From Macrostomum lignano (lineage: Eukaryota), in assembly GCA_002269645.1 (NCBI GenBank), contig NIVC01001344.1, positions 1 to 64,000 on the forward strand: a DNA stretch of 64,000 bases, read 5' to 3'. Shown in pieces: positions 1 through 64,000 of this stretch; the first letter of the stretch is position 1; each line of letters opens with the position of its first letter. Under the pieces are notes generated by a model. The model was not told the DNA's origin, did no database searches, and was given only the letters and a program-made list of their open reading frames with translations. The position numbers were made by a program, and so were the translations under genes.

Positions 1-698
1 AGAATGTCATTAGGTGTGCTACAGGGTGATACTGTAGTATCTTTCTTGTTTGTGCTTGGCCTATTGAGGACTAGCTTGCCTACCTAGATAATGGCTTCTT
101 GCTAAGAAGATGCATAAGTTGATAGCACCAAAAGAAGTAAAGCCTTGTATTACTATCACTGATAGCTAAAATACCTAGTAGCTACTGGATAGCCTAAAGC
201 TAATGGCAGCAACATCACAAGTTGGCTTAAGCTAAATATGTAGAAAAAAGTAGTCTTCATGGTGACTCTGGGTCTGACCTACCTACTGAGATCAATTACT
301 AAGATATTGCCTAAGACATAATCATGTTTACTTGATTGCCAATGGTTCTTATACCTTGGCAGCCTTATGCCAAAGATTGAAATGACAATAAGGATTGGCA
401 TAGGCCACTTATTGTTCTATGCACTATGTTAAAGGCATGCAAAGGCCTATGTAAAGGCCTATTCTATGTAAAGACATGCATGATATAGCCTTCTGAACTA
501 TTACATGGGCAAAAACTTTATTTGACTAGCCATATCATCTAGTCAAAGGCTTGTTGCCCTAAGCTAGGCCTAGGCCTACTAAAAGCTACAAGGACCCTAT
601 AGGCTAGAGTTTTGCTATAGCTAGGCCTATGGATATATAGATAATATAGATATAGATACAAAGTATATAAATATAGGCAAAGTATATAGATACAGAAA

Positions 699-1563
699 GG
701 TATCCACGCTTTTTGGTGCCTGTGCTTTTCGGTGCCGATCATTTCAGTGCCCCAGCTTGCTTTTCGGTGCCCAAATTATATATTAGAATTGGACACAAAA
801 TATAGAGATTGAGCTCTAATTTAGCAATAAGTGCTTTGTCTTTGCAGTACTTATTTACTTTAAAAAGAAGGTATTATTCATTTAGTTAAACTGACCTGCT
901 GTTTTAATGAATTCAAAAAATGGTTTTCGATTAGGCCAGTTGACTCGATTCAATTTACTTCCATGTCACTATAGCTGCGCATCTCAGCTGCGTCAAAATT
1001 TTAAACTAATGCCCCAAATGCGCTTATAATAAAATCTTATAGAATATGGTCCAATATTTATGCCCAAAAAAATTTCAGTTCATTAAATAATACTTGCTTC
1101 ATTTCTTAGGCAGTTTTATGAAATAAAACATGATCGGGTGATTTAAAAAATCAATACTAACTAAAATACATATATTTCACATTGTCACATTTCATAATTT
1201 TAATCAAAACTATATATAGCATTGTTGATAGATTTTAACTTTCCTAACTAAGTCTTCATAGCACTAGCATGCTTGCTGAGTGCAGCCAGCTTATATTATA
1301 TGTACAGAATTCAGAATACAGCAAATGTATGCAATTAAATTGAATGGATTTTTCCAATTTAAAGAAACGTGCCAACTTCACAAAATTATTTTTGCTTTCA
1401 TTAAAAATATCAAACGTTTTGTAAAGTTTTTATTATATTTGTTATAGGATTTCTTTTTTATTATCACCATTTTGGCATAATATAAACTGGGGCACCGAAA
1501 GGCAATCTAGGGCACCGAAATGCCAGGCACCAAAAAGCACAGGCACCGAAATGCATGGAAACC
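699..1563. mobile_element. Non-autonomous DNA transposon (MITE), GGCACC/GGTGCC-rich subterminal repeats, copy 1
   Basis: Left end GGTATCCACGCTTTTTGGTGCCTGTGCTTTT is the inverted counterpart of the right end AAAAAGCACAGGCACCGAAATGCATGGAAACC. There is no ORF. The interior is homologous, in reverse complement, to 4405-5065. Confidence 0.75.
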
Positions 1564-2056
1564 TAGAGAAATGTGGCTATCCTCTAGTTTTACACATTTA
1601 ACTATTTTACAAAATTTTAATATAGTTTTACCAACAGAGAACAATAGAAAGTTTATTATTCTACTAGGCCTAAATGGAAAGTTTTGGATATCATATTTTG
1701 AGCTATTGCTTTGATACAGTTAGGGTAGTAGCCTAGTTCAAATAAATGAATATTGCCAGTTTCAAAGTGAGTACTAAGGGCCAAGGGGCACTCTTAATTA
1801 AGTCCTGGAATTTAGGACTCAAGCATCAACATAGATGGTCAATGCTATGTTCACATTGTGGTTGGGTGGTAGGGGCTAAAGTTGAGATGAATTTTTTCAT
1901 CACTCTCAAAGTGGAGCTCTAAGTTCCTGCATGGATTTGGGGACTTAGCAACAGAGTTGAGTTTCGATGCTGGTAATGGCTAGAGTTTCGGCACCGGGAC
2001 CCGTTTTCTAACAGCTATGGATCCGGCAGTGCCGTATAAAAGCATACCAAAACACT

Positions 2057-2317
2057 CATACATGCGCAACAGTCGGCCGAGTCGGCCGATCCGGCCGACC
2101 GATTTGGCGGCCAACCAAGGTAAGTCGCAAAAATGCCCACCCGAAAGAATCATACGTAGTACTAATTAGATGACGAGGCATTTAGCCCTTATAAGACAGT
2201 CATAGTTACTCCTGCCGTTTACCCAAAATTGCGTTAATTTTCTTTCACAGGTAAGTCGCATTTTTTGTTAAAACTAAGTCGCACGGCCGACCAAATTTTG
2301 AAGGTTGCGCATGTATG
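2057..2317. mobile_element. 261-bp MITE with 14-bp TIR and perfect 8-bp TSD (P- or hAT-type), carrying a 28S rRNA-like fragment
   Basis: TIR CATACATGCGCAAC / GTTGCGCATGTATG. TSD AAAACACT at 2049-2056 and 2318-2325. Subterminal GGCCGA and TAAGTCGCA repeats. Confidence 0.9.
2161..2224 (-). pseudogene. Short 28S rRNA-derived fragment (region containing the R2 insertion / I-PpoI site)
   Basis: The reverse complement reads GGGTAAACGGCAGGAGTAACTATGACTGTCTTATAAGGGCTAAATGCCTCGTCATCTAATTAGT. This is 56/64 identical, ungapped, to the conserved eukaryotic LSU sequence GGGTAAACGGCGGGAGTAACTATGACTCTCTTAAGGTAGCCAAATGCCTCGTCATCTAATTAGT, as I recall it. Confidence 0.85.
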
Positions 2318-3565
2318 AAAACACTACTAAGAACATATCTTAACAAGTCTGAACATTAGAAGCATCTTGTTGTTTCGAATCTTATCATATCGTCTTGAAT
2401 CTTATTTAGAACAAAATCTCAATATCAATACCTGTAGAAAGAAAATTATAATGTTCTGTCTATATTATAATGCACTGCCGGATCCATAGCCGTTAGAAAA
2501 CAGGTTCCGGTACGGTGCCGAGCTCTAGTCATTGCATGCCTTCGATGCCAACAACGCCTCGTCCCCTCAAATTAGTGACCCATTCTAAGAAAGCAAGGAG
2601 TATTATTCACAGGAAAACATACTTGAGAAAAATATTGCGTTGTGTGAAAAAGTCGATAAAATTCACTAAGCAACAATAAAGTCGTAAAATCTTCTTAACG
2701 AATGAGCTGTTATAAGCAGCTTTGTTTAATGTCAGTTTTAAAATAAAAACATTTTTAAATTCCGCATGAAATCGGAATCAACTGTTCAGTCCTCCTCGGA
2801 ATTCCCTCCGATCGTACGTGCGCGTGCGACTAAAAAGAAATGCGATTAAATAACAATATCGTCTTTAATAACTGTCAAATATGATATTAAAAAATTTCTG
2901 ATGTGAAATGTCCAGTTTCAAATTGAATACGATTTAGTGTTTTCACAATCAGGACAATAATATCGATTGTTATCAATGTTTAAATAAATACAATATGTTT
3001 GTAGACATTGAAACTTTTCATTTCCTTTCCATTGTCGTTAGGCCTAGTCAATTAGGCAATTCCCAATTTAAATTAGACGTTTTTACCTGCAAAATAACAG
3101 CTGATTACAATTACAACTAGGGTCTACCGGTCTATATGTGGGTGCTTGAATTTTATGCAGATTTTCTATGCTCTTTGGAGAAGTTTCATCCCAGATAACA
3201 GATTGGCATTTGTCATTTGATTTAAGGACATATGAATTTGCACTTACTTGTCTTACAATATTATTGTGCTGATTTTGATGTTAGTGGCCCTAATGATAAT
3301 GTTTTTGTTTTGAAATTGAAACATTACAAAAGAAAAAGTAACTTGAAATCCTAGGCTATAGTCTAGCTAGAAATCAGCATATAATCCTTATTTATGATTA
3401 GGAGTAGGACTCAATGGGAGTCAGGATAAGCCCCCTCTAGGTAGCTAGGCCTAGTATTTAATATAAGCCAAACATTTTTAAGTATAGGTAGGCCTATAAT
3501 AGGCCTATAAAAGGTTTTGCTTAAGAAATCTAAATTTACTAAAAACAAAATAACAAACAATTATA

Positions 3566-4383
3566 ATATTAGGGCATTCTTTTGTTTTAGAAGACCCTCT
3601 ATGTATTAAATAGGAAGCTGGCAGTTTCAAAAAAGAAGACCCGCCTAATACATAAGAAGCTACTCATATATTGTTGTCTATTATTTTGTTTGTTTATTCT
3701 TAATGGCTTTGTGTGTCCTTTATTATAGTTTATATTACAGTTTCGTTTTAGAAGACCGTCAAGCTACTATTTCATTGAAGGTCTTCCAAAACGAAGGTAG
3801 TAGGGGTGGCAGCAACAAAAGCTGCAGAAACGTAGGGTTTGTTTTCCTGTGTCGGCCTTGGGTACATTTTCTATGATATATACAGTTTTGTTTTAAAAGA
3901 CTGACAATGTTAAGCATCCATTAAAGGTCTTCTGAAACAAAAGTAGGGGATATGGAAGCTTTTATTTTTAAGAGAGGTCAAAGCTGCACCCAATGGACAT
4001 CACGATGTTCATTGTCGGTTACCTGTTGGAAATTCTGCAGAAGTAAGTTTAACATTAAGGTCTCTTACTTTCGTAATGCAAGACCTCAGTGTTGTAAATA
4101 CTTAGGTGAAATGAGTTGGGTCTTCTTTTTTGAAGGTGAGGGAGGGTGCCAGGCTGGGTATGAGATTGGTGGAATAAACGCTTGCAATTACAGTATAACA
4201 ACTTTGTGTGAAATTAAGCACTGTCAATTAAAGCATCAACTTTGTGTGGAATTAACTTTTGCTACGCTTTCATTTTGTTAGTGAATGCTCGTTTTTCGAT
4301 TGATTTCTTCCCCTTTTCCATGGGTCTTCCATTATAAAAGTCACGCATTTTTGGGTCTTCTATAATGAAAGTATGCCAATATT
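3566..4383. mobile_element. Probable MITE with GAAGACC/GGTCTTC subterminal motifs
   Basis: Ends AATATTAGGGCATTCTTT..TAGAAGACCC and GGGTCTTCTA..AAAGTATGCCAATATT are imperfect inverted repeats. GAAGACC copies occur in the left part and GGTCTTC copies toward the right. Confidence 0.5.
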
Positions 4384-4404
4384 AGGCCCCTATGCTTAGG
4401 CCCT

Positions 4405-5065
4405 AGTTTCTATGCATTTTGGTGCCTATGCATTTTGGTGCCCTGCATTTTGGTGCCTCAGATTGCTTTTCAGCATCTTTATCTATAATGCAAAAATGAT
4501 AATAATAAAAAATCCTATAACAAACATAATGAATAATTTTTTAAATGTTTAATATTTTTAATAAGATTAGTATTTATTTTGATAAACTAGTATGTTTTTT
4601 TAGTTTTAAAAAATCCAATCAATTTAATTGCACACATTTGCTATATCATTTATACAAATATAAGGCTATACCTAGCAAGCATGCTATGAAGACTTAGTTA
4701 GGTAAAGATAAAATCTATTAATAATGCTACATGTAGTTTTGATTGAAATCCATATAACTTGTCTATTTTAGTATTGATTTTTTTAATCATATCTTTTTTT
4801 TAGAATTGAATGCAAGACTAGAGAAAAAATTAAATGAAATAAAACTATTTTTTTAATTAAAATACCAGGTCAGTTAACAAACTAAATAATACCTTCGTTT
4901 TTTAAAGTAAATAAGTACTGCAAAAGCAAAGCACTTATTGCTAAATTAGGGCTCACTGTCTATATTTTTGTGTCCAATTCTAAATTATAATTTAGGCACT
5001 AAAAAGCAAGCTGGGGTACTTAAACACTAGGCACCAAAAAGCACAAGCACCAAAATGTGGATACC
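4405..5065. mobile_element. Second, inverted and diverged copy of the 699-1563 MITE
   Basis: 4870-5065 is the reverse complement of ~700-900, and ~4670-4750 matches ~1200-1280. It ends ...GTGGATACC followed by TA. Confidence 0.75.
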
Positions 5066-6075
5066 TAGGCCCCTAGCTTAGCTAATTCTTTTCAAATGAT
5101 ATTACCTTTTATAGCTTCTAGATTGTAGTCTAGTCAATCTAGCAATAAGAGAATTTGGCAATATATTGATCAGGTAATAATCAAAGCAGCAATAGACAAT
5201 CTATAAGAGGTGTCTGGAAAGTAAGTAGTGTTACTTTTACTTGTAGCAAACGTTTGGTAAGTTGCATTGACATAAGTTTGGTATCGTTTGAAAGCAGCAT
5301 GCCTCTTCTTTAAAATGACTTAAACCAGGATTGATTTGGATTTGGATTTTAAGAGATATGTGCACTTAAGTAGAGGGATACATACTTTCTATGTAGTCTT
5401 TCTATATATATATTCTTATTTATGTATAAGTTGTATTTACTTAAGTAAGTCTTATAATTTATAGCAATATCACTGATTTGATTGAGGCTATTACTAACTA
5501 GTCTAAACCTTGTCATTGAAGTAGTTGTTACCAAAAATCTTTTTCAATAAGCTAACTAGTAATAACTTTTTTAAAAATATGACCTAAAAGCCTAATGCTT
5601 TGCAGGTAAATATAGAATAAGATTGTTACATGGGGCATCTAGAGCAATTCAAACTCTGGCTGCAATAGGGCTATTAGCTGCTTTGTTGCTTTGTTAGCTT
5701 AAAGGCCTAGATTTTCCTAAATATAGCCTATGTTCAATGGAAATTGCAATGAACACAATGAATTTAGAGAAATACTTGACATGTTACATTTTATATTGCA
5801 GCTTTTATTATCTATAATAAAGGTAAATAGCTGTCTTAGGCTAATGCAAGTTTATTAGTGTTAGCAATATCAGCTGTTTCATTAACAGCTTTATTGGCAG
5901 CTCTTCATCAACAGCTTTATTAGGAACTTTATCAATAGCTTTATAAAGCTACCCACTCAGGCCATCGACTTAACAATGATGTAAATAATTCACAAAAGCA
6001 CAAAAAATATAATTGAGCATAAACTCAAATAATAAAACATTGCATGTGCAGCCATTGTATTTATTTTCCTTTGGA

Positions 6076-9000
6076 ATGTCGTCATCAAACAAGCTAAAGC
6101 GCAAAGCTGCACCGCCATCGTCTGGTTCCTCGGCTCCAGCCTCTGCCCCATCGTCTTCATCAGGTTCCACCGAGCCGCCTCCATTAGTGCCGGCATCGAA
6201 ACGCTTAGAAGCTGATGTTGATTTCGTCTGCTCAGCAATTGAAACCCGCTCTAGCCAAGGTGATTATCAGCTAGCCAGGTGTCATCTGGCACTGGCTAAA
6301 TGCCTTTGGCGAGACAGTTTCAAAGTTCGCCGCTGGGCCTATCAGTTAGCCAGAGATGAAGCCGATTGGGACGCGGCGGCGGCCGCTTTCATGCAAATGT
6401 ACGCCGAAAATCCCAACGAGGCGCTGTTTTATCAGGAGCTCAGCCGAGTACTGGAAGGCGTGACTAAAGCTGATGGAGATGCCGCCTCAACCGCACTGTT
6501 TGGCCGCCTGCCTGGCCGGCTGCAATGCGAGCTGTTGCTGAAATATGGCCAATCAGTTGGCAGCGCCCTAGAGCAGGCTGGCCTATTGCTCTACGCTATT
6601 CAACAATATCCGTCTGTGGCTGCACAGCAAGGCTCGTCGCTTGTTGAAGCTCTGCTAGCGGCTGAACAGGTTCGTTCCTTGCAATCCAAACCGTTCAAGC
6701 ACTTAAATCTATATCTAGGCTGCTTCGATGTGTCTGTATTGATTGTTTTCAGCTATTCAGGTTTGAAGAGATGCCATTTCAGTGTGGAGAGATTCCATTT
6801 CAGTGTGGAGAGATTCCATATCAGTGTGGAGAGATGCCATTTCAGTGTGGAGAGATGCCATTTCAGTGTGGAGAGATGCCATTTCACTGTGGAGAGATTC
6901 CATTTCAGTGTGGAGAGATGCCATTTCAGTGTGGAGAGATTCCATTTCAGTGTGGAGAAATGCCATTTCAGTGTGGAGAGATGCCATTTCAGTGTGGAGA
7001 GATTCCATTTCAGTGTGGAGAGATTCCATTTCAGTGTGGAGAGATTCCATTTCAGTGTGGAGAGATGCCATTTCAGTGTGGAGAGATTCCATTTCAGTGT
7101 GGAGAGATGTCATTTCAGTATGTAGAGGTGCCATGTCTGTTTAGAGATGGCATTTCAATGTGGAGAGATTCCACTTCAGTGTGGAGAGATTCCACTTCAG
7201 TGTGGAGAGATGCCATGTCTGTTTAGAGATGGCATTTCAATGTGGAGAGGTGCCATGTCTGTTTAGAGATGGCATTTCAGTTTGGAAAGATTCAATTTCA
7301 GTGTGGAGAGATGCCACTTCAGTGTGGAGAGATGCCATGTCTGTTTAGAGATGGCATTTCAATGTGGAGAGATTCCACTTCAGTGTGGAGAGATGCCATG
7401 TCTGTTTAGAGATGGCATTTCAGTTTGGAAAGATTCCATTTCAGTGTGGAGAGATGCCGCTTCAGTGTGGAGAGATGCCATGTCTGTTTTGAGATGGCAT
7501 TTCAATGTGGAGAGATTCCACTTCAGTGTGGAGAGATGCCATGTCTGTTTAGGGATGGCATTTCTCTATGGAGAGGTGCCATGTCTGTTTAGAGATGGCA
7601 TTTCAGTTTGGAAAGATTCCATTTCAGTGTGGAGAGATGCCGCTTCAGTGTAGAGAGATGCCACTTCAGTGTGGAGAGATTCATTTCATTTTCATTCATT
7701 CATTCATTCATTTCATTCATTTCAATGTGGAGAGATTCCACTTCAGTGTGGAGAGGTGCCATGTCTGTTTAGAGATAGCATTTCTATGTGGAGAGATTCC
7801 ACTTCAGTGTGGAGAGATGCCATGTCTGTTTAGAGATAGCATTTCTATGTGGAGAGATTCCACTTCAGTGTGGAGAGATGCCATGTCTGTTTAGAGATGG
7901 CATTTCAATGTGGAGAGATTCCACTTCAGTGTGGAGAGGTGCCATGTCTGTTTAGAGATGGCATTTCAATGTGGAGAGATTCCACTTCAGTGTGGAGAGA
8001 TGCCATGTCTGTTTAGAGATGCCATTTTAGTGTGGAGAGATGCCATGTCTGTTTAGAGATGCCATTTCAGTGTGGAGAGGTGCCATGTCTGTTTAGAGAT
8101 GGCATTTCAGTTTGGAAAGATTCCACTTCAGTGTGGAGAGTGCCATTTCAGTGTGGAGTCGTGGAGAGATGCCATGTCTGTTTAGAGATGCCATTTTAGT
8201 GTGGAGAGATGCCATGTCTGTTTAGAGATGCCATTTTAGTGTGGAGAGATGCCATGTCTGTTTAGAGATGCCATTTCAGTGTGGAGAGGTGCCATGTCTG
8301 TTTAGAGATGGCATTTCAGTTTGGAAAGATTCCACTTCAGTGTGGAGAGTGCCATTTCAGTGTGGAGTCGTGGAGAGATGCCATGTCTGTTTAGAGATGC
8401 CATTTTAGTGTGGAGAGATGCCATGTCTGTTTAGAGATGCCATTTCAGTGTGGAGAGGTGCCATGTCTGTTTAGAGATGGCATTTCAGTTTGGAAAGATT
8501 CCACTTCAGTGTGGAGAGTGCCATTTCAGTGTGGAGTCGTGGAGAGATGCCATGTCTGTTTAGAGATGCCATTTTAGTGTGGAGAGATGCCATGTCTGTT
8601 TAGAGATGCCATTTCAGTGTGGAGAGGTGCCATGTCTGTTTAGAGATGGCATTTCAGTTTGGAAAGATTCCACTTCAGTGTGGAGAGATGCCATTTCAGT
8701 GTGGAGAGATGCAATTGTAGTGTAAAGAGGTGCCATTTCGGTCTGGGGAGATGCCATTCCAGTGCCGGTTTAGTTGATTCAGTTGACGTAGTTGGCATTT
8801 TGATATAACTCAAAACTCGACCAGTTTTTTAATGCCTGCGATCTATAACCTATCCCCATCGCTCTACTTTTGTAGGACTCTTGCGAAGACACAGTGCTCA
8901 ACAAGCATCGAAAATGCCTAGTTGTGGATGTGCTTCCCGTACTACTAGACGGCGCCAATGCAAGTAGTGGCAGCGTGCAATTAAGTTCAAAATTACTTCG

Positions 9001-11586
9001 AAAGTTGTTAACAATGTCTATGGAATTTTACGTTGCTGTGGGCTCTGCACAGCAGCAGCAGCAAGCACTGCTGGACAGCTGGCAACTATCTGGCAATTCT
9101 TGGCCGGTAGCTGGCCGCCAACTGGCTGATAGGCTGTGCCACCAGCTGGGCCTGCAGTTGCATCAGCTGGCCAGAGGGCAGCCGGATTCTGTACTATCGG
9201 CTGCAGCTAGTTCAGAATTGGATTCTAATCAGGTGCTTAAACTTTACATTTATTTATTTACTCGAGAACTGACGGACATTAATGTAGTCATAGTATTAAG
9301 AAGAATTTAGTATTGGTAGAAGATTTGTTATCGCTAGATGTCATTTTTTATCGCTAGATGGCATTTGTTATCGCTAGGTGTCATTTGTAATCGCTAGGTG
9401 CCATTTGTAATCGCTAGATGCCATTTGTTATCGCTAGGTGTCATTTGTTATCGCTAGGTGCCATTTGTTATCGCTAGGTGCCATTTGTTATCGCTAGGTG
9501 CCATTTGTTTTTACCAGGTGCCATTTGTTATCGCTAGGTGCCATTTGTTATCGGTTGGCACCATTTTTTCCTACCAGGTACCATTTGTTATCGCTAGGTG
9601 CCATTTGCTATCGCTAGGTGCCATTTGCTATCGCTAGGTGCCATTTGTAATCGCTAGGTGCCATTTGTAATCGCTAGGTGCCATTTGCTATCGCTAGGAC
9701 GTGCCATTTGTAATCGCTAGGTGCCATTTGTTATCGCTAGATGTCGTTTAGATTGGGTTTATTATGCATAAAAGAGATGCCATTTTGCGTCTGGACAAAG
9801 ACATGATTAGATGCGATTTCCAAATATTTTCCTCCACTAGATCAAGTCTCTGGCCGCAGTTAGTCTGCTTCTTCTAGCGGAAGCCGCCAATCGATTTTAC
9901 CGTCTGGCCCGGCAGCAGTCGGGTTCAACATCGCCAACGCCTCCAACGTCGCCACAGTCAGTCACGTCGGCAACTGCTCACCAGGGCATCGACGCGTCCA
10001 ACTTGGAGAGCGCTTCGTCCAGTCACGCCATCCTACTGTTGCACTGCCTTCGCCCAGTAGCCGACAAACTGCAAATGCCAACAGTTTCAATTGCTCGCCG
10101 CGAAGCCTCTAAAGCTTTTTTATCGGCCAGCAATATTGTTTGGCTAATACGGGATTGGCCGGAATTGCAGCGAAGAATTGATTCGATCAAGGATCGACTG
10201 CAGCGTCGGGGCGCTGTCAGGCTGGCTTGGTTAGATAGCATCGTGTCTGAGCACCTGCTGTACATTGGACAGCCGGCTGCCTGCTTGAAGGAGCTGCGCC
10301 TGCTTGCGTCAGGGCCGGGGGCTTGGCCTACTGAGCACAGGCTCTATTATGAGGCTCAGTGCCTTCAGCTGCAGGGAGCTATGGTTTGTTAACACCATCT
10401 CTGATGATCCCACACATGTTCCTGTTAGATATTTAGCGGCGTAGATAGTCTGTAGCCTAGTGATTAGAGCATCGAGCTCACGACTAAAAGGTCGGGGGTT
10501 CGATTCTCGACCCCACTGGAACAATTTGTGTCCTTGAGCAAGACACTTAACTCTGCATTGCTTCAGTTCACCCATGAGCTGTAACTGTAAAATGGGTGCC
10601 AGAATTAGCTGGGGTAATTGAGGGTGTGTGTGGCGACCCTCAACCCGTCCTTGGACTGAACAGCCGTACGCAGCCTCAGGTGCGCTGCGCAATAGCTGCG
10701 GCTGAGCTGTCGGTTGCACATCTGCCCATTTGGGCAGGTAAAAAGTTACTCACCTCTGCTAATCCTCAATCTGATCCTGTTAGATATTTAGTCTCACCAG
10801 AATCCTGTTTGATCCATAGTTACACCTGTCTAATGATCCCCTATTAGTCCCTGTTAGACACAATTACATATTTTTGCAGCGTCTATCTATCTATCATCAG
10901 TTTTACTCAGTTGTGCACTTTAAAACTGTGTACTTTTATCTATCGCACAGGCCGCCTCAGTCCGCCCGCTCCTGGCCTGCTGCCAAGCCCTGTCGCCGTC
11001 CGATGGCAGCCTGATATCTCTCTCGTCACCGGCGCCCGCCATCTCGCTAGCCGACGCTCAACCTCCGGCCGCGGCGCCGTGCCTCGCGCCGCTAACCTGC
11101 GGCCTGGCGCTGCGCCTGCTGGTGGCCACCTTGGCGGATCTTCTAGTTGGCTTAGCCAGCCGGGCTGACAGCTCTAGCGATGCGCCAGACTGCCTCATCG
11201 GCCACTGTCTGGTGCTGCTGCAGCGGGACTGGCCAGACGAAGAAACCGAGGGACAGCAGCAGCGCCAGCACCAGCTAGACGCTCTATTGAATCTAATCAG
11301 AGGGCGCTCCAGCTTCAATTATTGCCCACAATTTGCTGATTACGTCATCCTACCCGAGACCATTGAGGAACTGGCATTGTTGCATAATAGCGCCGGTATC
11401 GAGCTGAACCTGTTCCCGCCAGTTAATGCCGATGAGAAGAAGCCTACAGCTGTCGGATTCGATGCTAAAATGGCCGCCCAGATGGACAGGTGTCACGATA
11501 ATTTGGCTGAATTGCTATATCGATTTGTTCGCGCCGAGGAGAAATCTTTGTTAGAATTTGTTGATCAAGCCGACTTTTCCGAGTGA
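6076..11586 (+). CDS. INTS10: Integrator complex subunit 10; exons 6076-6669, 8876-9232, 9841-10383, 10951-11586
   Basis: All introns are GT-AG and phase 0. Motifs LFGRLPGRLQCELLLK, KHRKCLVVDVLP..LLRKLL..EFY and SFNY..FADYVILPETIEELALL match INTS10 as I recall it. The exon 3/4 junction is the least certain. Confidence 0.85.
6766..8760. repeat. 21-bp minisatellite (GAGAGATGCCATTTCAGTGTG) with longer composite units, INTS10 intron 1
   Basis: Directly visible tandem array. It explains the FHFSVER-type ORFs. Confidence 0.95.
9325..9745. repeat. 20-bp minisatellite (CCATTTGTTATCGCTAGGTG), INTS10 intron 2
   Basis: Visible tandem array. Confidence 0.95.
10453..10740 (+). mobile_element. tRNA-derived CORE-type SINE, near full length (INTS10 intron 3)
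   Basis: A-box TAGCCTAGTG and B-box GGTTCGATTC. The central GTGTCCTTGAGCAAGACACTTAAC..CTTCAGTT..CTGTAAAATGGG resembles the MIR/AFC CORE domain. The 3' part is hairpin-rich. Related copies lie at 13.8-14.2k, 32.3-32.7k and 58.3-58.5k. Confidence 0.8.
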
Positions 11587-12256
11587 ATGTCTGCAATGTG
11601 CTTGTGTTGCTACTTACTAAGTAGAGCAATCGTAGAAATGAACGTTTATTTGCTGTAAAATTTGCTTGTCAACTAAGCCGTGCGCATTTAAATATCGATG
11701 GCAATGCAAACTTGTGAATTATTTATCCCTACCTTAACGTCGGTCTCAGCTTTGTTATTTATTGCTCAAATACTATTGCTTCAACTACTGATTATTTGTG
11801 ATTGATTTCACTTTGCTTGTTCGGTTGTATTGCAGACTTAATTAATTAGTAAATGGGCTAATCTGCATGCCTGCTGTTTTTTATATTCATTGGCAGACTT
11901 TAAGACAAGTGTGAGTGAGTGCCTTGGCTTTGTTTATTAGCCCAGTTGCCTTAGTGTCATTGAAGCTAGTATTGAAGTCGTATATATTAGTAATTTAAAT
12001 AGCAAAGTAAATTCTGAATTAGGCATTTAATCAAATTGTAGTTTATTGTTTATTAAAATAAAAATTGTTTTTTGCTGTTCGTATTACTGACATCAGTAGT
12101 GCAAATTAATTATTGTTCTATAATTCAAATTTCAGGCGAATTCAGCTAGCTCCATAGTTGGCCAATTGGCTATTGTTTCTGCCTGTCCTATCGACTGCTA
12201 AAGAAGGACTTTTCTCTGCACTAGACGTATATAAGAAGCCTAATTGAAGAGTTGCC

Positions 12257-15200
12257 ATGACAACCAACAATAAGTCGTCTGCAAATAATAATAATAACAA
12301 TCAGAAGCTAACAGACGAAGATGGCAGCGCCTCAGCCAGCAGTAGCGGCGAAGATTCATCGGATAGCGACGATTCCAGCGTTGAATTGTCCGTCTCTGAC
12401 GGCCCCGACAGTGCTGCGCAGCGGACCTGTAAGGAGATTGAGGACTTGAAGCGGGAGCGAGTCGACCTGCTGCGCCAAGTGAAACAGTTGCTTGAGCAGT
12501 TGGAGCAGGGCGAACAAGAGAAACTCGATATGCTGGCCTTCTGTAGGGAGTCTAATGAGAAGTCGGCCGCCTGCTTGAGAGAGGTAAGCTAATTATGAGC
12601 TATTTGTAAGGTGTTTGCAGGTACTCATCAGTGTCAGTGAAATTGGCAATAGTATCATTCCATTTCCAGTGCCATTTCCGATTGGTCAAATAGGGTGATA
12701 TCTAGGTGGTCATAAATAGTGTCATTACCAGGGCTAAAAGTGTCATTTCTAGGGCAAATAATGTCATTTCCAGGGTAAATAGTGTCATTTCCTGGGTAAA
12801 TAGTGTCATTTCCAGGGTAAATAGTGTCATTTCCAGGGTAAATAGTGTCATTTCCTGGGTAAATAGTGTCATTTCCTGGGTAAATAGTGTGATTTCCAGG
12901 GTAAATAGTGTCATTTTCAGGGTAAACAGTGTCATTTCCTGGGTAAATAGTGTCATTTCCTGGGTAAATAGTGTCATTTCCTGGGTAAATAGTGTCATTT
13001 CCTGGGTAAATAGTGTCATTTCCTGGGTAAACAGAAGCGTCCATTTCAGCTGATCCAAGTTTGTTATTGTCTTTTTTTTAATTTAATTTAAATTGGTCTT
13101 GATAATTAGCAGTGACTTCTCAATTCATTTTTCAGTCTGAAGAAGAGGTAATTTTAGTTTTAACCGTTAATTTGTTGCAGATATACAAAATAATGTCACT
13201 TTAATAAGCGAGTTTGTCACGTTTTGTCAAACATAATTACCAATTATAAAATTAAATTTAATTGTGTGACTTACAATCTAACATCATTCAGTTTCTTTTT
13301 GAATTCGCTATTTACGCTTTAGATTGCGTTTAAAATTTACTTTTTAACGGCTCAGTGAGTAATAAAGAGGTTGCTACTATAATTATTTATGGTTTATATT
13401 AGATAGTTGCTGTCCGAGCTGATTTAACCGCTAATTAACTGCTATTAATTTATCAGCACACAATCTCTCAATCGAAGTTTTGTATCAGTTTAATATAATC
13501 ACAATTGATCAACTGTTATGACTCAAATTTCAGGCCCTTTAAAGCATACTACTCGTAGTACGAGCGTATGGCTTGTAGCCCACGTTTGTTTGTAATGCGG
13601 CCTTGAACTTCCGTATTTTCTGTAGTTCATATTCTGATGATTTTATTGATTCTAATGAGTTTGGATCCAGGATGCCGAATGGCACTGTAATTCTGACGCT
13701 TAAAATACCCAGTATTAAAGGAATTGTACACAAGTAGTATGCTTTGCTTCGAATGTACAGTCTACATGATTACGAATGCGAAAAAATATAGACTGGAGCT
13801 GAGCTACCAGAAATTAATTCTTCTTTACTTAGAGAAATAATTGATTACACCTTCCCTAATGGACAGATGTGAAACCGACAGCTCAGCCGCAGCTATTGCG
13901 TGGGGCATCTGAAGGCAGCGTACGGCTGTTCAGTCCATGCACTGGAGAGGAGACGCCACACACCCTCAATTACCCCAGCTAATGCTCTAGCCTAGTGGTT
14001 AGAGTCCGGACTCACGACTGAAAGGTCGGGGGTTCGATTCTCGACCAACTCGGAACAATTTCTGAGATCCGAGTCCTTGAGCACTTGAATCTTACCATTA
14101 GCTGGTGTTATTGAGGGTGTGTGTGGCGACCCCCCCCCCCAGTCCTTGGACTGATCAGCCGTACGTAGCCTTCAGATGCGCCGCGCAATAGCTGCGGCTG
14201 AGCTGTCGGTTGCACATCTGCCCATTAAGGAAGGTGTAATCAATTATTATTACTTAAAGAAAAAAAGTAAACTCTATTTAGTCTTCTATAATCCATAGTG
14301 AGTAGTAACTTCAGCATTTCAATTCCTATTTAACTATACAAAAGGTGGTCAAGCTAAAAAACGAATTGGACCGTCAGAAGAGGCGGGTTCGCGCCGCACT
14401 AGCCGAACGTCAAACTGCCGCTGTTGTTGGCGTCGATGCGGCTACGCAGACAGCGACAATCAGCAATGCGGCGTCGACCTCCGGCATGGTCGAATACGAC
14501 TCCGCCGACCGGAGTCTTCAACAGTGCCTGCACATTCTCGGTGGCAGCGTAGCCAGCGCCGCGATAGCGGCCGGGGCGACACCAACTCGGCCCACTCGGC
14601 TCAGTCCGAGGACAGTCCAGATCGTCAGCGTCGGGATGCCGACGAATTTTACGACGACGTAACCGCCGATGACGAAGTTGTCACGGCTGTGACCACCGCT
14701 GCCCCGGCGCAGTCGCAGCCGCCGCAGCAGCGTCAGACCGGCGAAGACGTTGAATTTGGCCGGCAGAAACTGCTGCGAACTTCCACTAGGACAAAGAAGT
14801 CTAGCGGTGGCGGCGCCGCCGGACGGCAGGACCAGCTGGCTAGGGAGGCGCTGTCGCTGCCGCTGTCCAGATGGCGAGCCGAGCACGTCGCCGCTTGGGC
14901 AGCCAGCCCGACTGTGGGCTTGGCCATTTATGCCGAACGGCTGCAGGTGCGTAATAGGAGAACATGTTCTTTGAACACCTTCAAGTTTTTAGTGTCTAAA
15001 CCTGAGTATCTGTTCATTATTGACTAATCCATCAATTTTCTGAAAAATATCATTGGTCCAGACTGTCTCGTGACAGAATCTAGTTCAGTCAGTGACACAC
15101 TAGACCAGTTAGTGACGCACTATAGTCCAGTCAGTGACACTATAGTCCAGTCAGTGACACTATAGTCCAGTCAGTGACACACTAGACCAGTTAGTGACGC

Positions 15201-16877
15201 AATATAGTCCAGTCAGTGACACTATAGTCGAGTCAGTGACACTATAGTCGAGTCAGTGACACTATAGTCCAGTCAGTGACAGACTATATAGTCCAGTCAG
15301 TGACAGACTCTATAGTCCAGTCAGTGACACTATAGTCCAGTCAGTGACAGACTCTATAGTCCAGTCAGTGACAGACTTTGCAATCTAGTTCAGTGACAGA
15401 CTCTATAGTCCAGGTCAGTGACAGACTCTCAAACCATACCCTCAGGCCACGGTGAAATCCGGCGACATTCTGGCGCGCCTAACCGACTCGGACATGCAGC
15501 GCGAGCTGGCCATTCAAGAGCCGCTGCATCGTCGGCGTCTCCGTCTGGCCATTGACCGTCTGACATCGCCAGACAGTCGCGCCCCGCAGCCGGCGCCCAG
15601 CCTGGACTGTGTCTGGCTAGCCAGCCAGCTGCTGCCATCGTTGGGCCTCCGCCAACTAGCGGATCAGTTCCGCTGCGCTATGGTGGATTGCAGCCTATTG
15701 CTAACGCTAGACAAAGCCGATTTGAAGGGCAGCCAGTTGGCTGTCAGGCAGCGCCGGTATAGGCGCAGCTTAGCCCTAGGCGTTGCACTGCTGCGCTACG
15801 TCAGACTGGATTGGGATAAGCTAGTAGCTATCAGACAGAAATTCGCCTCCAACCTGTTGCTGTATTGGTCGGCTAATTGCCTGCACAGCTGGCTGTTGCT
15901 TTGGGGAGCGCCAGTTAGCGAGGATCGGGTATTAGAGTCCGGCCTGCACGGCGCCTATTTAGTATGGTCTGGCGGCGACTGGGAGAAACCCATGAACGAT
16001 TTATTAAAAGGCGCGCATTGTCGCAAGGCCGTATTGATGGAGCTAAATAGATTAGTTAAGGAGAGTCTGGCCCAGTGCGACAGGCCGCCCCAGCCGGCGT
16101 CAGCTGCATCGGCTGCTGATGCTGCATCAAGTACTGGCGGCAGCACGGTGTCCTCCACTGCTGAGTGAGTGAACTTTTATCAATTAGCCAACACGCGAAA
16201 CCTATGCAGTACAGAAAATTGCTGTATTATTCTACAAATACATATTCAACGCGTTTTAATTGGGAGACTGGTTTTTGACTGTCTCAGTTTTACTGCAGAC
16301 AATTTTAGGATAGGGGTTAAGATTCAGGTCGGAAGCTAAAGGGCTAGTAGTCAAGTGGCTAGCAGTCAAGTGGCTAGCAGTCAAGTGGCTGGCAGTTAAA
16401 TTGTTGACAGTCAAGTGGCTGGCAATAAAAGGGACGATGAGGCACGATGCTAACTTTGCTTAAAATTTGATCTTCCCTCTCAGCCTCTCAGCGGCTCCAT
16501 CTACTAACAACGGCAGTTCGCAACAGCAGCCAAAACAAAAGCAACAGCAGGTCAAGCAACGCTCTCCTTCGCCGCCGCCGCCTCCTCCCACACAGCAGCA
16601 GAAAAAGCCAATCAAACCAGTGCCGCCAGTTCCCGCTTCCAGAGCTTCTCTACTTGGCGGGGGCGCAGGAGGCGGCGAATTCCGCCGCGCTTTCAGACGG
16701 GAATTATCGTCGGTTTCCAGCGCGGAGCATCAACAACAACAACAGAAGCAGCAGCAGCAACCACCGCAGGCGCACGCTCGGCTGAGTCTGCGTGGCGGAG
16801 GCGTCGGCATTTCAACAGCGATGCCGCCGCCTATAGCGGCTGTTAGCAAGCTGCCCTTTAAAAATACGATGATCTGA
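12257..16877 (+). CDS. KAZN: Kazrin-like (liprin family) coiled-coil + 3 SAM protein; exons 12257-12583, 14345-14946 (one internal frame shift), 15446-16164, 16484-16877
   Basis: Coiled coil LKRERVDLLRQVKQL. SAM motifs LSRWRAEHVAAW, VKSGDILARLTDSDMQRELAIQEPLHRRRLRLAI, LDCVWLASQLLPSLGL and SGLHGAYLV resemble kazrin. Splice phases (0, 0, 2) are consistent apart from a 1-nt shift near 14450. Confidence 0.75.
12700..13035. repeat. 21-bp minisatellite (AATAGTGTCATTTCCTGGGTA), kazrin intron 1
   Basis: Visible tandem array. Confidence 0.95.
13836..13987 (-). mobile_element. 5'-truncated SINE copy (3' half)
   Basis: The reverse complement matches the 3' half of the 10453-10740 and 13988-14248 copies, including the tail GTAATCAATTATT. 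Confidence 0.8.
13988..14248 (+). mobile_element. SINE copy with partial CORE deletion
   Basis: Starts TAGCCTAGTGGTTAGAG, has B-box GGTTCGATTC and the same 3' domain. Confidence 0.8.
15075..15430. repeat. 20-24-bp minisatellite (CACTATAGTCCAGTCAGTGA), kazrin intron 2
   Basis: Visible tandem array. Confidence 0.9.
16340..16405. repeat. 15-bp short tandem repeat (GCTAGCAGTCAAGTG), kazrin intron 3
   Basis: About 4 degenerate copies. Confidence 0.7.
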
Positions 16878-17489
16878 GCTGAGCTGGCAGCATTTTTAAT
16901 TGGTGTTTTTTATCATTGTGCTACTGCTACTACTAATACTACTCATGATAAGTAGTCAGTTTTTGCTGTCTTTATCAGCTTGTAGAAGTTGAGAATTGTA
17001 TAATATACTGAATTTATATCAATTGGACACAATCTGGACTACTTAAAGTACTATTTAAGAGGTATTTACTGCTGCTTGACTTAACATTTTCAAAAGATGC
17101 CTTATATTAACATTGTCACATTGTAAAGCAGGTTTTATTCGTTTCTGAGAATTGAACTTTTCTAGTAGCTAAGCTTCTACGAGTATTATACAATCGTACT
17201 GAGTACAATCTGCTATAGATTTGATACTTACTGTGCTCAGCCAATCGCTGCATGTACAGAAGGTTAAACATTTGGCCTAAATCGTGTATACTGTCTCCAC
17301 TTGTGCTTACATGATTGGACTATCATTTTAGCCGCACTCAGTTTAATAGCTTTTTGCCCTGCTCTGAGCAAAGTGCTTTTCTTTTACTAGTAAGCGGTAA
17401 CCTGTGCGCTTTAATTTGCATGACTTTCTTAACATTTTGATTGACTTTTCTGTCCACTAATCATTAGCAACTATTAGATGCTTTTGTCT

Positions 17490-20400
17490 GTCTATTCCCC
17501 GGTCTGTCAGTGACCACCGCCACTATCCCCCAGTCTGTCAGTGACCACCGCCGCTATCCCCCAGCCTGTCAGTGACCACCGCCACTATCCCCCAGTCTGT
17601 CAGTGACCACCGCCACTATCCCCCAGCCTGTCAGTGACCACCGCCACTATCCCCCAGCCTGTCAGTGACCACCGCCACTATCCCCCAGCCTGTCAGTGAC
17701 CACCGCCACTATCCCCCAGCCTGTCAGTGACCACCGCCACTATCCCCCAGCCTGTCAGTGACCACCGCCACTATCCCCCAGCCTGTCAGTGACCACCGCC
17801 ACTATCCCCCAGCCTGTCAGTGACCACCGCCACTATCCCCCAGCCTGTCAGTGACCACCGCCACTATCCCCAGCCTGTCAGTGACCACCGCCACTATCCC
17901 CCAGCCTGTCAGTGACCACCGCCACTATCCCCCAGCCTGTCAGTGACCACCGCCACTATCCCCCAGCCTGTCAGTGACCACCGCCACTATCCCCCAGCCT
18001 GTCAGTGACCACCGCCACTATCCCCAGTCCATCAGTGACAACTGCTACTATCCCCCAGCCTGTCAGTGACCACCGCCACTATCCCCCAGCCTGTCAGTGA
18101 CCACCGCCACTATCCCCCAGCCTGTCAGTGACCACCGCCACTATCCCCAGCCTGTCAGTGACCACCGCCACTATCCCCCAGCCTGTCAGTGACCACCGCC
18201 ACTATCCCCCAGCCTGTCAGTGACCACCGCCACTATCCCCAGCCTGTCAGTGACCACCGCCACTATCCCCCAGCCTGTCAGTGACCACCGCCACTATCCC
18301 CAGCCTGTCAGTGACCACCGCCACTATCCCCCAGCCTGTCAGTGACCACCGCCACTATCCCCAGCCTGTCAGTGACCACCGCCACTATCCCCCAGCCTGT
18401 CAGTGACCACCGCCACTATCCCCAGCCTGTCAGTGACCACCGCCACTATCCCCCAGCCTGTCAGTGACCACCGCCACTATCCCCCAGCCTGTCAGTGACC
18501 ACCGCCACTATCCCCCAGCCTGTCAGTGACCACCGCCACTATCCCCCAGCCTGTCAGTGACCACCGCCACTATCCCCCAGCCTGTCAGTGACCACCGCCA
18601 CTATCCCCCAGCCTGTCAGTGACCACCGCCACTATCCCCCAGCCTGTCAGTGACCACCGCCACTATCCCCCAGCCTGTCAGTGACCACCGCCACTATCCC
18701 CCAGCCTGTCAGTGACCACCGCCACTATCCCCCAGCCTGTCAGTGACCACCGCCACTATCCCCCAGCCTGTCAGTGACCACCGCCACTATCCCCCAGCCT
18801 GTCAGTGACCACCGCCACTATCCCCCAGCCTGTCAGTGACCACCGCCACTATCCCCAGCCTGTCAGTGACCACCGCCACTATCCCCCAGCCTGTCAGTGA
18901 CCACCGCCACTATCCCCCAGCCTGTCAGTGACCACCGCCACTATCCCCCAGCCTGTCAGTGACCACCGCCACTATCCCCAGCCTGTCAGTGACCACCGCC
19001 ACTATCCCCCAGCCTGTCAGTGACCACCGCCACTATCCCCCAGCCTGTCAGTGACCACCGCCACTATCCCCCAGCCTGTCAGTGACCACCGCCACTATCC
19101 CCAGCCTGTCAGTGACCACCGCCACTATCCCCCAGCCTGTCAGTGACCACCGCCACTATCCCCCAGCCTGTCAGTGACCACCGCCACTATCCCCCAGCCT
19201 GTCAGTGACCACCGCCACTATCCCCCAGCCTGTCAGTGACCACCGCCACTATCCCCCAGCCTGTCAGTGACCACCGCCACTATCCCCCAGCCTGTCAGTG
19301 ACCACCGCCACTATCCCCCAGCCTGTCAGTGACCACCGCCACTATCCCCCAGCCTGTCAGTGACCACCGCCACTATCCCCCAGCCTGTCAGTGACCACCG
19401 CCACTATCCCCCAGCCTGTCAGTGACCACCGCCACTATCCCCAGCCTGTCAGTGACCACCGCCACTATCCCCAGCCTGTCAGTGACCACCGCCACTATCC
19501 CCCAGCCTGTCAGTGACCACCGCCACTATCCCCCAGCCTGTCAGTGACCACCGCCACTATCCCCCAGCCTGTCAGTGACCACCGCCACTATCCCCCAGCC
19601 TGTCAGTGACCACCGCCACTATCCCCCAGCCTGTCAGTGACCACCGCCACTATCCCCCAGCCTGTCAGTGACCACCGCCACTATCCCCCAGCCTGTCAGT
19701 GACCACCGCCACTATCCCCCAGTCCATCAGTGACAACTGCTACTATCCCCCAGCCTGTCAGTGACCACCGCCACTATCCCCCAGCCTGTCAGTGACCACC
19801 GCCACTATCCCCCAGCCTGTCAGTGACCACCGCCACTATCCCCAGCCTGTCAGTGACCACCGCCACTATCCCCCAGCCTGTCAGTGACCACCGCCACTAT
19901 CCCCCAGCCTGTCAGTGACCACCGCCACTATCCCCCAGCCTGTCAGTGACCACCGCCACTATCCCCCAGTCCATCAGTGACAACTGCTACTATCCCCCAG
20001 CCTGTCAGTGACCACCGCCACTATCCCCCAGCCTGTCAGTGACCACCGCCACTATCCCCTAGCCTGTCAGTGACAACTGCTACTATCCCCCAGTCCATCA
20101 GTGACAACTGCTACTATCCCCCAGTCCATCAGTGGCAACTGCTACTATCCCCCAGTCCATCAGTGGCAACTGCTACTATCCCCCAGTCCATCAGTGACAA
20201 CTGCTACTATCCCCCAGTCCATCAGTGACAACTGCTACTATCCCCCAGTCCATCAGTGACAACTGCTACTATCCCCCAGTCCATCAGTGACAACTGCTAC
20301 TATCCCCCAGTCCATCAGTGACAACTGCTACTATCCCCCAGTCCATCAGTGACAACTGCTACTATCCCCAGCCTGTCAGTGACCGCCGCCACTATTCCCC

Positions 20401-21075
20401 AGCCTGTCAGTGACCACCGCCACTATCCCCCAGTCCATCAGTGGCAACTGCTACTATCCCCCAGTCCATCAGTGACAACTGCTACTATCCCCCAGTCCAT
20501 CAGTGACAACTGCTACTATCCCCCAGTCCATCAGTGGCAACTGCTACTATCCCCCAGCCTGTCAGTGACCACCGCCACTATCCCCTAGCCTGTCAGTGAC
20601 CACCGCCACTATTCCCCAGCCTGTCAGTGACCACCGCCACTATCCCCCAGCCTGTCAGTGACCACCGCCACTATCCCCCAGTCCATCAGTGACAACTGCT
20701 ACTATCCCCCAGTCCATCAGTGACAACTGCTGCTATCCCTTTGTCCATCAGTGGCAACTGCTACTATCCCCCAGTCCATCAGTGGCAACTGCTACTATCC
20801 CCCAGTCCATCAGTGGCAACTGCTACTATCCCCAGTCCATCAGTGGCAACTGCTACTATCCCCCAGTCCATCAGTGGCAACTGCTACTATCCCTTTGTCC
20901 ATCAGTGGCAACTGCTACTATCCCCCAGTCCATCAGTGACAACTGCTACTATCCCCCAGTCCATCAGTGGCAACTGCTACTATCCCCCAGTCCATCAGTG
21001 GCAACTGCTACTATCCCTTTGTCCATCAGTGGCAACTGCTACTATCCCCCAGCCTGTCAGTGACCGCCGCTGCTA
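17490..21075. repeat. ~3.6-kb 31-bp minisatellite (GTCAGTGACCACCGCCACTATCCCCCAGCCT, shifting to ATCAGTGRCAACTGCTACTATCCCCCAGTCC)
   Basis: Visible array of more than 100 units. The C-run varies between 4 and 5. Confidence 0.97.
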
Positions 21076-21824
21076 GCATGCGGTGTTCGCAGACTCGTAC
21101 TTTGCTTTAATCTAGTCACTTATCCCGGATTTAATTGGAATCAAGCTATCTATCAATTAAACGCAGGCGCGCTCACCCTTAGGTTGTGTTCCTTTTTTAT
21201 AGTTAATAAAAAACTATATTTTCACAAACAAAAGTACCGACTTTTGCTGGCAAAATCTCTGATATAAAATTGTGATTTTTTAGAGGCAAAAAATCAGCGT
21301 TTCTCTTTTTGTATTCTACTGTAAATTTGAATTTACCTCTGCTCTGCGTTGTTAAGGTACTGTGACGTCTTGCACTTTATTGCACTAACCTGTGATGCAA
21401 ATTGAAGCTTTACTAATCAGATCAAATCTGTATGTGTTTAATGTTATAGAGGACACAATCTAACGTAAGGGTGCTGTGATTACGTGGGGCATTATTACTG
21501 ATAGACATTTTCGGGTTTTTAATATGTATTATTATATAATATATTTTCATATACATATTTATCAATATTTATTGGCCGTCTCTAACTTTAATCTCTATAC
21601 TTATTATTAATGCACCGTGCTGTTGAGTTTTTTAACGGTTTTCTAAGTGGCATTGTAATTGATAGATTTATCAAAGTCTATATTATAAATCTTTTGTTGT
21701 TATTATTATCATAGTACGTGCAAAACTTTAATCAATCAGTGGCATTGAATCGAGTGTGCAGCTATTTATCCAAATGGCCTTTACTTCGATTTATTTTATT
21801 CTGATATCTTATTTTTATAATTCC

Positions 21825-22640
21825 CCTACCCGAAGAAGCCCCTTAAACCCTATCGTTGATAATTCCCCTGTCTAATAAGCCCCGTTAGATCCTATCCTCG
21901 ATAATTCGCCTGCCTAATGAGCCCTCTTTGATCCTATCCTCGATAATTCCCCTGTCTAATGAGCCCTCTTAGATCCTATCCTCGATAATTCCCCTGTCTA
22001 ATGAGCCCCGTTAGATCATACCCTCGATAATTCCCCTGTCTAATGAGCCCCGCTAGATCCTATCCTCGATAATTCGCCTGCCCAATGAGCCCTCTTTGAT
22101 CCTATCCTCGATAATTCGCCTGCCTAATGAGCCCTCTTTGATCCTATCCTCGATAATTCGCCTGCCTAATGAGCCCTCTTAGATCCTATCCTCGATAATT
22201 CGCCTGCCTAATGAGCCCTCTTTGATCCTATCCTCGATAATTCCCCTGTCTAATGAGCCCCGCTAAATCCTATCCTCGATAATTCCCCTGTCTAATGAGC
22301 CCCGCTAAATCCTATCCTCGATAATTCCCCTGTCTAATGAGCCCCGCTAAATCCTATCCTCGATAATTCGCCTGCCTAATGAGCCCTCTTAGATTCTATC
22401 CTCGATAATTTCCCTGTCTAATGAGCCCCGCTAGATCATATCCTCGATAATTCGCCTGTCTAATGAGCCCTTTTAGATCCTATCCTCAATAATTCGCCTG
22501 TCTAATGAGCCCTCTTAGATCCTGTCCTCGATAATTTCCCTGTCTAATAAGCCCTTTTAGATCCTATCCTCGATATTACCCCTGCATGGAGAATACCCCC
22601 TAGATCCTATCTTTGATAGTTCCCCTTCCTGGAGAATTCC
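21825..22640. repeat. 42-bp minisatellite (GATCCTATCCTCGATAATTCCCCTGTCTAATGAGCCCCGCTA)
   Basis: Visible tandem array with period 42 (e.g. 22022 to 22064). Confidence 0.95.
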
Positions 22641-22826
22641 CCTGTAGTCTACAAAATCTTTCTGTACTTGGAACGTTTTCCCTATGTGTAAAATTCGCCT
22701 TACACACGGAAAATCGCCAATCCCCAAAGTTTCTAAGATTCATAATTGGCAAATCTACTTTTCATGCCAGGCCCAAGTCAAATCAGCTGTGGTCAAATAT
22801 CAGTTTGCACTGTCTAAAGCCAGCCA

Positions 22827-23339
22827 ATGTCGCGTCTGCCAATGCTGCTCGCCTCTGCATGCGGAGTTCAACTTTTTAAACGAAGCTTCGCAGCCGCCGC
22901 CGCATCCGGCAGCTTCACCGGGCGCATCCCGATCAAGGAGCTGCACATTCGCGAGGGCTGCTCTGTGAACGGCCGGCCATTGTCGGATTCGCCGTCCGGC
23001 TCGACGGCTCGAGTTGAAATCCGATTCAACCTGGCTCAGGCCAGCTTCATTCCCCAGCGATTGAAGCCGCGATTAGTGCAGCTGTACTCGGACAGGATCA
23101 GCCGCGACGGTCAGTTTGTGGTGGCCTCCGATCGGACTAGGAAGCGGCTGCTGAATCGGGCCGACTGTATGGAAACTATTCGCGAGTGCGTTCGCCAGGC
23201 TGAGGCGGCTGCGGCCGAGCCAGCGACTGCTCAAGCAGGGGATGAGTCTCCCGTCTGTCAGCTGGCCCACATGGATTCTCAGGCGGCGTTGGCTCGGCCA
23301 TTTAGCGGCAATTTGAGCTTTAGCCAGCTGCGACTATAA
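22827..23339 (+). CDS. MRPL58: ICT1/MRPL58 (mL62)-like mitochondrial protein lacking the GGQ motif, 170 aa, single exon
   Basis: Transit-peptide-like N-terminus. FTGRIPIKELHI..ARVEIRFNLAQASFIP..L...YSDRISRDGQFVVASDRTRKRLLNRADCMETIRECV aligns with ICT1 ([49 protein letters not shown]). Confidence 0.7.
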   Translation: MSRLPMLLASACGVQLFKRSFAAAAASGSFTGRIPIKELHIREGCSVNGRPLSDSPSGSTARVEIRFNLAQASFIPQRLKPRLVQLYSDRISRDGQFVVASDRTRKRLLNRADCMETIRECVRQAEAAAAEPATAQAGDESPVCQLAHMDSQAALARPFSGNLSFSQLRL

Positions 23340-23784
23340 CTGTGTGCCCTTGCCCCTTCTCAATGTGCAAAACCTCCAATCATATGAATATTTCTTAGAA
23401 TTCACCATTCACCGTGGTGCCGCTTGGCACAGTGTGATAAATTAAGAGAGACCGTGAACAACGAGATAGTGCAGCCAGTCAGTGCATAAGTGCCTTTCCA
23501 AATTATGCAATTGTGTTCAAAGTGGTCGATGCTTTTAGTATATGGACTAGCAAACTAGTGCCCCCCTTCAGGGCGCCCAATAAGCAAGGAGCAAAAATTA
23601 TTCATGCAAATCCTTTAGAAAGCACATTTTCTGAAGAACCAGTTCCTTCAGTTTTATAAATCACCTTATTCAAGTAAAATTGTCACGGACAAAGATGTTT
23701 ACTATAAATCTCTTTTTTCTAAAAGTAACAAAAGAACAACAAAATAAAGCCTTCACAAAGATAACAGGTATTCCCCCTCAATAG

Positions 23785-23950
23785 AAAGCATCCCCAAGAC
23801 CGCAAGCATCCCCCAGATAGCTCGCAGCAAGCATCCCCCAGATAGCTCGCAGCAAGCATCCCCCAGATAGCTCGCAGCAAGCATCCCCCAGATAGCTCGC
23901 AGCAAGCATCCCCCAGATAGCTCGCAGCAAGCATCCCCCAGATAGCAAGT
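23785..23950. repeat. 25-bp minisatellite (GCAAGCATCCCCCAGATAGCTCGCA)
   Basis: About 6 copies visible. Confidence 0.95.
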
Positions 23951-24825
23951 ACCCATGACGAGACCTCACTCATCTCTATGCGTTCTCTAAAGCTCAATAA
24001 AGTCACTAGCAATGTGGAAAATACACGTTCCTTACCGGCCTCCAGGTCATTTCTAAGAAAATCGAGTGTACCGGTAGCGTCCTGCAGTTGTCCAATATTG
24101 CGTGATTTTGGTTTCTTAAAATCATCCAGTCGGGTTCTGTTGTAGAAAATTTTCTATTGAGCATAATTTTTGATAAAGAATCCGAAGGTTGAAAGATTAT
24201 TCAAGAGATAAAGAGGCCTGAAAATGAGCAGAATACGGGCATATTAATAGTAAATTAGATAATATCTGATTTGGTTTTTACTACTCCGAGTAAATAATTT
24301 GGCTAATTATCTGGCTTTGCATCTTTTTCTAATCAATATCTTTCAAGCAATTAAAAAATAATAGTTCATGTCCTTACTACTTACTAAGTAGCTTGAACTA
24401 CACAAGTAATTCTAAAGAAATTACAGAAGCTTATCTTTTTCCTCTGCGCAAAGAAAAATGCTTGAAAAGTCACGTAGGTCAGAGGTTTCATCTCTTGACT
24501 TCAGCAAGTTAGAAAAATTACAAATGTAGATCTGATTTAACAAGTGCATAGCAGTACCATTTGTACCTGCTTCCTCGCAACTGTTACTGAATAAATTTTG
24601 TCCCACTGGTGTTTTCCAGGAAACACGATGCATTTGAGTTTGAAAGTAGTCACTGTATTCTGTATTTTTATCTTATCTCTAGTTTCATTTTTGTATTTCA
24701 AATGTTTTTTGAGAAGTTAGACACGCGCAATGTTCTACTTAAATTGGCTATTAGTAGTAAAGCTGTAGAACTAACAGCCAATCATATTATTTGCATGCTA
24801 ACGGCTTTAAACGCCATATAGATCC

Positions 24826-27988
<3,163 letters not shown>

Positions 27989-29944
27989 TTGCGCTCTCTT
28001 GTCAGCTGTCTTAATCTATATTAACTTCTTTTATGCTTAGTCTGGCACTCTATATGCTACAGCTAGTAAGTTGCTTGAGTTTAACAATAAAAGTGTATAT
28101 ACGAGCTATTATTGTCATTTTAACTGACGTTGACATATTTTTTATTATTATTTGCTTTGTAATCATATGACCAGGATTATCATTGTTGCTTAGTTTGGTT
28201 AAAATTTATCAAACGACGGTCAGAATTATAATAGTTGTACGCTCGTATGTACACTAGTATTATACGAGCGTAGTAAGAAACTTTCGTTTTTAGTCAACTA
28301 TTTCATGCTTAATGTTGCTGAAAACTATTATTGTATCTGTACTATTAAACGTATAGTACTCGTAATGTTGAAATAACTGTTGGTGGTCTTAAAAGCCAAG
28401 CATTTTCATTTTGTTTCAAAATTTTGAGACGATTTATGCCTGCTTTAGGAATTTAACCGCTAAAATTGCTTGAAATTTTATTGCTTGGGACTGCTAGCTG
28501 TTACAATCAATTCGGTTTGTAAAAATATACTGCTTTTCAATGCGAAATAAAAGTCAATTAAGTGTTGACTAACTTGTTCATGTCTATTGCTACCAAGCTT
28601 CATAGTTTCGTTGTTTTTTATGTATATTTCATGTCTTATATTTCATAAAACAAGCTTGGTGACCGAATCTAAGTAGCGCAATATGACTAGCAGTTGACTA
28701 GCAGTTGATTAATATTACTTTACATACATACATGCGGGAGGCAATGTGCAAATTAATACTTATACTGCTTCGTAAGCGGTAGTAAACGGAAAACTCGTGT
28801 TTAAGCTACTCTAAAGATGCTTTGCTGACGACTTCTTCATCTCCCGAAACTCTAATTACTTTTGTTCTTGATTAACAAAAAATATTAAATATTAGCTTAC
28901 ATTTGCAGCTATCAATAACTTTAGAAACAAGGATATTTGATTTTTTTAATGAAATATAAAAGTGAGGTACAAATCGTCTGTTTCAAGACGCCAGTTTCGA
29001 AAAAATGTAAAACGTCCCTCAATTATTATTACTATTATTGATAAAACTAGGATAGCTTATTAAGACCTTAAGCCGTCTGATTTATCACATCGAGACGTTA
29101 CATGTACGTTTACTATTCGTCTAATAGAACAGTTGTAGTTCGCGTAGAACTTCAGTTATTTTATTTTTACACATTAAATTCCGTTAATCAGCTAAAACAA
29201 TATGCAAGATATGATTATGTGAATGTCTGTTACTCATAATGTGATCGATATTTAGCACATTTAGTTTATTCGTTCGTAAATAATCGTTTCAAGTTAAACA
29301 ATACAACAAATCTGATATTATATATACACATGTACATAAACAAGCACCAAAACTTTAAAAAAATTGAAAAAAAAAATTTTTTTTTATTTTCAAACTAAAC
29401 TCATACGGTATTTTTTAAAATAAAATAATCAGCTGATTGATAATGCTGCGATTCAAAAAGTTATATGAAAACGGAATTATATATCATCAAAGAAGAGTAT
29501 AGACTAGAGTCAAAATCTAGCGAAAATCCGGTACTCGATCTTAATTGGGAGCAAAAAATACTACAAATAAAATAATAAATTATTATACTTCTATTTTCTG
29601 ACTTAACTTTTTGAAAAGCTTTAGTAAGCTAATCCTAAGATCTGGATCAAGTTACAGCCTACGTCTATAGTCTATACTCTATAGATCTGCTTGACTGATA
29701 TTTGTAAAATTTTATTTCGGTCAACTATAGCCCCTACTGAATGTTACGAATCTACATCTTACAAAATGACGTTTACTTTTCATTTTCACTATCCTTCTTA
29801 TAGCCAGAGCTAGGCTTAGCTAGATAGCTTGATTAGTGGTTTATCACATTTATCCCAAAATAGTAAGATGGCCCACTGACGACAGTTAATATAAAATTAG
29901 TTGAATTACCGAATACTGCGAATAGTCGCTCTTCATATCATATA

Positions 29945-33011
<3,067 letters not shown>

Positions 33012-33029
33012 ACTGCGCAACTGACAGCC

Positions 33030-33480
33030 GTGACACCCACTGAAGGGGTAGTGAAACCCGCTAAAAAGGGTTGTGATGACACCAACTGAAAGGGGCAGTG
33101 ACACCCACTGAAGGGGTAGTGACACCCACTGAAGGGATAGTGACACCCACTAAAGGGGTAGTGACACCACTAAAAGGGTAGTGACACCCACTGAAGGGGT
33201 AGTGACACCTACTAAAGGGGTAGTGACACCACTAAAAGGGTAGTGACACCCACTGAAGGGGCAGTGACACCTACTAAAGGGGTAGTGACACCCACTAAAG
33301 GGGTAGTAACACTACTAAAAGGGTAGTGACACCCACTGAAGGGGTAGTGACACCTACTAAAGGGGTAGTGACACCCACTAAAAGGGTAGTGACACCCACT
33401 GAAGGGGTAGTGACACCCACTGAAGTGATAGTGACACCCACTGAAGGGGTAGTGACACCCATTGAAGGGGTAGGTAGTGA
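33030..33480. repeat. 21-bp minisatellite (GTGACACCCACTGAAGGGGTA) just 3' of the AMMECR1 stop
   Basis: Visible tandem array. Confidence 0.95.
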
Positions 33481-33959
33481 CATCTTAATCTGAGTGATAC
33501 CCATTTATCTATTAATGTAACTTGAATGGACAGTGGCTGCAGAACTCACACAGGAGCAATTTTAAACTCGCTTTTCAATCATTATACGTCGCTTTCTCTC
33601 CCCGTTACTGTCAGTAGCAAAGTGTGCGCTTGTACATCTTATAAAAGCAAATATAGGCCTATACGAGCTAGTAGTTTCCGAGAATTGTAATAATTATTTT
33701 AATGGTATATTTTCTGTTTTAATAAGATGATATATTTGGAAATTGGAATTAATCCAGTCGTGTTTATTTATATTACTTATATTTATATTGATGTATGATG
33801 TCTTCAACCTGTACAATAGTGAACATAGTGGTTATCAGGTATATCGATCAAGCTTTCCGTACATATCCCTATTTTTCTTAATTTGCTGTCGTAAAAATTC
33901 AACATCACAAAATAGCTTACTATACATGTTTTTCTAGCTATAATAATAATTCACTTTTA

Positions 33960-35475
33960 TTCGCTTGGTGGGGATTTTGTTAGCTTCGTGTGGATTTTAT
34001 TGGCTTGGTGGGGATTTATTTGGCTCAGTGAGGAATTTATTCGCTTGGTGGGGATTTTATTGGCTTGGTGGGGATTTTATTGGCTTGGTGGGGATTTATT
34101 TGGCTCAGTGAGGAATTTATTGGCTCAGTGAGGAATTTATTGGCTCAGTGAGGAATTTATTGGCTCAGTGAGGAATTTATTGGCTCAGTGAGGAATTTAT
34201 TAGCTCAGTGAGGAATTTATTGGCTCAGTGAGGAATTTATTGGCTCAGTGAGGAATTTATTGGCTCAGTGAGGAATTTATTGGCTTGGTGGGGATTTTAT
34301 TGGCTCAGTGGGGAATTTATTGGCTTGGTGGGGATTTATTTGGCTCAGTGAGGAATTTATTGGCTTGGTGGGGATTTTATTGGCTCAGTGGGGAATTTAT
34401 TGGCTTGGTGGGGATTTATTTGGCTCAGTGAGGAATTTATTGGCTTGGTGGGGATTTTATTGGCTCAGTGGGGAATTTATTGGCTTGGTGGGGATTTTAT
34501 TGGCTCAGTGAGGAATTTATTGGCTCAGTGAGGAATTTATTGGCTCAGTGAGGAATTTATTGGCTCAGTGAGGAATTTATTAGCTCAGTGAGGAATTTAT
34601 TCGCTTGGTGGGGATTTTATTGGCTTGGTGGGGATTTTATTGGCTTGGTGGGGATTTTATTGGCTCAGTGAGGAATTTATTGGCTCAGTGAGGAATTTTT
34701 TGGCTTGGTGGGGATTTTATTGGCTTGGTGGGGATTTTATTGGCTTAGTGAGGAATTTATTGGCTTGGTTGGGATTTTATTGGCTCAGTGAGGAATTTAT
34801 TGGCTCAGTGAGGAATTTATTGGCTCAGTGAGGAATTTATTGGCTCAGTGAGGAATTTATTGGCTCAGTGAGGAATTTATTGGCTCAGTGAGGAATTTAT
34901 TGGCTCAGTGAGGAATTTATTAGCTCAGTGAGGAATTTATTGGCTCAGTGAGGAATTTATTGGCTCAGTGAGGAATTTATTGGCTCAGTGAGGAATTTAT
35001 TGGCTCAGTGAGGAATTTATTGGCTTGGTGGGGATTTTATTGGTACAGTGAGGAATTTATTGGCTCAGTGAGGAATTTATTGGCTCAGTGAGGAATTTAT
35101 TGGCTTGGTGGGGATTTTATTGGCTCAGTGAGGAATTTATTGGCTCAGTGAGGAATTTATTGGCTCAGTGAGGAATTTATTGGCTCAGTGAGGAATTTAT
35201 TGGCTCAGTGAGGAATTTATTAGCTCAGTGAGGAATTTATTGGCTCAGTGAGGAATTTATTGGCTCAGTGAGGAATTTATTGGCTCAGTGAGGAATTTAT
35301 TGGCTCAGTGAGGAATTTATTGGCTCAGTGAGGAATTTATTGGCTCTGTGAGGAATTTATTGGCTTGGTGGGGATTTTATTGGTACAGTGAGGAATTTAT
35401 TGGCTTGGTGGGGATTTTATTGGTACAGTGGGGAATTTATTGGCTTGGTGGGGATTCTATTGGCTTAGTGAGGAT
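33960..35475. repeat. 20-bp minisatellite (TGGCTCAGTGAGGAATTTAT / TGGCTTGGTGGGGATTTTAT)
   Basis: Visible array with two interleaved variants. Confidence 0.97.
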
Positions 35476-35591
35476 TTTTGGTTGTTGATTGCGGTTTTCC
35501 CAAACAGAAAAAAATAAAATAAATGTTTAACCAATACGTGCTACTAAAGTGTGATTCTCTGAAATGTTCTCGTAAGTTATTTCTTTGCACT

Positions 35592-35655
35592 ACTAATAGG
35601 CTGGCGAAGATTTATTGTATAGAAATAGAGCCATAGTTACTCGCGCCGACTACCC
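35592..35655 (-). pseudogene. Second, more decayed fragment resembling the same 28S rRNA segment
   Basis: AGAGCCATAGTTACTCGCGCCGACTACCC matches the reverse complement of 28S (AGAGTCATAGTTACTCCCGCCGTTTACCC) at 25/29. The upstream ACTAATAGGCTGGCGAAGATTT resembles ACTAATTAGATGACGAGGCATTT at the expected spacing. Confidence 0.5.
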
Positions 35656-36114
35656 ATACTATAAGGCGTTTGGTGTTGACAAATGGAGTAAAGAATGCAA
35701 TATCTACTATCTATTACAAAACGCGCTTCGTTTCCCCTTTTGTGCAGTGCCGTTCAGTCTTTGTTTTATCAGCTAAAAATATTTATTATTGTTTTTTTTC
35801 GCTTTCTATTGTGCTTGTGCTTTTCACTGATTTTTTAGGTCTTATCTACTGTAAAATTAATAAAGATTATCTGTAATTTCATACTATTAAATTACCTGCT
35901 TGCTTGTATATACGTGTGAAATGATATATCTTGGTATAATTGATTAACTGAGATCATAAATATAGCAAGAATTATCCTATCTGTGTGTAAATCTGCGAAA
36001 GTTTCTTCTAATATGCGGTGGACTTTCTGCAACTTTTTGGCTCTGTCTTTCTGTTAAAGCAATTGAGTTTTTTTACTATCTATCCGAGTTTTGAGGGGCT
36101 CTCGCTCGTCTCTG

Positions 36115-36450
36115 GGTTTCTTGGCATAGAGGGGCGGATCCTCTGGGTGTCTCGGCATAGAGGGGCGGATCCTCTGGGTGTCTCGGCATATTGGGGCGGA
36201 TCCTCTGGGTGTCTCGGCATAGAGGGGCGGATCCTCTGGGTGTCTCGGCATAGAGGGGCGGATCCTCTGGGTGTCTCGGCATAGAGGGGCGGATCCTCTG
36301 GGTGTCTCGGCATAGAGGGGCGGATCCTCTGGGTGTCTCGGCATAGAGGGGCGGATCCTCTGGGTGTCTCGGCATAGAGGGGCGGATCCTCTGGGTGTCT
36401 CGGCATAGAGGGGCGGATCCTCTGGGTGTCTCGGCATAGAGGGGCGGGTC
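36115..36450. repeat. 31-bp minisatellite (CTCGGCATAGAGGGGCGGATCCTCTGGGTGT)
   Basis: About 10 near-identical copies. Confidence 0.97.
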
Positions 36451-36984
36451 CTCTCGTCAATTTATTATTTTTTTATTACACTTGTACATGCATGGATGAG
36501 AATATATATAAAAAGATGGTTAGTTCATTATTCATACTACATAATAGTTTCAATACATCAATTAGATTATCCACCGTAGTTTTTGAAAATTCAGGTTTAG
36601 TGTCTAAGTGAGAGTCCTGTTCATTATAGGGCCGAAATAATATTTATGGCTAAGTAATTACGAAGTAGAATCAATTAAATTTCTAGAAACTCGTAATAAT
36701 AGTTTGGTTGTTGCGGTTGCCCTGCTGGATAATTTTTTCTGCCACTGTAGCTATGAGTAACAATTTTCGCACCTCTGCCTGCTGCTGCGCTGATAATGGC
36801 GCCAATTAATTTTGTTGCTGTGCGCCTCTTCTAGTCTCTAGCTGGCTGGTAATAAAGTTAATTGCGCCTGCCGCCGCCTGTTATCGATGACTCATCACTT
36901 TCGCCCAGCCTTATCACTAACAGGCGCGTGGCCAACTCTCTCCCCCGCCAAACCCCTACCCGAGGCCGCGGAACTCTCCGACGC

Positions 36985-37075
36985 CTCTGATTGGCTGAGG
37001 CTGACCATCCCCCAATTTTAACGGCGCTAATTGGCCCGCCTCTCAGACCCCCTCTGTGCTGAACATATAAGACAG
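36985..37075 (+). promoter_or_regulatory. Possible nanos proximal promoter (inverted CCAAT and a TATA-like CATATAAG in a GC-richer island)
   Basis: CTGATTGGCTG near 36988 and CATATAAGAC near 37064, about 190 nt upstream of the ATG. Motif presence only. Confidence 0.3.
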
Positions 37076-37251
37076 TGCGCTTGAAGCTCTTTGTCTTATC
37101 ATAATAGTTGAATTAAAACGAAGTAGAGTGCGATTTTTCGTGCATATTAACTTAACAGTTTCAGCCTTGCTTTGGAATTTTCAAATCGATCTGTCCAAAA
37201 CAAATACGGTTAGCTCACAATAGTTATATCTATCTACATATTAAGAGAACA

Positions 37252-40200
37252 ATGCAAGGGTACCAACAGCTGTCATCGACTGAACACCACGCCGCCTGGG
37301 GCGCCTGGTCCACTGGCATGATGCAGCAACAGCAGCAACACAGGGACGCCAAGTTGGCGCCGTTCGAGTCTGCAGCTAGTGTTGCTTCGTGGAGCCGCGA
37401 CCGCGACACCTCGGTCTCCAATCAGCAGCTACCCGCTTCATCGACTGCCAACACCAATGCTAGCTGTAACAAGCCAGCCAGACCGATAAGTCTGCTATCG
37501 CCGAGTGCTCCCTCGTTTAATTGCAACTATCAGCAGAGTTCGCTAATGCAGCTAGGTGAGATATTAGCGTGTGTTTCTCATGGTCCATGGTGGATCCAGG
37601 CGGGGTCAAGGGGTCAGTCAAAGGGAGAGACAGAACTTTTCTACGTTGGCGGATCCAAGGGTGGGGGTCAAGGGCCAAGAGTTTATTCTCCTGTCTTCTC
37701 GATACGCATGTATAGCAGTATCTCTCGACCCTAGGAGTTAACCCACACAGTCTCATATCTGCAGCTTCAGTCTCAGTCTTCCTGTCTCTCCCTTTGATGC
37801 CATCTTTAGCCTGTCACTCCCCTGTATTGCCTGTCCCTTCCCTGTATAGCCTGTCACTCCCCTGTATTGCCTGTCCCTTCCCTGTATAGCCTGTCACTCC
37901 CATGTATAGCCTGTCACTCCCATGTATAGCCTGTCACTCCTCTGTATAGCCTGTCCCTCCCCTGTATAGCCTGTCACTCCCGTGTATAGCCTGTCACTCC
38001 CATGTATAGCCTGTCACTCCCATGTATAGCCTGTCACTCCCATGTATAGCCTGTCACTCCTCTGTATAGCCTGTCACTCCCATGTAGCCTGTATAGCCTG
38101 TCACTTCTCTGTATAGTCTCATGTCTCCCCCTGTAGTCTCATGTCTCTCTCCCTGTAGCCTCATGTCTCCCCCCTGTAGCCTCATGTCTCCCCCCTGTAG
38201 CCTCATGTCTCCCCCCTGTAGCCTCATGTCTCCCCCCTCTAGCCTCATGTCCCCCCCCCTGTAGCCTCATGTCTCTCCCCTGTAGTCTCATGTCTCTCCC
38301 CTGTAGTCTCATGTCTCTCCCCTGTAGTCTCATGTCTCTCCACTGTAGTCTCATGTCTCTCCCCCTGTAGCCTCATGTCTCCCCCTGTAGTCTCATGTCT
38401 CTCCACTGTAGTCTCATGTCTCTCCCCCTGTAGTCTCATGTCTCTCCCTGTAGCCTCATGTCTCCCCCCTCTAGCCTCATGTCTCTCCCTGTAGCCTCAT
38501 GTCTCCCCCCTGTAGCCTCATGTCTCCCCCTGTAGCCTCATGTCTCCCCCTGTAGTCTCATGTCTCTCCACTGTAGTCTCATGTCTCTCCCCCTGTAGTC
38601 TCATGTCTCTCTCCCTGTAGCCTCATGTCTCCCCCCTCTAGCCTCATGTCTCCCCCCTGTAGCCTCATGTCTCTCCACTGTAGTCTCATGTCTCTCCCCC
38701 TGTAGCCTCATGTCTCCCCCTGTAGTCTCATGTCTCTCCACTGTAGTCTCATGTCTCTCCCCCTGTAGCCTCATGTCTCCCCCTGTAGCCCCGTGTCTCT
38801 CCCCCTCCTCTCCCCCTGTATAGCCCCTGTACTTCCCTCACCAATGAAGCTATTTACGTTACATATCACCATACTGCAGGCTCCTCCAAGCACTCGTCCA
38901 CGGCCGGTACCTGCACTCTGCAGCACCACCAGCTCTATGGGGACCAGCCGCATCAGCCAGGCGCAGGTCTGGACTCCAGCCTGGCCTATTTGCAAGTCGG
39001 CGAGCACGAATACCTGCACATGCAGCAGCCGGTGGCTCCGGTCGGAAAGCAGCAGCAGCAGCAGAACAAACCGGGCATCGCTCACGAGATTGACAAGTGG
39101 ATCGCTTCCGTTACCTGCAGCGCTCCCATTCCCGGACCGGGCGTGGGCGCCCCGGGGCCCAACCAGATCGCCATAGACAAGGGCACCCTGCTCAACTTTC
39201 TCACCAGGCTGAAGATGCACTACCAGAAGAAGCGAGAGATGCGTATTGAACTGTGCGTGTTCTGCAGGCAAAATCAGGAGCCATTTCACGTGTACACCAG
39301 TCACCGGCTGACTGACGCGTTCGGAAATGTCACCTGTCCTGTGCTGTTCCAGTGAGTGCAGATTTTTTAATTGCGATTTTATAAGGGCGGTAATTCATAG
39401 ATAAGGCTAAGCGGTAAATCACAAAAATTACTATAAACCTTAAGCCAAGCCATAAACCCCCCAGCTCCCCAACCATAGGACTCGAACAGTCATTAACACC
39501 CAAGCCAGACCATCAACACCTAAACCACAAACCCCAAGCCAAGTAATAAACCAATCGATAATTCAAGCTTTAAACCCATCAAATTAAGCCATAAACCTTA
39601 AAGCATAACCATAAACTACAAACCAAATTGAAACCGTAAAAAGGCTATGAATTTTAAGATGAACAATAAACTCACTATTCAAGCTATATTATTGCCCCGA
39701 ACCACAACAGCAAAAATCAAGCCAAGCAAACGCATCAAATTTGGGGGAAAGTCGGGATAAACCAGTCCGAGTGAACCATCAACCCATCATACTGAGCCAT
39801 CAACCCATCAGACTGAGCCATCAACCCATCAGACTGAGCCATCAACCCATCAGACTGAGCCATCAACCCATCAGACTGAGCCATCAACCCATCAGACTGA
39901 GCCATCAACCCATCAGACTGAGCCATCAACCCATCAGACTGAGCCATCAACCCATCAGACTGAGCCATCAACCCATCAGACTGAGCCATCAACCCATCAG
40001 ACTGAGCCATCAACCCATCAGACTGAGCCATCAACCCATCAGACTGAGCCATCAACCCATCAGACTGAGCCATCAACCCATCAGACTGAGCCATCAACCC
40101 ATCAGACTGAGCCATCAACCCATCAGACTGAGCCATCAACCCATCAGACTGAGCCATCAACCCATCAGACTGGGCCAGAAACCAACCAGACTGAGCCATA

Positions 40201-40842
40201 AACCAACCAGACTGAGCAATAAACAAACCAGACTGAGCCATAAACAAACCAGACTGAGCCATAAACCAATCAGACTGAGCCATAAACCAATCAGACTGAG
40301 CCATAAACCAATCAGACTGAGCCATAAACCAACCAGACTGAGCCATAAACCAACCAGACTGAGCCATAAACCAACCAGACTGAGCCATAAACAAACCAGA
40401 CTGAGCCATAAACAAACCAGACAGCCATAAATCAATCAAGCTGAGCCATAAACCCTCAAGCCAGACAAAAAAGCCATCAAAGTACTACAGAAACCCACAA
40501 TAAGCGATCTAAATGGCTCTAGCCATAATTAATCCCTATAAAATGGAGTTGTAAACCTATTAAAATTGGTAGGCCAATCAATTAGTCAGTCAATCCCGAC
40601 TCAGTTATTCTCAAAGCGCCAAGCCACCCACCGCCCCCGACCCGAGCAGGTACGCCTGTCCGATCTGCGGTGCCACCGGCAACAAGGCGCACACAATCAA
40701 ATACTGTCCCCATGGCAACGGCAACCATCAGTCGGGCGAGCAGCTGATTGATCAGCAGCCCCCGCCGCCGCAGCTGGGCAGTCTGCAGGTGTCTCGCATC
40801 GCCGGAGCCCGGAGCTCGATGAGCATTAGCCGTCGAGGCTGA
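37252..40842 (+). CDS. nanos: Nanos RNA-binding protein; exons 37252-37555, 38880-39351, 40650-40842
   Basis: The spliced product gives tandem CCHC fingers CVFCRQNQE...[39 protein letters not shown]. Phases 1 and 2 join correctly. Confidence 0.93.
37805..38830. repeat. Two abutting minisatellites in nanos intron 1: 20-bp GTATAGCCTGTCACTCCCAT, then ~21-bp CTGTAGCCTCATGTCTCCCCC
   Basis: Visible. The switch occurs near 38110. Confidence 0.93.
39770..40450. repeat. 21-bp minisatellite (CCATCAACCCATCAGACTGAG), nanos intron 2
   Basis: Visible. It explains the MAQSDGL and HQPIRLS ORFs. Confidence 0.97.
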
Positions 40843-41084
40843 CTGTCTAGCAGCATCGGTGAGATTTGCCGTCTTTGACTGTGTCGGTTTTTATGATTTT
40901 AATATCTAGCCATTGCAAGCTCAGCTAATTAGATGCGTCAATCAAGTGTCAATCAAGTTGAAACATTTTTTCTTCGTTTACTTGTAAATTTCAAACTATA
41001 ATAATTTGTACTTTTGTACAGAGAAGTGAATCGCGAGCATGATTTTCAACGTTCTTAGTATTCCAATTGACGACAAGTCTCGAA

Positions 41085-41500
41085 ACCCATTTTCCTCGAA
41101 ACCCGGAAACCCACTTTTCTAGAAACCTGGAAACCCACTTTCCTAGAAAACCGGAAACCCGCTTTCCTAGAAACTTGGAAGCTCAGTTTCTTAGAAGCAC
41201 AGAAATCTATTTTCTTAGAAACCCGGAAACCCACTTTCCTAGAAAACCGGAAACCCGCTTTCCTAGAAACCTGGAAGCTCAGTTTCTTAGAAGCACAGAA
41301 ATCTATTTTCTTAGAAACCCGGAACCACTTTCCTAGAAACCCGGAAGCTCAGTTTCCTAGAAACATAAAAATCCAATTTAGAAATCGTATTTCCTAGAAA
41401 TACAGAAACCGGGAAACCCCCTTTTTTGAGAAGCACATGGAAACCCACTTTCCTTGAGAAACAACAGAAACCCACTTTCACAAAACCAGAAAAATCTGCT
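41085..41500. repeat. ~24-bp degenerate repeat (TTTCCTAGAAACCCGGAAACCCAC) with a 96-bp higher-order unit
   Basis: Four different 24-mers recur as a block, about twice. Confidence 0.8.
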
Positions 41501-42836
41501 ACCAGTTCGGAAATGATAAAACATGCTCTGAAGCATCCGAGATTTTTTTGCGATTCACTGAGTAATATTGCTGCCCGAAATTATGTCCACCTGTCTGTTA
41601 AGCCTATAACCATATTGCGCACGTTGTTTTGATGATATATTTTCCTTTTTATTTCTGTGTTTGCTCACTGCGCTCATTTTCTAATACTTAGCTGTTAATT
41701 TTGAGTTGAAATTTGGTTTTACTGGCTAATTCTCTATGCTGCAGTTTATTGTAAGCTAATTTAGTTAATAAAATTAATTTTTATTACAACATTTCCTGCT
41801 ACTGTAATAAATAGTGCTATAAAATTAATTGTGGAACTACTAATCTGCGTTTAAATCATCTAAATCCAGAACTATTGGCTACAATCCAATTGGGTTATTA
41901 ATGCTTGGCTAGTGTGTCCGCTGCTAATAATTAATTATAACTGTGCAGTCTGTGTCGCATTCTCTATTTAGCATGCAAAAAACAGTAACTTTTCTGTGTG
42001 GATTAATATTTGTTTAAATTTCTATCATTTCAGTGTTTTGCTTTTTATAATTTCTTGCATTAAAAACTTTTGCACATGCCTGCATCTCTTAACGGCCAAC
42101 GCATTTAGCTGTACAGAATTTTTTTGCTCCTAAGACTTTATTTGTTATTTCGTCGTGTTTAAACTTTCCATTTCTGCTTTTTTGATTAACATTTCAATTT
42201 GTAAATTTTATTTCTTGAACAATTATTAATATTCAGAATCGGAAGAATTGCTTTGATTCGTATTGTAATAAATAATAAAAAATAACAAAAGAACGGCATC
42301 TTTGTTTTAAGGTTTAAATACCACCATAAAATTATTTTTTAAAGCTGTTTTATTTGATAATAAAAATGTAAGAATAAGACGAAAAAGTACGAGAAAATAG
42401 TTTCTTTGCATAAGCACAATCCATTACTCTTTATACGTCTGTGCAACAACAGTAAATATCTAATAGCAGAAATTATCGAAGCCATATGGATTAACTTCAA
42501 CGCAATCGATTGTGTGACATCGCATTCTTATTAATATTTTGAAGAAGCACGGCAAATTATAGGATTTAAAAAGTGCAAGTCGAGAAATTTTGTTTTGTGG
42601 CTTGAAAGTTAAATTTGTTATTTTTAACTTCTAAACGATATTCTAATCATATCAAGTCGAGACTTGCATGTACTCAAGTTTACTCTGCTTGATTTTGATT
42701 GGCTGACACTGGTGCCACTCCTACTCCCCTACCCCTGTATAGACAACCACCTCACACCACACACACCAGCCAACCAATAGCGTCGGCCCAATTAAAACCG
42801 TCCTCTCAGAAAAGTCCAATCAGAATTGCTGTTGCT

Positions 42837-45800
42837 TCAGGCCTTGGCAATGCCGGGCAGCGCGGGGTGGCAGCTGCGCGCTGCTTCCAGCCTTCGAAGC
42901 TCGGCCTTGACGGCGGCTGCCTGCTCCCGGGTGAGACGGAACCGCGGCGGCTTGTACACGGATTTGTACACCGTGTCAAAGTCGCGCTCGCCGTCTGTTG
43001 GCGCCGCGGTGACCACCGGCTTAAACGAAACCGTCGGGGCCAGCGGCTTGGCGACGAAGCTGGACCGGGTCTCGGAATCGCCCTCCAACCTGTCGAACTT
43101 CGGCACATGATGATAGGCCAGGTGAAAATCACCGTGGCGCATCCGGGGGGACACCGGCTCCGCAGCTGCCCGGCGATAGGCCTCCGAGCTGGTGGTCTCT
43201 GAGGCGAACTTGCCTGCGAATCTGGTGCTGGCTTCCGGGGGCTTCACTCGCTCTCGGTAGGCCTCCCTGCCGAGGCGGTGGGTGACGGATATGCATGCTG
43301 AGGACCATGTGTCACAAACTGAGGACAATGTGTCACATGCATGCTGAGGACCATGTGTCACAAACTGAGGACAATGTGTCACAAACTAAAAACAACGTGT
43401 CCTAAACTGCAGACCAGAGGCCACAAACTGAGGATCAGTTGTAGAAATCAAATAACCAGGTGTCAAACTCAAATAACCAGGTGTCAGACTCAAATAACCA
43501 GGTGTCAAACTCAAATAACCAGGTGTCAGACTCAAATAACCAGGTGTCAGACTCAAATAACCAGGTGTCAAACTCAAATAACCTGATTTCAGACTCAAAT
43601 AACCTGGTGTCAGACTCAAATAACCTGGTGTCAGACTCAAATAACCAGGTGTCAGACTCAAATAACCAGGTGTCAGACTCAAATAACCTGGTGTCAAACT
43701 CAAATAACCTGATTTCAGACTCAAATAACCAGGTGTCAAACTCAAATAACCAGGTGTCAGACTCAAATAACCAGGTGTCAGACTCAAATAACCTGGTGTC
43801 AAACTCAAATAACCTGATTTCAGACTCAAATAACCAGGTGTCAAACTCAAATAACCAGGGGTCAGACTCAAATAACCAGGTGTCAAACTCAAATAACCAG
43901 GGGTCAGACTCAAATAACCAGGTGTCAAACTCAAATAACCAGGGGTCAGACTCAAATAACCAGGTGTCAAACTCAAATAACCAGGTGTCAGACTCAAATA
44001 ACCAGGTGTCAAACTCAAATAACCAGGGGTCAGACTCAAATAACCTGGTGTCAAAACCAAATAACCAGGTGTCAAATACAAAATGATTTTCCAAAAAAGA
44101 AGACCCATTCCCCCACCGCAGGTCCTTGGTTTGGTAGTCCAGATGGCTAGTCGACTCGCCCTCCATGCGGCCCTCTGGAGCTGTGTACTGACTCGGGTCC
44201 TTCTTGAAGCTGGCCGGCACGGGGTGATGAGTTACGTCGACACCGCGGAACTCATGACGCTGCTCCGTGTTCCAGTAACCGTTGCGATCGTATCTGCGAG
44301 GCGACGGGAGTAGCAGAGTGGAACCTCACCCCAACACTTCACAATTGACAACAGTATCTCATCCCGTAAAGATTAACGGACTCTATAATCTCACCCGCCT
44401 TTGAATGACGGAGTAAAAAAATTCACCCTATATATCAAGGGATATCATAAATCTCACCCGATAGATCAATAGGTCTCATAAATCTCACCCGATAGATCAA
44501 TAGGTCTCATAAATCTCACCCCATAGATCAATAGGTCTCATAAATCTCACCACCATAGATCAATGGATATCATAAATCTCACCCCATGGATCAATACGTC
44601 TCATAAATCCCACCCGATAGATCAATAGGTCTCATAAATCTCACCCCATAGATCAATAGGTCTCATAAATCTCACCCCCATAGATCAATGGATATCATAA
44701 ATCTCACCCCCATAGATCAATGGATATCATAAATCTCACCCCCATAGATCAATGGATATCATAAATCTCACCCCCATAGATCAATAGGTCTCATAAATCT
44801 CACCCCCATAGACCAATGGATATCATAAATCTCACCCCCATAGATCAATAGGTCTCATAAATCTCACCCCCATAGATAAATGGATATCATAAATCTCACC
44901 CCCATAGATCAATGGATATCATAAATCTCACCCCCATAGATCAATGGATATCATAAATCTCACCCCCATAGATCAATAGGTCTCATAAATCTCACCCCCA
45001 TAGACCAATGGATATCATAAATCTCACCCCCATAGATCAATAGGTCTCATAAATCTCACCCCCATAGATAAATGGATGTCATAAATCTCACCCCATAGAT
45101 CAATGGATATCATAAATCTCACCCCCATAGATCAATGGATATCATAAATCTCACCCCCATAGATCAATAGGTCTCATAAATCTCACCCCATAGATCAATA
45201 GCACTCATAAATCTCACCCATAGATCAATAGGTCTCATAAATCTCACCCCATAGATCAATAGGTCTCATAAATCTCACCCCCATAGATCAATAGTTCTTA
45301 TAAATCTCACCCCCATAGATCAATATGTCTCATAAATCTCACCCCCATAGATCAATGGATATCATAAATCTCACCCCCATAGATCAATATGTCTCATAAA
45401 TCTCACCCCCATAGATCAATAGTTCTCATAAATCTCACCCCCATAGATCAATGGATCTAATAAATCTCACCCCATAGATCAATCGTTCTCATAAATCTCA
45501 CCCCCATAGATCAATAGTTCTTATAAATCTCACCCCCATAGATCAATAGTTCTTATAAATCTCACCCCCATAGATGAATAGGTCTCATAAATCTCACCCC
45601 CATAGATCAATGGATATCATAAATCTCACCCCCATAGATCAATAGGTCTCATAAATCTCACCCCATAGATCAATAGGTCTCATAAATCTCACCCCCATAG
45701 ATCAATAGTTCTCATAAATCTCACCCCCATAGATGAATGGAAATCATAAATCTCACCCCATAGATCAATAGGTCTCATAAATCTCACCCCATAGATCAAT

Positions 45801-48429
45801 AGGTCTCATAAATCTCACCCCCATAGATCAATAGTTCTCATAAATCTCACCCCCATAGATGAATGGAAATCATAAATCTCACCCCATAGATCAATAGGTC
45901 TCATAAATCTCACCCCATAGATCAATAGGTCTCATAAATCTCACCCCCATAGATCAATAGTTCTCATAAATCTCACCCCCATAGATGAATGGAAATCATA
46001 AATCTCACCCCATAGATCAATAGGTCTCATAAATCTCACCCCATAGATCAATAGGTCTCATAAATCTCACCCCCATAGATCAATAGTTCTCATAAATCAC
46101 ACCCCCATAGATCAATAGTTCTTATAAATCTCACCCCCATAGATCAATAGGTCTCATAAATCTCACCCCCATAGATCAATGGATATCATAAATCTCACCC
46201 CCATAGATCAATAGGTCTCATAAATCTCACCCCATAGATCAATAGGTCTCATAAATCTCACCCCCATAGATCAATAGTTCTCATAAATCTCACCCCCATA
46301 GATGAATGGAAATCATAAATCTCACTCCATAGATCAATGGATATCATAAATCTCACAAAAACTTCGCCCAAATTTATCATCAAAATTGAATACATGCATA
46401 TCAAATTCTAATCTACTTAAAGGAGCCAGCTAAGATTTTTTCTCACTTCAAATCCACCATCGCTTCGGGAGGCTGGGACCTCTCCGACCGCTTGAACTGC
46501 CTGGTATCGTAGCCTTTGAAATCCGCCCTGGTCTGCGTCTCCGAGTGCATCGGCAGCTTGCGCTCCATCACCGCCTCGTTGCTCTGGCGGGCCGGTGGCG
46601 GCCGGCTCAGCCCAGGGGGCATCGGTCGGTAGGTGTCCCTGTTCACCGTGGTGAAGTCCTGGACACCGTCCAGTGCCAGATTGCCGACCGCCGGCACGGC
46701 CGGTATGGCAGGAACGCCGCGAGGACCTTCGAAGTAAAAGTGGGAGTCAAGTTAGCTCAGTAGACTCAGCACTGCCCCAGTAGCTTAAGGGTCTAGTGCT
46801 CAGTACTCAGTAGCCTAAGAGACGAGTGCTCAGAGTGTTCATCAGTAGCCTAACAGGCGAGTGCTCAGAGTGTTCAGTAGCCTAAGAAGCGACTGCTCAG
46901 AGTGCTCAGTAGCCTAAGAGGCGACTGCTCAGAGTGCCCAGTAGCCTAAGAGACGACTGCTCAGAGTGCCCAGTAGCCTAAGAGACGTGTTCTCAGAGTG
47001 CTCAGTAACCTCAGCACTGCCCCAGCCCCAGCTCTCACCCTTGTAAGTAGACTGGTTGACAGTCTCCAGCTCCCTGGCCCTGCCCGGGTTGAGCACCGAG
47101 CCCATAAATTCGGGCATCTCGCCGTAGCGAATCGGATTCCGGCCGGTGCTCCAGCCTTTGTAGTCGGCCATGCTGGTTGTCTGGCCTTGAAATTGGCCGT
47201 TTGCCACCAGCACCCTGCCGGCGCCGCCTCGGACAGCGTCCGGCTTGCGGTGCTCTACCGGGCCGAGCGGACGCTCTTTGTATTCGTCCTGAACAAAGAC
47301 GAGAGGGCGGCGGGAATGACAACGGAGTATTGAGACTGCAAATAACCCCCTATCACATCATTTATGGCTTTAACATCAGGAATAATAACTCTGAACCAGA
47401 CACCTGGAATTATCTGACTCAGACACCTGGAATTACCTGACTCAGACACCTGGAATTACTTGACTCAGACACCTGGAATTACCTGACTCAGACACCTGGA
47501 ATTATCTGACTCAGACACCTGGAATTACCTGACTCAGACACCTGGACTTACCTGACTCAGACACCTGGAACCACAAGACTCAGAGACCTGGAACAACCTG
47601 ACTCAGAGACCTGGAACCACAAGACTCAGAGATCTGAAATCACAAGACTCATAGACCTGAAACCACAAGACTCAGGGACCTGGAACTACAAGACTCAGAG
47701 ACGTGAAGCCACAAGACTCAGAGATCTGAAATCACAAGACTCATAGACCTGAAACCACAAGACTCAGAGACCTGAAACCACAAGACTTAGAGACGTGAAG
47801 CCACAAGACTCAGAGATCTGAAATCACAAGACTCATAGACCTGAAACCACAAGACTCAGGGACCTGGAACTACAAGACTCAGAGACCCGGAACCACCTGA
47901 CTCAGACAGCTGGAATCCCATGATCCAGCCTCCCAATTACCTGATACACGGTAGCCCGTTTGTCGCCCATCTGGTCACGCCACACCCAAGAAGGCCCGTC
48001 TCCGTCGCCTCCTTTCTTTTGCACCGGCTCGTTCCGAGCCGCCCTTAAGTCCTTGGGCACGAAGTCGGCCCGCTGCGAGGTGTCCCAGCTCATCGCCTGG
48101 CTCCGCTTGCCGCCGCCGCCGCCAGCCGGCGGTGGTCGCTTGCTAGACCGTTTCCGCAGCTCCTTGGCGATGTACGTGTCCTGATAGTGCGACTTGCCCA
48201 ATCGGCCCTTCGGACCGGCAGCTTCGGCAGCCGCCGCCGCAGCGGCCGCCTGCTCCTCGGCAACCAATCCAGGCGTCGGGATGTTGTACAATCCGTACAG
48301 CAGCTCGCGAGTTCGCTCAGGATGCGCCCGCATCAGCGCTTCGAGCTCAGAATCGATTACCGAACCGCGCGACACCGGCAGACTGGGCGGCGGCTGCCGC
48401 TGCGGCTGCGGAGCCGCTGTAGCTGGCAT
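42837..48429 (-). CDS. SAXO/FAM154-like stabilizer of axonemal microtubules, ~541 aa; exons 48429-47941, 47288-47039, 46726-46447, 44293-44117, 43266-42837
   Basis: All junctions are GT-AG with consistent phases (1626 nt). Repeated Mn-like motifs: DTSQRADF, TVYQDEY, QTTSMADY, DFTTVNRDTY, ETQTRADF, GESTSHLDY, ETTSSEAY, DFDTVYKSVY. Confidence 0.75.
43300..44085. repeat. 21-bp minisatellite (TCAAATAACCAGGTGTCAGAC) preceded by a short GAGGACCATGTGTCACAAACT repeat, SAXO-like intron 4
   Basis: Visible tandem arrays. Confidence 0.95.
44440..46360. repeat. 31-32-bp minisatellite (CATAAATCTCACCCCCATAGATCAATAGGTCT), SAXO-like intron 3
   Basis: Visible array of ~1.9 kb. Confidence 0.97.
46760..47015. 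repeat. 32-bp minisatellite (AGTAGCCTAAGAGACGACTGCTCAGAGTGCTC), SAXO-like intron 2
   Basis: About 7 copies. Confidence 0.9.
47390..47905. repeat. 23-bp minisatellite (GACTCAGACACCTGGAATTACCT, grading to GACTCAGAGACCTGAAACCACAA), SAXO-like intron 1
   Basis: Visible tandem array. Confidence 0.93.
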
Positions 48430-48613
48430 GTCTGGCTAAGTTCTGCTTTCGCTGATGTCTTCTGCCACTAACAGATGTTGTAAGCAGCTAGTGTAGTCTA
48501 TAGTCTTTAGTAATTATACTATAACTTTTAGACACGGCAGATTCAGATGGTAATAAAGTATTAGAGAAGACTCCAAGAGAGAGAGAGAGATAAAAACGTT
48601 GCTATTGACAACA

Positions 48614-49051
48614 AAACGTTAGTCGAGGCGAGAGGGAGAGAGAGAAGAGATGGCTAGGTAGCGAGTCTCTCTGTACGAGTCTGCTCTGGCCCATGGTTGG
48701 CTGCCTGAGATTAGCTGCTCGCTGTCGGGGGAAGGGGGGCTGGCAGGACTGAGAGGCTGACTAGACGGACAATACAATTTGGCAGGTGGATTTGAGCTGC
48801 TGGTTGAGCAGTCGAGATGAGGTGGCCCAGCTACGCAAGATTTTGCGGCGGGCGAGAGGGAGAGGGAGAGAGAAGAAAGGAAATAGAAAAAGAGCGGAGC
48901 ACAGAAAAATTAAAGGGTTCAGCTTTGTAGTGCGTCTAAAAAACTGCCACAGAATCTGCTGAAGAAGTGCCGCAGCCTTTACTTATGTTTTCGGCCTATA
49001 TGATTTACGGATTTAACCACAACAAAATTAGATGCTCACACAGAAACGTTT
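48614..49051. repeat. 438-bp direct repeat, left copy (putative target-site duplication)
   Basis: I found no differences from 54206-54643 on line-by-line comparison (offset 5592). Confidence 0.95.
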
Positions 49052-49147
49052 TACTTAACTTAACTTAGCTGCAGGGCTGTCCCGGAGGGGACACAGCGGG
49101 AAGGCGCGGGCGCCCATTCCGCTAGTCCCTGAACGGCCGACGCGTCG

Positions 49148-52100
49148 CTATGGACGGAGGGTTGGCGCCGCCCAGGGAGGTCCCCCAGTGTCGCCAGCAG
49201 CTATGGTGCTCTCTGGAAAGGAGAGTTCAGCCCTGCGGGTGGCCCGAAGGTAGCGCATGAGCTGATTAAAGTTTTCGGGTTTGCACGCTTCAGTAATAGA
49301 TGTGTGTGGCCCGAGGTAAGTGAGTCTGGCCCGCGTGAAGGCGGGACAGATGCTGACGAAATGCTCAGCGGTTTCGTCACCTGAGTTGCAGAAACTACAG
49401 GTGGCGTTGGTGGCGTTGCCCTGCAGGTACTGGTGCCTGGAGAAGCAGCCGTGACCAGAGAGGGTCATGGTGGCAGCCCGGATGTCTCTGCGCGAGAGGC
49501 GCAAGAGGAGCTTCCGGAGCTGGTGAGAGGGCTGAGGGACAGCGCCTCTGGATTGCCTGCAGTTCGTGCGGTTCGCCCAAGTCGAGCGGTGCTGAGTCCT
49601 GATCCACGCTTTGATGCGCGAGTCGATGACACAGCCAGGAATCGGGACAAGAGGTTCGGGGCCGAGAGAGGAGCCGGAGGCACCAACTTTTGCAAGGGTG
49701 TCAGCCAACTCATTTCCTCGGATCCCCACATGCCCCGGAACCCACTTAAGGGTAATTTTGTTGGCGGAACCCAACACATTGAGGAGTTTGATACAGTCAA
49801 GGACTGTAGCAGAGTTGGTGCTGCAGCCACTGATGGCGTGCAAGGCAGCTTGGCTGTCCGAATGGAAAATGATGTTCTTACCAGTAACGCCAGTGGCGAG
49901 AAGCTCTGCAGTGCAGGAGCTGATGGCCAGAACTTCATTTTGGAAAACACTGGAGTTGACCCCAGTGTATTGAGCGTGGGTAGCGATGACCCTCCCGTTC
50001 AGAAAGATTCCAACACCAAAGCCGGTGTTGGCTGACTGCTTAGAACCGTCGGTGTAGCAATGAAGCTCACCAGGGTTCCAATGGTCATTGATGTTATCGC
50101 GCGAGTCGATAGCTACGGAGTAGCGCTGTCTCAGGTTGAGCGTTGAGGCAATGCCATCGGTGAAGACGCGATTGGCCTGACACTCGTTGAGAAAGTTGAG
50201 GCACAGATCGCTATGCGGGACAAGGTTCCGCTTAGCAGGTGCTCTCATGTAAATGAATTTGACGCCGGCATCAATTAGACGCCGCGTCGTTCTAGCCGCC
50301 TCACCCCTGATGAAGAGGTCAAGAGGCGGAAGATTAAGAAAGGCCCCCATGCCAGCAAAGGGCGTGGACCTGGTGGCGTTGCAGATGAGCCTACACGCTC
50401 TGCCTTGGATCGTGTTGAGCAGGTCTGCATGGCTTTTGACCTGGGTAGCGCTAACCCAGACAACAGAGGCGTACGTAATGGCAGGTCTAACTACGGAAGT
50501 ATAGATCCACCAAAGCCGCTTTGGGGATAGACCCCAAGAAGTGCCAAGTGCTCGTCGGAGCTGGGCCAGGATGGCTGAGGCACGCTTAGCTTTTGCTTTC
50601 ACGTGGAAGGACCAGTTGAGCCGGTGGTCAAGTGTGACCCCGAGACATCTGGTCTGGTGCGCGAAGGCAATATCTCTGCCGTAGAGCTGCAGAGGACGTA
50701 TGTTCCAGCGTAGTCTGCTGGTAAACATAATGGCAACGGTTTTGGGCTCAGAGAGTTCCAAACCATTGTCATTGGCCCAGGATTCTGCTTTGCGGATAAA
50801 GCTCTGCATCAGATCCCTGAGCGTGCTGGGAGACGGTCCTGCCACAATGGCCGTGACGTCATCAGCATACCCGACTTTGAAGACGGGGTCAGGTCGGGAG
50901 TCACTCAGAAGAGCGTCCATGACCAGGTTCCAGAGCGTCGGGGTGAGGACTCCGCCTTGGGGTCCACCCTTACAGACTCTGGTGGAGGCAGTTTGCCCAA
51001 GAAGTTGGGCAGTGACCGTACGGTTGGAGATCATGTACATGATCCACCGTATGAGGGTAGCATGAGCTTTGCGATTTTGAAGGGCCCTCTGAAACGCTTC
51101 AAAGATAACGTTGTCGAAGGCGCCAACAATGTCAAGAAAGAGAGCCAGGGCGTAACCGTCACCCAGTACCGCCCGTTCAATCTTTTCGACAATCGCATGC
51201 AGGGCGCTGTCAGTCGACCTCCCGGTACGGAAGGCGTGCTGATTATTGCTGAGGGGCATCGCTGTCAGCTCGCAGGAGAGCAGCCGCCAGAGAATAAGCC
51301 TCTCAGTGAGCTTAAGCATTGCTGACGTTAAGCTAATTGGCCGGAAGGCCTTGACGCTTTGGTAGTCACCCTTCCCAGGTTTGGGAATAAAGACTACTCG
51401 AGCTTCAGTCCAGCTTTTGGGAACGTATCCCAGCTGGATAGAGGCCCGCATAAGATTGCGGGTGAGTCTCAGGAACGAGGGTATCTTGGCTGCTTCACGA
51501 AGGAGAACAGGGTAGATACCATCAGGTCCAGGAGATTTGAAGGGTTTGAAGGTTCTGACCGCACGAGCGATTAGGTCTTCAGTGACAATGCCCGCCGCTA
51601 GGGTGGCTCCATCCATCGAATGGTTGGGCTCCGGTCTAGCAGTAGGTACCCTCGGAAGAATGTGCTAAGCATATGCTGAAGCACTTCTTCAGGGTCTTTA
51701 GTAAGAGAGCCATCATCTTTTTTATCATGGCTAATTTGGACATTTTGTCCATTGTAAGGGCCTTGACAAGCCTAGAAGTAGGTCTGTCTTGATCCAATTC
51801 ATTGCAGAATTGGCGCCACTTACATTCCTTGGCCTTGCGCACTTCAGATTTGAAATTGCGGGAGGCTTGCCGGAAAAGCTCCATGTCCTCCGGGTTTCCG
51901 GTCTTCATGGCACGGCGATGAAGGCTTTTGGCCTTCCGCCTGAGTTTCCCCAGCTCCGGGTTCCACCACGGCGCCGAGGTCTTGCCTTTGTAGGCGCGAG
52001 CAGGACAAGCCGCTTCGTAGGCTTTAATAATGCAACCTGTCAGCGTCTCAGCCATATGATCCACATCCTCGCAGGTCTCAATCGGACGTAAGTCCGTGAG

Positions 52101-52885
52101 TTCCTGCAGGTGCAGATCAAGGGCAGCCTTGTAGGCCGCCCAATCAGTGTTGCGGATATTGCGTCTCCAAGTGATCGGAGACTGGGTTTTAGTGTCCGCG
52201 ATATTAAAGGCGATAAAGCAGTGGTCAGACAGGGAGGGCTCCTCAGACCAGACTCTCCACTCCTTGACTCTGTCAAAGAGTCTTGGGGTAACGAGTGTGG
52301 CGTCGAGGACCTCGGTCCATCTGCCATTATTAAAGGTAGGAGTGCTGCCGCGGTTGCAGAGCATGAGGTTTGTGTTAGAGATGAGGGCCAGAAGCTCCTC
52401 TCCTCTAGTGTTGGTATCTTTGCTGCCCCAGTGCTTGTGGTGCGCGTTGAGGTCGCCCCCTAAGCACAGCTCAGCGTTCTGGGACTCGCAGTACTGCGCA
52501 AGGCGCAGTAAACTCTCGGAGCAGGGTCTCTGTCGCCTGGGATATAAACCGAGGCAACAAGACACGTACGCGGAGAGAAATGATTAGATTGGATGACGCA
52601 AAGGTCTCCATCAGAGAGATCAGTCCTCAGCCAAGCCTGGAGATGGCTAGCAGCGAGGATAGCCGCTCTAGGGCGGCTGTTCCCCGGGCCACACACATAA
52701 AAATCAGAGTAGCCAGAGGGAATGTTGGGCAACTTACCGTTGCGCATCCAGGGTTCCTGGATCAGGATGAGGCCTGGCCTGTACAGCTCAGCAATCTTCA
52801 TCAGATTTACTGACGCAGATACGCAATGCTGTAAATTTATTTGCAGACAGAATGTCGCTCCTTTGGCAGCGTGGAGCTTAGTCAT
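49148..52885 (-). CDS. ORF2: APE endonuclease + reverse transcriptase + RNase H + CCHC knuckle (~1246 aa after repairing three 1-nt deletions)
   Basis: QINLQH, LIQEPW, GGDLNAHHKHWGS and SDH (APE); KSPGPDGI, PQGGVLTPTLWN and YADD (RT); YTDGSK, NE, SDSQAAL and WVPGHVGIRGNELAD (RNase H); CSFC..ETAEHF..C. Frames change near 52520, 51715 and 51655. Confidence 0.92.
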
Positions 52886-52924
52886 ACTGTATTAAATGCA
52901 ATATCTGGCTAGAGCCCAGGGCCA

Positions 52925-54193
52925 TCAAGGAGACTTGGACAACAGATCGTCCTCGTCCCAGGCCGCTGGGGCTTGACTGGGAGATGGGAGTTGGTCGACG
53001 TCCATGGCCTCCTCACCCCCACCGGCCCCCCCAGCAGAGTCCTCAGGCTCCGATGACAGGATGGAGGAAGCTTCCTCACCTGCATCTTTACCTTCAGACC
53101 CCACCAAGGTGGCCGAGGAGAGCTCGGATTCCGAAGACCCGGCCTCGTCCTCAACTCCTTCTCCGACTGGCAGGTTTGGTTCCCGGGGCTCGGCCGGAGC
53201 CGTTACCGCGGTCGCCGAACTGCTGCTAGCAGAGGGGCGAGATGCAGCTTTGGCTTTGGGATCGGCTTGCGCCTTTCCTTGGGCCTTAGACTGCGCCCCG
53301 CTCTTGCCGGAGATGCCGGGGTTGGCAGTAGCCTTCCCTTTGGCAGACTTTCCTCGGCGCAACTTGAGCTTGAGGGCACCCAGCTGGAAAGAGGATCCAT
53401 TAGGGTACCGACTCGCCCAAGTGCTGGAAAGGCCGAGGACAATTGAGTTGCCCGTCTCCCCCCTGCGGACTTTGCGGTGATACACCAGTCCACTAGCAGG
53501 GAGGTCGGGGTTCAGACGCAGTAGGACCCGGCGAATAACGTCTGGTCCAGCTGCGGTGCTCTTAGCAGGGACAAAAACCACATAGGGTATCGTCTTTGGA
53601 CGCTGGCCCTCGCGAAGAAAGAGAGCTCCACCAAGGTCAGCATCCAAGGAGACCGTCGGTAGCCGCTGGAGCAGCCGCCGAGCGTCCTCCTCGCTGCTAG
53701 GAGCAATAAGAACGAATGTGCTTCGCAGCACCATCCGCTCAACGCCGATGGAGATTCCCTCCTCGACAGTCAGCTCAATCAGATAGGAGTCAACAGCACT
53801 CCACACTTTTTGAAGCTGATCAGTGGTCCAGTCCTGGTCGCGACCTTGGATGATCACTCCCGGGATTTTGGCCTTGGCCTTCGCCGCAAAGGTAGCTCCC
53901 GAAGGAACCTCCTTGTTGGCAGTGGCCATTTGTTGCGCCGTGGTTTCGGCCTCAGCAGCCGCGGCAGCAGCTCCAGGGAGCGCCGCCGCTGAACTACTGG
54001 AGCTTCTACCGGCCGGCCCGCCTGGTTGCCTTGGGACTCCAGTCGCTTCAGCATCCATGGTGGACGCCGCCGCTTTGGCCCCCGCAGCTCCCTTCTTGGC
54101 CTGCCTTTTGGCGCGTTGTTTAGCGCGTTTGCGCTCAAGCCGAGCCCGCTGAGCTTCATCGGATCTGCCAGATTTGGCCGGTCCTTTAGGCTT
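52925..54193 (-). CDS. ORF1 (gag-like; central region resembles the DUF4780-type ORF1 of Loa elements), N-terminally truncated; first remaining ATG at 54058
   Basis: 377 aa from 54058. Upstream in-frame KPKGPAKSGRSDEAQRARLERKRAK.. runs to the junction with no stop. The domain assignment is from memory. Confidence 0.7.
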   Translation of the reverse strand, partial: KPKGPAKSGRSDEAQRARLERKRAKQRAKRQAKKGAAGAKAAASTMDAEATGVPRQPGGPAGRSSSSSAAALPGAAAAAAEAETTAQQMATANKEVPSGATFAAKAKAKIPGVIIQGRDQDWTTDQLQKVWSAVDSYLIELTVEEGISIGVERMVLRSTFVLIAPSSEEDARRLLQRLPTVSLDADLGGALFLREGQRPKTIPYVVFVPAKSTAAGPDVIRRVLLRLNPDLPASGLVYHRKVRRGETGNSIVLGLSSTWASRYPNGSSFQLGALKLKLRRGKSAKGKATANPGISGKSGAQSKAQGKAQADPKAKAASRPSASSSSATAVTAPAEPREPNLPVGEGVEDEAGSSESELSSATLVGSEGKDAGEEASSILSSEPEDSAGGAGGGEEAMDVDQLPSPSQAPAAWDEDDLLSKSP

Positions 54194-54205
54194 ACGTTAG
54201 TCGTT

Positions 54206-54643
54206 AAACGTTAGTCGAGGCGAGAGGGAGAGAGAGAAGAGATGGCTAGGTAGCGAGTCTCTCTGTACGAGTCTGCTCTGGCCCATGGTTGGCTGCCTGA
54301 GATTAGCTGCTCGCTGTCGGGGGAAGGGGGGCTGGCAGGACTGAGAGGCTGACTAGACGGACAATACAATTTGGCAGGTGGATTTGAGCTGCTGGTTGAG
54401 CAGTCGAGATGAGGTGGCCCAGCTACGCAAGATTTTGCGGCGGGCGAGAGGGAGAGGGAGAGAGAAGAAAGGAAATAGAAAAAGAGCGGAGCACAGAAAA
54501 ATTAAAGGGTTCAGCTTTGTAGTGCGTCTAAAAAACTGCCACAGAATCTGCTGAAGAAGTGCCGCAGCCTTTACTTATGTTTTCGGCCTATATGATTTAC
54601 GGATTTAACCACAACAAAATTAGATGCTCACACAGAAACGTTT
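54206..54643. repeat. 438-bp direct repeat, right copy
   Basis: Identical to 48614-49051. Confidence 0.95.
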
Positions 54644-54854
54644 ACTTATCAATATTTCTCATATGAATAACAGCATTAGTATGCACTGTATCGCGCATTA
54701 AGGGCACAATTTAACAAGACAACTATGTAAAACAATTTGGTAAATATTACGAGTAATACTCGAGTACCTTCAAATTTCAATCATTTAATTACAAGTCGAA
54801 AGTAATTGCGTATCTAATTGCTTTACACAAATTTCCGAACTTTCTCACTTCATT

Positions 54855-55285
54855 AACCCACACCTGATTAACCACACCTGATTAACCCACACCTGATTAA
54901 CCACACCTGATTAACCCATACCTGATTAGCCCACACCTGATTAATCCACATCTAATTAACCCACACCTGATTAACCCACACCTGATTAACCCACACCTGA
55001 TTAACCCACACCTGATTAACCCACACCTGATTAACCCACACCTGATTAACCTACACCTGATTAACCCACACCTGATTAACCCACACCTGATTAACCTACA
55101 CCTGATTAACCCACACCTGATTAACCCACACCTGTTTAACCCACACCTGATTAATCCACATCTGATTAATCCACACCTGATTAACCCATACCTGATTAAC
55201 CACACCTGATTAACCACACCTGATTAACCACACCTGATTAACCCACACCTGATTAACCCACACCTGATTAACTCACACCTGACAA
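54855..55285. repeat. 15-bp minisatellite (ACCCACACCTGATTA)
   Basis: Visible tandem array. Confidence 0.95.
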
Positions 55286-55646
55286 ACCCTGATGTGACGG
55301 GTACAGTTCCGTGGTTCAAATTTACCAGGGGGTTGTCGAGCGATTCACAGCCATGAGGGCCAACCCCCAAGGCACAGAGAGTGTACATGCCTGACGATTG
55401 AAAAGTCAGCTGTTGGCAGCTGTACACCCTGTGTGAGCGTGTGCATGAGTGCTGTGACTGCGTACAGTATTGGCGCGCTTGCATGTTGCTCATGAGTCAG
55501 CGGAATGGGCAGAGCTGCCGTCAGTGCTGGTTGTGGGACGAAGTCCTGTGAATTTGATCATTATTAATGAGGCTAGCCGCACCTCACTGACCTCCCAGAA
55601 AGCCAGAAGAACCAGAGCAGCGCAGCTCTAGCGCCACAGTCTACAG

Positions 55647-58600
55647 TCACACAGTTTTACAGCAGGTACTTTTCTCTGGCGGAGGCACCGGCTTGTGCAA
55701 CTGGATGCTGGCAGTGCGGTCCGCTGTCAGGTGCTGCCTCAGCCGCTGCTGCTCCTGCGGCTGTTGTTGCTTTTGTTGTTTCTGCTGCTGCTTTGTCTTT
55801 TGCTTTGGCTGCTTTTTCTTCTTGGCAAGGGCAGCGGATGCCAGCACGGCGCCGCCGACTCCCGCACTGGCTCCGTCGGATGTTTGCAGCAGGGGTGCAG
55901 AAAGCAACGGCTGAATATTGGGGAGAAACAAATAGTGCTGATTTCGGACCTGTGCTCAAGCTGTTACGAGCTGCCCAGCAAAAAATTTTAGCAACGTCAT
56001 CATTACAGGTTCAGCTGCTTAAGAGCTCTCTCTCGACTGGTTAGTGCTCATGCTGACACGCAGGTGCTAGGGGGGCCACAGCCTAACCCCCATCGGCTGG
56101 AAAATGTATATGGCGCCCCCTTACAGTAACGCTCAGGTGCCCCTGGTGTTGGCACCCCTGGTGCTAAAGCGCCTGGTGCTAAAGCCCCTGGTGCTAAAGC
56201 CCCTGGTGTTAAAGCCTCTGGTGCTAAAGCCCCTGGTGCTGGCGCCCCTGGTGCTGGCGCCCCTGGTGCTGGCGCCCCTGGTGCTAAAGCGCCTGGTGCT
56301 AAAGCCTCTGGTGCTAAAGCCTCTGGTGCTAAAGCCCCTGATGCTAAAGCCCCTGGTGCTAAAGCCTCTGGTGCTAATGCCTCTGGTGCTGGCGCCCCTG
56401 GTGCTAAAGCCCTTGGTGCTGGCGCCCCTGGTGCTAAAGCCCCTGGTGCTAAAGCCCCTGGTGCTAAAGCCCCTGGTGCTAAAGCCCCTGGTGCTGGCGC
56501 CTTACTTCTGTGCCGTGTAACAGCGTGGGTCAATCTGCATGTATGAGGAAGGGGTTGGCTGCAGCTGAGTGCCTACAATATACTAGCCAATAATATCTGT
56601 AGGCCTCACCTTCCAGGTAGAGAACATGGCAGCGGCGATAGCAGCAAACAGCTCATGAACATTCTCCCCAGTTTTTGAGCTGGTCTCAAAGAAATCGTAG
56701 GCGCTGCAGCTTAGATGGGCCTGATCACGATTTTAGATGGAGGGGGCTATTATTTTGAAAACAGGTCAAAACAAATTAAATAAATAATTGTCTAGGGGGC
56801 TACAGTAATTAGTGCAATTATTTTGTTCATATGTACGTCTTACACACAAACACATTTTAGAGATTAGACGTTCGAATGGAATATATACATTTATGTACAT
56901 TCTCAAGGTAATGTTAGAAAATTACCTTATTCGTTAAGCTAATGCTGGGAAGCTTATAGTTTATAAGGCAGAAAATAGCCAATGGATGAGTGAGCCATAG
57001 TGCATGCATTGAGTCTACATTGTAAACTGAGAATGTCCCAGTGAGCACTAACTGAAGCAAAAATTACAGGCAAACAGTAATATGAACATTGATCAAACAC
57101 GGGAAGCGGTGCCACTGTTAACAGCTGCAGTTTTCACAGCATGCATAGGCCCTCTGAGCACTTTCCATCAGAGTATTTTGTTCACTTCCGAAGGAAGCTT
57201 CACCCTTCACCCAATCACCCATTCACCTTCACCCATGGTTACCCAATGCGACAGCAGCTTCACCCATGGTTACCCAATGTGACAGATGCTTCACCCATGG
57301 TTACCCAATGTGATAGAAGCTTCACCCATGGTTACCCAATGTGACAGAAGCCTCACCCATGGTTACCCAATGTGACAGAAGCTTCACCCATGGTTACCCA
57401 ATGTGACAGAAGCTTCACCCATGGTTACCCAATGTGACAGAAGCCTCACCCATGGTTACCCAATGTGACAGAAGCTTCACCCATGGTTACCCAATGTGAC
57501 AGAAGCTTCACCCATGGTTACCCAATGTAACAGATGCTTCACCCATGGTTACCCAATGCGACAGATGCTTCACCCATGGTTACCCAATGCGACAGAAGCT
57601 CCACCCATGGTTACTCAATGCGACCGAAGCTTCACCCATGGTTACCCAATGCGACAGCAGCTTCACCCATGGTTACCCAATGCGACAGAAGCTTCACCCA
57701 TGGTTACCCAATGCGACAGCAGCCTCACCCATGGTTACCCAATGTGACAGAAGCCTCACCCATGGTTACCCAATGTGACAGAAGCCTCACCCATGGTTAC
57801 CCAATGCGACAGCAGCCTCACCCATGGTTACCCAATGTGACAGATGCTTCAACAATTTTTATGAACCGTGACAGACGCTTCACCCATTGTTTCAGCAGGC
57901 GTCACACACTACAAGAGTACATCGAAGCACCTGACAGCGGTACAGCTTACAATTATCTCACCTGGATGCCTTCGGCATGGGTCACCTGACGCCGACTCGC
58001 CAGATCAAGTTTATTGCCCGCCAGGAACACCGGAATCAGGTGGTCCTCGCCAGCATGCTGCGGGGTCCGTTTTAGACGGCTTCAAATCATCATCAAATAG
58101 GCGCACAAATACTACTTTTTTGCGCATATAAGTAGTATGAGAATATTAGCATTTATCTAGACTTTAATCTACATGTAGCATCCTACCTCGCTGATGCTGC
58201 GCAACCAGTAGCTTTTGGTTCGCTCAAACGACTGCCGATCGGTGATGTCGTAGATGAGCAGGATGCCCTGGTCCGTGCAGGTGATATTGTTGTGTTGCGA
58301 TTTTATTCAACAATGCCTTGCGGCTGTTCAGTCCAAGGACTGGGGGGTCGCCACACAGCCTCAATTACCCCAGCTAATGCTGGCACCCATTTTACAGCTC
58401 AGGGGTGAACTGAAGCAATGCAGAGTTACGTGTCAAGTGCTCAAGGAGATAAATTGTTCCAAGTGGGTCAAGATTCGAACACCCGACTTTTCAGTCGTGA
58501 GTCCGACGCTCTAACCACTAGGCTAGAACCCCATGCATGGGGTTAACAAAAACTATTTCTAATTCATGAGGATCTGCAACATCAAGCAACCGTAACTCAC

Positions 58601-59574
58601 CCGGGCATTTCTGTATTGAAAAGCTGTTATGCTGCGAAATTTCTCTTGTCCTGCAGTGTCCCTAAAACGTTTAATCAAACAAAAATTTCTGAATTCAACA
58701 AACTTGCAGCATCCATAGAGCAAATTACAGGTAAATTACTCACCAAATTTCAAGCTCAATGCCTCGATTATGAATTACGAATTTCTTTCGCCTGAAGTCG
58801 ATACCTTTGGAATGCAATTTCGCAAGCAAAATGTACTCTTAAAATGTTGCATCCGGATTTAATTTCTCATTCAATAACATGAGATTACTACACATGTTAC
58901 AGATTTTTTAGCACTCAATTCCCAAAATCTCACCTTCCGGACTCCCAAATTCCAAATGAAGCAAGCGTGTATTTTTGTCCTAGGTGCCCTCACATGTTTA
59001 TCAAGTAACGTGAACGGAGACCAGCAAGCAATTTAAGTTCCGGGTAAAATATCAGCTGTTTATATCTCAGTAGTGTATCTCTTTCTAGACATTATTGTTA
59101 TATTTTCAATTAGGAAGTCAAGAAGATGGGATGTACCGAAGTAGTGTTAATAATGCATTTTGCGCGAGTGTAGCGTTCATATGGTTGACGTCTGAGAACA
59201 CGCACGCACAAGCACACGCCGACTTTATACCATGCATCGTCTAGCATGAACACATCGGGCGTGAATCGCCTTAGAAAGTCAGGGCTGTTGTACACCCGGT
59301 GTGAGTGGGTGCCTGAGTACAGTATATTGGCGCGCTTGCATGTGCTCAGCAGGATGTCACGATGTCACCAGGGTGTCTGCAGTTATTTCTACTATTGCTT
59401 CTCAAACACTGCACGGTTTATCAAATGAAATCTGATTATCAAGAGCTCACCAATGGTGCTGACAGTCTGTGGGGCGAAACCTTCGCCAACCAGTTGCTTC
59501 AGCAGGCAAGTCTTACCAACGGAACTCTCGCCTAGCAGCACTATCTTGAAGCGGTCCCAGCTCGCAGAAGTCAT
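55647..59574 (-). CDS. Rab-family GTPase, ~265 aa; exons 59574-59451, 58804-58744, 58661-58601, 58267-58187, 58057-57962, 56720-56610, 55910-55647
   Basis: Spliced motifs GESSVGKT, STIGIDF, IWDTAGQEKFRSIT, GILLIYDIT, GNKLDL, FFETSSK and C-terminal CCKTV. Phases are all consistent (798 nt). Subfamily not assigned. Confidence 0.92.
56125..56500. repeat. 15-bp minisatellite (AAAGCCCCTGGTGCT), Rab intron 6
   Basis: Visible. It explains the PGALA and LVLKP ORFs. Confidence 0.95.
57205..57885. repeat. 31-bp minisatellite (CTTCACCCATGGTTACCCAATGTGACAGAAG), Rab intron 5
   Basis: Visible tandem array. Confidence 0.97.
58321..58525 (-). mobile_element. SINE copy lacking the 3' hairpins (Rab intron 3)
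   Basis: The reverse complement starts TAGCCTAGTGGTTAGAGCGTCGGACTCACGACTGAAAAG, has the CORE-like middle and ends at CAGCCG. Confidence 0.8.
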
Positions 59575-60224
59575 TCTAAGCGCGTGTTAAAACTTTCTCT
59601 GCTACTGGAGGGCCGGACAAGCTAAAACACGCTTATATAAACACACTCACCATGCTGAACCCAGTAGACTGAGCTGCCAGTCTTGCTGAGACAGGAAGAA
59701 AAAGCCAGCAGCAAGCTGTACAACCGAATTCTCAGGCCAAGCACACTTGAAGATTCTCATAGGCGTATTGCACGAGAGCGCCTTCATTACAATAACATGG
59801 GTCTGTAGTAGATTGAACAGATTGAAATATATAAGCATGTTAATTGCTTCCGAAGGCGTGAACCTAAGGCATGGCTCATTCACTCGCCGCTTTTGTGGGC
59901 TGAGTCATAGTTGACCTCCGTCAAAATGATTAAAAAAGGGAAAAGGGGTTGCTGAAAGTTTTTTTAATGGACAAACAGATTTTATCGTTTTTAACTAGAA
60001 ATTACTGTCAAGTTATAGATATTATGGAAACATAAATGCATATATTTATAATAATTAAAAAAGACATGATAGAGTACTTTTGAGAAGCTTTGAAAAACTT
60101 TCGAAAACCACTGGATACAATAGAATAACAACTATTCAGTGACTATTTTTATGGTAATTTGGATATACTAGAGTTCATTGAGGGGAGGTCCTCGGTGAAA
60201 AATAGAACAGTAAATGTGAGATAT

Positions 60225-60600
60225 GGGTGAACCTCAGTGAGGTTTAAGAGTAAATCTCAGTGAGACTTAAGAGTAAATCTCAGTGAGATTTAAGGGTGAA
60301 CTTCAGTGAGATTTTTAGGTGAACGTCAGGGAGATTTTAGGATGAATCTCAAGTAGATTAAGGACGAATCTCAGTGAGATTTAAGGGTAAATTTCAGTGA
60401 GATTTTTAAGTGAACCTCGGGAGATTTAAGGGTGAATCTCAGGTAGATTAAGGATGAATCTCAGTGAGATTTAGGATCAAATCTCAGAATGATGTGAGGG
60501 TGAATCTCAGGTAGATTAAGGGTGAAACTCAGTGAAATTGAAGGGTGAATCTCGGTGAGATTTTACGGTGAATCCCAGAAAGACCTAAGGGCGAATCTCA
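60225..60600. repeat. Degenerate ~23-bp repeat (GAATCTCAGTGAGATTTAAGGGT)
   Basis: Visible, diverged array. Confidence 0.8.
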
Positions 60601-60776
60601 GAGAGAATAAAGAGCGATCAATGTTACTTTAATAGGCATTTGAGATGGTTGGCTGTATAAAATGTATTTTATTTCTGTTCCGCTTGGCGCTAGTGTAAAA
60701 TATCCCTAACACAAATAACTTTATTAGCAATAGTATACAATATTATTGCACCTACACGTAAAGTTCTATAATTCAG

Positions 60777-61004
60777 TTAGCCACTATTCAGCTCCAACAG
60801 CATATCCATGTAGGCACCAGCCAACAGGTCAGCCTCCGCCACGCCCAGCTGCTTCATCAGTTGCTGAGCGATCATCTGGCCAGCTTCCACGCTGTCGCTG
60901 TCGGTCAGCATCACTTCCAGTTCCATAAAATCACCCAGGTTGTGCACGCGATCAACGTGAATGCGCGTTTGACCGGACATGAGCAGATGGCGCACTTTCT
61001 TTAC
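60777..61004 (-). CDS. Last exon of a CYTH-domain (CyaB/adenylate cyclase-like) protein; upstream exons not found in the window
   Basis: After acceptor TCCAG: VKKVRHLLMSGQTRIHVDRVHNLGDFMELEVML..LMKQLGV..DLLAGAYMDML, the typical CYTH C-terminal half. Confidence 0.8.
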   Translation of the reverse strand, partial: VKKVRHLLMSGQTRIHVDRVHNLGDFMELEVMLTDSDSVEAGQMIAQQLMKQLGVAEADLLAGAYMDMLLELNSG

Positions 61005-61667
61005 CTGGATTGAGGTGGATAAGAGTAATAGTTAAGTAGCGCTTTAATTGTTGTGCATAAACAGACCAATCAAAGCTTGCGGCTTGTTTAGGAAATTCGG
61101 CCTTGGGCCAAGCCACATATGGGCCACTCAGCACATTTGCGTGTAAGCTACTTTTAGTTCAGTAGTGAGTTAAACAGAAGCATTTTATTGTATTTTTAAA
61201 TTTAAAGTCAAGGCTCATTCATTGGCTCTTACCCCCTAGCTTAAACCCTGCAACTGAGCCTTTCCACACCCCCCTCCCTGCCACCCAATTTTTATTGCCT
61301 TTCTGGGAATTCCAGCCTAAAGGTGCCATGTACATTTCAGTGGACTGGCTAATGTACATTATCACTGATCCAATAAGCAAGTTGTTTCGCCTGCAAGCTG
61401 CTTGGCTTCTAAACTTATCAAAGTAATTTCTGCTGCCTTTATTCTTATAAAATAGCTTATATTCCTCTTTGCTACTGAACTGACAGTAGAAAGCTGTTTT
61501 ACTAAGTATATTTGACTGAGTGGCCCATGTAATTATTTTAGTATCTGTGGGCCAACCACAAGTGTGGGTGTTTCAAAATTAACAAGAATTTTGGCAAAAG
61601 TTAAGAATGAGTAAATTTATTGTACCATGACCTTTGTGCCCGCTGGGCACTTATTCTTGCCTTTTAA

Positions 61668-63932
61668 TGCCATAGACTACATTTAAGCCCGCTTGCAGGA
61701 GTCACACCTACTTTAATGCAAATTAGCGGGCAGTTAAGAATCAGATTAAACATGCCTTTTGAGGGAGTTATTTATATAAATCACGAGGGCCGAAGGCAAA
61801 AATTAGCGGGCAGTTAAGAATCAGATTAAACATGCCTTTTGAGGGATTTATGAAAATAACTCCCGAAGAAGGCATGTTTTATCTCATATAAACCATAGAT
61901 AAACTCCGGGATAATGTTAGATAATATCCCGGAGTTATAATATAATCCTGCAAATACAAAAAAGAAGTGTCTATGGCCAAAATGCCTACTAACTGAGAGG
62001 TGGGGTCGAGGGGGCGATGAGCCCCCCGCGGGGGTGTGGGGGCAGAGCCCCCACGTAAACAAACACTTATAATTAATTGTCTATGGTCTAAAGTGATGTA
62101 TGTTCTTAAGAGCTACACGTCGGGAGATCAGGTCTGACTTTCATTTAAGTTTCGACAGTTCATTCATTTATTACAGAGTCTATCGAAAAGCTTTTCGATG
62201 CGTCGAATTCTTAATCCACTCGTCGACTATTCAAAAGATTTTATTGGCAACTTCGATCCAAACGTCCTACCGCTCGATTTCGTAAAGTCACGCGCTGGTG
62301 GAGATTTTCAAGATCATCAGTGGCTGGCGGCTGAGATGAAAAGATATGAAGAAGAAGTGGAGTTGGAAGATTTATACGAGATAGAGACGTTTGAGACACC
62401 ACTGTTGGATGGTGGCGGTCGTTTTGCTATAGTCGACAGTGTTGCCGCGCTGAACGAGTCTGTCCGTCCAAAGGGCACAATCAATCGGAACAACTGGGCC
62501 CTGCGAATTTTCCAGGCATGGGTGAGCTCTCGTGTCAGTGAGATCGGCATGAAGCCCATCACCGAGTTCAGCTGTGAGGAAATCAATACGATTCTCGGTC
62601 GCTTCATCCACGAGGTGCGAAAGGTCAACGGCGAGCGTTATCCTAGAGGGTCATTAGTATCGATAGCCGCTGGACTTAATTCGGCCATTCGAGAGGTCCA
62701 GCCGACAGTAGATCTGTTCAAGTCAATGGAACTACGGCCATTCAGGGACTTGTTGGACGCTGCCATGAAACTGTCAACCGCCGCTGGTACTTCACTCAAC
62801 AGTAAGCCAGCTGGGATTTTAAGTGTTTCTGACGAAGAAAAAATATGGCAGTCTGGAGTCCTCGGCTTGGATAATCCTGATCAGCTGACCAAGACGCTCT
62901 TTTTTCTCAATGGACTCCACTTTGCTCTACGTGGAGGTGAGGAGCATTCGAATCTGATGCTTTCCCAGATAACAATTGAAATACGCGACAACGAAGAGTG
63001 TCTTATTTACCGAGAAGCCTCATCAAAGACCTACCATGGCGGCTTGAATGACAAACGTCGCAAACAAGTGGAGCGGTTGTACGTCCCTTCTCACGCTAGA
63101 TCCGTCTGTCATCTACAAGCGTTCAAGACTTATCTAAAGGTGCGTCCCCCAGATGCTACACGATTCTACCTCCAATCGGCCAAAAAGTGGGATAGCGGTG
63201 CGGCGTGGTATTGTAACAGACCGATTGGCAAAAACTACATGTGCAAAATGATGGCTACGATCACCGAGGATGCTGGCGTGCCCAAGCTGACAAACCACAG
63301 CCTGAGGGCAACATGTGCGACGCGTCTCTTTCAAGCTGGTGTGGACGAGCAGCTTATAATGGAGCGTACGGGCCATCGCAGTGTCGACGGCGTACTTGCG
63401 TACAAGCGAACACCTACGAACCTAATCAAGTCGTCTAGTCTGGTGGTCGATGGCAGGCCGATTCAAGAAGCCACGACCTCATCTGGTGCATCTGGAAGTG
63501 GTGGCCACAGCTTCGTATTCAACAACTGTTCCGTTGTTCAAAACATTTGTACGATGGGTACCTGTAGTCGACCTGATGGATTGCTATAAATCGTTAGCTG
63601 TACGTAACAAACTGAAATAATATGCGAACATACTGGTGAAAACTGTTTTGACCATTGCAATGATCTGTTAAATTCAATTTTTTATCATATTGCATGTTTA
63701 GTGTCTATGGTCAGAATCAACTGACTGAAGAAATATACCGACAAATAAAATTTCGGAAAAACTAAGATTATCAAGTCGAAAGATTAGAAAGTTGCGTTAT
63801 CTATGGTTTATTGACATTTAACGCCCGATTGTCTATTTCAAACTTACTCTAATGCAAATTAGCGGGCAGTTAATATCATTAACTGCCCGCTAATTTTGTC
63901 CCACTTTGTCAAGGACACAAATGTCTATGGCA
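61668..63932 (+). mobile_element. Crypton-like tyrosine recombinase DNA transposon with inverted terminal motifs
   Basis: Contains the YR ORF. TGCCATAGAC (61668) and GTCTATGGCA (63923) are inverted, as is subterminal AAATTAGCGGGCAGTTAA (61720 and ~63880). The boundaries are inferred from these motifs. Confidence 0.65.
62198..63589 (+). CDS. Crypton-type tyrosine recombinase (DUF3504/ZMYM-QRICH1-KCTD1-related), 463 aa, intronless
   Basis: RFIHEVRKVNGERYP..SL, FALRGGEEH, SKTYHGG, PIGKN, TNHSLRATCATRLFQAG..IMERTGHRS..LAYKR. The catalytic R-K-H-R-H-Y set appears intact. Confidence 0.9.
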   Translation: MRRILNPLVDYSKDFIGNFDPNVLPLDFVKSRAGGDFQDHQWLAAEMKRYEEEVELEDLYEIETFETPLLDGGGRFAIVDSVAALNESVRPKGTINRNNWALRIFQAWVSSRVSEIGMKPITEFSCEEINTILGRFIHEVRKVNGERYPRGSLVSIAAGLNSAIREVQPTVDLFKSMELRPFRDLLDAAMKLSTAAGTSLNSKPAGILSVSDEEKIWQSGVLGLDNPDQLTKTLFFLNGLHFALRGGEEHSNLMLSQITIEIRDNEECLIYREASSKTYHGGLNDKRRKQVERLYVPSHARSVCHLQAFKTYLKVRPPDATRFYLQSAKKWDSGAAWYCNRPIGKNYMCKMMATITEDAGVPKLTNHSLRATCATRLFQAGVDEQLIMERTGHRSVDGVLAYKRTPTNLIKSSSLVVDGRPIQEATTSSGASGSGGHSFVFNNCSVVQNICTMGTCSRPDGLL

Positions 63933-64000
63933 CAATAATAGTAATACCCATGCTTTGCGGGCGTTAATGAGAAATCAGAGGGCGCCGTTAGACTGCTACA

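Follow-up and report, generated by a model that had tools for sequence, protein, structure and literature searches.

Introduction

RNase H-bearing, APE-type LINEs form the I group, with the clades I, Nimb, LOA, R1, Tad1 and Ingi, and the tail of the Drosophila I factor is (TAA)n. Target-specific LINEs insert into repeated sequences, with R1 and R2 found in rDNA, TRAS and SART in telomeric repeats, and Tx1L in the transposon Tx1D.

Target-site duplications (TSDs) of unusual length have been described for human L1. Up to 10% of insertion events in HeLa cells have TSDs longer than 100 bp, and in NER-deficient cells the median TSD is ~1.5 kb, with lengths of up to 5.9 kb (PMC5223499). Likewise, tandem duplications of 1-10 kb with an L1 at the junction have been called 'large TSDs' (bioRxiv 10.1101/2024.12.14.628481). 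Work on this outcome of target-primed reverse transcription (TPRT), with a distant second break, has so far dealt mainly with human cells in culture and with tumours. The original prediction for the locus described here took TSDs of APE-type LINEs to be normally ~5-20 bp, a range well exceeded by these documented L1 cases (PMC5223499; bioRxiv 10.1101/2024.12.14.628481), and the novelty was thus overstated.

A 438-bp direct repeat encloses a minus-strand LINE

The window, a 64-kb stretch of DNA from the flatworm Macrostomum lignano, contains two copies of a 438-bp sequence (48614-49051 and 54206-54643) that are identical at 438 of 438 positions, with zero substitutions, and that enclose 5,154 bp (49052-54205) with a minus-strand LINE. 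Identity per 50 nt falls to background (14-40%) directly outside the copies, in agreement with the original description of two identical repeats around a 5.15-kb element. In a gapped alignment the pair grows to 48614-49057 versus 54206-54648 (444 columns, 99.8% identity), and the sole difference within these 443/444 bp is one indel in a T/A homopolymer run. The extension adds ACTTA, which reads TAAGT on the element strand and equals one unit of the LINE tail. In element orientation, the locus is organised as follows:

54206-54648, minus strand: upstream copy of the target-site duplication (438-bp exact part at 54206-54643; TAAGT, at 54648-54644, precedes it on the element strand)
54193-54205, minus strand: junction filler of 13 nt, AACGACTAACGTA, read from the sequence
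54059-54192, minus strand: truncated 5' leader of the LINE, from translation, with the same sequence in models P0014 and P0123
52925-54058, minus strand: ORF1, 377 aa from the ATG, intact
49148-52885, minus strand: ORF2, from Pfam and tblastn, with three 1-nt frameshifts
49052-49147, minus strand: 3' UTR (49147-49068), (TAAGT)3 (49067-49053) and an extra A (49052), read from the sequence
48614-49051, minus strand: downstream copy of the target-site duplication, 438 bp exact, from its identity to the upstream copy

The repeat has the termini AAACG...CGTTT, and the outer flanks of the two copies, ...GACAACA and ACTTATC, have no TSD in common. Neither a third copy of the 438-mer nor a second copy of the LINE occurs in the 64-kb window. 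A six-frame translation of the 438-mer found no match in a protein database, and an Rfam search of the 46-57 kb region returned nothing credible. Minisatellite arrays, with units of 15-42 bp in many copies, make up about 29% of the window.

Coding capacity of the element

Pfam comparisons identified in the insert an APE endonuclease (Exo_endo_phos_2, 2.8e-20; Exo_endo_phos, 2e-07) upstream of a reverse transcriptase (RVT_1, 5.2e-28), and, C-terminal to the RT, an RNase H domain (RNase_H, 6.9e-11; residues 534-662 of the RT fragment). Within ORF2, these correspond to positions ~52843-52212 (APE), ~51388-50633 (RT) and ~50065-49679 (RNase H), and are followed by a CCHC motif (~49399-49346), with C756, C759, H768 and C773 unchanged throughout alignment A1. 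The whole region is collinear with the 1,232-aa ORF2 proteins P0001 and P0002. No integrase, protease or GIY-YIG domain was detected by Pfam, and the internal ORFs gave APE, RT and RNase H alone. The domains, and the tail as read, bear out that the insert is a LINE with APE, RT and RNase H and that its tail is (TAAGT)3.

ORF1 contains neither a Pfam domain nor cysteine knuckles; it is 98% identical to parts of the M. lignano UniRef models P0121 and P0122, and in its core it shares 39% identity with the ORF1 of a relative, locus L001. The best named protein matches were uncharacterised proteins of M. lignano, Seison and insects. Fused gene models indicate that copies of the family lie beside unrelated host genes (ABC transporter, UBC9, GPCR, annexin).

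ORF2 lies in four pieces, a breakage on which the original prediction was silent, separated by three 1-nt frameshifts at ~52514, 51720 and 51658 (tblastn with P0001, P0002 and P0004; base-level reading). All three are 1-nt homopolymer contractions, the pieces are all open across the shifts, and another copy, P0004, has none of the contractions; they are probably consensus errors.

The 3' end carries a tandem tail that is matched in the target

The LINE ends in ...CCCTGCAGC(TAAGT)3-A, followed directly by the 438-mer. L001 (59% aa identity), its closest relative for which DNA was at hand, ends in ...CCCTGCAGCTAAGT and then diverges into an unrelated flank; both elements have the terminal CCCTGCAGCTAAGT in common, as well as a UTR block of 38 nt, and no part of the 438-mer matches L001. 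Among relatives with 30-43% identity, short tandem tails are the rule, starting ~80-100 nt after ORF2 and made of 3-6-nt units, such as (TAAGG)n, (AAG)n and similar, and the flank mostly opens with a partial tail unit.

At the window locus, TAAGT is found in the target immediately upstream of the upstream 438-bp copy, indicating that the duplication takes in one tail unit, barring the 1-nt homopolymer difference. This target TAAGT is the microhomology expected between primer and tail, and its occurrence by chance is estimated at ~1/1000 per register. In its simplest form, the priming model leaves the extra A (49052) between the tail and the downstream copy unaccounted for, except if this base was added without a template or is a consensus error in a homopolymer. 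We also considered a 5' or 3' transduction, and rejected it because the downstream copy is itself followed by no tail, the tail being placed between that copy and the LINE.

The 5' end is truncated and joined through a templated filler

The ATG-initiated ORF1 (54058-52925) is preceded by the leader (54059-54192), in open frame with it and encoding a basic stretch (KPKGPAKSGRSDEAQRARLERKRAKQRAKRQAKK...), and the 5' junction itself contains a stop codon (54199-54197). The M. lignano models P0014 and P0123, of the same family (87-98% aa identity), continue for at least 49-57 codons further 5' of 54192. This upstream extension has no match anywhere in the window, the 438-mer included, and homology to the family copies begins only at ~54192, where SEPKGPAKSG in P0014/P0123 corresponds to RKPKGPAKSG, directly after the stop, in the window. 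The window copy lacks the upstream sequence of the other copies and is therefore 5'-truncated at ~54192. The truncation had been anticipated, with the junction thought to cut ORF1; instead, the ATG-defined ORF1 is complete and the lost part is an upstream leader that is an open frame in other copies. Within the 13-nt filler, 10 nt (CGACTAACGT) repeat the target sequence that ends 3 nt before the junction.

Two distant relatives have short target-site duplications

A metagenome scan with an alignment query yielded 80 loci, none of the same family, with 29-43% aa identity and mostly short flanks; the scan with a single protein query found no relative, and exact-protein look-ups of ORF1 and of the RT ORF in public assemblies found no other contig. 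Long flanking or terminal direct repeats were present in none of 81 related loci. L010 has a 127-bp repeat that touches the contig end. Two distant relatives have TSDs of 13 bp (L070) and 11 bp (L039), and the window TSD is ~35 times longer than these and far from the typical ~10-15 bp. No TSD was found for L001, and a 10-bp candidate in L009, resembling the window target (TAAGTAAAC), was rejected, its upstream match lying inside ORF2. With TSDs of 11 and 13 bp in two distant relatives, nothing points to routine long duplications, and we found no evidence (0/81 loci) for the earlier suggestion that the family makes them regularly.

A proposed single TPRT event with a distant second break

Our results probably reflect one TPRT event, in which a young APE-type LINE with an RNase H inserted into the genome of M. 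lignano or a very close relative. The element endonuclease would nick the bottom strand at ...AAACGTTT(ACTTA)^, and the exposed 3' end, complementary to the (UAAGU)n tail of the RNA, would prime cDNA synthesis. The top strand would then be broken, or a pre-existing 3' end used, ~438-444 bp downstream instead of at ~10-15 bp. Synthesis of cDNA would stop before the 5' end of the RNA, producing a 5' truncation of at least ~150-170 nt, and a process of the microhomology or template-switch type would link the cDNA end to the top-strand end far downstream, leaving the 13-nt filler with its second copy of 10 nt of the target end. Fill-in of two long single-stranded stretches would finally generate the identical 438-bp direct repeats (443/444 bp with TAAGT). 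A drawback of this model is that separating or bypassing the 440-bp duplex would depend on a step by a helicase, by replication or of the BIR type, which is invisible in sequence.

The data establish the anatomy of the locus, the two ends of the element and the non-element nature of the repeat, whose absence from other members is based on one DNA relative (L001) and two protein-level copies (P0014, P0123). We infer the order of events and the enzyme or DNA end behind the distant second break, as well as the duplication itself, which is read from one assembled allele. The 438/438 identity, the intact ORF1 and the presence of only homopolymer defects agree with a very recent date of insertion, as seen through an assembly of long reads, and the M. 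lignano assembly was produced with PacBio/Canu (PMC5730564). A giant TSD from recent TPRT, as first proposed, is the best reading, because the repeat abuts both ends of the element and is absent from L001 and from the P0014/P0123 extensions.

Both breakpoints lie in an inverted repeat

Each breakpoint falls within one arm of an imperfect inverted repeat of 18 nt, AACGTTT-NN-TT-N-TCAATA, identical at 15/18 positions:

54637-54654, plus strand: inverted-repeat arm at the first-nick (bottom-strand) site, from motif match, with TT next
48603-48620, minus strand: inverted-repeat arm at the second-break (top-strand) site, from motif match, with GC next on that strand

These arms are the only matches to the motif in the window; the outermost two bases of each are TA, and the arms are symmetric at both boundaries. 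The duplicated unit has no TIR longer than 18 nt. The significance of the motif is only moderate. Its presence at both breakpoints hints that the break positions are non-random, something unforeseen by the plain TPRT model. An unlikely refinement is that sequence set the length of the duplication, with the element endonuclease or a structure-specific host nuclease cutting, on opposite strands, the arms that would bound a ~456-bp MITE-like unit. Should this ~456-bp unit be a repeated family preferred by the LINE, unit-length 'TSDs' would arise regularly, and the same 438-mer flanking another member would be compatible with TPRT.

Alternative origins of the repeat

A direct repeat flanking a retroelement could also be encoded by the element, as LTR-like ends, as the 5' UTR of a head-to-tail LINE tandem or as pseudo-LTRs of the Penelope-like or TART kind. 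Some retroelements carry such repeats, namely the pLTRs of PLEs and the PNTRs (perfect non-terminal repeats) of TART. However, the 3' end of L001 stops at TAAGT before an unrelated flank that lacks the 438-mer, the 5' extensions of same-family copies are unrelated to it, and the downstream copy has the tail on its inner rather than its outer side. Moreover, the repeat has no TG start or CA end, the abutting tail and filler leave no room for a PBS or PPT, no short TSD is present in the bases just outside the copies, integrase, protease and GIY-YIG were not found, and none of the 81 related loci has terminal repeats. We therefore consider an element-encoded repeat extremely improbable; the 'LTR-like ends' of the original prediction find no support, given the absence of the repeat from the 3' end of L001 and the 5' extensions of the M. 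lignano copies.

An assembly artefact is also quite improbable, whether haplotypes or paralogues of a polyploid, repeat-rich genome were joined into a chimera or two different nearby insertion alleles were merged via the LINE sequence they share. The probable consensus errors, the three homopolymer contractions in ORF2, would be in keeping with it, as would the extra chromosome copies of M. lignano DV1 and the 180-312 Mb of duplicated assembly (PMC5730564). However, both junctions are specific novel joins with hallmarks of TPRT (the tail on one side, truncation and templated filler on the other), which assemblers do not invent, and the whole structure, of 6 kb, fits well inside single long reads; the two-allele form would additionally require two insertions of one family in the same orientation, 438 bp apart. 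A comparably slim chance attaches to a pre-existing, perfect tandem duplication of 438/443 bp whose junction was later entered by the LINE at TAAGT, with a near-zero TSD. The unit begins and ends with the heptamer AAACGTT, a microhomology like those of tandem-duplication junctions; a TAAGT at the junction would be a natural priming site, and the genome is extremely rich in tandem repeats (~29% of the window is minisatellite, and simple or tandem repeats account for 15% of the genome; PMC5730564). Yet the arrays of the window have many copies of 15-42-bp units, not 2 x 440 bp, and two independent recent events would be required, with the 5' and 3' joins of the LINE both exactly on the duplication junction; such a landing is estimated at ~1 in several hundred, given an insertion within the duplicated region. 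A single TPRT event accounts for everything.

Implications

If a single TPRT event is the correct reading, the window contains a natural, assembly-level case in which a flatworm LINE with an RNase H, distinct from L1, generated a TSD of several hundred bp, and recent insertions with a distant second break also occur in the genome of an invertebrate. Such structures resemble LTR elements and could be mis-called by tools such as LTRharvest, which has been applied to the M. lignano genome with a 100-bp minimum LTR (PMC5730564). Long TSDs also duplicate host sequence and are recombination substrates able to delete the insertion. The clean junctions, with tail-unit microhomology at the 3' end and a templated filler at the 5' end, would be useful for models of second-strand synthesis. 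The mechanism is already documented, and the window event does not open a new one.

Comparison with known systems

The window event is a rare outcome of normal TPRT, within the documented tail of 'large TSDs'. Like the human L1 events with large TSDs, from cell-culture recovery assays and tumours, it is 5'-truncated with its 3' tail at the nick site, has hundreds of bp duplicated by a far-downstream break or primer, and has a 5' join of the microhomology or filler type. Unlike human L1, the element belongs to a LINE group with an RNase H, has a tail of pentanucleotide repeats instead of poly(A) and resides in another phylum, in a flatworm; additionally, it is seen as an assembled genomic allele, germline or not, rather than in cultured cells or tumours, and both its breakpoints lie in short inverted-repeat arms.

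The element resembles the RNase H-bearing APE LINEs of the I group in its two ORFs, the APE-RT-RNase H-CCHC order of ORF2 and a 3' end of short tandem repeats; it differs in an ORF1 without zinc knuckles or a Pfam domain, and the comparison holds at the level of the group, not of the clade. As with target-specific LINEs, the window target opens with a full tail unit and both breakpoints lie in a repeated (inverted) 18-nt motif. Unlike in those elements, there is no evidence of a common target, given the unrelated 3' flank of L001 and the unrelated host genes near family copies.

An identical 438-bp repeat encloses a 5'-truncated LINE

The two direct copies of the 438-bp sequence (48614-49051 and 54206-54643) are exactly identical, as originally noted, and outside them identity drops to background on either side. 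They enclose 5,154 bp, occupied by an APE-type LINE on the minus strand; the 64-kb window contains neither a third copy of the 438-mer nor a second copy of the sequence between the repeats. Gapped alignment lengthens the pair to 48614-49057 / 54206-54648 (444 columns), and the bases gained are ACTTA, the complement of the LINE tail unit. The single indel of this extended repeat lies in a T3/T4 run.

Features of the LINE
54058-52925, minus strand: ORF1, 377 aa counted from the ATG
52885 (ATG) to 49148 (stop), minus strand: ORF2, with APE, RT, RNase H and C-terminal CCHC
about 52843-52212, minus strand: APE domain of ORF2
about 51388-50633, minus strand: RT domain of ORF2
about 50065-49679, minus strand: RNase H domain of ORF2
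about 49399-49346, minus strand: C-terminal CCHC of ORF2
directly after ORF2, minus strand: 3' UTR, 80 nt
49067-49053, minus strand: tail (TAAGT)3, followed by one A at 49052

No Pfam domain was found in ORF1. The ORF2 frame changes three times, at about 52514, 51720 and 51658 (minus strand), each time by a 1-nt homopolymer contraction (CC(C)GAG, A6G(G) and TTCC(C)GAG), and all the pieces are open across the shifts. Because the flanking repeat has zero substitutions, the changes are homopolymer contractions and the family copy P0004 reads in frame through the last two of them (51720 and 51658), the three contractions look like long-read consensus errors, not decay; the published assemblies of M. 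lignano rest on PacBio/Canu (PMC5730564). Indels elsewhere in the assembly thus deserve caution, and an error of the same type may account for the AAA/AAAA difference at the edge of the repeat.

The ORF1 and ORF2 fragments show 87-100% identity to pieces of six M. lignano UniRef gene models (P0003, P0004, P0014, P0121, P0122 and P0123), which assigns the window to M. lignano or a very close relative. That genome contains further copies of the family, and gene prediction has merged several of these with unrelated host genes. Among relatives with DNA sequence, the closest, Logan contig L001 (ORF2 59% identical; ORF1 with a longer, unalignable N-terminus), has in common with the LINE a 38-nt block of the 3' UTR and the terminal CCCTGCAGCTAAGT, after which its sequence is unrelated; the 438-mer has no match anywhere in it. 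Among metagenome relatives of the 30-43% class, short tails of tandem units, among them (TAAGG)n, (TAAAGG)n, (GAAGA)n, (AAG)n and (AATC)n, regularly follow ORF2 by about 80-100 nt, and a partial tail unit usually opens the flank. From these sequence comparisons, we place the 3' end of the LINE at (TAAGT)n, in agreement with the tail originally noted at the 3' junction.

At the other end, P0014, P0123 and the window copy share a leader (...SEPKGPAKSGRSDEAQRARLERKRAK...), and the first two run at least 49-57 codons further upstream with a mutually shared extension (DRPALLADPNRLIQLWQR.DRLALLADPTR...) that is matched nowhere in the window, and not in the 438-mer either. Homology of the window copy to other family copies starts at about 54192. 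We therefore read this copy as 5'-truncated, which bears out the original reading; the junction was also said to cut ORF1, and a possibly coding open-frame leader is indeed lost upstream, but the ATG-defined ORF1 is intact. Between the truncated LINE and the repeat lies a 13-nt filler (54205-54193, AACGACTAACGTA), of which 10 nt re-copy the target CGACTAACGT, whose end is 3 nt short of the join.

Two further relatives carry features of their own. The 3' tail of L044, at about 7395, consists of (CCTAA)3, complementary to the telomeric unit TTAGG, and this locus may be a telomere-repeat-associated group member. Metagenome contig L010 contains a 127-bp direct repeat (3061-3187 / 9297-9423, 100% identical) whose second copy reaches the contig end, suggesting either that LINE copies lie there in tandem or that the contig was circularised or collapsed in assembly.

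A probable single insertion event and its rivals

Written in the orientation of the element, the allele is ...GA-TAAGT-[438]-filler-[truncated LINE...(TAAGT)3-A]-[438]-TGTTGTCAATAGC..., the layout expected of one target-primed reverse transcription (TPRT) event. A giant target-site duplication (TSD) from a distant second break, as originally proposed, is the best explanation, and we hold it to be probable. A nick in the bottom strand beside ACTTA would provide a primer pairing with the (UAAGU)n tail; cDNA synthesis would stop short of the RNA 5' end, a join of the template-switch or alt-end-joining kind would link the cDNA to a top-strand 3' end located 438-444 bp downstream, and fill-in would copy the intervening target, producing the duplication. 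The predicted empty site is ...ATATTGATAAGTAAA(A)CGTTTCTG...CCTCGACTAACGTTTTGTTGTCAATAGC..., containing the 438-bp sequence only once. Just outside the upstream copy the target has TAAGT, the same microhomology between primer and tail that relatives show. The distant top-strand end might have come from a second cut by the element endonuclease, from a nick of host origin, from an Okazaki or replication end, or from BIR on an intact strand, a route proposed for L1 (bioRxiv 10.1101/2024.12.14.628481).

An earlier tandem duplication, with the LINE inserted later exactly at its junction, would leave the same repeats but requires two coincident recent events. As an assembly artefact, the structure would need two invented junctions of TPRT type inside 6 kb. 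LTR-like ends, the other possibility originally raised, would make the 438-mer an element-encoded terminal repeat; we reject this, since it is contradicted at both LINE ends, by L001 on the 3' side and by the extensions of P0014 and P0123 on the 5' side. The repeat termini and the missing outer TSD also stand against it, as does the absence of integrase, protease and GIY-YIG. Transduction is excluded by where the tail sits.

An inverted repeat at the breakpoints

Both insertion breakpoints lie, symmetrically placed, inside the arms of an imperfect 18-nt inverted repeat (AACGTTT-NN-TT-N-TCAATA, 15/18 identical), a motif matched in the window only by these two arms.

48603-48620, minus strand: inverted-repeat arm, AACGTTT|TGTTGTCAATA (top strand)
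54637-54654, plus strand: inverted-repeat arm, AACGTTT|ACTTATCAATA (bottom strand)

The outermost two bases of either arm are TA; AAAACGTT is found a third time at about 48589-48596. In an empirical comparison with random position pairs 438 bp apart, the inverted repeat reaches moderate significance (p about 4e-4 with the register fixed; p 4.5e-3 with ±5 nt slack). Unconstrained local alignment of the breakpoint regions gave p = 0.013 on exactly the symmetric diagonal, and no longer TIR. If the first nick fell after ACTTA, as tail microhomology favours, the cuts would lie 5 nt out of register in the motif; a nick before ACTTA would make them symmetric, and a short A-tail paired with the TTT primer could then account for the extra A. 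Possibly the duplicated segment forms the core of a MITE-like unit of roughly 456 bp, which is a lead and not a finding; the segment has no second copy in the window, and its six-frame translation no protein-database match.

Other features of the window

Minisatellites abound in the window, with 24 arrays spanning 6767-60606 (for instance 17492-21070, 44419-46356, 6767-8764 and 33956-35478) that make up about 18.7 kb (29%); units are 15-42 bp and differ in nearly every array. Two arrays, 47397-47917 and 54852-55282, lie either side of the LINE locus. Another repeat, dispersed, about 150-290 bp long and unrelated to the 438-mer, has at least five copies (84-97% identity, both orientations; among them 10450-10739, 13835-14254, 32549-32738 and 58321-58527) and may be a SINE- or MITE-like family. 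An inverted pair at 698-1562 / 4406-5066 (pieces of about 230-370 bp, 76-85% identical, about 3-4 kb apart) may represent the ends of a DNA transposon or a foldback element.

Three ORFs have recognizable domains:
15452-16168, plus strand: SAM (sterile alpha motif) domain; probably a host-gene exon
27152-27988, plus strand: single exon, 278 aa, WDR5 beta-propeller match almost end to end (E 9e-175), starting about 50 bp past minisatellite 25750-27101 (28-bp unit, with long spurious ORFs through the array)
62198-63589, plus strand: 463 aa, QRICH1, DUF3504 and phage-integrase (tyrosine recombinase) domains; a possible tyrosine-recombinase gene of Crypton type or domesticated

Length of the duplication compared with other LINEs

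Two full-length distant relatives from metagenomes with a common, conserved 5' end (CC(C)G.GGCTTGA.TGGCTAC...GGTGGCGGATAGCC) have ordinary, canonical TSDs.

L070, 4275-4287 / 9217-9229: 13-bp TSD
L039, 157-167 / about 5113-5123: 11-bp TSD

Both TSDs begin with AACAT, a hint that the subgroup prefers certain targets. Long flanking repeats were found at none of 81 related loci, most of them with short flanks. Given these TSDs and loci, nothing in a comparison with distant relatives suggests that long duplications are routine in this LINE group, as had been entertained.

Large TSDs are already known from human L1, where those above 100 bp accompany up to 10% of HeLa insertions and reach a median of about 1.5 kb, with a maximum of 5.9 kb, in NER-deficient cells (PMC5223499). 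Long L1 TSDs go with 5'-truncated insertions (PMC2912911), and tandem duplications of 1-10 kb whose junction contains L1 have been explicitly described as large TSDs (bioRxiv 10.1101/2024.12.14.628481). The M. lignano insertion resembles these in combining 5' truncation with a duplication of hundreds of bp, but the element belongs to another LINE group in another phylum, of which it would be a natural large-TSD example.
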